Shown here: in pieces, positions 1 to 32,000 of the stretch | How the letters are laid out: every line of letters starts with the position of its first letter | Numbering within the stretch: position 1 is the stretch's first letter | Assembly (NCBI RefSeq): GCF_000981785.2 | Contig: NZ_CP011304.1 | Location: 1,470,001 to 1,502,000 of the forward strand | Source: Microcystis aeruginosa NIES-2549 | GTDB taxonomy: Bacteria > Cyanobacteriota > Cyanobacteriia > Cyanobacteriales > Microcystaceae | Direction: 5' to 3' | DNA: 32,000 nt | Position numbers and translations under genes: made by a program | The notes under the pieces: model-generated | What the model saw: the letters and a program-made list of their open reading frames with translations, nothing else | What the model was told of the DNA's origin: nothing | Database searches by the model: none

Positions 1-1174
1 GGGCCCGACGGGCCGCTTCCGCCGCCTTGTACGCTTGTACTGCTTTTTCGATAATCGTGTCGGCCACTTGGGGATTTTGTTCTAAGTATTCGTTGAGAGT
101 TTCCCCCACCAGCGAATCAACAATACCCCGGACTTCAGTGTTACCTAATTTGGTCTTGGTTTGTCCCTCGAATTCCGGTTCGGGGACTTTTACGGAAATA
201 ACGGCGGTTAAACCCTCACGGACGTTTTCCCCCGCTAGATTAGGCTCGTTTTCTTTAATTTTATTGCGTTTACGAGCGACATTATTTAAAGTACGAGTCA
301 GAACTGCCTTTAATCCCTCTAGGTGAGTTCCCCCGTCAATGGTGCGGATATTATTAGCAAAACCGAGAATATTGTCGCTATAGGCATCTATACACCACTG
401 AAAGGCCACTTCGATATTAATTCCGTTCTTTTCCCCCGATACATAGATAATATCTTTGTGCAGGGTTTCTTTTTCCCGACACATATAGGCGACGTATTCT
501 TTAATACCCCCCTCATAACAATAGGTTTCGATGTGGGGTTCTTCGGGACGGTAATCGCTAAAGGTGATTTTAACACCAGCATTTAAGTAGGCTAGTTCTC
601 GTAAACGTCCGGAGAGGGTACTGTAATCAAATTCGATGCCTTGGCTAAAAATTTCGGTATCTGGCAGGAAATTAACCCTAGTTCCCGTTTTTTCCTCTTG
701 ACTGGGACTGCTGACCAATTCTGTGACGGGGATACCTCTTTCGTAGCGTTGGGTATGTACTTTATGATCGCGCCAGACTGTCACATCGACCCATGCAGAA
801 AGAGCATTAACGACGGAAATCCCGACCCCGTGTAACCCTCCCGACACTTTATAGCCACCACTGCCAAATTTACCGCCGGCATGAAGTATAGTGAGGACGG
901 TTTCGAGGGCGGATTTACCCGTGGTGGGGTGAACATCGGTGGGAATACCCCGGCCATCGTCGGTGACGCTGACGGAACCATCGGCCTTGATATCCACTTC
1001 GATATGAGTACAGTAACCCGCTAGGGCCTCATCGATCGAGTTGTCCACCACTTCATAGACTAAATGATGTAGTCCCCGCGGCCCAGTCGTACCGATATAC
1101 ATCCCCGGCCGCTTCCTGACTGGTTCTAACCCTTCGAGAACTTGTATCTGTTCCGCGCCGTAGTTACTTGTCAT
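1..1174 (-). CDS. gyrB: DNA gyrase subunit B, N-terminal ~391 codons (gene continues past window start)
   Basis: Absent from the ORF track because it runs off the window edge. The reverse complement from 1174 reads ATG ACA AGT... = [50 protein letters not shown]...[19 protein letters not shown], the GHKL ATPase N-terminus of GyrB. The frame stays open to base 1. Confidence 0.95.
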
Positions 1175-1500
1175 AAAATTTCCCTAAAAAGGCTGTGATC
1201 CCTGATTGAACCTAAATGAATGGCAAAATCTTCAAAAATTTTAGCACATAAGGGTTAAAGACTGCTTAAATGGCTTTAGGGAGAATTTTTTATTAGGGTT
1301 GGGGTGTGGTGCGATTCGTTGGCTAGAAACTAGACAGTAAGACGTTTAGAGGATTAGCCGCTTGGTAAATGTAGTACCTTGATAACTTTATAACCCTACA
1401 GGTGCGGGTTAGTAATAACCTTAGTCCTGTCCTCTAGATGCCTAGAGTGACGGCATTTCCTGCTGCTTTAGACTTGCTACATTTGAGGTAGTGAGCTAGG

Positions 1501-1536
1501 AAAAAAAGCGGTATCTGATAGCCTAAATCAGAAACC
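1501..1536 (-). terminator. Candidate intrinsic terminator with no upstream minus-strand CDS
   Basis: Plus-strand arms GGTATCTGAT (1510-1519) and ATCAGAAACC (1527-1536) form a 10-bp stem with one mismatch and a 7-nt loop. The stem is preceded on the plus strand by AAAAAAA (1501-1507), so on the minus strand it is a hairpin followed by GC+TTTTTTT. Confidence 0.35.
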
Positions 1537-1757
1537 CGTTGAGCCAGAACTTATGGATAGCCCTGGGGCGAAGATACGAATTAACCATCGTCAACACCCA
1601 CAGGGCTTGACATAAAACTTAATTTAGGAGTTACAAAGGTGAGATGCTCCCCAGGAAGGAATTGGAATAGAATGTGATTATAATTCAGGCTGAGTACATA
1701 GTCTGTTTGTATCCATATTCCATTCAATCCATCAAATAAGGTGTGAGGATTGACCCC

Positions 1758-3452
1758 ATGTCAAAACTATTCAAGAACTTAGTAAAGGTAACTCCTTTAG
1801 TATTAGGTGCTTCTGTGGCGGCTGCTGGCGGTGCAGTGGCTCAAACCATGCCCAGTACGCCTCAACTTAAAATTGATCCAGCGGCGCCACAACAACTCGA
1901 TCGCATTCAGCGCGCCCAAAATAGTCAGCAGATTAATAGGAGTGTTGATCAGGGTTCCATGTCCCAGGTGACTAGCGTTAACCAACTGCGGGACGTATCT
2001 CCCACCGCTTGGGCCTATGAGGCATTAAGAAGCCTTGTGGAGCGTTATGGTTGTATTGTAGGTTATCCTGACCGGACTTTCAAGGGCGCTCAAGCTTTGA
2101 CTCGTTGGGAGTTTGCCGTCGGTTTAAATGCTTGTCTCAATAGTATGGAAAAATTGCTGCAAGAGGGAATTAAAATTACCCAAGCGGATTTAGAAACAAT
2201 CAAAAAACTTGCCCAAGATTTCCAGACAGAATTAGCCACTTTAGGCACAAGAATTGATAACTTAGAACAGAGAACAGCTTTTATCGAAGATCATAGTTTT
2301 TCAATCACTACAAAACTGCAAGGGGAAGTTATTTTTGCTCTCAGTAATGCTTGGTCGGATGATTTTGCTGTCGATAGTAATTTTCCCAATTTATCACCGA
2401 GTCAACAGGAGAGTTTAAGAAATCGTCCCATCGGTAATCAAACTACTTTTAGCGATCGAGTTAGACTAAATTTAAATACCAGTTTTACTGGCAAAGATTT
2501 ACTGCGAATGCGTCTGCAAGCTAGTAGTATTCCGAATTTAGCTAGGGCAACAGGTAGCGATATGGCGCGTCTTTCTTTTGATGCGGGTTCTCTCTACGAT
2601 AATAACAATATTGCTCTTGACGACTTATATTATATTAGCAATATTGATCGAGTTAAAGTCTGGATGGGAGCAAGAGGATTAGACCTTGATGATGTTTTTG
2701 ATGTGGTTAATCCTTTCCTAGAAAGTAGTGCTACAGGTGCTTTATCTCGTTTTAATCGTCGTAATCCTTTGGTTTATCGCGGTCCAGAAGGGGCGGGTTT
2801 AGGAGTGAGATATAATTTTTCATCTCAGTTAGCGGTGACAGCTTTGTATTTAGCAGAACAAGATACTGTCAGTAATCCTAATTCTGGTAATGGTTTGTTT
2901 AATGGTAATTACAGTACAGGGCTACAATTTAATGTTAAACCTGTTCCTAACTTACATTTTGCTGTCACCTATCTTCACGCTTATTTTACTCAAGGTTCGG
3001 TGAATTTATCGGGAAGTACAGGCAGTCCTATTACCCGGGATCCGTTTAACAATTTAGGGGCTGCTACCCGTGATAGCGTCGGTTTACAAAGTCATTGGAA
3101 TATTAATGATACTTTTAGCTTAGGTGGTTGGATAGGTTACGCTAAAGCTTACGCTCAAGGGATAGATTCTTCGGCGGATTTATGGACATGGCAAGGCAAT
3201 TTTTCTATTAGAGATTTTGTTAAAGAAGGGGCAACTTTTACCATTGCTGGTGGACAGTTACCCAGGGTGAGTTATGTGGAGGTGTTTACAGCAGATCGAG
3301 ATACTTCTCACATTTTAGAAGTGGAATATTCCTATCCCATTAGTCGCTATATTTTGCTAACTCCGGGGTTTTACGTTATTTTTGACCCTAATAATTTTAG
3401 TGAAAATGGTAATATCTGGGTGGGGGTAATTCGGACAACTTTTCGGTTTTAA
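1758..3452 (+). CDS. Outer-membrane porin, S-layer-homology (SLH) domain + OprB-type beta-barrel
   Basis: The ORF track starts at GTG 1743; the first ATG at 1758 gives the signal peptide MSKLFKNLVKVTPLVLGASVAAAGGAVAQ. The SLH motif is VSPTAWAYEALRSLVERYGCIVGYPDRTFKGAQALTRWEFA. A coiled-coil linker follows, then an alternating beta-strand pattern ending ...IRTTFRF (terminal Phe), as in cyanobacterial SomA/Slr1841-type porins. Confidence 0.85.
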   Translation: MSKLFKNLVKVTPLVLGASVAAAGGAVAQTMPSTPQLKIDPAAPQQLDRIQRAQNSQQINRSVDQGSMSQVTSVNQLRDVSPTAWAYEALRSLVERYGCIVGYPDRTFKGAQALTRWEFAVGLNACLNSMEKLLQEGIKITQADLETIKKLAQDFQTELATLGTRIDNLEQRTAFIEDHSFSITTKLQGEVIFALSNAWSDDFAVDSNFPNLSPSQQESLRNRPIGNQTTFSDRVRLNLNTSFTGKDLLRMRLQASSIPNLARATGSDMARLSFDAGSLYDNNNIALDDLYYISNIDRVKVWMGARGLDLDDVFDVVNPFLESSATGALSRFNRRNPLVYRGPEGAGLGVRYNFSSQLAVTALYLAEQDTVSNPNSGNGLFNGNYSTGLQFNVKPVPNLHFAVTYLHAYFTQGSVNLSGSTGSPITRDPFNNLGAATRDSVGLQSHWNINDTFSLGGWIGYAKAYAQGIDSSADLWTWQGNFSIRDFVKEGATFTIAGGQLPRVSYVEVFTADRDTSHILEVEYSYPISRYILLTPGFYVIFDPNNFSENGNIWVGVIRTTFRF

Positions 3453-4159
3453 ACACTGTCATCCTCAAATTTATAACCGACACCGACTACAGTTTTGATA
3501 AAGATAGGATTAGCAGGATCGGGTTCTACTTTTTTGCGTAAGCGTCGGATATGGGTATCTACTACCCTTTCATCGCCAAAAAAATCATTTCCCCAGAGAT
3601 TATCGATTAATTGGGTGCGACTCCAGACGCGATTGGGATAACTGACAAAGGTAGCGAGTAGATTAAATTCTAAGGTGGTTAAATCGAGGGTTTCCTCTGG
3701 CATTCCCTCCAATTTACGAACAGCAGAATGTTGATCTAAGTCGATCAGAAAATGACGGCTGCGATGGAGTTGTTGGGGTTGACTATCGTGTCTTAAACTA
3801 CGTCTTAATAAGGCTCTTACGCGAGCGGTTAATTCCCGGGGACTAAAGGGTTTTACCATATAATCATCGGCTCCCGTAGATAGACCGATAATGCGATCAA
3901 TTTCTTCTCCTCTAGCGGTTAACATTAAAATATAGGGGTCTTTTGTCCCCGGTTTTTGGCGGATTCTAGCACACAATTCTAGTCCGTCTAATTCGGGTAA
4001 CATTAAATCTAAAATAACTAAGTCTGGCTGCTTTTGATAAAATAGTTCTAGTCCTACCCTACCATTATAAGCCAGATGACAAGTAAAGGACTCCCTCTCT
4101 AAAGTTTGCTGAATCAAATGGGCGATTTCAATTTCATCTTCGATAATAACGATATCCAT
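3449..4159 (-). CDS. OmpR-family two-component response regulator (receiver + winged-helix)
   Basis: Receiver motifs are IIEDE, the phospho-acceptor in LVILDLMLPELDG, LMLTARG and DDYMVKPF. The C-terminal winged helix reads LTTLEFNLLATFVSYPNRVWSRTQLID...VDTHIRRLRKK...VVGVGYKF. No histidine kinase is adjacent. Confidence 0.9.
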   Translation of the reverse strand: MDIVIIEDEIEIAHLIQQTLERESFTCHLAYNGRVGLELFYQKQPDLVILDLMLPELDGLELCARIRQKPGTKDPYILMLTARGEEIDRIIGLSTGADDYMVKPFSPRELTARVRALLRRSLRHDSQPQQLHRSRHFLIDLDQHSAVRKLEGMPEETLDLTTLEFNLLATFVSYPNRVWSRTQLIDNLWGNDFFGDERVVDTHIRRLRKKVEPDPANPIFIKTVVGVGYKFEDDSV

Positions 4160-4268
4160 ACAAAGGAAAAAGTTTACAAATATCTAGGCATATTTTAACA
4201 TATTAGCCATTCATTTCTTGCTCAGGGTTGAACATTGAAATAATTGTAATTTTTGAGATTTTTTGGGG

Positions 4269-4289
4269 GGGAGAGTTGGCAACTCTCCC
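4269..4289. other. Perfect 9-bp stem-loop in the spacer between the PBP-like gene and the response-regulator gene
   Basis: GGGAGAGTT (4269-4277), loop GGC, AACTCTCCC (4281-4289). The T-run lies upstream on the plus strand, so it becomes an A-run after the hairpin on the minus strand. It is therefore not a canonical minus-strand intrinsic terminator. Confidence 0.4.
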
Positions 4290-4312
4290 AACTTTTGTGG
4301 ACTGGGGACTTT

Positions 4313-5662
4313 TCAAGGTAAAGCGACAAACTGCTCACCGGAGGGAGTTGATCGCACTTGAATTAAGACCGGTTGACCGATGCGATCGCCAGTATTAGGA
4401 TCAAAGCTAATTTTTCCGGTGGCCCCTGTTTGATGAAAATTGCCGGAGCGCAGCTGGGATTGTAGGCCCTGACGATGGGTATTTTCCCTTAAACCGGCAA
4501 TAATCACCCGTGTAGCGTCAAAACTGGTGGCTGTGCGCCAACTAACCGGACCGCGCCACTGTTCCTGCATAAGATTGGCAAAAGTCTGGTTAACCGAGGG
4601 GTGCCAGGGTGCGGCAAGGGTTAAACCTTGGGCGTTTTTGCCGCCATCTTCGAGGGTGCGAATATTGTAGAGGGTGGGACTACTAAACAGAGGCAAACGC
4701 TGACGATTGGAGCGAATAACCTCAAAAACGGGATCGAGACGATCAATATGAGCGACGACAAATAGGCCGTTAGCACCCCCAGAAATCGCCTGATTAAGGG
4801 CTTGATCGGCCTTAAAATTGGGTACACTCAGATCGCAGACAATCGGCACAATTTGACCGCCTTTTTTCGCCACATTAGCCATCAACTCATCTTTAAAGGA
4901 AATATTATCAGGAGCTTGAGAATCGTAGCAAAAAGCAATTTTCTGGACTTTAGCAGTATTTACTATGTAATTTGCTAAGGTTTCCGTAATTTTGCCGTTA
5001 GAAGCCACCAGACGAAAGATATAATTTCCCGCACCGGAGAGATTATTAGCCAGGGAGGTGGGAGAAATCATCACCAAACCGCCTTTTTCGTAGATGGGAG
5101 CGGCGGCTAAACTGGCATCGGAGGCATTATGACCGATAACAGCGATAATATCGGGATTTTTGACTAATTCACTGGCTACCTCTTTCGATATCTGCGGCTG
5201 ATTATCGTCATTAACCACGATAACCATCAGTTTTCTGCCGTTGATCCCTCCCTGTTGATTGATCTGGGTTTGTGCGCTGGCGACTCCTCGCAATATTTCC
5301 TGAGCGACGTTGGGATTAGTTGTTGCTGGCACAATAACGGCGATTTTGAAGGGATTTGAGCCAGTTTGCAGGTTGCTTAGATAAATTACGCTTTCGGGAT
5401 CGTTGGGATGTTGAGCGAGGGATTTTTGCAGGAGTTGCTCTGCTTCTTGGTGATCACCTTGAGCAATGGCAGCGATCGCTGATTCTTTGGTGGTGTTAGA
5501 ATTAGTTTTGATCAGGAGATGATTGCCGTAACTGATGCGGGGATTATTATCGGCTTTTGGGGCAAATATTGCCAATATTTGGGGAAAAAGAAACCAACCG
5601 ATCAACCCCAGTAAAACATAGGAAATTGGCGGTAAACCCGCTTTTTTGCCAGTCTTTGTCAT
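4313..5662 (-). CDS. Membrane-anchored TPR + type-1 periplasmic binding protein (LivK/Peripla_BP_6-like) sensor/solute-binding protein
   Basis: The N-terminal TM helix is PPISYVLLGLIGWFLFPQILAIF (about nt 5564-5632). A TPR-like segment reads GDHQEAEQLLQKSLAQHPNDPESVIYLSNL. PBP1 motifs are FKIAVIVP, AQEILRGV, IIAVIGHNASDAS, ISPTS and GATGKISFDPNTGD. AAGGAG sits 7 nt upstream of the ATG. Confidence 0.8.
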   Translation of the reverse strand: MTKTGKKAGLPPISYVLLGLIGWFLFPQILAIFAPKADNNPRISYGNHLLIKTNSNTTKESAIAAIAQGDHQEAEQLLQKSLAQHPNDPESVIYLSNLQTGSNPFKIAVIVPATTNPNVAQEILRGVASAQTQINQQGGINGRKLMVIVVNDDNQPQISKEVASELVKNPDIIAVIGHNASDASLAAAPIYEKGGLVMISPTSLANNLSGAGNYIFRLVASNGKITETLANYIVNTAKVQKIAFCYDSQAPDNISFKDELMANVAKKGGQIVPIVCDLSVPNFKADQALNQAISGGANGLFVVAHIDRLDPVFEVIRSNRQRLPLFSSPTLYNIRTLEDGGKNAQGLTLAAPWHPSVNQTFANLMQEQWRGPVSWRTATSFDATRVIIAGLRENTHRQGLQSQLRSGNFHQTGATGKISFDPNTGDRIGQPVLIQVRSTPSGEQFVALP

Positions 5663-5682
5663 CGCTTTACTCCTTAACTTTG

Positions 5683-6393
5683 CTAATTGAATTCGGCTAA
5701 ACGGCGGTTAATTTCGTCATCAAGGCTTAAGAAATCGATTTCTTGAGCTAATTTCTCGCTATAGTTCTCGCTTAATTCACTATAGGCGTTTTCTTTTCGA
5801 TAACGGTCTTTAATCGCTTCATTGGCATCCTCAAAGCGATCGCGGGAGTTATTGAGGTTGAGACTACTATCAAATTCGTTTATTTTGCCTAAAGCCTCAT
5901 TCATGGAACTAATCGCTTTTAAGTTGCTCATTTCTAACTTATAATGCTCGATTTTTTCCTGCTCTTGGCGAAGTTTTTCCTTAGCAGCAATGACTACTTT
6001 TTCGGCATTATCAACCCGATCTTTCATAGCGGGTAGAATTTTTTCTAGGGAGAGAACCTTAACCATAGCTAGTCTTGCCGCTTCTTGAAGACCTTTTTTT
6101 TGAGCGGTGACAGCCTGTTGCAAGTAGTTTGTGTGTTCCTGTTTTTTTGCCTCGTATTGTGCTTGGGCCGATTGCTGGGCCGCTACTACTTGCGCCACCG
6201 ATTCTGTTAATTCCGCTAGGGATTTTTGCATCGATTCTAGGGATTCTTTGGCCGATTCTACGGCAATTTTGCCGCCGGATTCGATGGGAATACCCCACAA
6301 CCAATTCCAGATCGCAACGAGAGAATTTCCTGCCTTATCACCGATCAGCCAAAAAATCAAGGCTTTTGGGGTTAATTTTTTTAACAATTTCAT
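5683..6393 (-). CDS. PspA/IM30-family-like coiled-coil protein with an atypical Trp-rich hydrophobic N-terminus
   Basis: The 236-aa protein is almost entirely heptad-like helix, e.g. ESMQKSLAELTESVAQVVAAQQSAQAQYEAKKQEHTNYLQQAVTAQKKG...AMVKVLSLEKILPAMKDRVDNAEKVVIAAKEKLRQEQEKIEHYKLEMSNLKA...RFEDANEAIKDR...DDEINRRLAEF. By eye it is colinear with the PspA helix layout. GGAG sits 9 nt upstream of the ATG. The family call is by recollection, not computed. Confidence 0.6.
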   Translation of the reverse strand: MKLLKKLTPKALIFWLIGDKAGNSLVAIWNWLWGIPIESGGKIAVESAKESLESMQKSLAELTESVAQVVAAQQSAQAQYEAKKQEHTNYLQQAVTAQKKGLQEAARLAMVKVLSLEKILPAMKDRVDNAEKVVIAAKEKLRQEQEKIEHYKLEMSNLKAISSMNEALGKINEFDSSLNLNNSRDRFEDANEAIKDRYRKENAYSELSENYSEKLAQEIDFLSLDDEINRRLAEFN

Positions 6394-6500
6394 GCCGTTT
6401 GTCTCCTAGAGGTGTTACCTGTTAATTAGGAGCGATGGCTAACTTTAATGCAGTGGATAAGGTTAATTTTTGTAAAAAGTCTTGACAAGGATAGGAAGGT

Positions 6501-9068
6501 TTAGAGTGGACCGGCAGATTTAATGGGAGCGAGGGGGACAAATCGACCATTTTTGACCTGTAGAATCAAGTAGCGGCGATCATCAGGATTATTATTCATG
6601 TTGCGGATACCATTCTCATCGAATCTAACAGTGCCAGTCATTCCTTCAATAGAAAAATCGTTTCTTAAAACTTTATATAATGATTCTCGATCGAATTTTT
6701 GTCCTTGTTGGGATAACTGTCGCAAAGCGGTGAGGATAACTTTGGTCGCATCGTAGGCCATGGGAGTGCGCCAAACATTGATCTTATTTTGCCAAAAACT
6801 GTGGATATAATTATCTTGTTTGAGATCATACCAAGGCACGGGGATAACTAAATTTTCCACCCCCTGTTCACCTTCTGCAAGGGTGAGATAACTTTGAAAA
6901 GTGGGTGAACCTAAAGTTACTAAGTTTAACTGTTGTGCGTGACGTTGCTTAAAGATACTGACGGCTCTTTTCAGATCATTAACATAGGGAGCAACCATGA
7001 GAATATTTACTTGATACTGAGCAATTTTTTGATAAATTTCCTGTTCATCTAAATTATTTTTTGGCTCGATATTGCAGTCAAAATCTGCATCTTTAATGAC
7101 TTTTTGAAAGCGCTGACCGAGGAGAATGTTTTTATATTTTTTAGCGAAGTTATAATTATCCCCAGAGCGATTATCATAACAAATTAAATTAGTGGGGTTT
7201 TGGATAATTAGCTTGTCAGTTTGTTCGCGGATATATTCACTTAAGGTTGTGGCAAAAGTTTCCATATCGGGAACCATTTTATATATATAGCCATTGCCAG
7301 AGATTTTCGAGGAAAAGCTGGTGGGAGATAGGGCCACAATTTTCCCTTGTACATAAATATCTTTGGCCGCTTCACTAGCAGCAGAAGCATTATGACCAAC
7401 CACTGCTATGATTGACGGATCTTTAACAAATTTTTCGGCTCGATCTTTGGCATCTACGCCACTATTATTATCATTAGCGACCACTACCTGTAGAAAGTGA
7501 AAATCGGGGTTTTTGGCCTGTTCATCGTTTAACTCCTGTTGAAATAAAGCAATACCTCGTAAAATTTCTTGAGCAATTTCTGGATTATTACCAATAGGAA
7601 CACTGGTGGCAATTTTTAAGGGATTTCTATCTTGATAGGCCGCACGAGCGTTATTATAATAGATGCGAATCTCTGGATTATTGGGCAAGCGATCAAGGGA
7701 TTTTTTAAAAAGCTGAATTGCTTGTTTATATTCTTTGTTTTTAAAAGCTTGTCTTCCCCGTTCAATCATGTTATCTTGTCGGTTTGTCTTTAATAATATT
7801 TCTTCACCTAAGCTAATTTCTGGGTATTTACTAGCATCATCGGAAAATACTCCTCCCCAATATAAAACTGATAAAGTTACCAGAAGACTTAAAATAAATA
7901 ACAGAGCTTGTTTCCAGCGACTAGATAGACGTAATAACCTTTTATTTTTAGGTAAAATCAACGGTGGTTCTTCAGGATTTTCTATCAAACGAGGCAGCAA
8001 AGAAGAACTAGCAGCATCCACCTCAAATTCGTGTAATTTTAATTCTTGCCGAGCGATTGTTAAGGATTCTTGTAGGGATTTATGTTCAAGAAAATTGGGA
8101 AGAAAAACTTCTAGAAATCTCAAAGCAACCCGCACAGCGATGGGTTCTTTCATAACAATAATATGCGGTACTCCGATATTAGCCAACTGACGACCAATAC
8201 CCAACCCATCGCAGGAGTTACATATAACAAGTTTTAAGCCTTTTTTAACAGCTATTTCTAGGGAATTTCTTAAGTTATGTGCAGGAGATAAAGCCGTATC
8301 ATTATCAATGATAAAAACTCCATCGTGACCGTCGCTACTGGTTTGACTATGACCTAAATAAACTACAATATCCCATTGATTTTTGATCAACTCATTGTGA
8401 ATATTTTTCGTTGAAGGAGGAACGTCTGAACTGGGACTTAATATTTGCATAGAAACCTTATCTTGGTTTCCTAGTGCCGTTTGCAAACTGGATAAACACA
8501 GGGAATTATGCTCGTTTTCGATGTCAATATTACCCAAAATTACTAAAATATTAATCGGAGAAGTCAGGTTAATTATCGGGGGATTTCTCTGGATAGTAAG
8601 AGCAATTTCCACATCAGGACACCATTGGTGTAAAAAATTCCAACACTCCCAGGGAATTTGTTGTAAATCAAAGTGGGTAGTTTGGATAAAAAATCTTACT
8701 TCTGACTTAGTACCTATATGGAACAAGATATGATTTTGTATCGAACTCAGATAACTAGAGTTTAGCCATTCATTTAGGCTATCTTGTAAAGTTTGAGTAG
8801 CTTGTCTCAGGTTGTCTCTAGGATCACCTACCGCTGCATGGGTGATCATACTATGAGGAACGGTAATTCCTAAACTGGGTTGACTTTCTACCCAATGATA
8901 ATAAGCTCGACGATAATTTTGCAAAGCGTCAGCAATGTCAAGGTTAGGGACTAATCTACCCTCCGCAAAAGGTGCTATCAAGAGATGATTGTCACGAATT
9001 TCTAGAGTGACGGAAAATCCCGTCTCAAAACTGCCATCACCAATTTTCAGAATCACAACTCTGCTCAT
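6501..9068 (-). CDS. Multidomain protein: N-terminal module + CHAT (caspase-like cysteine protease) domain, single TM helix, TPR, type-1 periplasmic binding domain
   Basis: The 855-aa ORF starts with ATG. CHAT-like strands and motifs are INILVILG, WDIVVYLGH(240)S, LKLVIC(283)NSC(286)DG and VPHIIVMKEPIAVRVALRFLEVF...SLQESLTIARQEL. The TM helix is ALLFILSLLVTLSVLYWGGV. The TPR segment reads ERGRQAFKNKEYKQAIQLFKKSLDRLPNNPEIRIYYNNA. PBP1 motifs are LKIATSVP, AQEILRGI, IIAVVGHNASAAS, LSPTS and GMTGTVRFDENG. Confidence 0.75.
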   Translation of the reverse strand: MSRVVILKIGDGSFETGFSVTLEIRDNHLLIAPFAEGRLVPNLDIADALQNYRRAYYHWVESQPSLGITVPHSMITHAAVGDPRDNLRQATQTLQDSLNEWLNSSYLSSIQNHILFHIGTKSEVRFFIQTTHFDLQQIPWECWNFLHQWCPDVEIALTIQRNPPIINLTSPINILVILGNIDIENEHNSLCLSSLQTALGNQDKVSMQILSPSSDVPPSTKNIHNELIKNQWDIVVYLGHSQTSSDGHDGVFIIDNDTALSPAHNLRNSLEIAVKKGLKLVICNSCDGLGIGRQLANIGVPHIIVMKEPIAVRVALRFLEVFLPNFLEHKSLQESLTIARQELKLHEFEVDAASSSLLPRLIENPEEPPLILPKNKRLLRLSSRWKQALLFILSLLVTLSVLYWGGVFSDDASKYPEISLGEEILLKTNRQDNMIERGRQAFKNKEYKQAIQLFKKSLDRLPNNPEIRIYYNNARAAYQDRNPLKIATSVPIGNNPEIAQEILRGIALFQQELNDEQAKNPDFHFLQVVVANDNNSGVDAKDRAEKFVKDPSIIAVVGHNASAASEAAKDIYVQGKIVALSPTSFSSKISGNGYIYKMVPDMETFATTLSEYIREQTDKLIIQNPTNLICYDNRSGDNYNFAKKYKNILLGQRFQKVIKDADFDCNIEPKNNLDEQEIYQKIAQYQVNILMVAPYVNDLKRAVSIFKQRHAQQLNLVTLGSPTFQSYLTLAEGEQGVENLVIPVPWYDLKQDNYIHSFWQNKINVWRTPMAYDATKVILTALRQLSQQGQKFDRESLYKVLRNDFSIEGMTGTVRFDENGIRNMNNNPDDRRYLILQVKNGRFVPLAPIKSAGPL
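6504..7622 (-). other. Type-1 periplasmic binding (LivK/ANF-receptor-like) domain of the CHAT protein
   Basis: Residues ~483-855. It shares NP(L/F)KIA, AQEILRG, IIAV(V/I)GHNAS, SPTS, WRT..(Y/F)DAT(K/R)VI and G(M/A)TG..(R/S)FD motifs with the neighbouring 449-aa protein. Confidence 0.7.
7848..7907 (-). other. Single predicted transmembrane helix separating the protease half from the sensor half
   Basis: Residues 388-407 (ALLFILSLLVTLSVLYWGGV) are preceded by the basic stretch KNKRLLRLSSRWKQ. By the positive-inside rule the N-terminal CHAT half should be cytoplasmic. Confidence 0.65.
8034..8561 (-). other. CHAT/caspase-fold domain segment (residues ~170-345) with putative catalytic His240 and Cys286
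   Basis: I checked these codons directly. Plus-strand 8349-8351 = ATG, reverse complement CAT = His240. Plus-strand 8211-8213 = GCA, reverse complement TGC = Cys286. Plus-strand 8220-8222 = ACA, reverse complement TGT = Cys283. Each follows a hydrophobic beta-strand, as in clan-CD proteases. Confidence 0.65.
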
Positions 9069-9100
9069 GTCTCTACCCTTGACATTTTCTGCTATCTCTA

Positions 9101-10465
9101 TTAAATCCTAAACTGTTCGGTAATGCTACTGTCCCCTAAACTTAGGTTAACATTAAAGCGATCGTCGGCATCAGCTAGAAAATAAAGCTGTAGATAGCTA
9201 TCTAAGGGTTTCTCCCTTGCTATTGCTTCTAAACCGGGGATTAATTGGCCTATTTCATCGCTAATTTGCAAAGATAAACCGGGGGGTAGCTTGGCAAAAT
9301 TGTCCATGGCATAGGCACGAATTAAGACAGCAATTCTCTGGTCACTGGTCGATAAAACTCCCACCATTAAAGCAATTTTATAACCCATTAATTGACTACC
9401 CACATCGAGCATTTTACGGATAGCAGCATTGGGATAATGAGGATCAATATTCCAGAGATATTCTGCCGCTTGCCAGCGAATAGTTTCATCTTGGGTTTGA
9501 TGTTGCAGTTTTGCTAAAGCTTCCTCTGGGGTTAAATGTTCCGAAAATTCCACCTCTTTTTGACTAGCATACAGTTGTCTAATTTCTCGCTGAATATCTG
9601 TCGGAGATTCTCGACTGCTGATTTTTTCGGCAGCCAACAAAAAACCCGGATTAATTGGACGATAACTGTCGATGGTGTTAAGGATTTCTTGCCATTTTTC
9701 GCTAATAATTCCCTGCAACCATTGACTAAGTTTAGTGGGGATTACCTCTAAACGCTGCTGATAAAGTTTTTCTCGCCATTGCTGATTATTCAACAAGGCT
9801 AACCACTGCTGAAAACTAATATCTAATCTCGGAGAATAGGGTGAAACTTGACTTAAATTTTTAATTAAATTTTCTGCTGTTACTGGCGATAAATTTGCTA
9901 AATATTCCAGCTTTTCTTTTTCACTCTCTCCCTCTAAACAACTCTGCCAAAGAATATCTAAATCATCAATCATTTGCTCACTGTCCAAATAATATTGATG
10001 GTAAATTGGATCGTATTCTGCGAGATTTTTAACATCTTGTCTGGATATAAAACCCCAGATATTGAGGAATTTTTCTGCTAAATCTACCTGCACCCCTAGA
10101 TAAAAATCCGCCGCTAAATCGGGAATATCAACCCATTCTTGCTCTATTGTCAATCCCTCAATGTCAATAGTTTGACTGGGAATAATAGTAACTTTTTTAT
10201 CTTGAATTTGCCAAGTAAACCCGTTAATAAACTCCCAAAGATACTGATGGTTCTCAGGTATTATTTGAAGGGAACAATCAAGATTATTTTTTAGCCAATT
10301 GCTTAAGCATATTTGCACCAAGTAATTAATCAAGGCCTGATTTTTGGCGGTTTGATTAGAGTATTGACCGAGAATCGATCGAGCTTGTTTAATCTCTGTT
10401 TCCGAAAAAGTTAGCCAAAGGGATTTCGGGTTAATTTGTTGCAAAATATCGAGGTTGACTTTCAT
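9101..10465 (-). CDS. DUF1822-like protein (cyanobacteria-restricted family, function unknown)
   Basis: The 454-aa ORF starts with ATG, with GGAG 5 nt upstream. The N-terminal pattern ...EIKQARSILGQYSNQTAKNQALINYLVQICLSNWLKNN... and the acidic Trp/Gln-rich body match my recollection of DUF1822 proteins. I cannot verify the family assignment here; the CDS itself is solid. Confidence 0.6.
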   Translation of the reverse strand: MKVNLDILQQINPKSLWLTFSETEIKQARSILGQYSNQTAKNQALINYLVQICLSNWLKNNLDCSLQIIPENHQYLWEFINGFTWQIQDKKVTIIPSQTIDIEGLTIEQEWVDIPDLAADFYLGVQVDLAEKFLNIWGFISRQDVKNLAEYDPIYHQYYLDSEQMIDDLDILWQSCLEGESEKEKLEYLANLSPVTAENLIKNLSQVSPYSPRLDISFQQWLALLNNQQWREKLYQQRLEVIPTKLSQWLQGIISEKWQEILNTIDSYRPINPGFLLAAEKISSRESPTDIQREIRQLYASQKEVEFSEHLTPEEALAKLQHQTQDETIRWQAAEYLWNIDPHYPNAAIRKMLDVGSQLMGYKIALMVGVLSTSDQRIAVLIRAYAMDNFAKLPPGLSLQISDEIGQLIPGLEAIAREKPLDSYLQLYFLADADDRFNVNLSLGDSSITEQFRI

Positions 10466-10487
10466 GGTATCTCCTAATAGATTAGAT

Positions 10488-11627
10488 TTAAGTTAAGTAG
10501 GACTGACAAAAATATTCTAGATAAGCATCGATCTCTTGTTTTTGCCGAGATTCTAATTTAATCTCATTTAACAACTTAGGACAATCTTTGCCTTCCCTTG
10601 CAGAGAGTAGCTGATAAATTTTTTTACATAATTGGGTTATTTCTCGACTAATAGTAGATGAATGAACTCCCAATCGATTAGCGATCTGTGCTTGCGTCAT
10701 TTTTTGATGATAGTAACAATATACAATCTGTTTAACTTCCTCCTCAAGAGTGATTAATAACTTATTAATATCTTCCTGGATTTCTTGTTGTAGTAAATCG
10801 TTACTTGGCTTTTTGCTGGGGAGATTTTCCCAAAAGTAATTGCTATCATGTTCATAATTAGTAGGCTCAAATTTAGAGTAAGAAGGATCGATATGATTAC
10901 GCATTATCTCCCCTATTTGATTGAGTTTTGCTTGCACTTCCTCCACGGTGAAAATAACTTGCGGTTGTAACTGCCGTAGGCGATCAATTACCTGTTGCCA
11001 ATCCTCCCATTGCCATTTATCCAATGATCTAAGAGAAGCTTTTTTTTCCTCTCGAAAACAGTTAAATATTAGCAGATAATTCTCGTTAAAGATACCTGAT
11101 GTTCGTAAAACTTTTTGAATTTTATTCGCACTAAAAAGACTGACTATACCGAGATTAGTCCTGCCGATAGTTTTATACTCTCCTCGCAGGAAATTATAGA
11201 GAGTATTTCTCAATTTTTTATCTGTCCATTTTTCTAAGATTAAGCGAAAAAATCCCAGTTTGGCCTTGTTATCCTGAAAATTACCGTAAAAATTGCTAGG
11301 ATTATTAATGATTGCCGCAGAAAGCAAATTCAGCAAATAGTAGAAGAGGGTTTCATAATCGGCATCGATCCGATGGCCAACATTTTGATAGACCCTTTGA
11401 GTTACTATAGAGGAGCGATATTGTAAAAAAACCATCCAATGAGACTTGACTAATTGGTTATTAGGCTCATTCTGTAACCATTGCCACAGATAGAGATATA
11501 CCGCTTCATCATTGGCAACCTTTCCAGCGATCGCCTCGATCGATCTTCTTAATTGTGGCACTTCGCACCAGAAAACTCGATCGCCTTCCATGGCTTTAAT
11601 AGTAGTATAAAAGTACCTAACGCTCAT
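10488..11627 (-). CDS. Atypical sigma-70-family-like protein (only a region-4 HTH is recognisable)
   Basis: The ORF track start at 11636 is GTG; the first ATG is at 11627 (MSVRYFY...). The C-terminal segment IVYCYYHQKMTQAQIANRLGVHSSTISREITQLCKKIYQLL resembles a sigma region 4.2 HTH. The ~290 residues upstream have no region-2 motif I can recognise by eye. Confidence 0.6.
   Translation of the reverse strand: MSVRYFYTTIKAMEGDRVFWCEVPQLRRSIEAIAGKVANDEAVYLYLWQWLQNEPNNQLVKSHWMVFLQYRSSIVTQRVYQNVGHRIDADYETLFYYLLNLLSAAIINNPSNFYGNFQDNKAKLGFFRLILEKWTDKKLRNTLYNFLRGEYKTIGRTNLGIVSLFSANKIQKVLRTSGIFNENYLLIFNCFREEKKASLRSLDKWQWEDWQQVIDRLRQLQPQVIFTVEEVQAKLNQIGEIMRNHIDPSYSKFEPTNYEHDSNYFWENLPSKKPSNDLLQQEIQEDINKLLITLEEEVKQIVYCYYHQKMTQAQIANRLGVHSSTISREITQLCKKIYQLLSAREGKDCPKLLNEIKLESRQKQEIDAYLEYFCQSYLT
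10602..10760 (-). other. Sigma region-4-like helix-turn-helix segment
   Basis: Residues ~293-345: LLITLEEEVKQIVYCYYHQKMTQAQIANRLGVHSSTISREITQLCKKIYQLL. Confidence 0.55.
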
Positions 11628-11872
11628 CTCTATCACCGGCTACAGGTATCTGCTATCTGATTAGGTAAAAACCGAGGATTTTTTGCAAGAGTAGCAAATA
11701 AATTCAGTGATTCCCTTGCCAAGCGCACCTCTTTCTCTGACAATAGATGAGGGACTGATGAGAAACTATCAGTTATAGTGAGACAGCCTTAGCAACCCAG
11801 TAAAAGACTCGTAAATTCACTCTGAGCTGCCACAAATAGCCGTCATATCAACTTCTAGGACAAAAATTAGGA

Positions 11873-12967
11873 ATGCGAGTAACTTTTACCGAAAATCAGG
11901 GTTTTAGAAAGGAATTGAATAAACGGGTTGATGCTTATTTTACCGAAAACGGCATCCCCACCAGAGATAATTTTGCCATGTACCTGAAGACGATGACGAT
12001 TTTAACTTGGGTAATTGCCGCTTGGCTATTTGTGCTTTTTGGTCCAGATATCTGGTGGCTAAAAATTATCGGTTGCATGGTTTTAGGGGGAGGATTAGCA
12101 GGAATCGGTTTTAGCATTGGTCATGATGCAAACCATGGCGGCTATTCTAGTAAAAAATGGGTTAACTCTCTCCTTGGCATGACCTACGATTATATCATCG
12201 GTACTTCCAGTTATATCTGGCGTTTTCGTCATAATTATCTCCATCACACCTACACCAATGTTTTAGGGTACGATGTGGAAATTCACGGCGATGGTGTGGT
12301 GCGAATGACTCCCCATGCCGAGCATAAATGGTATCATCGTTATCAACATTTATTTATCCCGATTCTCTACGCTATAATCCCTATCTATTGGTCATTCTCC
12401 GATGTGCGCTCCATCCTCTTTCGTCATCGTTTTTGCGAGATTAAAATTCCCAATCCTAAACCGATCGATATATTCGTTTTATTGAGCGGAAAAGTTGTCT
12501 ATCTCTTTTGGTTTATTGGCATTCCTCTCTTAGTTGGTTATAGTACCCTAGAAATAGCGTTCGGTTTTCTAATTGCTTTTATGACCTATGGATTGCTTGC
12601 CTGTCATGTATTTATGTTAGCTCACGTTTTGGAACCTGCCGAATTTATTCAACCCTCGGAAACCAACCAAATCGAAGACGAATGGGCAATTTTTCAAGTG
12701 CGAACTACCGTGGATTTTGCTCCTAAAAATGCTTTTTTAAATTGGTATTTAGGGGGATTAAATTATCAAGTAGTCCACCATCTTTTCCCGAAAATTTGCC
12801 ATGTTCACTACCCTAAAATTGCCACAATTTTAGCGGAAGTTTGCCAAGAATTTGGCGTTAATTATGCCGTTTATCCCACCTTCTGGGGGGCTTTAGCTTA
12901 TAATTATCTTTGGCTCAGACAATTAGGCAATAAACAGAGTAATTTCGATCTCAAGTTAGCCAGCTAA
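11873..12967 (+). CDS. desD: Acyl-lipid (front-end, Delta6-type) fatty-acid desaturase
   Basis: The three His boxes are GHDANHGGY, HNYLHH and QVVHHLFP. From FTENQGFRKELNKRVDAYF to the C-terminus it is colinear with my recollection of Synechocystis DesD (Delta6). The regiospecificity comes from remembered similarity, not from a computation. Confidence 0.85.
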   Translation: MRVTFTENQGFRKELNKRVDAYFTENGIPTRDNFAMYLKTMTILTWVIAAWLFVLFGPDIWWLKIIGCMVLGGGLAGIGFSIGHDANHGGYSSKKWVNSLLGMTYDYIIGTSSYIWRFRHNYLHHTYTNVLGYDVEIHGDGVVRMTPHAEHKWYHRYQHLFIPILYAIIPIYWSFSDVRSILFRHRFCEIKIPNPKPIDIFVLLSGKVVYLFWFIGIPLLVGYSTLEIAFGFLIAFMTYGLLACHVFMLAHVLEPAEFIQPSETNQIEDEWAIFQVRTTVDFAPKNAFLNWYLGGLNYQVVHHLFPKICHVHYPKIATILAEVCQEFGVNYAVYPTFWGALAYNYLWLRQLGNKQSNFDLKLAS

Positions 12968-12968
12968 A

Positions 12969-13130
12969 TATCAGTTATCAGTTATCAGTTACCAGTTATC
13001 AGGTGTGAGTTATCAGTTATCAGATGTAAGTTTTAAGTTAATTAGTTAGTTAGTTATCTTTATCTTTATACCTGTTTACTGTTTACTGATCACTATTTAC
13101 CGATTACTGATTACTGATCACTGATCACTG
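12969..13130. repeat. Heptanucleotide tandem-repeat tract forming an imperfect long palindrome (desD-pgsA spacer)
   Basis: The left arm has TATCAGT/TACCAGT units (12969-13030). An AT-rich centre contains TTAGTTAGTTAGTTATCTTTATCTTTA. The right arm has ACTGAT(T/C)/TTTACTG units (13071-13130), the reverse-complement motif of the left arm. Confidence 0.85.
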
Positions 13131-13134
13131 AAAA

Positions 13135-13650
13135 ATGAACCTACCCAACTCGATTACCCTATCGCGACTCTTGGGACTGCCATTGATATTATACTGGTTG
13201 CACCAAGGCACAGACATCGATCGCTGGTTAAGTTTAATTATCTTTCTGATTGCTGCCAGCACCGATTGGCTCGATGGTTATCTAGCGCGAAAATTGAATC
13301 AAATCACCGAATTAGGTAAATTTCTTGATCCTTTGGTCGATAAATTGCTGGTTCTTGCTCCCCTCTTGGCTCTCATTGAAATGGATTTAATTGCTGCTTG
13401 GGGAGTCTTTTTGATTCTTGCCCGCGAATTAGCGATCGCTGGTTGGCGCATTAATCCCAATTTAACGGGAAATAGCGACATAAAAGGGGCTAATTGGTGG
13501 GGAAAAAGCAAAACAGTCAGCCAGATTATCGCTATCGCTCTCTTAATTGCTCCCTTGCCCTCTGAATACAACTTGATTGCTCAGTTCGCTTTTTGGCTAT
13601 CAGTAACATTAACCTTAATTTCTGGTCTGATTTATGTCACACAAAGGTGA
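13135..13650 (+). CDS. pgsA: CDP-diacylglycerol--glycerol-3-phosphate 3-phosphatidyltransferase
   Basis: The CDP-alcohol phosphatidyltransferase motif is DWLDGYLARKLNQITELGKFLDPLVDKL (D-x2-DG-x2-AR...G-x3-D-x3-D). The 171-aa protein is multi-TM. Confidence 0.9.
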   Translation: MNLPNSITLSRLLGLPLILYWLHQGTDIDRWLSLIIFLIAASTDWLDGYLARKLNQITELGKFLDPLVDKLLVLAPLLALIEMDLIAAWGVFLILARELAIAGWRINPNLTGNSDIKGANWWGKSKTVSQIIAIALLIAPLPSEYNLIAQFAFWLSVTLTLISGLIYVTQR

Positions 13651-13689
13651 CATTAACTTTAATTTCTGGTGTGATTTATGTCACACAAA
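13606..13689 (+). repeat. Tandem 40-bp duplication of the pgsA 3' end (period 44 bp, 2 mismatches)
   Basis: Copy 1 (13606-13645) is ACATTAACCTTAATTTCTGGTCTGATTTATGTCACACAAA. Copy 2 (13650-13689) is ACATTAACTTTAATTTCTGGTGTGATTTATGTCACACAAA. Each copy is followed by its own TGA. Confidence 0.9.
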
Positions 13690-13764
13690 ATTGATAAAAA
13701 TTTGACCAAATGTAAAATAACGAACATTAGCAATAATTTGCGGAGACAAATCGAGAGAATGGGG

Positions 13765-13791
13765 TTGCATTTTTTTTTCTTGGTATATAAT
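13765..13791 (+). promoter_or_regulatory. Candidate sigma-70-type promoter for the RTX-like gene
   Basis: TTGCAT (13765-13770) is followed by a 15-nt T-rich spacer and TATAAT (13786-13791). An alternative reading is an extended -10, TGGTATATA (13781-13789). It lies ~60 nt upstream of ATG 13850. This is motif evidence only. Confidence 0.3.
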
Positions 13792-13849
13792 GGTCGGGAG
13801 AAAGATTGTCAAAATCTTCGAGTGCAAACATACCATTTAAAGAAAAACT

Positions 13850-15286
13850 ATGTCTTCCATCACCACTATCACTACTGCTACTTCCTACACCACTGGTTTT
13901 AGTCTCGCTGTTGGTGACTATCTCTTCGTTCAGAATTTATTGGCTGCCAAGCCTTTTCTCGCTGTGTCTATGGTGCAGTCGACTGCTGTACCCGGACTTA
14001 ATCTCACTGCCATGGGCGGTGGCTTTTGGAGGTTACGCAACGGAACGACCAATGATGTTAACGGAACGCTTTCCGCGTACCGACAACCCTTTTCTTATGA
14101 GTTTCTTCTGCCAGCAGGTACTGATACCTATGTTTCAAGTCCTTATACGACCGCCACTCATATACTACAAATCGACACTACCAGAATCACAAAAGCCAAC
14201 AAGACCGGAACATTTTCGATAGGTCTCCCCAGTGGACTAGTCCTCAGCGATCACTATAGCATTTCAGGTGGCGGTGGAGACGATACCCTAACTGGTCGCA
14301 ATGGAAACGATACCCTAGATGGTGGGGATGGAAACGATGTCCTGTCGGGTCTCTCTAATGACGATAACCTGTTGGGTGCTCAAGGAGACGATAGCCTGTT
14401 CGGTGGCGATGGGAACGATAACCTAGACGGTGGCGATGGGAACGATAGCCTGGACGGTGGCAATGGGGACGATAGCCTGTTCGGTGGCGATGGGGACGAT
14501 ATCCTGGACGGTGGAGACGGAAACGATGCCCTGGACGGTGGCCAAGGAGGCGATACCTTCCAAATCACCTCAGGCAGCGACACAATTTCGGATCTTGGTA
14601 TCGGCCCCGATGTGTTGGTTGTTTCTGCCGGCGCAACGGTGACTGCAAGCTTGACGGCACCATGGACAGCGTCTTCATTGACTAGCAATAACGGCAATGC
14701 AACCATCAGTACGGGGGGTGTTTCCCTCGACCTAAGTGCAGCGGGCGGTTCATCGGGATGGACGGTCAACATTAGCATTAGTGGTGCCAATATCACTGGC
14801 TCCGCTAATGCAGACACCATCACTGGTGGGGGTGGAGGCGATGGCCTCACTGGTAACAATGGAAACGATAGCCTGGTTGGTGGGGGTGGAAACGATACCC
14901 TCACTGGTGGGGGTGGAAACGATACCCTCACTGGTGGTACTGGTACTGACCGTTTTATTTTCAATAGTCCTAGCGAAGGCATTGACACCATCACCGATTT
15001 TACCATCGCCGCCGGCAGCAATCAGGATTCCATCCGAGTTTCTGCCAGTGGTTTCGGTGGTGGACTGACTGGCTCTGCCGGAGGAACTGTTTTGCCTACT
15101 GCACAATTTCTCTCCGGTTCGGGAGCTACTAGCGCTGCTACTGCAGCTCAGAGATTCATCTATAACACCAATAATGGTGGTTTATGGTTTGACGTCGATG
15201 GTGTTGGTGGCACTGCTTCGGTTCAAATCGCAACCCTTACCGGTTCGCCGGCCCTAACTGCAGCCAGGATTACGGTTATTGCCTAA
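13850..15286 (+). CDS. RTX-type (hemolysin-type calcium-binding repeat) secreted protein
   Basis: There are two blocks of GGxGxDxL/F nonapeptides, e.g. GGGGDDTLTGRNGNDTLDGGDGNDVLSG...GGDGNDNLDGGDGNDSLDGGNGDDSLFGGDGDDILDGGDGNDALDGGQGGDTF, and later GGGGGDGLTGNNGNDSLVGGGGNDTLTGGGGNDTLTGGTGTDRFIF. The C-terminal segment RFIYNTNNGGLWFDVDGVGG...IATLTG is typical of cyanobacterial RTX-like proteins. Confidence 0.85.
   Translation: MSSITTITTATSYTTGFSLAVGDYLFVQNLLAAKPFLAVSMVQSTAVPGLNLTAMGGGFWRLRNGTTNDVNGTLSAYRQPFSYEFLLPAGTDTYVSSPYTTATHILQIDTTRITKANKTGTFSIGLPSGLVLSDHYSISGGGGDDTLTGRNGNDTLDGGDGNDVLSGLSNDDNLLGAQGDDSLFGGDGNDNLDGGDGNDSLDGGNGDDSLFGGDGDDILDGGDGNDALDGGQGGDTFQITSGSDTISDLGIGPDVLVVSAGATVTASLTAPWTASSLTSNNGNATISTGGVSLDLSAAGGSSGWTVNISISGANITGSANADTITGGGGGDGLTGNNGNDSLVGGGGNDTLTGGGGNDTLTGGTGTDRFIFNSPSEGIDTITDFTIAAGSNQDSIRVSASGFGGGLTGSAGGTVLPTAQFLSGSGATSAATAAQRFIYNTNNGGLWFDVDGVGGTASVQIATLTGSPALTAARITVIA
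14402..14563 (+). repeat. Six in-frame 27-nt tandem units inside the RTX CDS (a second, perfect 2x27-nt duplication lies at 14879-14932)
   Basis: Units start at 14402, 14429, 14456, 14483, 14510 and 14537 (GGTGGCGATGGGAACGATA(A/G)CCT(A/G)GAC and variants). GGTGGGGGTGGAAACGATACCCTCACT is repeated exactly at 14879-14905 and 14906-14932. Confidence 0.9.
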
Positions 15287-15450
15287 TCTATCCCTGTCCA
15301 TCCCCTGCGGTGGGTTGGGCAGTTGTGTATTTTTGGTGTAAAATCAGGCCACTGGAAATAATCTCTGCGGGTGTGTTAGCTAGGGCTAGGATACCCTTAT
15401 TATCTGGGAAGTGGGCAGTGGGGGAGATTCAGCGGCTCTCTCACTCTTTG

Positions 15451-15565
15451 TGTGATACTAAATCCCTTGAGTATAGGCTACATATCAGGACAGGCAAAAG
15501 GCAGGAGGCAATAGGCAAAAGCGGAAATAAATAATCAGTCTTTAATAACTGGATTTAGTGTGATA
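15451..15565. mobile_element. MITE-like 101-bp insertion: 8-bp terminal inverted repeats flanked by a 7-bp direct duplication
   Basis: TGTGATA (15451-15457) | CTAAATCC (15458-15465) ... GGATTTAG (15551-15558) | TGTGATA (15559-15565). The interior carries the purine-rich core CAGGCAAAAGGCAGGAGGCAATAGGCAAAAGCGG (15491-15524). There is no ORF. Confidence 0.45.
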
Positions 15566-15679
15566 AGTTTAACTTGTATAAGAGCGATCAATCTTTGTGT
15601 TCTCTGTGTCTCTGTGGTTTCTTCCACCAATCTTAAGGATAGACGGTTAAAATGGGTCTGAGCTTGAGAGTCATTGGGA

Positions 15680-17932
15680 TTAGTTTTGTGTAGTGATTAA
15701 CTGACGGTGATAATCGCCCCATAACCGGGCTGCCTGTTGACTACTGCCGGAAGTGGGAGAATTATTATCATTCCCTAACCAAATACCTGTCACCCAGTCG
15801 CGACGGGGAAGATAACCGATAAACCAGAGATCCACATAATTATTAGTAGTTCCCGTTTTACCCGCTTCTCCCATGCCAATACTAGCAGCGCCTCCCGTAC
15901 CATTAGTTATCACCCCCCGCAATAAGCTATTCATCGTCTCGGCGGTTTTAGGGGAGATTACCTGCTGATTTCTCTCGTTATCCTCGCCATAGTCATAAAT
16001 AACCCGACAGGTACTCAAATCCTCCAGATTTTCACAGTCGGAAGCGTCGAGAATGCGTTTAATGGCGTGGGGACGATTCCAGCGCCCACCGTGGTCAAAA
16101 ACCCCATAAGCGCCAGTCATTTCCAAGACATTTACCTCGCTTTGCCCTAAAATTAGCCCCGGTACAGGATTTAAAGGTGATTTCACCCCCAAACGTTCCG
16201 CTACATTGACCACATTGCTTAATCCTGCCTCGCGAGCAATGCGAAGGGCGACGCTATTTTCCGATTGCGCTAAACCTTGAAACATATTGACCCCCCCGCT
16301 GCTGCGTTCACAGGGAGAATAGGCCTGTCCTTGCCAAGAAAGTCCCGCGCAGGTATAGGTTTTATAGGGCGATATTCCCTTTTCTAGGGCGGCAACATAA
16401 GCAAATACCTTAAAAGTGGAACCGGGTTGACGTTTAGCTTGGATAGCGCGGTTAAATTGGCTTTTTTGATAGTCAACTCCCCCGACTAAAGCGAGAATTT
16501 CCCCGGTTTGACTGTTTAGGGTAACTAAAGCTCCTTGGGAGTATCGATAGCGGGGTCCTTGGTTTAAGACATTATTTTTTAAGCTTTTTTCTGCGATCGC
16601 TTGCAGCCGGCGGTCTAAACTGGTTTCAACGATAAAATTGCCTTCTTTCGCCACTTCTTCCCCTAAAAGGTCCTGTAATTCCTCGAAAACGTAACTATAA
16701 AAATATGGTGCAATCGTACTGGATAGGGATTTTTTGGCTTGGGGACTGATTTCAATGCGGGATCTGCGGGCGCTGGCCGCCGCTTCTGGGGAAATCATGC
16801 CTAATTGGGCCATGCGATCGATGACACGATTACGATATTGTACGGAAGTGTCGTAATCTTGAATGGGATTAAATAAATTCGGGGCGGGTAACATAGCCAC
16901 AAGGGTGGCAGCCTCCGAGATATCTAAATCTCTAGCGGATTTATCGAAATAAAAGCGGGCCGCATCTTCAAAACCGTAACCGGCCAAACCGAGATAAACT
17001 CGATTGAGATAGGTTTTGAGAATTTCATCCTTACTATACACCGCTTCTAATTGTAGGGCGACCACAGCCTCCCGGAGTTTGCGATCGGCAGTATTTTGGC
17101 GACCGACTTCGGGGAATAAACTACGCGCTAACTGTTGAGTTAGGGTACTGGCCCCTTGACGAATGCCTTGACCTTGCCAATTAATCATAACAGCCCGGAC
17201 AATCCCCAAAGGATCGATGCCAAAATGCCAGTAAAACCGACTATCTTCGGAAGCGACAACCGCCTTGGGCAAATAGGGAGAAAAATCGCCCAGATTATCT
17301 AATTCTCGGTGAGTTTCCTGTCGAATGGGATTGAGGGGAGTTTGACCATCCCTAGCATAAACCACCACCGGACCGCTCACCCCGGAAGGGAGTGGATAAA
17401 CATTAACTCTACGACTTTCCCAGATAATCCCTAGAACTAATAAACCGAAAATACCACCCGCACCATAGAAACCATAGCGCAAAAGTCGCGCCCACAGGGG
17501 AGGGGGACAATAATAGGAGATGGTGACACAATTGGCTAAGTCTGGGGGGGCCAGAGTAAAAGTATCACCATGACGCAGGGAAACGCTTTTCAGACGACGT
17601 TTACCCATATAAACCCCGTTAGTGGAGTTTTCATCTGTGAGCAGGAAATTATGGGGATTTTTCGGGTCACGCTGTAGGGAACAATGAATCTGACTGACCA
17701 CGCTATTACGGATAGTAATATCACAGGAACTGGAACTACGACCTAACAAATAGCGATCGCCAATGAGGGGATATTTGCTTTCCCCGGTGCCATTCTCGTT
17801 TTTAAGGCGTAATTCAGGAACTCTCGCCCCTTTTTTGAGATTTACCGCCTGAAAATTCACCTTTCCTTGCAATTTCTGCACTGCAACGGTGACAAGTTGA
17901 CTAATTTGGGTTTTCGGCGACTGGTTAGACAT
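15680..17932 (-). CDS. Class A penicillin-binding protein (glycosyltransferase GT51 + transpeptidase) with an N-terminal cytoplasmic FHA domain
   Basis: The FHA domain (about nt 17558-17770) reads YLLGRSSSSCDITIRNSVVSQIHCSL...NSTNGVYMGKRRL...GDTFTL. The TM helix is GGIFGLLVLGIIW. GT51 motifs are ASEDSRFYWHFGIDP and GASTLTQQLAR. Transpeptidase motifs are GSTFK, SENS and KTGTT. Confidence 0.9.
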   Translation of the reverse strand: MSNQSPKTQISQLVTVAVQKLQGKVNFQAVNLKKGARVPELRLKNENGTGESKYPLIGDRYLLGRSSSSCDITIRNSVVSQIHCSLQRDPKNPHNFLLTDENSTNGVYMGKRRLKSVSLRHGDTFTLAPPDLANCVTISYYCPPPLWARLLRYGFYGAGGIFGLLVLGIIWESRRVNVYPLPSGVSGPVVVYARDGQTPLNPIRQETHRELDNLGDFSPYLPKAVVASEDSRFYWHFGIDPLGIVRAVMINWQGQGIRQGASTLTQQLARSLFPEVGRQNTADRKLREAVVALQLEAVYSKDEILKTYLNRVYLGLAGYGFEDAARFYFDKSARDLDISEAATLVAMLPAPNLFNPIQDYDTSVQYRNRVIDRMAQLGMISPEAAASARRSRIEISPQAKKSLSSTIAPYFYSYVFEELQDLLGEEVAKEGNFIVETSLDRRLQAIAEKSLKNNVLNQGPRYRYSQGALVTLNSQTGEILALVGGVDYQKSQFNRAIQAKRQPGSTFKVFAYVAALEKGISPYKTYTCAGLSWQGQAYSPCERSSGGVNMFQGLAQSENSVALRIAREAGLSNVVNVAERLGVKSPLNPVPGLILGQSEVNVLEMTGAYGVFDHGGRWNRPHAIKRILDASDCENLEDLSTCRVIYDYGEDNERNQQVISPKTAETMNSLLRGVITNGTGGAASIGMGEAGKTGTTNNYVDLWFIGYLPRRDWVTGIWLGNDNNSPTSGSSQQAARLWGDYHRQLITTQN

Positions 17933-17938
17933 AGTTTT

Positions 17939-18000
17939 TATCAGTTATCAGCTTCTGGAGGCAAGAGGCAAGAGGCAATAGGCAAGTGGGGAAGTGGGGA
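17939..18000. repeat. Heptamer motif plus purine-rich GGCAAGAGGCAA-type repeat (ilvN-PBP spacer)
   Basis: TATCAGTTATCAG (17939-17951) is followed by GGAGGCAAGAGGCAAGAGGCAATAGGCAAGTGGGGAAGTGGGGA (17958-18000). The same core family occurs at 15491-15524 and 24786-24817. Confidence 0.7.
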
Positions 18001-18051
18001 ATTTCAACTAAAATCCCAACACCCTAAAACCCCAATTCATCCCCAATATCC

Positions 18052-18576
18052 CTAAATTGACATTTTAGCCTCTAAAGCTTTCAGGTATTCCGTATTGACT
18101 CCCGACTCGCGAATCAGAGCAATTTTACCGGTACGCGCCACCTCGCGAATGCCAAATTTATTCAGCATTTGCATAATCGCCACCATTTTACCCGGATCCC
18201 CCACCACTTCGATGGTCAGGGTTTCCTCAGAAATATCCACAATCCGGGCCCGGAATACCTGCGCTAATTCGATCACTTCGGCCCGGCGCTCGGCGGTAGC
18301 ATTAACTTTAATCAGCATTAATTCCCTTTCCACACAAGGGGTTTGGGTGATATCCTGCACCTTGAGGACGTTAATTAATTTGTAAAGTTGTTTGGTTAAC
18401 TGTTCGATGCTGTTCTCGTCCCCCGGTACTACCATCGTAATCCGAGAAACTCCCATTTGTTCGGCAGGACCGACGGCTAGACTTTCAATATTAAAGCCGC
18501 GACGGGCGAATAATCCAGCAATACGGGTTAAAACTCCCGCTTCATCTTCAACTAATACGGATAATGTGTGTTTCAT
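18052..18576 (-). CDS. ilvN: Acetolactate synthase (AHAS) small regulatory subunit
   Basis: The N-terminal ACT domain reads [39 protein letters not shown]. The C-terminal ALS small-subunit domain and the 174-aa length are typical of the IlvH/IlvN type. Confidence 0.93.
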
Positions 18577-18772
18577 GGCGATTTATCTACACAACCTATA
18601 TTTAACCATTGTAAGACAGGAGGCAAGGCCAGAACAGCTTGTCTTCACCTCACGACGACAAGAAATTTTAACGAAGGCAGGCGGCCGTTTTTGTAACGGG
18701 GATTTATGCCGCGCTCCAAAAACTTTTCGCCTTAAAAGGCGAGGTTTTAGACCCGATTTTTTCGATAATTAA

Positions 18773-20392
18773 TTATCGGGATTTTTTGGCAATTGTCCAG
18801 AAGGGAAAAGTTTGACTGGGATTGATGATAACTCCCGTGATGCCATGGCGAGCAAAAGCATATTCTTTGGTTTGCCAAAGGGGAATATAGGGAACTTCAT
18901 CGGCGAGAATTTCTTGAATTTTGCCAAAGATTTGCTTTCTTTTGGCTGGGTTACTTTCCTGACGGGATTGGGCGATTAATTGATTCATTTCTTGACTATA
19001 AAAAAATGAGCCTTGACTTTGTGATCCTCCTTCTTCGCAGCCAGTTTCTGGAGAACCTTTAGCACAATCTAAAAAGGGATAAATATAGTTATCTGCATCC
19101 AAAAAATCGGGATACCAATTAGATAGAGCAGTGGTATAAAGTCCCCGGCTAATATTACGGAAAAAGGCCGCCCCTAGGATACTATTAGGTTCAAATTGAA
19201 TCATATTATCTAAATCCCGTTTTGCTAGGGCTTTCATCACTGCCGCCACGCTGCTGGAAGTGATCGATCCCGAGGAATGCCAAACTTCTACAATTGCGGG
19301 GTTTTCTGGACTATAACCGGCGGTTTTTAGTAATTGTTTGGCTTGCTCTATGTTATGATTGCCATAGCGCTCTTTAAACACCGGTTGTGACTCGGAAAAA
19401 GTAGTAGGAATAAGACTAAAAAGAGGGATGCCTTGACCTTGTAAAATGCGATCATTTAGTAAATCTCGATCGACTAGAGAAGCAATTGCTTGTCGCACTA
19501 AAATATTATTGGTGGGTTCACTTTTGAGATTGACGCTCATAAAGTTAATTGCTGCCCCAGAAGATTCGATGGCTTGCCATTTTCCCTGGGCTGCTTCTGT
19601 GCGTAATTTTCTCACTTGAGGAGCCAGTAAAGATTGATAGGCAATATCCACCGCACCCGTCTGAAAACCGTTAAATAAATTGGCAGGATTAGAGAGATAA
19701 ATTTGCACATTAACTCCCTTATTTTTGGCTGGTTCTCCCCAATAGCGCTCGAAGGCTTCTAAACTAAAAGAATCGCTAGTAACTGCTTTTAAGCGATAAT
19801 GTCCTGTGCCGATAAATTCTTCGGGTTTAAATTTACCCTCGCCAATTTGATAAAATTTGGGTGAAACCGCACAGGCTCCGGGATAAGCTAAAAGAGCGGG
19901 AAAAGCGGCAAAAGGTCTGGTTAGTTTAATAGTAATTTCGTCTTCTTTAGTAGCGGTGATTTTATCAATTGTATCCCGGAGAAGAAAGGAAGGTTCCCCA
20001 CCATTTTTGATAAATCTTTCTAGGGAAAACTTCATCGCCTCCGCGTTAAAAACCGTGCCATCATGAAAAATAACTCCTCGACGTACTGGGATAGTATAAG
20101 TCAAACCATCGGGGCTAATTTGCGGTAATTCCGTGGCAAGGAGAGGCTTTAAATTAGTGGTTCCTTCGGCGTAGGTGTAAAGAGTTTCACCGAGATTATA
20201 AATAATAAAAAGTCCCGCTAACTCATAACTATCAGCAGGATCGATCGAGCGTGGTTTTAGGGTTGTCCCAATCATCAGGCGATCCCTATCCCCCTGGGGT
20301 AAATTGGAATTAGTGGACTGACAGCCCACAGTCAGAAGAAGACAGAGGCAAAATAAACTTAAATAGCGGTAAAGTTGGCGTAAAGATCTCAT
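18773..20392 (-). CDS. ABC-transporter substrate-binding lipoprotein, family 5 (peptide/nickel type)
   Basis: The signal peptide carries the lipobox LLLTVGC. The 539-aa length and motifs such as IGTTLKPRSIDPADSY, FHDGTVFNAEA.KFSLER and WYPDFLDADNYIYPF are typical of SBP_bac_5 proteins. No permease or ATPase genes are adjacent. Confidence 0.85.
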   Translation of the reverse strand: MRSLRQLYRYLSLFCLCLLLTVGCQSTNSNLPQGDRDRLMIGTTLKPRSIDPADSYELAGLFIIYNLGETLYTYAEGTTNLKPLLATELPQISPDGLTYTIPVRRGVIFHDGTVFNAEAMKFSLERFIKNGGEPSFLLRDTIDKITATKEDEITIKLTRPFAAFPALLAYPGACAVSPKFYQIGEGKFKPEEFIGTGHYRLKAVTSDSFSLEAFERYWGEPAKNKGVNVQIYLSNPANLFNGFQTGAVDIAYQSLLAPQVRKLRTEAAQGKWQAIESSGAAINFMSVNLKSEPTNNILVRQAIASLVDRDLLNDRILQGQGIPLFSLIPTTFSESQPVFKERYGNHNIEQAKQLLKTAGYSPENPAIVEVWHSSGSITSSSVAAVMKALAKRDLDNMIQFEPNSILGAAFFRNISRGLYTTALSNWYPDFLDADNYIYPFLDCAKGSPETGCEEGGSQSQGSFFYSQEMNQLIAQSRQESNPAKRKQIFGKIQEILADEVPYIPLWQTKEYAFARHGITGVIINPSQTFPFWTIAKKSR

Positions 20393-20917
20393 CGATGGCG
20401 ATTAATGGCAGCTAGGTATCGATCGATCCTATCATTTTTGTGCATAATCTTTTCTTCTAGGTTCCCTGAAGGAAGTAGGTTAATTGCTTAATTGGTCGGG
20501 TAAAATTATTCAATAGCCGGACTGATTACCCCGACAATTAAATTAAATTTTCTGGTGGAGGATGGCAAAAACTTGATAAATTTAGCCAAGAAAAAGACCC
20601 AGGGCAGCAAAGGGGTTAAATGGTTCAGAATAGCTGGAGCTATGGAGGCAGATAAACAGGGAAATGGTCAAGATTTTTAAACCTAGAGCAGGTGACAGCA
20701 ACTGATTAGAAACTGATCTTATTTTATAAACCTCTTACATAATTAATTTTTCAGAGTTCAAAAACGGCAGAAATAAGGATTAAATGGCATAAAGTCTATA
20801 AATAGACCATTTAACTGATTATTATTCATTCTTAATTCTCCTGACTCCTGACTACTGGCTACTGACTCCCAACCCTAACAACAATTTTTGATTTTTACAA
20901 GAGGTCTTATCAGCCAT

Positions 20918-21457
20918 TTAGGTTAATCCTGTCCCCTCTAAACAAGCTCGATCGAAAATTGCCCCCGTGGTTACTGCCGAGGCTAAACTAGCACAAAGAA
21001 GATTGGCATCAGTAAAATTTGTTCCGCGTAAAATCGCCCCGAAAAAAATTGCTTCCTCTAAATCGGTGGCCGATAGATCTGCCCCGGACAGATTAGCGCT
21101 AGTAAAATCCGCTTGGGTTAAAATCGCCCCGACAAAACTCACTCCCCGGCCATCGACACCGCGAAAATCCGCCCCGGACAGATCTAGATGATTAAAAACC
21201 GCCCCGGCTAAAAAAGCACCGGCCAAACTTGCCCCAGTCACGATCGCATCGAGGAGAATTGCCCCGCGTAAATCGGCATTACGAAAATCTGCTCCCCTTA
21301 AATTTGCCCCTGTCAGGTCAGCACCGCGCAAATTTGCGCGTAAATTCGCCCCTGCTAGGTCTGCACCCGCTAAATCAGCCCCTGCCAAATTCATGCCCGC
21401 TAAATCTTTTATCTGACCCTGACGAATTGCTAATAAATCAATACTGGGAAAAGTCAT
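20918..21457 (-). CDS. Pentapeptide-repeat protein
   Basis: A(D/N)LxG-type pentads run nearly end to end: NLAGADLAGADLAGANLRANLRGADLTGANLRGADFRNADLRGA... Confidence 0.9.
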   Translation of the reverse strand: MTFPSIDLLAIRQGQIKDLAGMNLAGADLAGADLAGANLRANLRGADLTGANLRGADFRNADLRGAILLDAIVTGASLAGAFLAGAVFNHLDLSGADFRGVDGRGVSFVGAILTQADFTSANLSGADLSATDLEEAIFFGAILRGTNFTDANLLCASLASAVTTGAIFDRACLEGTGLT

Positions 21458-21526
21458 GTTCAGCCACGGTTAAATACTGTAAAAATATCTTAGAATATTC
21501 GTAAACCTTTGTTAAGAAAGCGCTCC

Positions 21527-22144
21527 ATGTCCCTAGAGCTATTATCCCTAGAAAATATTGAAGAAATCGCCCACCAATACGGATACTGGGCAGTATTTAT
21601 CGGCATCACCCTCGAAAATATGGGGATTCCCATCCCGGGAGAAACCATCACCATTGTCGGCGGCTTCCTTGCCGGTAGCGGTGATTTAAACTATTGGTTA
21701 GTTTTAGTCAGCGCAATTACAGGAGCAGTTTTAGGCGATAATTTTGGCTATTGGCTCGGTCGCGCTGGGGGTTGGCCGTTTTTGTTAAAAGTTGGCAAAT
21801 TCTTTCGGATTCCCCCCCAAAAACTAGAATTAGCCAAGGATCAATTTAGTAAAAATGCACCCCGGGCGGTCTTTTTCGGTCGCTTCGTCGCCCTGTTAAG
21901 AATCTTTGCAGGTCCCATGGCGGGAATTGCCCGAATGCCCTACGGTCGTTTTTTCCTCTGTAATCTGGGTGGAGCGACGGTGTGGGCGACGATTATGGTG
22001 ACATTATCTTTCTTTTTAGGCCGTTTGTTCCCCTTGCACCAGTTAGTTAGCTCTATGGCTCGTTTTGGTATCTTGGCTTTAATTATCGTCCTGGCCTGGA
22101 CAATTATCCACCCTATCCTTGAGTCACGGAAAACGGCGGTTTAA
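21527..22144 (+). CDS. DedA-family (SNARE-associated/VTT domain) membrane protein
   Basis: The ORF track start at 21509 is TTG; the first ATG at 21527 gives MSLELLSLENIEEIAHQYGYWAVFIGITLENMGIPIPGE... The motifs GDNFGYWLGR and FFGRFV..LR are characteristic of DedA proteins. Confidence 0.85.
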   Translation: MSLELLSLENIEEIAHQYGYWAVFIGITLENMGIPIPGETITIVGGFLAGSGDLNYWLVLVSAITGAVLGDNFGYWLGRAGGWPFLLKVGKFFRIPPQKLELAKDQFSKNAPRAVFFGRFVALLRIFAGPMAGIARMPYGRFFLCNLGGATVWATIMVTLSFFLGRLFPLHQLVSSMARFGILALIIVLAWTIIHPILESRKTAV

Positions 22145-22313
22145 GGCCATGACGGGGTGCTGGTGCATTTGTTGCGTCGGAATATCGATTTGTTGTGGCA
22201 GATTCCCCAACTACCTAGGGTTTGCTGAAAAAGTCCTAGGCTGGGGTCAGGAGTCGGTCGTCAGTAGCCGGTCGTCGGGAGGGGGTACAGAAGAACGGAT
22301 ATCTTTGCGTCTG

Positions 22314-23120
22314 TTAGCCTTTTTTCGTCAAAACGATGAAATGTCCGTATCGAGTATCCGGGATCATGTACTCGTAGACCTTTTCCCGATCATTTTTATC
22401 TTGAATAAATTCATCTACGGCCGTCTTCACGCCCGAAGAAAAGAAACCGTAATCATCGACGATGATAACCGCCCCAGGGGAGGTGATCGGGTGGAGGAAC
22501 TCTAATACCTGTTTGATCGGTTCGTACAGATCGAAATCCACATAGGCGAAAGAAACCCTCGCGGGTAAATTTTCCGCTCGCTCGAGGATTCGATCGAAAA
22601 ATCCTTTGTGAATTACATAGCGATGTTCGGGAAAAGAAATCTTCCGTAATCGCTCTAGAACCATTCCCTCACGGCATCGCATTTTTCCCCTATAGGCTTC
22701 CATATTCCCCAAATCGAAAATATCGTGGAGCAAGCGATCTTTTTCCGAGGGGGCGGGCAACCCTTCAAAGGAATCGAATAGATGTAAGGTCTTGTCCGTT
22801 CCAGCGATTTCATTGGCGATCAGCGCGGAGGTTTCTCCCTGCGCCACACCGAACTCGCACACATCGCCCTCTACCTCCCGACACCGGGCTAAACCCTGCA
22901 CGAGATAATAGGCCTCTGACGGAGGCGTGCCGAGCAATGTGGTTAATAGATGCAGACGAAGATCGTTAGGCTCTATTACGGGGTCGGATTCGTTGAGCCT
23001 CCCCTCGTAGGCCTGTGCCAGATTGGCGAAATTATCGAACCAGATCGGCAGCTCCGATGTGCGGTGGAGCGGTTCATCCTCGAGCGAGGACGAGGTCAGA
23101 GCAATGGATTGATCATTCAT
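22314..23120 (-). CDS. TylF/macrocin-O-methyltransferase-family SAM-dependent methyltransferase
   Basis: SAM motif I is GDVCEFGVAQGETSALIA. FAYVDFDLYEPIKQVLEFL...GAVIIVDDY is typical of the TylF/MycF-like family. There are no adjacent biosynthetic genes. Confidence 0.75.
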   Translation of the reverse strand: MNDQSIALTSSSLEDEPLHRTSELPIWFDNFANLAQAYEGRLNESDPVIEPNDLRLHLLTTLLGTPPSEAYYLVQGLARCREVEGDVCEFGVAQGETSALIANEIAGTDKTLHLFDSFEGLPAPSEKDRLLHDIFDLGNMEAYRGKMRCREGMVLERLRKISFPEHRYVIHKGFFDRILERAENLPARVSFAYVDFDLYEPIKQVLEFLHPITSPGAVIIVDDYGFFSSGVKTAVDEFIQDKNDREKVYEYMIPDTRYGHFIVLTKKG

Positions 23121-23191
23121 AGCTGTTACCCATTTAAAATGGGCATTAGGATGTTAGAAAAGAAACGCAGATTGATTAATTATCGATAAGA

Positions 23192-23216
23192 AAGCGGTTA
23201 TCAGAAATAACCGCTT
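23192..23216 (-). terminator. Intrinsic terminator candidate downstream of the RRM protein gene
   Basis: A perfect 10-bp stem, AAGCGGTTAT (23192-23201) / ATAACCGCTT (23207-23216), has a 5-nt loop. On the minus strand it lies ~22 nt after the stop codon and is followed by TCTTATCGATAATT. Confidence 0.55.
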
Positions 23217-23238
23217 CTGGAATTTTCCAAGAATCTCT

Positions 23239-23541
23239 TTAACGTTCGCGGCGCCCGAAGTTTTTGCGCTCACCACCGCCACCACCACCGAAATTGTCTT
23301 CCTTGGGACGAGCTTTGTTGACTTTCATCTGTCGTCCCATCCATTCGGCCCCGTCAAGAGTTTCGATCGCTTTTGCTTCTTCCTCATCGGAGGACATTTC
23401 CACAAAACCAAAACCGCGCATTTTACCCGTTTCCCGATCTACGGGCAAGTAAACGCGACTAACCGTGCCGTATTCAGCGAATACCTCTTTCAAGTCATCT
23501 GTCGTGACATCATAAACCAGATTACCAACGTAAATCGTCAT
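23239..23541 (-). CDS. RRM-type RNA-binding protein with Gly-rich C-terminus (cyanobacterial Rbp family)
   Basis: RNP2 is IYVGNL and RNP1 is RGFGFVEM. The C-terminus reads FGGGGGGERKNFGRRER. Length is 100 aa. Confidence 0.92.
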   Translation of the reverse strand: MTIYVGNLVYDVTTDDLKEVFAEYGTVSRVYLPVDRETGKMRGFGFVEMSSDEEEAKAIETLDGAEWMGRQMKVNKARPKEDNFGGGGGGERKNFGRRER

Positions 23542-23678
23542 GGATTGTCTCCCAATATCACAGCCATTTCGAGAAGGAGATCGGACACAACCCAGTCAAG
23601 GCCATCAGGGAAAAACCACTTCTGTTTGAAACCAATGCTGCTACCGAACCTAACTACTCTCTCTAAACTAGCATAGCT

Positions 23679-23788
23679 TATCAGTGATCGGTGATCAGTA
23701 GGAGTAGGGAGTATTAAGTGAGCAGTATTACACGGCGGTTTTCTGCTTTCTTTTCACTGATTACTGTTTACTGTTCACTGCTCACTGA
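23679..23788. repeat. Heptamer-repeat imperfect palindrome abutting the menB stop codon
   Basis: The left arm is TATCAGTGATCGGTGATCAGTAGGAGTAGGGAGTATTAAGTGAGCAGTA (23679-23727). The right arm is TCACTGATTACTGTTTACTGTTCACTGCTCACTGAT (23754-23789). The outer 8 bp pair perfectly; inner units pair partially. Confidence 0.7.
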
Positions 23789-24622
23789 TTAGGGCAGCCA
23801 AGGATATTGACTAAAATCGGGGGGACGCTTTTCGAGGAAAGCCTGTTTACCTTCGGCTCCTTCGGCGGTCATATAGTAGAGTAAAGTGGCATTACCCGCT
23901 AACTCCTGTAAACCCGCTTGACCATCACAATCAGCATTAAAAGCCGATTTTAGGCAGCGAATCGCCAAGGGACTTTTTTCGAGAATTTCTAAGGACCATT
24001 TAACCCCTTCCTGCTCTAATTCCTCTACCGGGACGACATGGTTAACCAAACCCATTTCTAATGCTTGTTGGGCGTTATACTGCCGACAGAGAAACCAAAT
24101 CTCGCGAGCTTTTTTCTGACCCACTACCCGGGCCAGATAACTAGAGCCGAAACCGCCGTCAAAACTGCCCACTTTCGGACCAGTCTGGCCAAAAATGGCG
24201 TTATCCGCCGCTAGGGTTAAATCACAAACCAAGTGTAAAACATGACCGCCCCCGACCGCATAACCTGCCACCAGCGCGATAACTACCTTGGGGATGGAGC
24301 GAATTAATTTCTGTAAATCCAGCACATTGAGCCGGGGTACGCCATCATCGCCAATATAACCCGCCTGACCGCGCACCGTCTGATCGCCGCCAGAACAAAA
24401 AGCATATTTGCCATCGCTGTGGGGACCCGCACCCGTGAGCAATACTACCCCAATGCGGGCATCCTCGCGAGCATCACAGAAAGCGTCGTAAAGCTCAAAA
24501 ACTGTCTTCGGACGGAAGGCATTACGCTTATGGGGTCGATTGATCGTAATTTTGGCGATTCCCCCCCATTTATGGTAAAGAATGTCCTCGTAGGTTTTGA
24601 CGGATTGCCATTCAACGCTCAT
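23789..24622 (-). CDS. menB: 1,4-dihydroxy-2-naphthoyl-CoA synthase (phylloquinone pathway)
   Basis: The ORF track start at 24640 is GTG; ATG at 24622 gives [38 protein letters not shown]... The crotonase fold shows GGDQ and [17 protein letters not shown], with a C-terminal [16 protein letters not shown]. By recollection it is colinear with Synechocystis MenB. Confidence 0.95.
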
Positions 24623-24740
24623 GGTCTCGGTTATAGGCACAGCTTTTTTACCTTACCTCATTTTGTCCCCCACTTTGCAGCGGGGAGCGCAAGAAGAGGG
24701 GAATGGATAGTTGACCGACAAGGTTTAAAGCTGATTCTCT

Positions 24741-24857
24741 TATAGCGTTTTTCAGTCTGCTGAGGTACAAAAGTTATGGGTTTTAGGCAAAAGGCAAAAG
24801 GCAAGAGGCAAAAGGGAAGAAAAATAGGTGTACCTCACTAGCTTAGGAAACGCTATA
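24741..24857. mobile_element. 109-bp hairpin (MITE-like) element with split inverted termini and a purine-rich core, flanked by TATA
   Basis: GCGTTT (24745-24750) pairs with AAACGC (24848-24853), and TGAGGTACA (24761-24769) pairs with TGTACCTCA (24829-24837). The core is GGCAAAAGGCAAAAGGCAAGAGGCAAAAGGGA (24786-24817). TATA occurs on both flanks (24741-24744 and 24854-24857). Confidence 0.4.
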
Positions 24858-24894
24858 TTGATATTTTCTGAGTATTGATTGAAAATATATTGAT
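24854..24894 (+). promoter_or_regulatory. Three direct TATTGAT repeats upstream of the HicB-like ORF (operator/promoter candidate)
   Basis: TATTGAT occurs at 24856-24862, 24873-24879 and 24888-24894. The first and third are the longer TATATTGATA, 32 nt apart. The repeats lie 30-70 nt upstream of ATG 24925. Confidence 0.3.
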
Positions 24895-24924
24895 ACTATT
24901 GGCTAACTTTAAAGAGCTAAAAAT

Positions 24925-25098
24925 ATGAGTACAAGTAATAAAACTAAGCCAGAATCATTAGAGTTTTATTTGGGATTAAAATATCCAATAACAATTTATC
25001 CTGATGATGAGGGGGGATATGTATCAGAAATTAAGGATATTACGCGATGTTTCACTCAGGGAGAAACCATAGAGGAAACCTTAATCAGTAAACAGTAA
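24925..25098 (+). pseudogene. HicB-family antitoxin-like ORF, C-terminally truncated (57 codons), no HicA partner
   Basis: My own translation (the ORF is below the track cutoff) is MSTSNKTKPESLEFYLGLKYPITIYPDDEGGYVSEIKDITRCFTQGETIEETLISKQ*. The core YPI.IYPDDEGGYV.EI.D...C.TQGET.EE matches the HicB/UPF0150 N-terminal fold motif. The reading frame terminates inside the heptamer repeat tract that begins at ~25084. Confidence 0.5.
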
Positions 25099-25200
25099 AC
25101 AGTAAACAGTAATCAGTGAACTGAAAACTTACGTCTGATAACTGATAACTGATCACTGAAAACTTACATCTGATAACTGATAACTGATAACTGATAACTG
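25084..25200. repeat. Heptamer tandem-repeat tract with an internal 33-nt direct repeat
   Basis: (CAGTAAA)x3, CAGTAAT, CAGTGAA are followed by CTGAAAACTTAC(G/A)TCTGATAACTGATAACTGAT twice (25121-25153 and 25156-25188, 1 mismatch) and then more CTGATAA units. The reverse complement of that unit recurs at 13012-13037. Confidence 0.85.
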
Positions 25201-25202
25201 AA

Positions 25203-26153
25203 TTAAAGCCATTCGATTTCTTTAGCTTTTTCGGGTAATTTAGCCGTGGTTTGTCCTTGGCTGCGGGACTGAAACCCAATTAAATCGAGGGGAGTAGCCA
25301 ATAAATCTACTATATCAGCTTTACCAAACAATAACTTGAGAGTATTTTTTGGTAGCTCTTTTAATAACCAACGACCGAGAGTAAAAAATAACTCTTGATT
25401 GGTTAAAGGTCGCATCAATTCCACACCATACAATTCATGAAGATAGCGATTTGATCGCCCATAACGTTTTAATTGACTTCTTAAGTCTTCTAAGGTGGAA
25501 CGATGACGATGGTAAATAATTGCCTCCGGTGCGTAGGTTAATTGCCAGTCGGTTTGTTGTTGAATCCGCCAACAGATATCGGCATCACCACCGGTAGTTA
25601 AATAAGGACGAAATAAACCAACTTTTTCAAAAGCTTCTCGACGAATAGCGAGGTTAGCAGTTTGACCGTAGGGACAAAAAGAATGTTCTAAAAGAAATTT
25701 TGGTGACATAAAGTGACGACGTTCCGCATACTTTTCCAACCAAGTGGAACCAGTTAAGGCGGCAATTTCACCCGCTACCAGACCGATCCTAGTATATTTA
25801 AAGGGTTGAACCAGTTCTGTCAACCATTGCGCTGCGGGACGACAATCGGCATCGGTGAAGGCCAGAAAAGGATAACGAGCGCTTTTGATCCCTTTGTTAC
25901 GAGCAGCGTAGGAGCTTTGTATATGATTTTCGCTTAAAATGATCAGGTTCAGTCCCCTGTGTTCTTCTGCTGCCTTTCCTAATAATTCTCCCGTGCGATC
26001 GCCACTATTATTATCAACTAAAATATATTCAACTAATTGACGGGGATAGGTCTGTTTGGCTAAACAATCAATGAGAGAGGGTATATCTTTTTCTCCGTTA
26101 TAAATTGGCACGATCACGGATACTTCGGGAAGGAACTGTAGGGTATTTGACAT
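25203..26153 (-). CDS. Family 2 glycosyltransferase
   Basis: The GT-A N-terminus reads VSVIVPIYNGEKDIPSLIDCLAKQTYP...ILVDNNSGD. The DxD-like motif is FTDADC. Length is 316 aa. Confidence 0.88.
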   Translation of the reverse strand: MSNTLQFLPEVSVIVPIYNGEKDIPSLIDCLAKQTYPRQLVEYILVDNNSGDRTGELLGKAAEEHRGLNLIILSENHIQSSYAARNKGIKSARYPFLAFTDADCRPAAQWLTELVQPFKYTRIGLVAGEIAALTGSTWLEKYAERRHFMSPKFLLEHSFCPYGQTANLAIRREAFEKVGLFRPYLTTGGDADICWRIQQQTDWQLTYAPEAIIYHRHRSTLEDLRSQLKRYGRSNRYLHELYGVELMRPLTNQELFFTLGRWLLKELPKNTLKLLFGKADIVDLLATPLDLIGFQSRSQGQTTAKLPEKAKEIEWL

Positions 26154-26257
26154 CGTTGGAGTCCAATAAACGGGCGAAGGTTGAACTATTCGCTACAATA
26201 CTACTATAATCAAGAGCAACAAAAAGCAAGTCTATTGTCACTTATTTTAGACCAACG

Positions 26258-26875
26258 ATGAAAAGTTTCTTCCGAAAATTATTTTTCTATGTGGGTATTC
26301 TTTGGCTCTCACCCTTAATCATTGCTTTTCAGGTAGCTAATAATCGAGAACTTATCTTAGGTGATGTGCGGCGTTGGGTAGAGTTATTAGGCTGGGAAAA
26401 AAGATCAGATTGGTTACAATTATTAGCTCTGTGTCTGGAGGCAAAAGAATTTAGAAATTTATATTATTGTCGTCTTTTTCAAGGTGGTTCATTTAGCCGT
26501 TTTTTAATGTATATTCTTAGGTTTTTCTATCGAGAAAGTTCCTACTTATTTCTAGATTCTTCCTGTTCGATTGGCAAAGGATTATTTATTCAACACGGTT
26601 TTAGTACGATTGTTATGGCGGATTTGGGCGATAACTGTTGGATTAATCAACAGGTAACAATTGGCTATAAAGATAAAAGCGGCCGCCCCAAAATTGGCAA
26701 CAATGTCAGGATTACCGCTGGTGCTAAAGTCTTAGGAAATATTACCATCGGCGATAATGTCACCGTGGGCGCAAATTCAGTGGTAGTCAAGGATGTTCCA
26801 CCTAATTGTGTGGTGGTGGGTATTCCCGCTCGTATTATTAAACGGGACGGCGTTAAAGTAGATGAAAAATTATAA
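26258..26875 (+). CDS. Hexapeptide-repeat (LbH) O-acetyltransferase, serine-acetyltransferase-like
   Basis: The C-terminal left-handed beta-helix repeats read IGNNVRITAGAKVLGNITIGDNVTVGANSVVVKDVPPNCVVVGIPARII. It is divergent from the GT2 gene across a 104-nt spacer. Confidence 0.8.
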   Translation: MKSFFRKLFFYVGILWLSPLIIAFQVANNRELILGDVRRWVELLGWEKRSDWLQLLALCLEAKEFRNLYYCRLFQGGSFSRFLMYILRFFYRESSYLFLDSSCSIGKGLFIQHGFSTIVMADLGDNCWINQQVTIGYKDKSGRPKIGNNVRITAGAKVLGNITIGDNVTVGANSVVVKDVPPNCVVVGIPARIIKRDGVKVDEKL

Positions 26876-27550
26876 ACGCTGACTTAAAATATATTCGGCA
26901 ATTGCCAGATCTCCGGGGGTAGTAATTTTTAAGTTAGTTTCTTCACCGACGACAATTTTGACGGGAAAACCACATTTTTCTAATAAGGCAGCATCGTCGG
27001 TGACTTCCCAAGCTAATTTTCGGCCCTGTTCGTGACATTCTTTTAATAATTTTACCTGAAAACCCTGGGGCGTTTGGGCTGCCCACAACCGCGATCGATC
27101 AGGTGTATCCTCAATCCAACCCTTGCTATCGACAATTTTAATCGTATCTTTCACCGGAACCGCCGCTATGAAACCCTGACAAGTGGCTAAAGCGGCGGCA
27201 CAGCGATCAAATAATTCGGGGGTGGCTAAACATCGCGCCCCATCGTGAATTAAAACCGTCTCAGCCCCCTCTGGTAGGGCTTGTAAGCCATTATAAACTG
27301 ATTTTTGTCTGGTTTCGCCGCCTTGGATGATTTGCACGGGTTTAAGGGCATTTATGGCGGTGATAATCTCTCGGATCTCCTCAAAGTCTTCCGGTTGTGC
27401 CATGATGCCAATCCAGATAATTGCCCTGGATTCCATGGCAGCCAGTAAAGTCCAAGCGAGGAGCGGTTTTCCGTGCAGGGTGAGCAGTAACTTATTGCGA
27501 TCGCTGCCCATCCGTTTACCCATTCCCGCTGCTGGAATTAACAAATACAT
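26870..27550 (-). CDS. ispD: 2-C-methyl-D-erythritol 4-phosphate cytidylyltransferase
   Basis: The N-terminal signature is LIPAAGMGKRMG. The ...VLIHDGARC... and ...TPQGF... motifs are present. Length is 226 aa. Confidence 0.93.
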   Translation of the reverse strand: MYLLIPAAGMGKRMGSDRNKLLLTLHGKPLLAWTLLAAMESRAIIWIGIMAQPEDFEEIREIITAINALKPVQIIQGGETRQKSVYNGLQALPEGAETVLIHDGARCLATPELFDRCAAALATCQGFIAAVPVKDTIKIVDSKGWIEDTPDRSRLWAAQTPQGFQVKLLKECHEQGRKLAWEVTDDAALLEKCGFPVKIVVGEETNLKITTPGDLAIAEYILSQRL

Positions 27551-27632
27551 ATTTTTTTCAGGTAAAAAGTTAAGAATTCAGTGGACAGCAGTGGGGAGCT
27601 TTTTGCTGGTTAAGTAAGTGGTTTCAATATAT

Positions 27633-27651
27633 CCCCCCTTGATAAGGGGGG
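27633..27651 (-). other. Short GC stem-loop downstream of the 132-aa ORF (weak terminator candidate)
   Basis: CCCCCC (27633-27638), loop TTGATAA, GGGGGG (27646-27651). The trailing sequence on the minus strand, ATATATTGAAAC, is only moderately U-rich. Confidence 0.3.
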
Positions 27652-27696
27652 TGCCGATGATTGTTAATCGCTTCAATAACCCCAAAACTATCCCTC

Positions 27697-28095
27697 TTAA
27701 GAGAATAAATCGAGGGGAAAGTGACCATAAGTACCGACTAATTGATCATTTTCTGATTGACAAGAAATCAGGACACCGCGATAGGTTCCCGTGTAGGAAT
27801 CGAGATAGGAAGCTTGTCTTTGGGTATTGTATTTAATATACACCGCTCGCTGTTCTGGGTGGTCTTCTGGGAGAATATTAGGTAGGGGGTATCCTAGGGC
27901 TTGTAGATAACTTTTTAGGGCTTTAAATCCCTCTTCATTGTTATCGGCACAGATACCTAAATTAATTGATTCCGAACCTTGGTTAACTAATAAAATTGCC
28001 TGTCTTAGAGCTTCTTCTTCTTCGGGGGATTGGGCAATTTTTAGTTGAATACATCCATATTCTTTTAGGAGTTTCAAGGCTTCTTCCATAGACAT
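27697..28095 (-). CDS. Conserved hypothetical protein (small acidic, cyanobacterial type)
   Basis: The 132-aa ORF starts with ATG and has no TM or signal sequence. I have only a vague recollection of a cyanobacterial DUF family of this size, so I make no confident family call. Confidence 0.55.
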   Translation of the reverse strand: MSMEEALKLLKEYGCIQLKIAQSPEEEEALRQAILLVNQGSESINLGICADNNEEGFKALKSYLQALGYPLPNILPEDHPEQRAVYIKYNTQRQASYLDSYTGTYRGVLISCQSENDQLVGTYGHFPLDLFS

Positions 28096-28459
28096 GAGCG
28101 GTTAGATAGGCGGGGCTAAAGATAAAAAATAAGCTGGTGCTGCTGTCCTTAACGACAAATTCCCAAGAAAAAAAGCCCTAAATCATTGGGGTTTAGAGAT
28201 AGGAAAATTTTGCATTGGTCTGAATCGTAAGATCGCCAATTTCGATCATATCAGGTTGGGGACAGGAAAATTTATCGGGGTTGTTCGATCGCTCGATTTT
28301 GTGCGGTCATTTCACGCGCTGCTTTTTGATAGCCAAAGTAAACACCTACATCCTGAGGGGAAAAGAGGAGCATTTCTGGTGAGATAGGATCTCAGTAGCT
28401 TCAGTCAACTCCTCCCATTTTTCTAGGGCTTTTTCTTCGGTTGTTTCAGAGTCTTGCAG

Positions 28460-29350
28460 TTAAATTTCCGCCACGGCTCTTTCGATTAAACGACGAGCCA
28501 GGGTTTGAATGCCAGTATGTTCATAGTAATTAGTCGTCATATCGAGGAATGCCCCAACATATACCAATTTATCGGCAGAAAAGTCGATAAATCCCTGAAT
28601 TTTGCTCAATAATCCCTGCTGGCTCAAACTGCGCTCGCTGACAAAACCACTCATCCAACCTTTAGTCGAGTCGAAACTTTGACCAATAAAGTCTAATTTT
28701 CTGGCAGTATTTCCCCCCGGAATCAATTCTTTAATACTGGCGAAAGTAGAGTTAGATTCTAATTCTTCCGGCCTGAGAATGCTGAGGCTCGATTCCACTT
28801 TGCGGATAAAACTGCCCCCCAGAGGGATTAAACCATCCAAACAAACTAACGCCGCCATCCGCATCAAGGATTCGCCGCTATAATCTCCTAGGGAAGCGAC
28901 GAAATCCCTGATACTATCCCCCGGAATGCCATTAATTTGACAAAAAGCGACTAATTCGGTCACTAATTTCAGGGTTAGATCGATGGTTTGCGCTTTTTCG
29001 GGAGCAGGGGTTAATCTTTCGATTAAACCGCCCATGAGGGGAATTTTACCACCGACGGCATTAGCAAGAGAGGCGGCGGCTAGGGCATTATCGGCGCTGT
29101 CGATGGTTTGATAGAGCCAGAGCGCCCGTTGATAGCCCTGGGATTTATCATTAAACAACCAAACGGCTCGATCGCCAATCTGTTGGATCATGCTTTCGTC
29201 GGTTTCGCCGGTGACTTTGATAATCGTATTTTTAAACCCGACTAGATTATCCCATTGCCCCGGCACTACATAATCAAGGGTTTTGAGAACTTTGACGGTG
29301 AGATTATTAGTCGGTAATTCGTCCACCAGTTCAAAAATTGGCTTACTCAC
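28460..29350 (-). CDS. Hypothetical protein, 296 aa, likely co-translated with the upstream lipoprotein gene
   Basis: A GTG start at 29350 is preceded by AAGGAG 7 nt upstream, and that SD overlaps the TAA stop (29361-29363) of the preceding gene. I recognise no family motif. Confidence 0.6.
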   Translation of the reverse strand: MSKPIFELVDELPTNNLTVKVLKTLDYVVPGQWDNLVGFKNTIIKVTGETDESMIQQIGDRAVWLFNDKSQGYQRALWLYQTIDSADNALAAASLANAVGGKIPLMGGLIERLTPAPEKAQTIDLTLKLVTELVAFCQINGIPGDSIRDFVASLGDYSGESLMRMAALVCLDGLIPLGGSFIRKVESSLSILRPEELESNSTFASIKELIPGGNTARKLDFIGQSFDSTKGWMSGFVSERSLSQQGLLSKIQGFIDFSADKLVYVGAFLDMTTNYYEHTGIQTLARRLIERAVAEI

Positions 29351-29360
29351 GGATGTCTCC

Positions 29361-29864
29361 TTACTTTAATTTTGCTAAACCATCTAAATCGAACTTAGCT
29401 AACCAAGCTTGGCGATCGCTGGCGGTAAAATCCGGCTCCCGCGATAAAACCTTGACTTGATAGCGATTATTGACTAAAACGGCGGTGGCGGTTGTACCCT
29501 GTTTCACAGAGGGAAAACCTTTAATCGTGGTTTGACTGTCTTGGAATTTATTGGCCGCGGCGGGATTATTGCTAATGTCAGATATGGCTAACATAGCCAC
29601 AACTTTGCCATCTTGCTTCAGTTTTGCCTCGGCAAAGCCTTTTTTCTCTTGGGTATAGACGCGCTCGTATCCTCCCCCAGAAGGTGGAAAAAACTGATTA
29701 AAACTGCCGCCAGAGGTGGATTCTTTCACCACTGCCGCCGCCCCACGAGCGGTGCTTTCTTGTTGGGCTTGGTCAAATTGCGAGGGAGCTTTAGCACAGG
29801 AAGTTACTAGCAAAAGTGCCGCTAATACCCCTGACATCAAGATTTTGTCAAATCGAAAGCTCAT
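29361..29864 (-). CDS. Hypothetical lipoprotein
   Basis: The signal peptide with lipobox is MSFRFDKILMSGVLAALLLVTSC. The 167-aa soluble mature part has no recognised motif. Confidence 0.65.
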   Translation of the reverse strand: MSFRFDKILMSGVLAALLLVTSCAKAPSQFDQAQQESTARGAAAVVKESTSGGSFNQFFPPSGGGYERVYTQEKKGFAEAKLKQDGKVVAMLAISDISNNPAAANKFQDSQTTIKGFPSVKQGTTATAVLVNNRYQVKVLSREPDFTASDRQAWLAKFDLDGLAKLK

Positions 29865-30120
29865 AGTTATCTTAATTAAAACTTGCTCATGTTTGTTTGT
29901 AGTATATCTCTCGCTTATTGCTGATTATTGTTAAGTTTTTCTAGATGCTGTCACACTGGACCGAAAAAAAACAGAAAATCAGCAAAATTCGAGTCAATAA
30001 CGAAGGCAGGAGGCAGTCCCGATGAAAAAATTTTCACCCCCACAGATGAAAGAGGTTTCTTTCCCTACACCCCACACCCCACACCCTGCCCCCAGGAAAC
30101 CCTTTTTTGGTAAACCCTAG

Positions 30121-32000
30121 CTACAGTCCCGCAATTGCCCCTCGCGCCATAGATGCGATCGCTTGTTCCGTGGCCCGGGGTAGATGATAATATTTACCCC
30201 CAGCTTTTAGGGCTAATTCTTTGGCAAAACCAGTGGAGACGAATTTTTTCTCCGTATCGATAACCAGCAGTTTAATGCCTAAAGAGCGAATTTTAGCGGC
30301 AATATCGAGCAGTTCTGCCTTAATATCCGGTTTTTCCCCCTCCGGAATCGGTTCGCCTAGAGATTTCGCCAAAGGAATATTACTTCTCCCGTCGGTAATC
30401 GCCACAATCACCACTTGACCGATATCCCCCGATAAACGGGCATTCATCCCCACATGAACCGCTTGGGTTAAACCGTGGGCCAAAGGGGAACCGCCGCCAC
30501 AGGGCAGGGTTTCTAGACGTTTTTTCGCTAGGGTAATCGATTTGGTTGGCGGCAATAGTACATCTGCTCGCTCACCCCGGAAAGGAATCAGGGCAATCTG
30601 GTCGCGATTTTCGTAAGCTTCCGTTAACAGACGCATAACCGCACCCTTGGCCGACTGCATCCGATTCAGGGCCATGGAACCGGAGGCATCAACGACAAAG
30701 ACAATTAAAGAACCGGCCTTGCGGGCCAGCCGTTTTGAGCGCAGATCCCCTTCTTCTATAATCACATGACGTTCGGGATTCCTCAAGCGACGGGCTTTTT
30801 GATAGGGGGCGGCCGCCCGGAGAGTGGCATCGACGGCGACTCTTTTCACCTTGCCCCGGGGTAACATCGGCTTAATATAACGTCCCCTATCTTCCGAGAA
30901 AATCAGGTTACGCGCCCCCGATTTCCCCTGACGCTGGGCCATCTGGGCAAAATACAGCACACTGGGATCCAGTAAAACCCCTTCCGGGTCGAAAACAAAT
31001 TCTTCCGGCAAATTATCGGGCTGTTCCGGTTCTTTTTCCTCCTCTTTCTCCTCCTCTTTTTCTTCCTGTTCCTGCTGGTTTTCGTCTTGGGGCGGTTCCG
31101 GTGGTGGCGGTGGTGGCGGTGGCTGTTGTTCCTGTTCCGGGGGTGGTGGCGTAATCAGCGATCGAGGTACAATAACTAATTCGACGGCTCTTTTTAAGTC
31201 ATCGGCACTGACTAAATCCCGACCTTCTAAAGCGGCGGCGGCCTTGGCTACTCTCACGGCAAAAATCTCGGCGCGATGACCTTCCACCTTACCGCGCACC
31301 GCTTCCTCCACTAGATAACTAATTTGTTCGGGTTTAATTTTTACCTCTTTTAACCATTCCCTCGCTAGGATAATTTCGGTTTTTAGATCATCGATTTCTT
31401 GGGCATATTGGGCGATAAAAGCGGTGGGAGACACAGCATACTCGATCGCCTGATTGACGGCGGTGACTCGTTGGTCTAAACTGAGGACACCATCGGCGGA
31501 AAGGGCAATGGCAATTCTATCTAATAAATGGGTTCGTAAATCCCCTTCTTCTGGGTTATAAGTAGCGATCAGGATCGGTTTACAGGGATGTTGAAAACTG
31601 ATGCCTTCCCGTTCGATTTGGTTACGTCCTTCGCTTAAAACCGTTAGTAATTGGTTAGCAATTTGGTCATCGAGTAGATTAATTTCATCGACGTAGAGAA
31701 TTCCCCGATGGGCGCTGGCTAATAAACCGGGTTGAAAGACCGGTTCCCCCTGTTTCACCGATTCTTCCACATCGACGGAACCCAATAAACGATCCTCGGT
31801 GACTCCTAGGGGAATCTGCACGAAGGGGGCCCGGATAACTTCCGTGGCGACCTCTCCACTGCTATATTCTTCTTTAGTGCGATCGTCCCATTCATCGGGA
31901 TGGTTGGGATCACAATTAAAGACATTACCTGCGATAATTTCGATCGGTGGCAGTAGGGAATGTATCGCTCGCGCCATGACTGATTTGGCGGTTCCCCGAC
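30121..32000 (-). CDS. chlD: Magnesium chelatase subunit D (N-terminus beyond window end)
   Basis: An AAA+-like N-terminal half (...[19 protein letters not shown]...) is followed by the acidic/Pro-rich linker [40 protein letters not shown] and a C-terminal vWA domain with the MIDAS motif [11 protein letters not shown]. The frame stays open upstream of Met at 31977 (...[20 protein letters not shown]). Confidence 0.93.

What the first reader, a model, noticed from the sequence alone, without database searches (positions are those of the whole stretch)
4313..11636. Head-to-tail five-gene cluster: sigma-like HTH protein, DUF1822-like protein, CHAT-TM-TPR-PBP receptor protease, PspA/IM30-like protein and TM-TPR-PBP paralog
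Seen in sequence: five minus-strand ORFs run consecutively from 11627 to 4313 with gaps of only 22, 32, 107 and 20 nt. GGAG-type SD motifs sit 5, 9 and 7 nt upstream of the DUF1822-like, PspA-like and 449-aa ORF starts. The flanking genes are unrelated housekeeping genes: desD (divergent) on one side, and the response regulator and porin on the other.

Established knowledge: CHAT domains are clan-CD caspase-like cysteine proteases. Type-1 periplasmic binding domains (LivK/ANF-receptor type) are small-molecule sensors. PspA/IM30 proteins are ESCRT-III-like membrane-stress and repair proteins. Sigma region 4 recognises -35 promoter elements. DUF1822 has no assigned function.

Inference: the parts fit a transmembrane module in which an extracytoplasmic ligand bound by the PBP domain gates a cytoplasmic caspase-like protease. 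Plausible substrates are the co-encoded DUF1822-like protein and/or the sigma-like factor; this resembles anti-sigma cascades in logic, not in homology. The PspA-like protein would buffer or remodel the membrane. An alternative reading is a conflict or programmed-cell-death module. I cannot match this composition to any characterised system from memory, and I cannot check databases here.
Basis: partly seen in the sequence, partly recalled or inferred. Interest (0 to 1): 0.86.

Follow-up and report, generated by a model that had tools for sequence, protein, structure and literature searches.

The report
Protease-sigma sensor cassette plus PspA-sensor pair
The five genes are real, but they are two conserved cyanobacterial modules sitting side by side: an already described (untested) cassette of a caspase-like protease, DUF1822 and a sigma factor, here with a periplasmic ligand-binding tail, and an apparently undescribed pair of a PspA-like membrane protein and a membrane-anchored binding protein.

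Summary
Observation confirmed. The five minus-strand ORFs, the gaps (22/32/107/20 nt), the three GGAG motifs and all five domain calls hold. His240 and Cys286 are invariant in 72 homologs.

Interpretation partly supported. The first three genes (sigma-like, DUF1822, CHAT) are a published, purely computational system: the 'EACC2-caspase + sigma + DUF1822' neighbourhoods of Kaur et al. 2021 (eLife). In non-Microcystis loci with room, the sigma-like gene is adjacent in 71/71 and the CHAT gene lies within 1 kb in 52/62. The CHAT tail varies (CHASE2, STAND, PBP).

The last two genes are a separate module. A PspA-family sublineage has a Trp-rich N-terminus ('WNWLWGIPxESGG') in place of helix alpha-0. 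It is followed by a single-pass PBP with a 'GPPPIVFIL' anchor in 47/48 non-Microcystis loci, mostly with no CHAT cassette nearby. I found no description of this pair.

The two modules lie together only in the Peripla_BP_6 clade (Microcystis, Fischerella, Iningainema, a Chroococcidiopsis MAG). The CHAT tail and the solo PBP are old paralogs (34% identity). A co-variation prediction failed: 0 of 5 CHAT::PBP_like_2 cassettes had a dyad.

Most likely mechanism (inferred): ligand-gated proteolysis frees the sigma factor, and the dyad is a parallel membrane-response output. No substrate, ligand or regulon was identified.

The parts
10488..11636 (-). Sigma-70-family protein (382 aa from GTG 11636; 379 aa from ATG 11627). 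It is the first gene of the triad.
   Evidence: Pfam Sigma70_r4 scores 30.4 bits and NCBIfam TIGR02937 49.6 bits, the latter over residues 215-343 only. The family profile A2 hits PDB SigF, FliA and SigA in region 2 and region 4. The gene lies immediately upstream of DUF1822 in 71/71 non-Microcystis loci with room.
10617..10754 (-). Sigma region 4 helix-turn-helix (residues 295-340)
   Evidence: Pfam Sigma70_r4 matches residues 295-340. Coordinates were checked by translation.
11157..11435 (-). Divergent sigma region-2-like segment (residues about 68-160)
   Evidence: This is seen only at family-profile level: profile positions 80-155 align to region 2 of SigF, SigA and RpoS structures. The single window sequence gives no Pfam region-2 hit.
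9101..10465 (-). DUF1822 protein (454 aa). It is the candidate adaptor / anti-sigma-like partner.
   Evidence: Pfam DUF1822, E = 2.4e-68. The AF2 model has pLDDT 81.7 and shows an alpha/beta N-domain, a helical middle with a disordered clade-specific loop (about 255-287) and a C-terminal beta-sandwich. No solved relative was found by sequence or by fold.
6501..9068 (-). 855-aa transmembrane protein: constant N-terminal domain + CHAT protease, then TM, TPR-like stretch and type-1 PBP
   Evidence: Pfam CHAT, Peripla_BP_6 and ANF_receptor above cut-off; TPR matches below cut-off. The N-terminal about 370 residues are conserved in 72 homologs that carry different tails.
8649..9068 (-). Constant N-terminal domain (residues 1-~140); presumed EACC2
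   Evidence: It is conserved in all CHAT homologs beside DUF1822 (G12, G17, F18, W101, P139, W140). Its position and context match the EACC2 description. It could not be compared directly with the published EACC2 alignment.
8034..8561 (-). CHAT / caspase-like domain (residues about 170-345), with His240 (8349-8351) and Cys286 (8211-8213)
   Evidence: Pfam CHAT matches residues 215-343. His240 and Cys286 are 100% conserved in 72 sequences. Codons were verified.
7848..7904 (-). Single TM helix of the CHAT protein (residues 389-407)
   Evidence: Kyte-Doolittle 19-residue window scores 2.17, preceded by K/R-rich 'KNKRLLRLSSRWK'.
6597..7766 (-). Periplasmic TPR-like stretch (7629-7766; Pfam TPR matches below cut-off) and Peripla_BP_6 / LivJ-like ligand-binding domain (6597-7493) of the CHAT protein
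   Evidence: Pfam. The closest solved relatives are 4mlc and branched-chain amino-acid binding proteins.
6394..6500 (-). 107-nt spacer marking the boundary between the triad and the dyad
   Evidence: It is the largest gap in the cluster and has no consensus promoter or terminator. In relatives this junction varies: 76 nt in L087, 2.2 kb in L009, and the dyad is upstream in L013.
5683..6393 (-). PspA/IM30-family protein of a distinct sublineage (236 aa)
   Evidence: Pfam PspA_IM30 scores 46.6 bits. Profile A3 hits Vipp1/PspA structures from helix alpha-1 onward, E about 1e-12. The AF2 model has a confident hairpin at residues 40-175.
6271..6357 (-). Trp-rich N-terminal segment 'IFWLIGDKAGNSLVAIWNWLWGIPIESGG', which replaces helix alpha-0
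   Evidence: W29, W31, L32, G34, P36, E38 and G40 are invariant in 23 diverse members. The segment is hydrophobic with a low helical moment and has pLDDT about 40 in isolation.
4313..5662 (-). 449-aa single-pass TM-TPR-PBP protein, the partner of the PspA-like gene
   Evidence: Pfam Peripla_BP_6 scores 121.7 bits and TPR_19 25.5 bits. Closest solved relatives are 4mlc and LivJ/LivK. It falls in the 'solo' PBP clade, which is sister to the CHAT-tail clade.
5561..5635 (-). N-terminal anchor 'LPPISYVLLGLIGWFLFPQILAIFA' (family consensus GPPPIVFIL...)
   Evidence: The motif is present in 47/47 non-Microcystis PspA-partnered PBPs of two PBP superfamilies. It is absent at the TM of 16/16 CHAT::PBP fusions.
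4269..4289 (.). 9-bp GC-rich hairpin 24 nt downstream of the last stop codon
   Evidence: One search lists it as terminator-like for the + strand. On the minus strand it is followed by C5A6, not by a T-run. Its function is uncertain.

Best explanation
The region holds two juxtaposed signalling modules that share the ancestry of their sensor domain.

Module 1 (11636-6501) is a member of the cyanobacterial 'sigma + DUF1822 + EACC2-caspase(CHAT)-variable sensor' cassette. A single-pass protein exposes a TPR-like stretch plus a LivJ-type ligand-binding domain to the periplasm, and a constant N-terminal domain plus a His240/Cys286 CHAT protease to the cytoplasm. Ligand binding is proposed to switch on the protease. 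The protease would then cleave the co-encoded DUF1822 protein (acting as an adaptor or anti-sigma-like holder) or the sigma factor's own extension. This would release a dedicated group-3-like sigma factor to transcribe a regulon.

Module 2 (6393-4313) is a separate, widely conserved dyad. A PspA/ESCRT-III-like protein, whose membrane-anchoring helix alpha-0 is replaced by a Trp-rich segment, is paired with a single-pass periplasmic binding protein carrying a conserved 'PPPIxFI' anchor. The anchored binding protein is proposed to recruit or gate the PspA-like protein at the membrane in response to a periplasmic solute.

In the Microcystis lineage the two modules probably respond to related ligands, because the two PBP domains are old paralogs. 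They would give a transcriptional output and a membrane-level output respectively.

Shown: gene order, domains, catalytic residues, topology, conservation of each module, and the independence of the dyad.
Inferred: ligand gating, the substrate, sigma release, the PspA-anchor contact, and any cross-talk.
For: Triad:
- In non-Microcystis loci with room, the sigma-like gene is adjacent to DUF1822 in 71/71 and a CHAT-module gene lies within 1 kb downstream in 52/62.
- The CHAT tails vary between CHASE2, NACHT/STAND(+GUN4), DUF928 and PBP, while the N-terminal about 370 residues stay constant.
- This matches the published description.
- The His/Cys dyad is invariant.
- The sigma family profile hits SigF, FliA and SigA in regions 2 and 4.
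- Tight spacing with SD motifs fits co-translation of sigma and DUF1822.

Experimental precedents for protease-released sigma factors:
- Csx29 (TPR-CHAT) cleaves Csx30, which binds the sigma factor RpoE (PMC9825189).
- CalpL cleaves CalpT, releasing CalpS, and PCaspase cleaves a putative sigma factor (bioRxiv 10.1101/2023.06.23.546230).

Dyad:
- 47/48 non-Microcystis loci with room have an anchored PBP right after the PspA-like gene: 40 PBP_like_2 and 7 Peripla_BP_6. All 47 carry the anchor motif, and most have no triad in the flank.
- The anchor motif is absent from CHAT::PBP TM segments.
- The N-terminal Trp motif is invariant.
- The PspA core is homologous to Vipp1/PspA structures.

Link between the modules:
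- Adjacency is found only where the CHAT tail is a PBP: 4 of 12 lineages against 0 of 62 (Fisher p = 4e-4; the lineages are not independent).
- Adjacency survives rearrangement: the dyad is downstream in Microcystis, L009, L015, L087 and L108, and upstream in L013 and L116.
- The CHAT-tail and solo PBP clades are sisters.
Against: - There is no experimental datum for any member of either module.
- No cleavage site was identified. The disordered loop of DUF1822 is a clade-specific insertion, not a family-wide feature.
- DUF1822 shows no detectable similarity to Csx30, to known anti-sigma factors or to any other solved fold.
- Region 2 of the window's own sigma-like protein is degenerate and is detected only through the family profile, so it may not be a functional sigma factor.
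- The predicted co-variation of sensor type failed. CHAT::PBP_like_2 cassettes are common, but 0 of 5 diverse ones have a PspA dyad within 8 kb. L159 is the only PBP_like_2 case.
- The triad-dyad adjacency could therefore be one ancestral juxtaposition, for example a by-product of the duplication that created the CHAT tail.
- AF2 gives no confident structure for the PspA-like N-terminus.
- Operon structure is untested. No clear promoter or terminator signals were found.
Confidence: 0.55

Rival explanations
1. This is one integrated five-gene system. The 449-aa PBP-only protein is a co-receptor or decoy that heterodimerises with the CHAT-PBP receptor through the type-1 PBP domains. The PspA-like protein protects or remodels the membrane around the activated receptor, or is itself a protease substrate. 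All five genes form one operon.
For: - All five genes are on the same strand with short gaps, and no minus-strand terminator-like site lies at any junction.
- The five-gene order is conserved in Microcystis species, Fischerella (L087), MAG099 (L009), Iningainema (L015) and L108.
- The dyad is found beside DUF1822 cassettes only when the CHAT tail is a PBP.
- Loci without the dyad often carry 2-4 tandem CHAT::PBP paralogs instead, which would fit a need for a second PBP partner.
- Type-1 PBP receptor domains commonly work as dimers (established knowledge).
Against: - The dyad is an autonomous module in most genomes: 43 of 47 non-Microcystis dyads have no triad within the flank.
- Most PBP-tailed cassettes lack a dyad: 8 of 12 Peripla_BP_6 lineages, and 5 of 5 PBP_like_2 cassettes tested.
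- The dyad can sit upstream (L013, L116), divergently (L159) or 2.2 kb away (L009).
- The largest gap in the cluster (107 nt) falls exactly at the module boundary.
- One Microcystis genome (L006) lacks the dyad but keeps the triad.
Confidence: 0.25
2. This is a conflict or programmed-cell-death system. The CHAT protease is a death or immunity effector triggered by an invader-derived or damage signal, in the sense in which Kaur et al. group EACC2-caspase proteins with bacterial apoptosis/immunity modules. PspA would respond to the resulting membrane damage.
For: - The published classification places EACC2-caspase/TRADD-N systems among apoptosis-immunity networks.
- Sister cassettes carry NACHT/STAND tails typical of such systems.
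- Cassettes are multi-copy and clustered in some genomes (L034, L047, L064).
- CHAT proteases act in CRISPR type III-E and III-B defence.
Against: - None of the five proteins has a meaningful PADLOC hit.
- The sensor here is a periplasmic LivJ-type small-molecule binding domain.
- The cluster sits at a fixed position between housekeeping genes in all 7 other Microcystis species genomes and on the Microcystis metagenome contigs that reach that far. It shows no clear compositional shift from its flanks, which is unlike a mobile defence island.
- A dedicated sigma factor suggests gene regulation, not killing.
Confidence: 0.15
3. The adjacency is historical only. The CHAT tail arose by duplication of the neighbouring dyad's PBP gene and fusion to the constant protease module. 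The two modules have stayed adjacent by inertia or by joint horizontal transfer, with no functional interplay.
For: - The CHAT-tail and solo PBP clades are sisters, at 34% identity.
- All dyad-linked triads belong to one DUF1822 clade (43-45% identity to the window protein).
- The co-variation prediction failed for PBP_like_2 cassettes.
- L016 shows that a solo-type PBP can be fused to a CHAT module.
Against: - The duplication is old, yet adjacency persists across Chroococcales, Nostocales and a Chroococcidiopsis MAG, and survives local rearrangement.
- L159 shows an independent juxtaposition in which both partners carry PBP_like_2.
Confidence: 0.3

Closest known systems
EACC2-caspase systems with sigma factor and DUF1822 (Kaur, Iyer, Burroughs and Aravind, eLife 2021; PMC8195603); comparative genomics only
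   Same: The protein has a constant N-terminal alpha+beta domain plus a caspase/CHAT domain and a variable C-terminal sensor, with TM helices when the sensor is extracellular. Sigma/HTH and DUF1822 genes lie immediately upstream. The system is restricted to cyanobacteria. The authors proposed that a stimulus activates the protease, with a transcriptional output. My neighbourhood counts reproduce this.
   Different: - The held text and tables list no periplasmic-binding-protein tail and no PspA neighbour.
- The paper calls the sigma 'ECF' and DUF1822 a 'TPR protein' or 'TRADD-N+TPRs'. Here the sigma family looks group-3-like and is 380-640 aa long.
- The AF2 model of DUF1822 ends in a beta-sandwich, not in TPRs.
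Type III-E CRISPR Craspase: Cas7-11 + Csx29 (TPR-CHAT) cleaving Csx30, which binds sigma factor RpoE (e.g. PMC9825189)
   Same: A CHAT protease is held inactive until a signal arrives. It is co-encoded with a dedicated sigma factor and a protein of otherwise unknown fold that links the two.
   Different: - The trigger there is target RNA sensed by Cas7-11; here it would be a periplasmic ligand-binding domain.
- There are no cas genes here.
- DUF1822 shows no sequence or fold similarity to any solved protein, and no Csx30-type protein appears among the matches.
- The protease here is membrane-anchored.
Regulated proteolysis of anti-sigma factors (CalpL-CalpT-CalpS; classical ECF sigma/anti-sigma cascades)
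   Same: The logic is the same: signal, then protease, then destruction of a sigma-holding partner, then transcription.
   Different: The protease family differs (clan CD cysteine protease against Lon or site-1/site-2 proteases). The partner is cytoplasmic and soluble (no TM segment predicted in DUF1822), not a membrane anti-sigma factor. No homology was found.
PspA/Vipp1/LiaH ESCRT-III-like proteins with membrane partners (PspA-PspBC, LiaH-LiaI)
   Same: The core is a PspA_IM30 helical hairpin homologous to solved Vipp1/PspA. It is encoded next to a small-footprint membrane protein that could recruit it, as LiaI recruits LiaH (established knowledge).
   Different: - Helix alpha-0, the usual membrane anchor (PMC13051332), is replaced by an invariant Trp-rich segment.
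- The partner is a periplasmic solute-binding protein with a conserved 'PPPIxFI' anchor.
- There are no PspB, PspC, PspF or Lia genes nearby.
- The pairing is not listed in the PSP comparative-genomics survey (PMC11237479).
LivJ/LivK-type (HAAT) periplasmic binding proteins and ANF-receptor-type sensor domains
   Same: Both PBP domains hit Peripla_BP_6 and ANF_receptor, and their closest solved relatives are Leu/Ile/Val-binding proteins.
   Different: They are membrane-anchored by a TM helix and preceded by a TPR region. No ABC permease or ATPase genes are nearby. They therefore look like sensors, not transport components.

Membership tests
EACC2-caspase / sigma / DUF1822 system (Kaur et al. 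2021) | [quoted passage not shown] | tested here: met
   Residues 1-370 are conserved in 72 homologs. Their tails are CHASE2, NACHT/STAND, GUN4, DUF928 or PBP.
EACC2-caspase / sigma / DUF1822 system (Kaur et al. 2021) | Adjacent genes for a sigma factor and a DUF1822 protein | tested here: met
   In non-Microcystis loci with room, the sigma-like gene is adjacent in 71/71 and CHAT lies within 1 kb in 52/62. The window has the same order.
EACC2-caspase / sigma / DUF1822 system (Kaur et al. 2021) | The N-terminal domain is homologous to the published EACC2 domain | tested here: inconclusive
   No EACC2 model is available in Pfam or NCBIfam. Identity rests on position, size and context only.
CHAT / clan CD caspase-like peptidase | Match to the CHAT profile, and a conserved catalytic His ... 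Cys dyad after hydrophobic strands | tested here: met
   CHAT scores 29.9 bits (cut-off 24) in the window protein and up to 60.6 bits in homologs. His240 ('GHS') and Cys286 ('NSCDG') are 100% conserved.
CHAT / clan CD caspase-like peptidase | Proteolytic activity | not testable with these tools
   This needs a biochemical assay.
Sigma-70 family | Region 4 (-35 recognition HTH) | tested here: met
   Sigma70_r4 scores 30.4 bits over residues 295-340. The profile hits SigF and FliA region 4.
Sigma-70 family | Region 2 (core binding and -10 recognition) | tested here: inconclusive
   The family profile aligns positions 80-155 to region 2 of SigF, SigA and RpoS. The window protein alone gives no region-2 hit, and its 'KYDP..S.LKTYA' motif is degenerate.
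ECF (group 4) sigma factors | Compact two-domain protein of about 170-220 aa that meets ECF subfamily models | tested here: not met
   The protein is 382 aa (family range 380-640 aa). Only the generic TIGR02937 superfamily model passes its cut-off, and over residues 215-343 only. The best structural-sequence matches are SigF/FliA (group 3).
DUF1822 (PF08852) | Full-length match to the profile | tested here: met
   231.3 bits; residues 21-452 against profile positions 4-369 of 370.
Bacterial TRADD-N domain proteins | Detectable TRADD-N domain in the DUF1822 protein, as annotated for some DUF1822 proteins by Kaur et al. | tested here: inconclusive
   The supplement labels several 'DUF1822 family' proteins as TRADD-N+TPRs. 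Pfam TRADD_N gave no hit at E <= 0.1, and Foldseek returned no TRADD structure among its top matches. The authors' own profile was not available.
PspA/IM30 (ESCRT-III superfamily) | Helical hairpin core alpha-1 to alpha-5 matching the family profile | tested here: met
   PspA_IM30 scores 46.6 bits (cut-off 33.9). Profile A3 hits Vipp1/PspA structures, E = 8.5e-13, over about 180 residues. The AF2 hairpin at residues 40-175 is confident.
PspA/IM30 (ESCRT-III superfamily) | N-terminal amphipathic helix alpha-0 as membrane anchor | tested here: not met
   Matches start at Vipp1 residues about 26-30. Residues 1-42 are a distinct Trp-rich hydrophobic segment with a low helical moment.
Canonical Psp / Lia envelope-stress operons | Neighbouring pspB/pspC/pspF or liaI/liaF/liaSR genes | tested here: not met
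   The gene table of the locus shows none. The partner is a PBP in 47/48 loci.
Type-1 periplasmic binding protein (Peripla_BP_6 / LivJ-like) | Full-length two-lobe PBP profile match | tested here: met
   The 449-aa protein scores 121.7 bits over profile positions 2-338 of 343. The CHAT tail scores 49.2 bits over positions 43-330. PDB relatives are LivJ, LivK and 4mlc.
ABC-transporter substrate-binding component | Adjacent permease and ATPase genes; cleavable signal peptide or lipobox | tested here: not met
   There are no transporter genes within the 21-kb locus apart from an unrelated SBP_bac_5 gene about 8 kb beyond the sigma-like gene. The N-termini are about 22-residue hydrophobic anchors.
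Type III-E Craspase module | Cas7-11 effector, Csx30/Csx31 partners | tested here: not met
   There are no cas genes in the locus, and PADLOC gives no CRISPR effector hits beyond weak HTH matches. DUF1822 has no solved structural relative.

The most novel reading that the evidence does not exclude
The PspA-like + anchored-PBP dyad is a previously unrecognised class of ligand-controlled ESCRT-III-like system found across cyanobacteria. A periplasmic solute-binding domain would directly govern membrane recruitment or polymerisation of a PspA-family protein. The contact would be intramembrane, between the invariant 'WNWLWGIP' N-terminus and the 'GPPPIVFIL' anchor.

In Microcystis and relatives this sensor lineage was also captured by a caspase-like protease that controls a sigma factor. 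One extracellular cue would then drive both membrane remodelling and a proteolysis-gated transcriptional programme.
Probability: 0.3. Interest if true: 0.8.

Novelty: new variant of a known kind. Interest (0 to 1): 0.55.

Why it matters
The sigma/DUF1822/CHAT cassette is abundant. It is specific to cyanobacteria and has never been tested experimentally. It would be a third route by which a protease releases a sigma factor, alongside regulated intramembrane proteolysis and the CRISPR-linked Craspase and Calp systems. Here the protease would be wired to ordinary environmental sensor domains.

The Microcystis version has a LivJ-type sensor whose ligand could be screened directly. It sits in a bloom-forming, toxin-producing organism in which nutrient and envelope signalling are of practical interest.

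Separately, the PspA-like/anchored-PBP pair adds a new, highly conserved partner class to the PspA/Vipp1 family. It gives a concrete handle on an open question: how assembly of bacterial ESCRT-III-like proteins is triggered in the absence of PspBC/F or an ATPase.

Tried and rejected
1. PADLOC scan of all five proteins: only weak HTH and coiled-coil noise. No known defence system was identified.
2. DUF1822 as a Csx30-like, anti-sigma-like or TPR protein: no PDB sequence hit, and no Foldseek hit with E < 1e-3. The model is alpha/beta + helical + beta-sandwich, not TPR.
3. The disordered loop of DUF1822 (about 255-287) as a conserved cleavage site: rejected, because the loop is an insertion confined to the Peripla_BP_6 clade.
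4. Sensor-type co-variation between the CHAT tail and the neighbouring dyad as a general rule: L159 suggested it, but 0 of 5 diverse CHAT::PBP_like_2 cassettes had a dyad within 8 kb. Rejected as a rule.
5. The flanking OmpR-type response regulator as part of the system: it is adjacent only in Microcystis. Rejected.
6. Promoter/terminator scan for operon boundaries: uninformative. The hairpin at 4269-4289 lacks a T-run on the coding strand.
7. The PspA-like N-terminus as a canonical TM or amphipathic helix: Kyte-Doolittle is below the TM threshold, the helical moment is low and AF2 confidence is low. Unresolved.
8. The anchor-like 'PPL(I/V/F)' matches in CHAT proteins lie about 20 residues before the TM, in the conserved end of the CHAT module. 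They are not the dyad anchor.
9. Literature: I found no paper on the PspA-PBP pairing. Absence from this library is not proof of absence.
Neither contributes evidence.

Full report
**Source and observation**

The window matches chromosome CP012375.1 (assembly GCA_001704955.2, 4.29 Mb) exactly. Its closest relatives are Microcystis genomes, at 94-96% protein identity for DUF1822. From memory, this accession is Microcystis aeruginosa NIES-2481.

| Coordinates | Length | Assignment |
|---|---|---|
| 10488-11636 | 382 aa | sigma-like |
| 9101-10465 | 454 aa | DUF1822 |
| 6501-9068 | 855 aa | CHAT-TM-TPR-PBP |
| 5683-6393 | 236 aa | PspA-like |
| 4313-5662 | 449 aa | TM-TPR-PBP |

- The gaps are 22, 32, 107 and 20 nt.
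- GGAG lies 5, 9 and 7 nt upstream of the DUF1822, PspA-like and 449-aa starts.
- Pfam supports every domain assignment above its gathering score; NCBIfam adds only the generic sigma-70 superfamily model above its cut-off. The TPR matches in the 855-aa protein are below cut-off.
- His240 and Cys286 are the invariant 'GH' and 'NSCDG' residues in 72 homologs.
- Hydropathy gives one TM helix (residues 389-407) in the 855-aa protein, after a K/R-rich stretch, and an N-terminal anchor in the 449-aa protein. The protease half is therefore cytoplasmic and both PBP domains are periplasmic.

**The first three genes are a known, computationally defined cassette**

DUF1822 homologs are essentially all cyanobacterial. 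I fetched 80 loci and searched their ORFs with iterated HMMs seeded from the window proteins.

- Outside Microcystis, a homolog of the sigma-like gene lies immediately upstream on the same strand in 71 of 71 loci with room.
- A gene with the same N-terminal module (about 370 residues) lies within 1 kb downstream in 52 of 62.
- The C-terminal tails of these CHAT proteins differ. CHASE2 is the commonest. NACHT/STAND, nSTAND1+GUN4, DUF928 and PBP also occur.

This is what Kaur, Iyer, Burroughs and Aravind (eLife 2021, PMC8195603) described. They defined proteins with a constant EACC2 domain plus a caspase domain and a highly variable C-terminus, extracellular with TM helices or intracellular. [quoted passage not shown] The authors proposed that a stimulus activates the protease, with a final step involving the sigma factor. 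Their supplementary table annotates many 'DUF1822 family' proteins as (helical-region/HTH/EAD4+)TRADD-N+TPRs next to EACC2+CASPASE+variable genes.

However, nothing experimental exists. The held text and tables list neither a PBP tail nor a PspA neighbour.

**Refinements to the triad**

- *Sigma-like family.* A profile of the family (alignment A2) hits solved sigma factors in both region 2 (profile positions 80-155) and region 4 (305-357). The best matches are SigF and FliA, followed by SigA and RpoS. The family is 380-640 aa long and often has a second region-4-like repeat that the Microcystis copy lacks. It is a genuine sigma-70-family lineage, closer to group 3 than to ECF. In the window protein region 2 is degenerate and is not detected on its own.
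- *DUF1822.* It has no solved relative by sequence. An AF2 model (pLDDT 81.7) shows an N-terminal alpha/beta domain, a helical middle with a disordered loop, and a C-terminal beta-sandwich. Foldseek finds nothing below E = 1e-3, only Ig-like partial matches. I therefore could not confirm 'TPR', 'TRADD-N' or any Csx30- or anti-sigma-like fold. The disordered loop is an insertion specific to this clade, so it is not a family-wide cleavage site.

**The last two genes are an independent, conserved dyad**

The PspA-like protein belongs to a tight sublineage (61% mean column identity) with at least 209 homologs. Its core matches Vipp1/PspA structures from helix alpha-1 onward (E about 1e-12). The usual membrane-anchoring helix alpha-0 (PMC13051332) is replaced by a segment with invariant W29, W31, L32, G34, P36, E38 and G40 ('WNWLWGIPxESGG').

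Neighbourhoods of distant members showed that the next gene is always a membrane-anchored periplasmic binding protein, but of different superfamilies:

| Organism (locus) | Partner PBP | Triad nearby |
|---|---|---|
| Kamptonema (L082, L083) | PBP_like_2 | none |
| Nodosilinea (L084) | PBP_like_2 | none |
| Leptolyngbya (L086) | Peripla_BP_6 | none |
| Fischerella (L087) | Peripla_BP_6 | full five-gene cluster |

A metagenome scan added 79 loci. After removing identical proteins and Microcystis:

- 47 of 48 loci with room have an anchored PBP directly downstream (40 PBP_like_2, 7 Peripla_BP_6).
- All 47 carry an N-terminal '(K/R)xGPPPIVFIL'-type anchor.
- That anchor is absent at the TM segments of 16 of 16 CHAT::PBP fusions.
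- Only L155 lacks the partner.

The PSP comparative-genomics survey (PMC11237479) does not list this pairing in its text or held supplement. Three further literature searches found nothing. I regard the dyad as apparently undescribed, with the caveat that the library is incomplete.

**How the two modules relate**

Among DUF1822-centred lineages, the dyad is adjacent only when the CHAT tail is Peripla_BP_6.

- The adjacent cases are Microcystis, L009, L013 and L015 in the genome set, plus L087, L108 and L116 from the other searches.
- With Microcystis counted once, this is 4 of 12 against 0 of 62 for other tails (Fisher p = 4e-4). The lineages are not independent, because all belong to one DUF1822 clade (43-45% identity).
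- Adjacency survives rearrangement: the dyad is downstream in most, upstream in L013 and L116, and 2.2 kb away in L009.
- PBP-tailed loci without a dyad often carry 2-4 tandem CHAT::PBP paralogs.
- The CHAT tail and the 449-aa protein are 34% identical over 417 residues, including the juxtamembrane and TPR parts.
- A neighbour-joining tree places CHAT-tail and solo PBPs in old sister clades. One CHAT protein (L016) carries a solo-type PBP.
- Both paralogs have the same closest solved relatives, 4mlc and Leu/Ile/Val-binding proteins.

L159 (a Nostoc MAG) has HTH - DUF1822 - CHAT::PBP_like_2 divergent from PspA-like - PBP_like_2. This suggested that the sensor type co-varies between the modules. 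I tested that idea. CHAT::PBP_like_2 fusions are common, but none of five diverse examples (Scytonema, Rivularia, Microcoleus, Okeania, Chroococcus) has a PspA-like gene within 8 kb. The prediction failed.

The triad-dyad link is therefore restricted and could reflect a single ancestral juxtaposition, possibly the very duplication that created the CHAT tail. One Microcystis genome (L006) keeps the triad but lacks the dyad.

**Mechanism**

The best-supported reading is two modules.

*Module 1.* A periplasmic ligand is bound by the LivJ-type domain. This activates the cytoplasmic His240/Cys286 CHAT protease. The protease cleaves DUF1822 (a soluble partner; no TM segment) or the sigma factor's extension, releasing the sigma factor.

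Experimentally shown analogies support this logic:
- Csx29 (TPR-CHAT) cleaves Csx30, which binds RpoE (PMC9825189).
- CalpL-CalpT-CalpS and PCaspase/PCc-sigma.

There is no homology beyond the CHAT domain.

*Module 2.* The anchored PBP recruits or gates the PspA-like protein through a contact between the anchor and the Trp-rich N-terminus. This is analogous in logic to LiaI-LiaH or PspBC-PspA.

All steps beyond domain content, topology and conservation are inferred. No substrate, ligand or regulon was identified.

*Operon structure is open.* No minus-strand terminator-like site lies at any junction. The 107-nt spacer coincides with the module boundary, but it shows no consensus promoter.

*The conflict / programmed-cell-death reading cannot be excluded.* It is disfavoured by four points:
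- there are no PADLOC hits;
- the location between housekeeping genes is fixed across Microcystis;
- composition does not shift clearly across the cluster boundaries;
- the sensor is of a nutrient-binding type.

**Verdict**

| Question | Verdict |
|---|---|
| Observation | confirmed |
| Interpretation | partly supported |
| Triad | a new tail variant (Peripla_BP_6) of a published but uncharacterised kind |
| Dyad | an apparently new, strongly conserved partner arrangement for the PspA family |
| Functional coupling of the two | plausible but only moderately supported |
| Overall novelty | new variant of a known kind |
| Interest | moderate to good (0.55) |

The interest comes mainly from how testable both modules are, and from the breadth of the unreported dyad.

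Noticed in passing
L159:1833-5605; L167-L171 (around 6000-10200 in each): There is a second class of DUF1822 cassette. It combines a short HTH protein family (237-273 aa, '...RQKALNRLL...QLPGIY...'; only weak HTH and region-4 hits), a short DUF1822 (about 300-318 aa) and CHAT::PBP_like_2 (about 700-750 aa). It is very common in Nostocales, Oscillatoriales and Chroococcales: all 120 listed hits of 3407 carry PBP_like_2, 119 of them with CHAT. NCBI often annotates these proteins as 'phosphate ABC transporter substrate-binding protein'.
   Followed up: partly
L010, L012, L014, L016, L026 (downstream of DUF1822, about 11200-21400): Tandem arrays of 2-4 CHAT::Peripla_BP_6 paralogs follow a single sigma-DUF1822 pair. 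The first copy of each array forms its own PBP clade. In L016 the third copy carries a 'solo'-type PBP, the type normally partnered with PspA.
   Followed up: partly
L006:11398-14894 (Microcystis sp. LSC13-02): This is a natural variant. The CHAT gene is shorter (792 aa), the PspA-like and PBP genes are missing, and the response-regulator gene follows after about 400 nt. This looks like a deletion that removes the dyad and the end of the CHAT gene.
   Followed up: no
window 1-1174 (minus strand; from L001:19292-21365): The public gene call at the window's left edge is a DNA gyrase B that carries an intein (Pfam Intein_splicing between the GyrB domains).
   Followed up: no
window 13850-15286: A Gly/Asp-rich hemolysin-type calcium-binding repeat protein (478 aa) lies in a stretch of raised G+C (0.53, against about 0.39 for its neighbours).
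   Followed up: no
window 4269-4289: A perfect 9-bp GC-rich hairpin (GGGAGAGTT-GSC-AACTCTCCC) lies 24 nt after the last gene. It is followed by a T-run only on the + strand, although no + strand gene ends nearby.
   Followed up: partly
L170:4884-6022: Two near-identical 145-aa ORFs share an odd N-terminus (VYLVYFISVISTYAIRRLDLGEYSLF...) fused to a Peripla_BP_6 C-terminal fragment. They sit between a CHAT::PBP6 gene and a solo PBP6 gene. This suggests a repeated insertion or duplication that disrupted PBP genes.
   Followed up: no
L015:11633-14953 (Iningainema tapete): Both the CHAT::PBP gene (621 + 210 aa) and the PspA-like gene (112 + 80 aa) are split into two ORFs. They are possibly pseudogenes, or sequencing errors, in an otherwise intact five-gene cluster.
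   Followed up: no
L054:11195-14873: A 999-aa CHAT::Peripla_BP_6 protein is followed, with a 68-nt overlap between the ORF calls, by a 248-aa PBP_like_2 ORF, with no PspA-like gene present.
   Followed up: no

What the first reader, a model, noticed from the sequence alone, without database searches (positions are those of the whole stretch)
6501..9068. Receptor-caspase architecture: cytoplasmic CHAT protease fused through one TM helix to a TPR + periplasmic-binding sensor domain
Seen: one 855-aa ORF holds four parts in order. First is an N-terminal ~165-aa module starting VVILKIGDGSFETGFSVTLEI...LQNYRRAYYHW. Second is a caspase-fold segment with His240 (VVYLGHS) and Cys283/Cys286 (LVICNSCDG); I verified both codons on the DNA. 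Third is a single hydrophobic helix (residues 388-407) preceded by a basic stretch. Fourth is a TPR-like segment followed by a ~370-aa LivK-like domain.

Established: in bacteria, PBP1/ANF-receptor-like extracytoplasmic domains usually feed kinases, cyclases or chemoreceptors, and CHAT proteases are usually soluble and coupled to TPR or STAND modules.

Inference: here a protease replaces the usual kinase output, which implies ligand-controlled proteolysis at the inner membrane. I recall the N-terminal module recurring at the N-termini of cyanobacterial CHAT/STAND-type proteins. That is memory only and unverified.
Basis: partly seen in the sequence, partly recalled or inferred. Interest (0 to 1): 0.8.

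Follow-up and report, generated by a model that had tools for sequence, protein, structure and literature searches.

The report
Membrane receptor fused to caspase-like protease
This Microcystis gene encodes a membrane-spanning protein with a nutrient-binding-type sensor outside the cell and a caspase-like protease inside; it belongs to a large cyanobacterial family, described only computationally, that sits next to its own sigma factor and probably turns an outside signal into a proteolytic switch on transcription.

Summary
ORF 6501..9068 (minus strand, 855 aa) has five parts: an N-terminal alpha+beta module, a CHAT caspase-fold domain, one TM helix (389-407), a short TPR-like segment and a type I periplasmic-binding domain. 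His240 and Cys286 are conserved; Cys283 is not. The positive-inside rule puts CHAT in the cytoplasm and the sensor outside.

It is not a one-off. The N-terminal module plus CHAT has 2101 representative clusters, nearly all identifiable ones cyanobacterial. It matches the "EACC2-caspase" family described in silico by Kaur et al. (eLife 2021), which has variable C-terminal sensors and neighbouring ECF sigma and DUF1822 genes. Here the gene order is sigma, DUF1822, receptor, then a PspA-like gene and a stand-alone TM-TPR-PBP paralogue. The PBP-type variant occurs in about 40 cyanobacterial species genomes.

Most likely mechanism (inferred): ligand binding outside activates the CHAT protease, which cleaves the two-domain DUF1822 adaptor and frees the sigma factor. 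This would parallel Csx29-Csx30-RpoE, DdvA-DdvS and HetF-PatU3.

Verdict: a new member of a known but experimentally untouched kind. Interest is moderate. The public annotations "ABC transporter substrate-binding protein" and "adenylate cyclase" are misleading.

The parts
10488..11636 (-). Atypical sigma-70/ECF-like factor, 'long' class (382 aa). It is the first gene of the cluster.
   Evidence: It matches TIGR02937 sigma70-ECF at 3.3e-13 (49.6 bits, cutoff 42.9) and Pfam Sigma70_r4. The N-terminal ~200 aa are conserved in 15 homologues from other genera, so the long ORF is real. A sigma-like gene lies upstream of DUF1822 in 59 of 67 loci.
9101..10465 (-). DUF1822 protein (454 aa): two folded halves joined by a disordered linker (residues 254-285). 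It is the proposed cleavable adaptor or anti-sigma.
   Evidence: Pfam DUF1822 scores 231 bits. It lies immediately upstream of the CHAT gene in most of the 82 loci (75 DUF1822 ORFs in all). The AF2 model has pLDDT 85.6, with 254-259 and 265-285 below 50. Its N-half co-varies with the sigma class. There is no convincing PDB fold match.
8574..9068 (-). N-terminal alpha+beta module (residues 1-165), equivalent to 'EACC2' of Kaur et al. 2021.
   Evidence: It is confidently modelled. Together with CHAT it is conserved in 2101 representative clusters. It precedes CHAT in proteins with many different C-termini. Literature.
7953..8573 (-). CHAT / caspase-fold protease domain (residues 166-372). The proposed dyad is His240 (8349-8351) and Cys286 (8211-8213).
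   Evidence: The Pfam CHAT hit is above cutoff. Foldseek matches separase (6e-11), Csx29 (5.5e-10), SAVED-CHAT and DdvA. The GHS and NSCDG motifs are conserved in 128 sequences. Codons were checked.
7848..7952 (-). Basic linker (373-388, PKNKRLLRLSSRWKQA) followed by a single TM helix (389-407).
   Evidence: Hydropathy and flanking charge are.
7623..7847 (-). Extracytoplasmic juxtamembrane motif (ISLGEEIL) and a short TPR-like segment (residues 408-482).
   Evidence: There are sub-threshold Pfam TPR hits and matches to designed TPR proteins in the PDB. The segment is conserved in homologues and in the paralogue at 4313..5662.
6504..7622 (-). Type I periplasmic-binding (LivK/ANF-receptor-like) sensor domain (residues 483-855), with an invariant Cys630/Cys665 pair.
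   Evidence: It matches Peripla_BP_6 and ANF_receptor. PDB sequence hits are 4mlc at 1.2e-7, 3td9 and LivJ. The Cys pair is invariant in A1 and aligned in the paralogue.
5683..6393 (-). PspA/IM30-family protein (236 aa) with an extra, moderately hydrophobic N-terminal stretch. It is an accessory partner or a target.
   Evidence: Pfam PspA_IM30 scores 46.6 bits against a cutoff of 33.9. The same PspA-like + TM-TPR-PBP pair lies next to PBP-type CHAT genes in Leptolyngbya (L020), UBA11372 (L015) and Pseudanabaena (L022).
4313..5662 (-). Stand-alone membrane-anchored TPR + periplasmic-binding protein (449 aa), a paralogue of the receptor's outer half.
   Evidence: It is 34% identical over 417 aa to residues 408-855 (E 1e-63). 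It has an N-terminal hydrophobic anchor at about residue 16 and scores 121.7 bits on Peripla_BP_6.
3449..4159 (-). Orphan OmpR-type response regulator on the same strand. Whether it belongs to the system is uncertain.
   Evidence: It has Response_reg and Trans_reg_C domains. It is adjacent only in Microcystis loci. A hairpin lies between it and the upstream gene.

Best explanation
The 855-aa protein is a single-pass inner-membrane receptor-protease of the cyanobacterial EACC2-CHAT family.

Shown here:
- The N-terminal alpha+beta module and the caspase-fold CHAT domain, with a conserved His240/Cys286 dyad, are cytoplasmic.
- A short TPR-like segment and a type I periplasmic-binding domain are extracytoplasmic.
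- The gene is the third in a conserved cassette of sigma-like factor, DUF1822 and receptor.

Inferred mechanism:
1. A small molecule binds the outer domain. Its PBP relatives suggest an amino-acid-like or organic-acid ligand.
2. Binding changes the receptor's conformation or oligomeric state.
3. This activates the membrane-proximal CHAT domain.
4. CHAT cleaves the two-domain DUF1822 protein, probably in its flexible linker.
5. Cleavage frees or activates the neighbouring sigma factor and switches on a regulon.

The PspA-like protein and the stand-alone TM-TPR-PBP paralogue are accessory parts or first targets. In short, it would work like a one-polypeptide version of signal-activated CHAT proteolysis of an anti-sigma-like adaptor.
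For: Architecture and topology:
- Domains, TM helix and charge bias.
- Fold and dyad: AF2 pLDDT 90.3; Foldseek matches to separase, Csx29, SAVED-CHAT and DdvA; GHS and NSCDG motifs conserved in 128 sequences.

Family:
- 1156 proteins in the 90%-identity collection and 2101 clusters at 50% identity share the module.
- Their C-termini include CHASE2, PsbP, pentapeptide, GUN4, Macro, STAND, TPR and PBP domains.
- 28 of the top 150 representatives carry a homologous PBP domain.
- About 40 species genomes have the full-length type.

Cassette:
- DUF1822 is directly upstream in most of the 82 loci (75 DUF1822 ORFs in all).
- A sigma-like gene lies upstream of that in 59 of 67.

DUF1822 as adaptor:
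- It has two folded halves and a disordered linker.
- Its Microcystis-type N-half is found in 14 of 16 genes paired with a long sigma and in 0 of 43 paired with a short sigma.

Precedents:
- Csx29 (CHAT) cleaves a loop between the two domains of Csx30, whose N-domain binds the sigma factor RpoE (PMC9825189).
- DdvA is a transmembrane TPR-CHAT anti-sigma of an ECF sigma (PMC11506125).
- HetF is a cytoplasmic CHAT + 1 TM + periplasmic TPR protease that cleaves PatU3.
- Kaur et al. propose stimulus-induced caspase activation feeding the ECF sigma.
Against: - No protease activity, substrate, ligand or sigma regulon has been shown for any member of this family.
- The DUF1822 linker has no conserved motif, so no cleavage site can be named.
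- The co-variation counts are not corrected for phylogeny.
- The Microcystis sigma is atypical. It scores above the superfamily cutoff (TIGR02937) and the Sigma70_r4 cutoff but below every subfamily cutoff, and Sigma70_r2 was not detected. The short class is only weakly ECF-like.
- Kaur et al. favour autoproteolysis rather than cleavage of a partner.
- The PBP domain was assigned by sequence only, and its pocket was not modelled.
Confidence: 0.6

Rival explanations
1. The system is a counter-invader (immune or abortive-infection-type) system, as Kaur et al. frame the EACC systems. The outer domain would sense an invader- or damage-derived molecule. The caspase would then trigger a defensive or suicidal response, with the PspA-like protein handling membrane damage.
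For: The family was described in the context of conflict systems. Its structural relatives Csx29, SAVED-CHAT and DdvA all act in phage defence. C-terminal domains vary strongly between paralogues. There are tandem expansions in L006 and L015.
Against: There is no PADLOC hit for the receptor, DUF1822 or the PBP paralogue. The neighbours are housekeeping genes and no mobile-element genes are in the window. The locus is syntenic in the two other Microcystis genomes recovered. Across 99 Microcystis orthologues the sensor is no more variable than the protease. No toxic effector domain is encoded; the visible output is a sigma factor.
Confidence: 0.2
2. The main event is self-cleavage rather than cleavage of a partner. 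A signal makes the CHAT domain cut its own linker, releasing the EACC2-CHAT module (or EACC2 alone) into the cytoplasm. There it engages DUF1822 and the sigma factor without cutting them.
For: Kaur et al. propose autopeptidase activation. Trans-autoproteolysis of the juxtamembrane linker is proposed for DdvA. In Microcystis orthologues the linker 361-390 is the second most variable stretch.
Against: The linker between the last CHAT strand and the TM helix is only about 18 residues and is not conserved. No processed forms are known. The Csx30 and PatU3 precedents are cleavage of a separate protein.
Confidence: 0.12
3. The protein has a HetF-like housekeeping role. It would be a membrane-anchored protease that degrades a specific cytoplasmic inhibitor of cell division or morphogenesis, and the outer domain would serve mainly for localisation or partner binding rather than ligand sensing.
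For: HetF has the same topology (cytoplasmic CHAT, 1 TM, periplasmic TPR). Its isolated CHAT domain suffices for function.
Against: Conserved linkage to a sigma factor and DUF1822, not to division genes. The outer domain keeps the conserved PBP motifs GHNAS and SPTS and an invariant Cys pair. HetF has about 260 residues between its catalytic Cys295 and the TM helix, against about 100 here, so orthology is doubtful. Orthology was not tested.
Confidence: 0.06
4. The public annotation is right: the protein is a substrate-binding protein of a branched-chain amino-acid ABC transporter (or an adenylate cyclase).
For: Sources give these names. The C-terminal half matches Peripla_BP_6.
Against: No Liv-type permease or ATPase genes are in the 32-kb window. 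No cyclase domain is present. The PBP domain is tethered through a TM helix to a 372-aa cytoplasmic protease module.
Confidence: 0.02

Closest known systems
EACC2-caspase systems (Kaur, Iyer, Burroughs, Aravind, eLife 2021; PMC8195603)
   Same: Both have a constant N-terminal alpha+beta domain plus a caspase/CHAT domain and a highly variable C-terminus that can be extracellular behind TM helices. Both have neighbouring ECF-type sigma and DUF1822 genes and are mainly cyanobacterial.
   Different: No PBP-type C-terminus (TM + TPR + Peripla_BP_6) appears in the supplementary text held here. The PspA-like gene and the stand-alone PBP paralogue are not mentioned either. The paper calls DUF1822 a TPR protein, whereas the model here shows an alpha/beta domain plus a beta-sandwich. 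The paper contains no experiments.
HetF of Anabaena/Nostoc, the founding CHAT protease (PMC8406250, PMC9457339)
   Same: HetF has a cytoplasmic CHAT domain, one TM helix and a periplasmic TPR domain. It is an active Cys protease that cleaves a specific regulator, PatU3, after Arg117.
   Different: HetF has no PBP domain and no reported sigma/DUF1822 partners, and its cytoplasmic region is longer (1-555). It acts in cell division and heterocyst differentiation. Sequence relatedness to the window protein was not tested.
DdvA-DdvS of Myxococcus xanthus (PDB 8rot; PMC11506125)
   Same: DdvA is a single-pass membrane protein with a TPR-CHAT module that controls an ECF sigma factor. It is a Foldseek hit (E 3.5e-6). 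CHAT-mediated proteolysis is proposed as the trigger.
   Different: The topology is inverted: in DdvA the TPR-CHAT is periplasmic and a zinc anti-sigma domain is cytoplasmic. The window protein has no anti-sigma domain, its CHAT is cytoplasmic and its sensor is a PBP domain.
Craspase: Cas7-11/Csx29 (TPR-CHAT) - Csx30 - RpoE (PDB 8eey; PMC9825189)
   Same: A signal-activated CHAT protease cuts a loop between the two domains of an adaptor whose N-domain holds a sigma factor. It is a top Foldseek hit (5.5e-10). DUF1822 has an analogous two-domain-plus-linker layout, with an N-half that tracks the sigma class.
   Different: In craspase the activator is target RNA bound by a CRISPR effector, and the system is soluble. 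No sequence or fold similarity between DUF1822 and Csx30 was shown.
Type I PBP / ANF-receptor sensor domains of membrane receptors (natriuretic peptide receptors, class C GPCRs, bacterial PBP-coupled kinases and cyclases)
   Same: These also have an extracytoplasmic Peripla_BP_6/ANF_receptor domain tethered by a TM helix to a cytoplasmic enzymatic output.
   Different: Here the output is a caspase-like protease instead of a kinase, cyclase or G-protein coupling. Dimerisation and ligand binding were not tested.

Membership tests
CHAT / clan CD caspase-fold peptidases (Pfam PF12770) | Sequence match to the family model above the curated threshold | tested here: met
   The CHAT hit scores 29.9 bits against a gathering score of 24, over residues 215-343.
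CHAT / clan CD caspase-fold peptidases (Pfam PF12770) | Caspase-hemoglobinase fold | tested here: met
   The AF2 model has pLDDT 90.3 and pTM 0.91. Foldseek probability is 1.00 to separase, Csx29, SAVED-CHAT and DdvA, and about 0.99 to MALT1 and Dronc.
CHAT / clan CD caspase-fold peptidases (Pfam PF12770) | Catalytic His after strand 3 and Cys after strand 4, both conserved | tested here: met
   His240 follows strand 234-238 and Cys286 follows strand 280-283. G239, S241, N284, S285, C286 and G288 are invariant and H240 is conserved in at least 90% of 128 sequences. The residue-level superposition on a solved dyad and the His-Cys distance were not obtainable.
CHAT / clan CD caspase-fold peptidases (Pfam PF12770) | Peptidase activity | not testable with these tools
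   This needs a biochemical assay.
EACC2-caspase systems (Kaur et al. 2021) | Constant alpha+beta domain directly N-terminal to the caspase domain, shared by proteins with variable C-termini | tested here: met
   Residues 1-372 align end to end with more than 1000 proteins whose C-termini differ, including CHASE2, PsbP, pentapeptide, GUN4, Macro and STAND. The model shows strands and helices in 1-165. No named EACC2 reference sequence was available for direct comparison, so the identification rests on matching architectures and neighbourhoods.
EACC2-caspase systems (Kaur et al. 2021) | Neighbouring ECF-type sigma factor and DUF1822 genes | tested here: met
   In the window the order is sigma 10488..11636, DUF1822 9101..10465, receptor 6501..9068. 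The same order holds in most of the 82 loci.
DdvA-like TPR-CHAT anti-sigma factors | N-terminal cytoplasmic zinc-binding anti-sigma domain and periplasmic TPR-CHAT | tested here: not met
   No anti-sigma domain was found. CHAT lies on the cytoplasmic side of the TM helix. The protein may work like this family but is not a member.
ABC-transporter substrate-binding proteins (LivJ/LivK type) | Peripla_BP_6-type binding domain | tested here: met
   Peripla_BP_6 scores 49.2 bits against a cutoff of 31.7. PDB hits are 4mlc, 3td9 and LivJ.
ABC-transporter substrate-binding proteins (LivJ/LivK type) | Free or lipid-anchored periplasmic protein encoded with permease and ATPase genes | tested here: not met
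   The domain is fused through a TM helix to a cytoplasmic protease. No Liv permease or ATPase genes are in the window. The NCBIfam LivJ-type model scores 21.6 bits against a cutoff of 477.
HetF orthologues | Cytoplasmic CHAT, one TM, periplasmic TPR | tested here: met
   The topology and short TPR-like segment are shown here. The HetF layout comes from PMC8406250 and PMC9457339.
HetF orthologues | Sequence orthology to Alr3546 and a PatU3-type substrate | not tested

The most novel reading that the evidence does not exclude
The sigma - DUF1822 - EACC2-CHAT-receptor cassette is a widespread but experimentally unrecognised third mode of bacterial transmembrane signalling, alongside two-component systems and classical anti-sigma regulated proteolysis. 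In this mode, ligand-induced pairing of Venus-flytrap sensor domains outside the cell activates a caspase-like domain inside by induced proximity, as death receptors do with initiator caspases. The caspase then cuts a dedicated adaptor of novel fold (DUF1822) to release an atypical sigma factor. In Microcystis this would be a metabolite-sensing proteolytic switch relevant to bloom physiology.
Probability: 0.3. Interest if true: 0.75.

Novelty: new member of a known kind. Interest (0 to 1): 0.45.

Why it matters
If the inferred mechanism holds, cyanobacteria carry thousands of receptor-caspases that convert extracellular chemical cues into irreversible proteolytic activation of private sigma factors. 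No member of this signalling logic has been tested.

The Microcystis representative looks like a good entry point:
- Its sensor type is well understood, so ligand screening is feasible.
- It appears broadly retained among Microcystis assemblies.
- It has clear candidate partners (DUF1822, the sigma factor, the PspA-like protein).

It also gives a bacterial analogue of receptor-to-caspase signalling, and it corrects misleading database names ("ABC transporter substrate-binding protein", "adenylate cyclase").

Tried and rejected
- Sequence searches of the PDB with the full protein and with a 128-sequence profile of the N-terminal module found no CHAT relatives. Only fold comparison worked.
- Residue-by-residue superposition of His240/Cys286 on a solved dyad, and their distance in the model, could not be obtained. 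Model coordinates are not exposed (file listing).
- PADLOC found nothing meaningful.
- Foldseek of the DUF1822 model gave only weak beta-sandwich matches (best E 6.8e-4, TM 0.23 or less). No fold assignment was made, and the "TPR protein" label from the literature was not reproduced.
- BLASTP of the Microcystis sigma against the short Nostoc upstream protein showed no similarity. The short class was then shown to be weakly ECF-like from a profile.
- Promoter and terminator scans and reading of the intergenic regions gave no usable shared promoter motif.
- I first assumed that ORF 1743..3452 was a histidine kinase partner of the response regulator. It is an OprB/SLH porin.
- A test for diversifying selection on the sensor within Microcystis showed no excess variability.
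- HetF membership could not be tested because no sequence was available.


Full report
**Observation**

The window carries an 855-aa ORF at 6501..9068 on the minus strand. It is 100% identical to a Microcystis aeruginosa protein. Public sources name it "ABC transporter substrate-binding protein", "adenylate cyclase" or "CHAT domain-containing protein".

Pfam gives these matches:
- CHAT at residues 215-343 (29.9 bits, cutoff 24).
- Peripla_BP_6 at 526-824 (49.2 bits, cutoff 31.7), with ANF_receptor at 34.7 bits.
- TPR hits at 435-479, all below their cutoffs.

The TPR-like segment also matches designed TPR proteins in the PDB at E about 6e-4.

Hydropathy shows a single strong peak at 389-407 (Kyte-Doolittle 2.17) and no N-terminal signal peptide. 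The 17 residues before the helix hold six K/R and no acidic residues. The 17 after it hold one K/R and five acidic residues. By the positive-inside rule the N-terminal 388 residues are cytoplasmic and residues 408-855 are extracytoplasmic.

The same bias holds in 23 of 29 PBP-type homologues, with mean K+R of 4.1 before the helix and 1.6 after it. An invariant Cys630/Cys665 pair in the outer domain is also aligned in the paralogue downstream. A disulfide there would fit an oxidising compartment; this is inference.

However, Cys283 is Phe in most relatives. G239, S241 and N284-S285-C286-G288 are invariant in 128 sequences, and H240 and D287 are conserved in at least 90% of them.

**Fold**

I modelled residues 1-372 with AlphaFold2 on a 128-sequence alignment. 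The model is confident (pLDDT 90.3, pTM 0.91). Its best Foldseek matches in the PDB are:
- separase (E 6e-11; TM 0.63 to the C. thermophilum pseudo-protease plus catalytic domain, 5fby)
- Csx29 of craspase (5.5e-10)
- SAVED-CHAT filaments
- the transmembrane anti-sigma factor DdvA (3.5e-6)
- MALT1 and Dronc

His240 sits at the end of strand 234-238 and Cys286 at the end of strand 280-283. These are the positions of the caspase dyad.

The match to two-domain separase fragments suggests a reading of the first 165 residues. The Pfam CHAT hit covers only profile positions 127-266. Together these hint that residues 1-165 occupy the place of the pseudo-protease half of larger CHAT proteins. This last point is inference.

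**How common it is**

A profile of the N-terminal module from five distant homologues finds 1156 proteins in the 90%-identity collection. The window's own module finds 2101 clusters at 50% identity, 524 of them at E of 1e-30 or better. The module is almost always N-terminal.

It is followed by very different C-termini: CHASE2, PsbP, pentapeptide repeats, GUN4, Macro, CVNH, STAND NTPases, TPR or Peripla_BP_6.

Among the 146 representatives that carry the dyad motifs:
- 66 have one hydrophobic segment after the module
- 33 have two or more
- 29 have none
- 18 have no or only a short C-terminal extension

Membrane receptor layouts are therefore the rule in this family.

The PBP-type is frequent. 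Twenty-eight of the top 150 representatives have a domain homologous to residues 483-855. About 40 species-level genomes encode a near-full-length relative. These include Nostoc, Anabaena, Fischerella, Calothrix, Rivularia, Leptolyngbya-like taxa, Pseudanabaena, Lyngbya and Moorena, plus one Sericytochromatia MAG. Some relatives have two PBP domains in tandem.

**Neighbourhood**

All genes from 11636 down to 3449 lie on the minus strand with short gaps. In order they are:
- a sigma-70/ECF-like protein (TIGR02937 at 3.3e-13, Sigma70_r4)
- a DUF1822 protein (231 bits)
- the receptor
- a PspA/IM30-family protein (46.6 bits, cutoff 33.9)
- a membrane-anchored TPR-PBP protein
- an orphan OmpR-type response regulator

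The anchored TPR-PBP protein is a 34%-identical paralogue of the receptor's outer half (E 1e-63).

Across 82 related loci, DUF1822 is immediately upstream of the EACC2-CHAT gene in most of them (75 DUF1822 ORFs were found in all). The gene upstream of DUF1822 falls into two classes:
- A long sigma-like protein of 380-500 aa in 16 loci. Its N-terminal region is conserved across genera.
- A short protein of about 210-250 aa in 43 loci. It is weakly but consistently ECF-like: Sigma70_r2 in 3 of 14 members (best 2.4e-6), and its top PDB hits are ECF SigE and SigK.

The PspA-like + TM-TPR-PBP pair recurs next to PBP-type receptors in Leptolyngbya, UBA11372 and Pseudanabaena. Two loci carry two or three PBP-type receptors in tandem behind a single sigma-DUF1822 pair. 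The rest of the window is housekeeping and has no Liv-type permease or ATPase.

**Literature**

Kaur, Iyer, Burroughs and Aravind (eLife 2021, PMC8195603) describe this organisation computationally. Their description has these elements:
- a constant novel alpha+beta domain they name EACC2, followed by a caspase domain
- a highly variable C-terminus that may be extracellular behind TM helices (their example is CHASE2) or may carry small-molecule-binding domains

They propose stimulus-induced autopeptidase activation feeding into the sigma factor. Their supplement lists DUF1822-annotated proteins next to EACC2+CASPASE genes. No PBP-type architecture appears in the text held here. No experimental work on any member was found.

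**DUF1822**

The AlphaFold2 model has pLDDT 85.6 and pTM 0.56. It shows:
- an alpha/beta N-terminal domain (about residues 1-250)
- a disordered linker (254-285)
- a helical segment (288-340)
- an eight-strand beta-sandwich (349-453)

Foldseek finds no convincing relative. The TPR description in the literature was not reproduced.

The Microcystis-type N-half is detectable in 14 of 16 DUF1822 genes paired with a long sigma and in 0 of 43 paired with a short sigma. The C-half is shared across both classes when the partner is a PBP-type receptor. This fits an adaptor whose N-half contacts the sigma factor and whose C-half contacts the constant protease module. The counts are not corrected for phylogeny.

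**Mechanism**

Three experimentally studied systems supply the logic:
- In type III-E CRISPR, the CHAT protease Csx29 is switched on by a bound signal. It cuts a loop between the two domains of Csx30, whose N-domain holds the sigma factor RpoE (PMC9825189).
- In Myxococcus, DdvA is a transmembrane TPR-CHAT anti-sigma of the ECF sigma DdvS (PMC11506125).
- In Anabaena, HetF is a membrane-anchored, cytoplasmic CHAT protease with a periplasmic TPR domain. It cleaves the regulator PatU3 after Arg117 (PMC8406250, PMC9457339).

By analogy, the most likely reading has three steps:
1. Ligand binding to the outer PBP domain activates the CHAT domain. This could act through oligomerisation, since the CHAT domain lies only about 18 residues from the membrane.
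2. CHAT cleaves DUF1822.
3. The sigma factor is released.

The architecture, topology, fold, conserved dyad and gene linkage are shown here. Ligand control, the substrate and sigma release are inferred.

**Rivals**

- A defence role is possible given the family's relatives. Against it: no PADLOC hits for the receptor, DUF1822 or the PBP paralogue, a housekeeping context, the same gene order in the two other Microcystis genomes recovered, and a sensor no more variable than the protease among 99 orthologues.
- Self-cleavage instead of partner cleavage cannot be excluded.
- A HetF-like housekeeping role is less likely given the sigma/DUF1822 linkage.
- The transporter and cyclase annotations are contradicted by the domain content and context.

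**Verdict**

The architecture is neither rare nor previously unnoticed. It is one sensor variant of a very large, computationally described and experimentally unexplored cyanobacterial family. I rate it a new member of a known kind, with interest of about 0.45.

Noticed in passing
window 9101..10465 (-): The AlphaFold2 model of the DUF1822 protein has an alpha/beta N-domain, a disordered linker (254-285) and a C-terminal beta-sandwich. It has no convincing PDB fold match. The literature labels DUF1822 a TPR protein (or TRADD-N+TPRs), which the model does not reproduce. Its N-half tracks the class of the neighbouring sigma factor (14 of 16 against 0 of 43).
   Followed up: partly
window 10488..11636 (-); loci L001-L082: Two unrelated-looking classes of sigma-like gene sit upstream of DUF1822. 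One is a long class of 380-500 aa with a conserved N-terminal ~200 aa. The other is a short class of 210-250 aa that most Pfam scans miss and that is only weakly ECF-like.
   Followed up: partly
window 5683..6393 (-) and 4313..5662 (-): A PspA/IM30-family protein with an extra, moderately hydrophobic N-terminal stretch is paired with a membrane-anchored TPR-PBP protein. The pair recurs beside PBP-type CHAT receptors in Leptolyngbya (L020), UBA11372 (L015) and Pseudanabaena (L022). In Nostocaceae two Band_7 genes precede the cassette instead (L001).
   Followed up: partly
L006 7304-12484; L015 3378-12366: There are two (Floridaenema) or three (UBA11372) PBP-type EACC2-CHAT receptors in tandem behind a single sigma-DUF1822 pair. 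This suggests several sensors feed one output.
   Followed up: no
window 15680..17932 (-): This is a class A penicillin-binding protein (transglycosylase + transpeptidase) with an N-terminal FHA domain. That implies phospho-threonine-dependent control of peptidoglycan synthesis.
   Followed up: no
window 1743..3452 (+) and 3449..4159 (-): An OprB-family porin with an SLH domain converges on, and overlaps by 4 bp, an orphan OmpR-type response regulator. No histidine kinase is in the window.
   Followed up: no
window 4269..4289: A perfect 9-bp-stem GC-rich hairpin (GGGAGAGTT...AACTCTCCC) lies between the TPR-PBP gene and the response regulator. It is a possible end of the sigma-to-PBP transcription unit.
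   Followed up: no
window 6501..9068 (-), residues 181-240: Microcystis orthologues carry a lineage-specific variable insertion in a CHAT loop between strand 172-178 and the His strand. It is the most variable stretch among 99 orthologues.
   Followed up: no
window 13850..15286 (+): This is a 478-aa protein with RTX calcium-binding nonapeptide repeats, in a G+C-richer patch (0.53 against about 0.40 around it).
   Followed up: no
L073 (Microcystis aeruginosa W13-11): This is a second, non-PBP EACC2-CHAT paralogue with its own DUF1822 gene in Microcystis, 31% identical in the module. A 595-aa unidentified ORF lies upstream.
   Followed up: no
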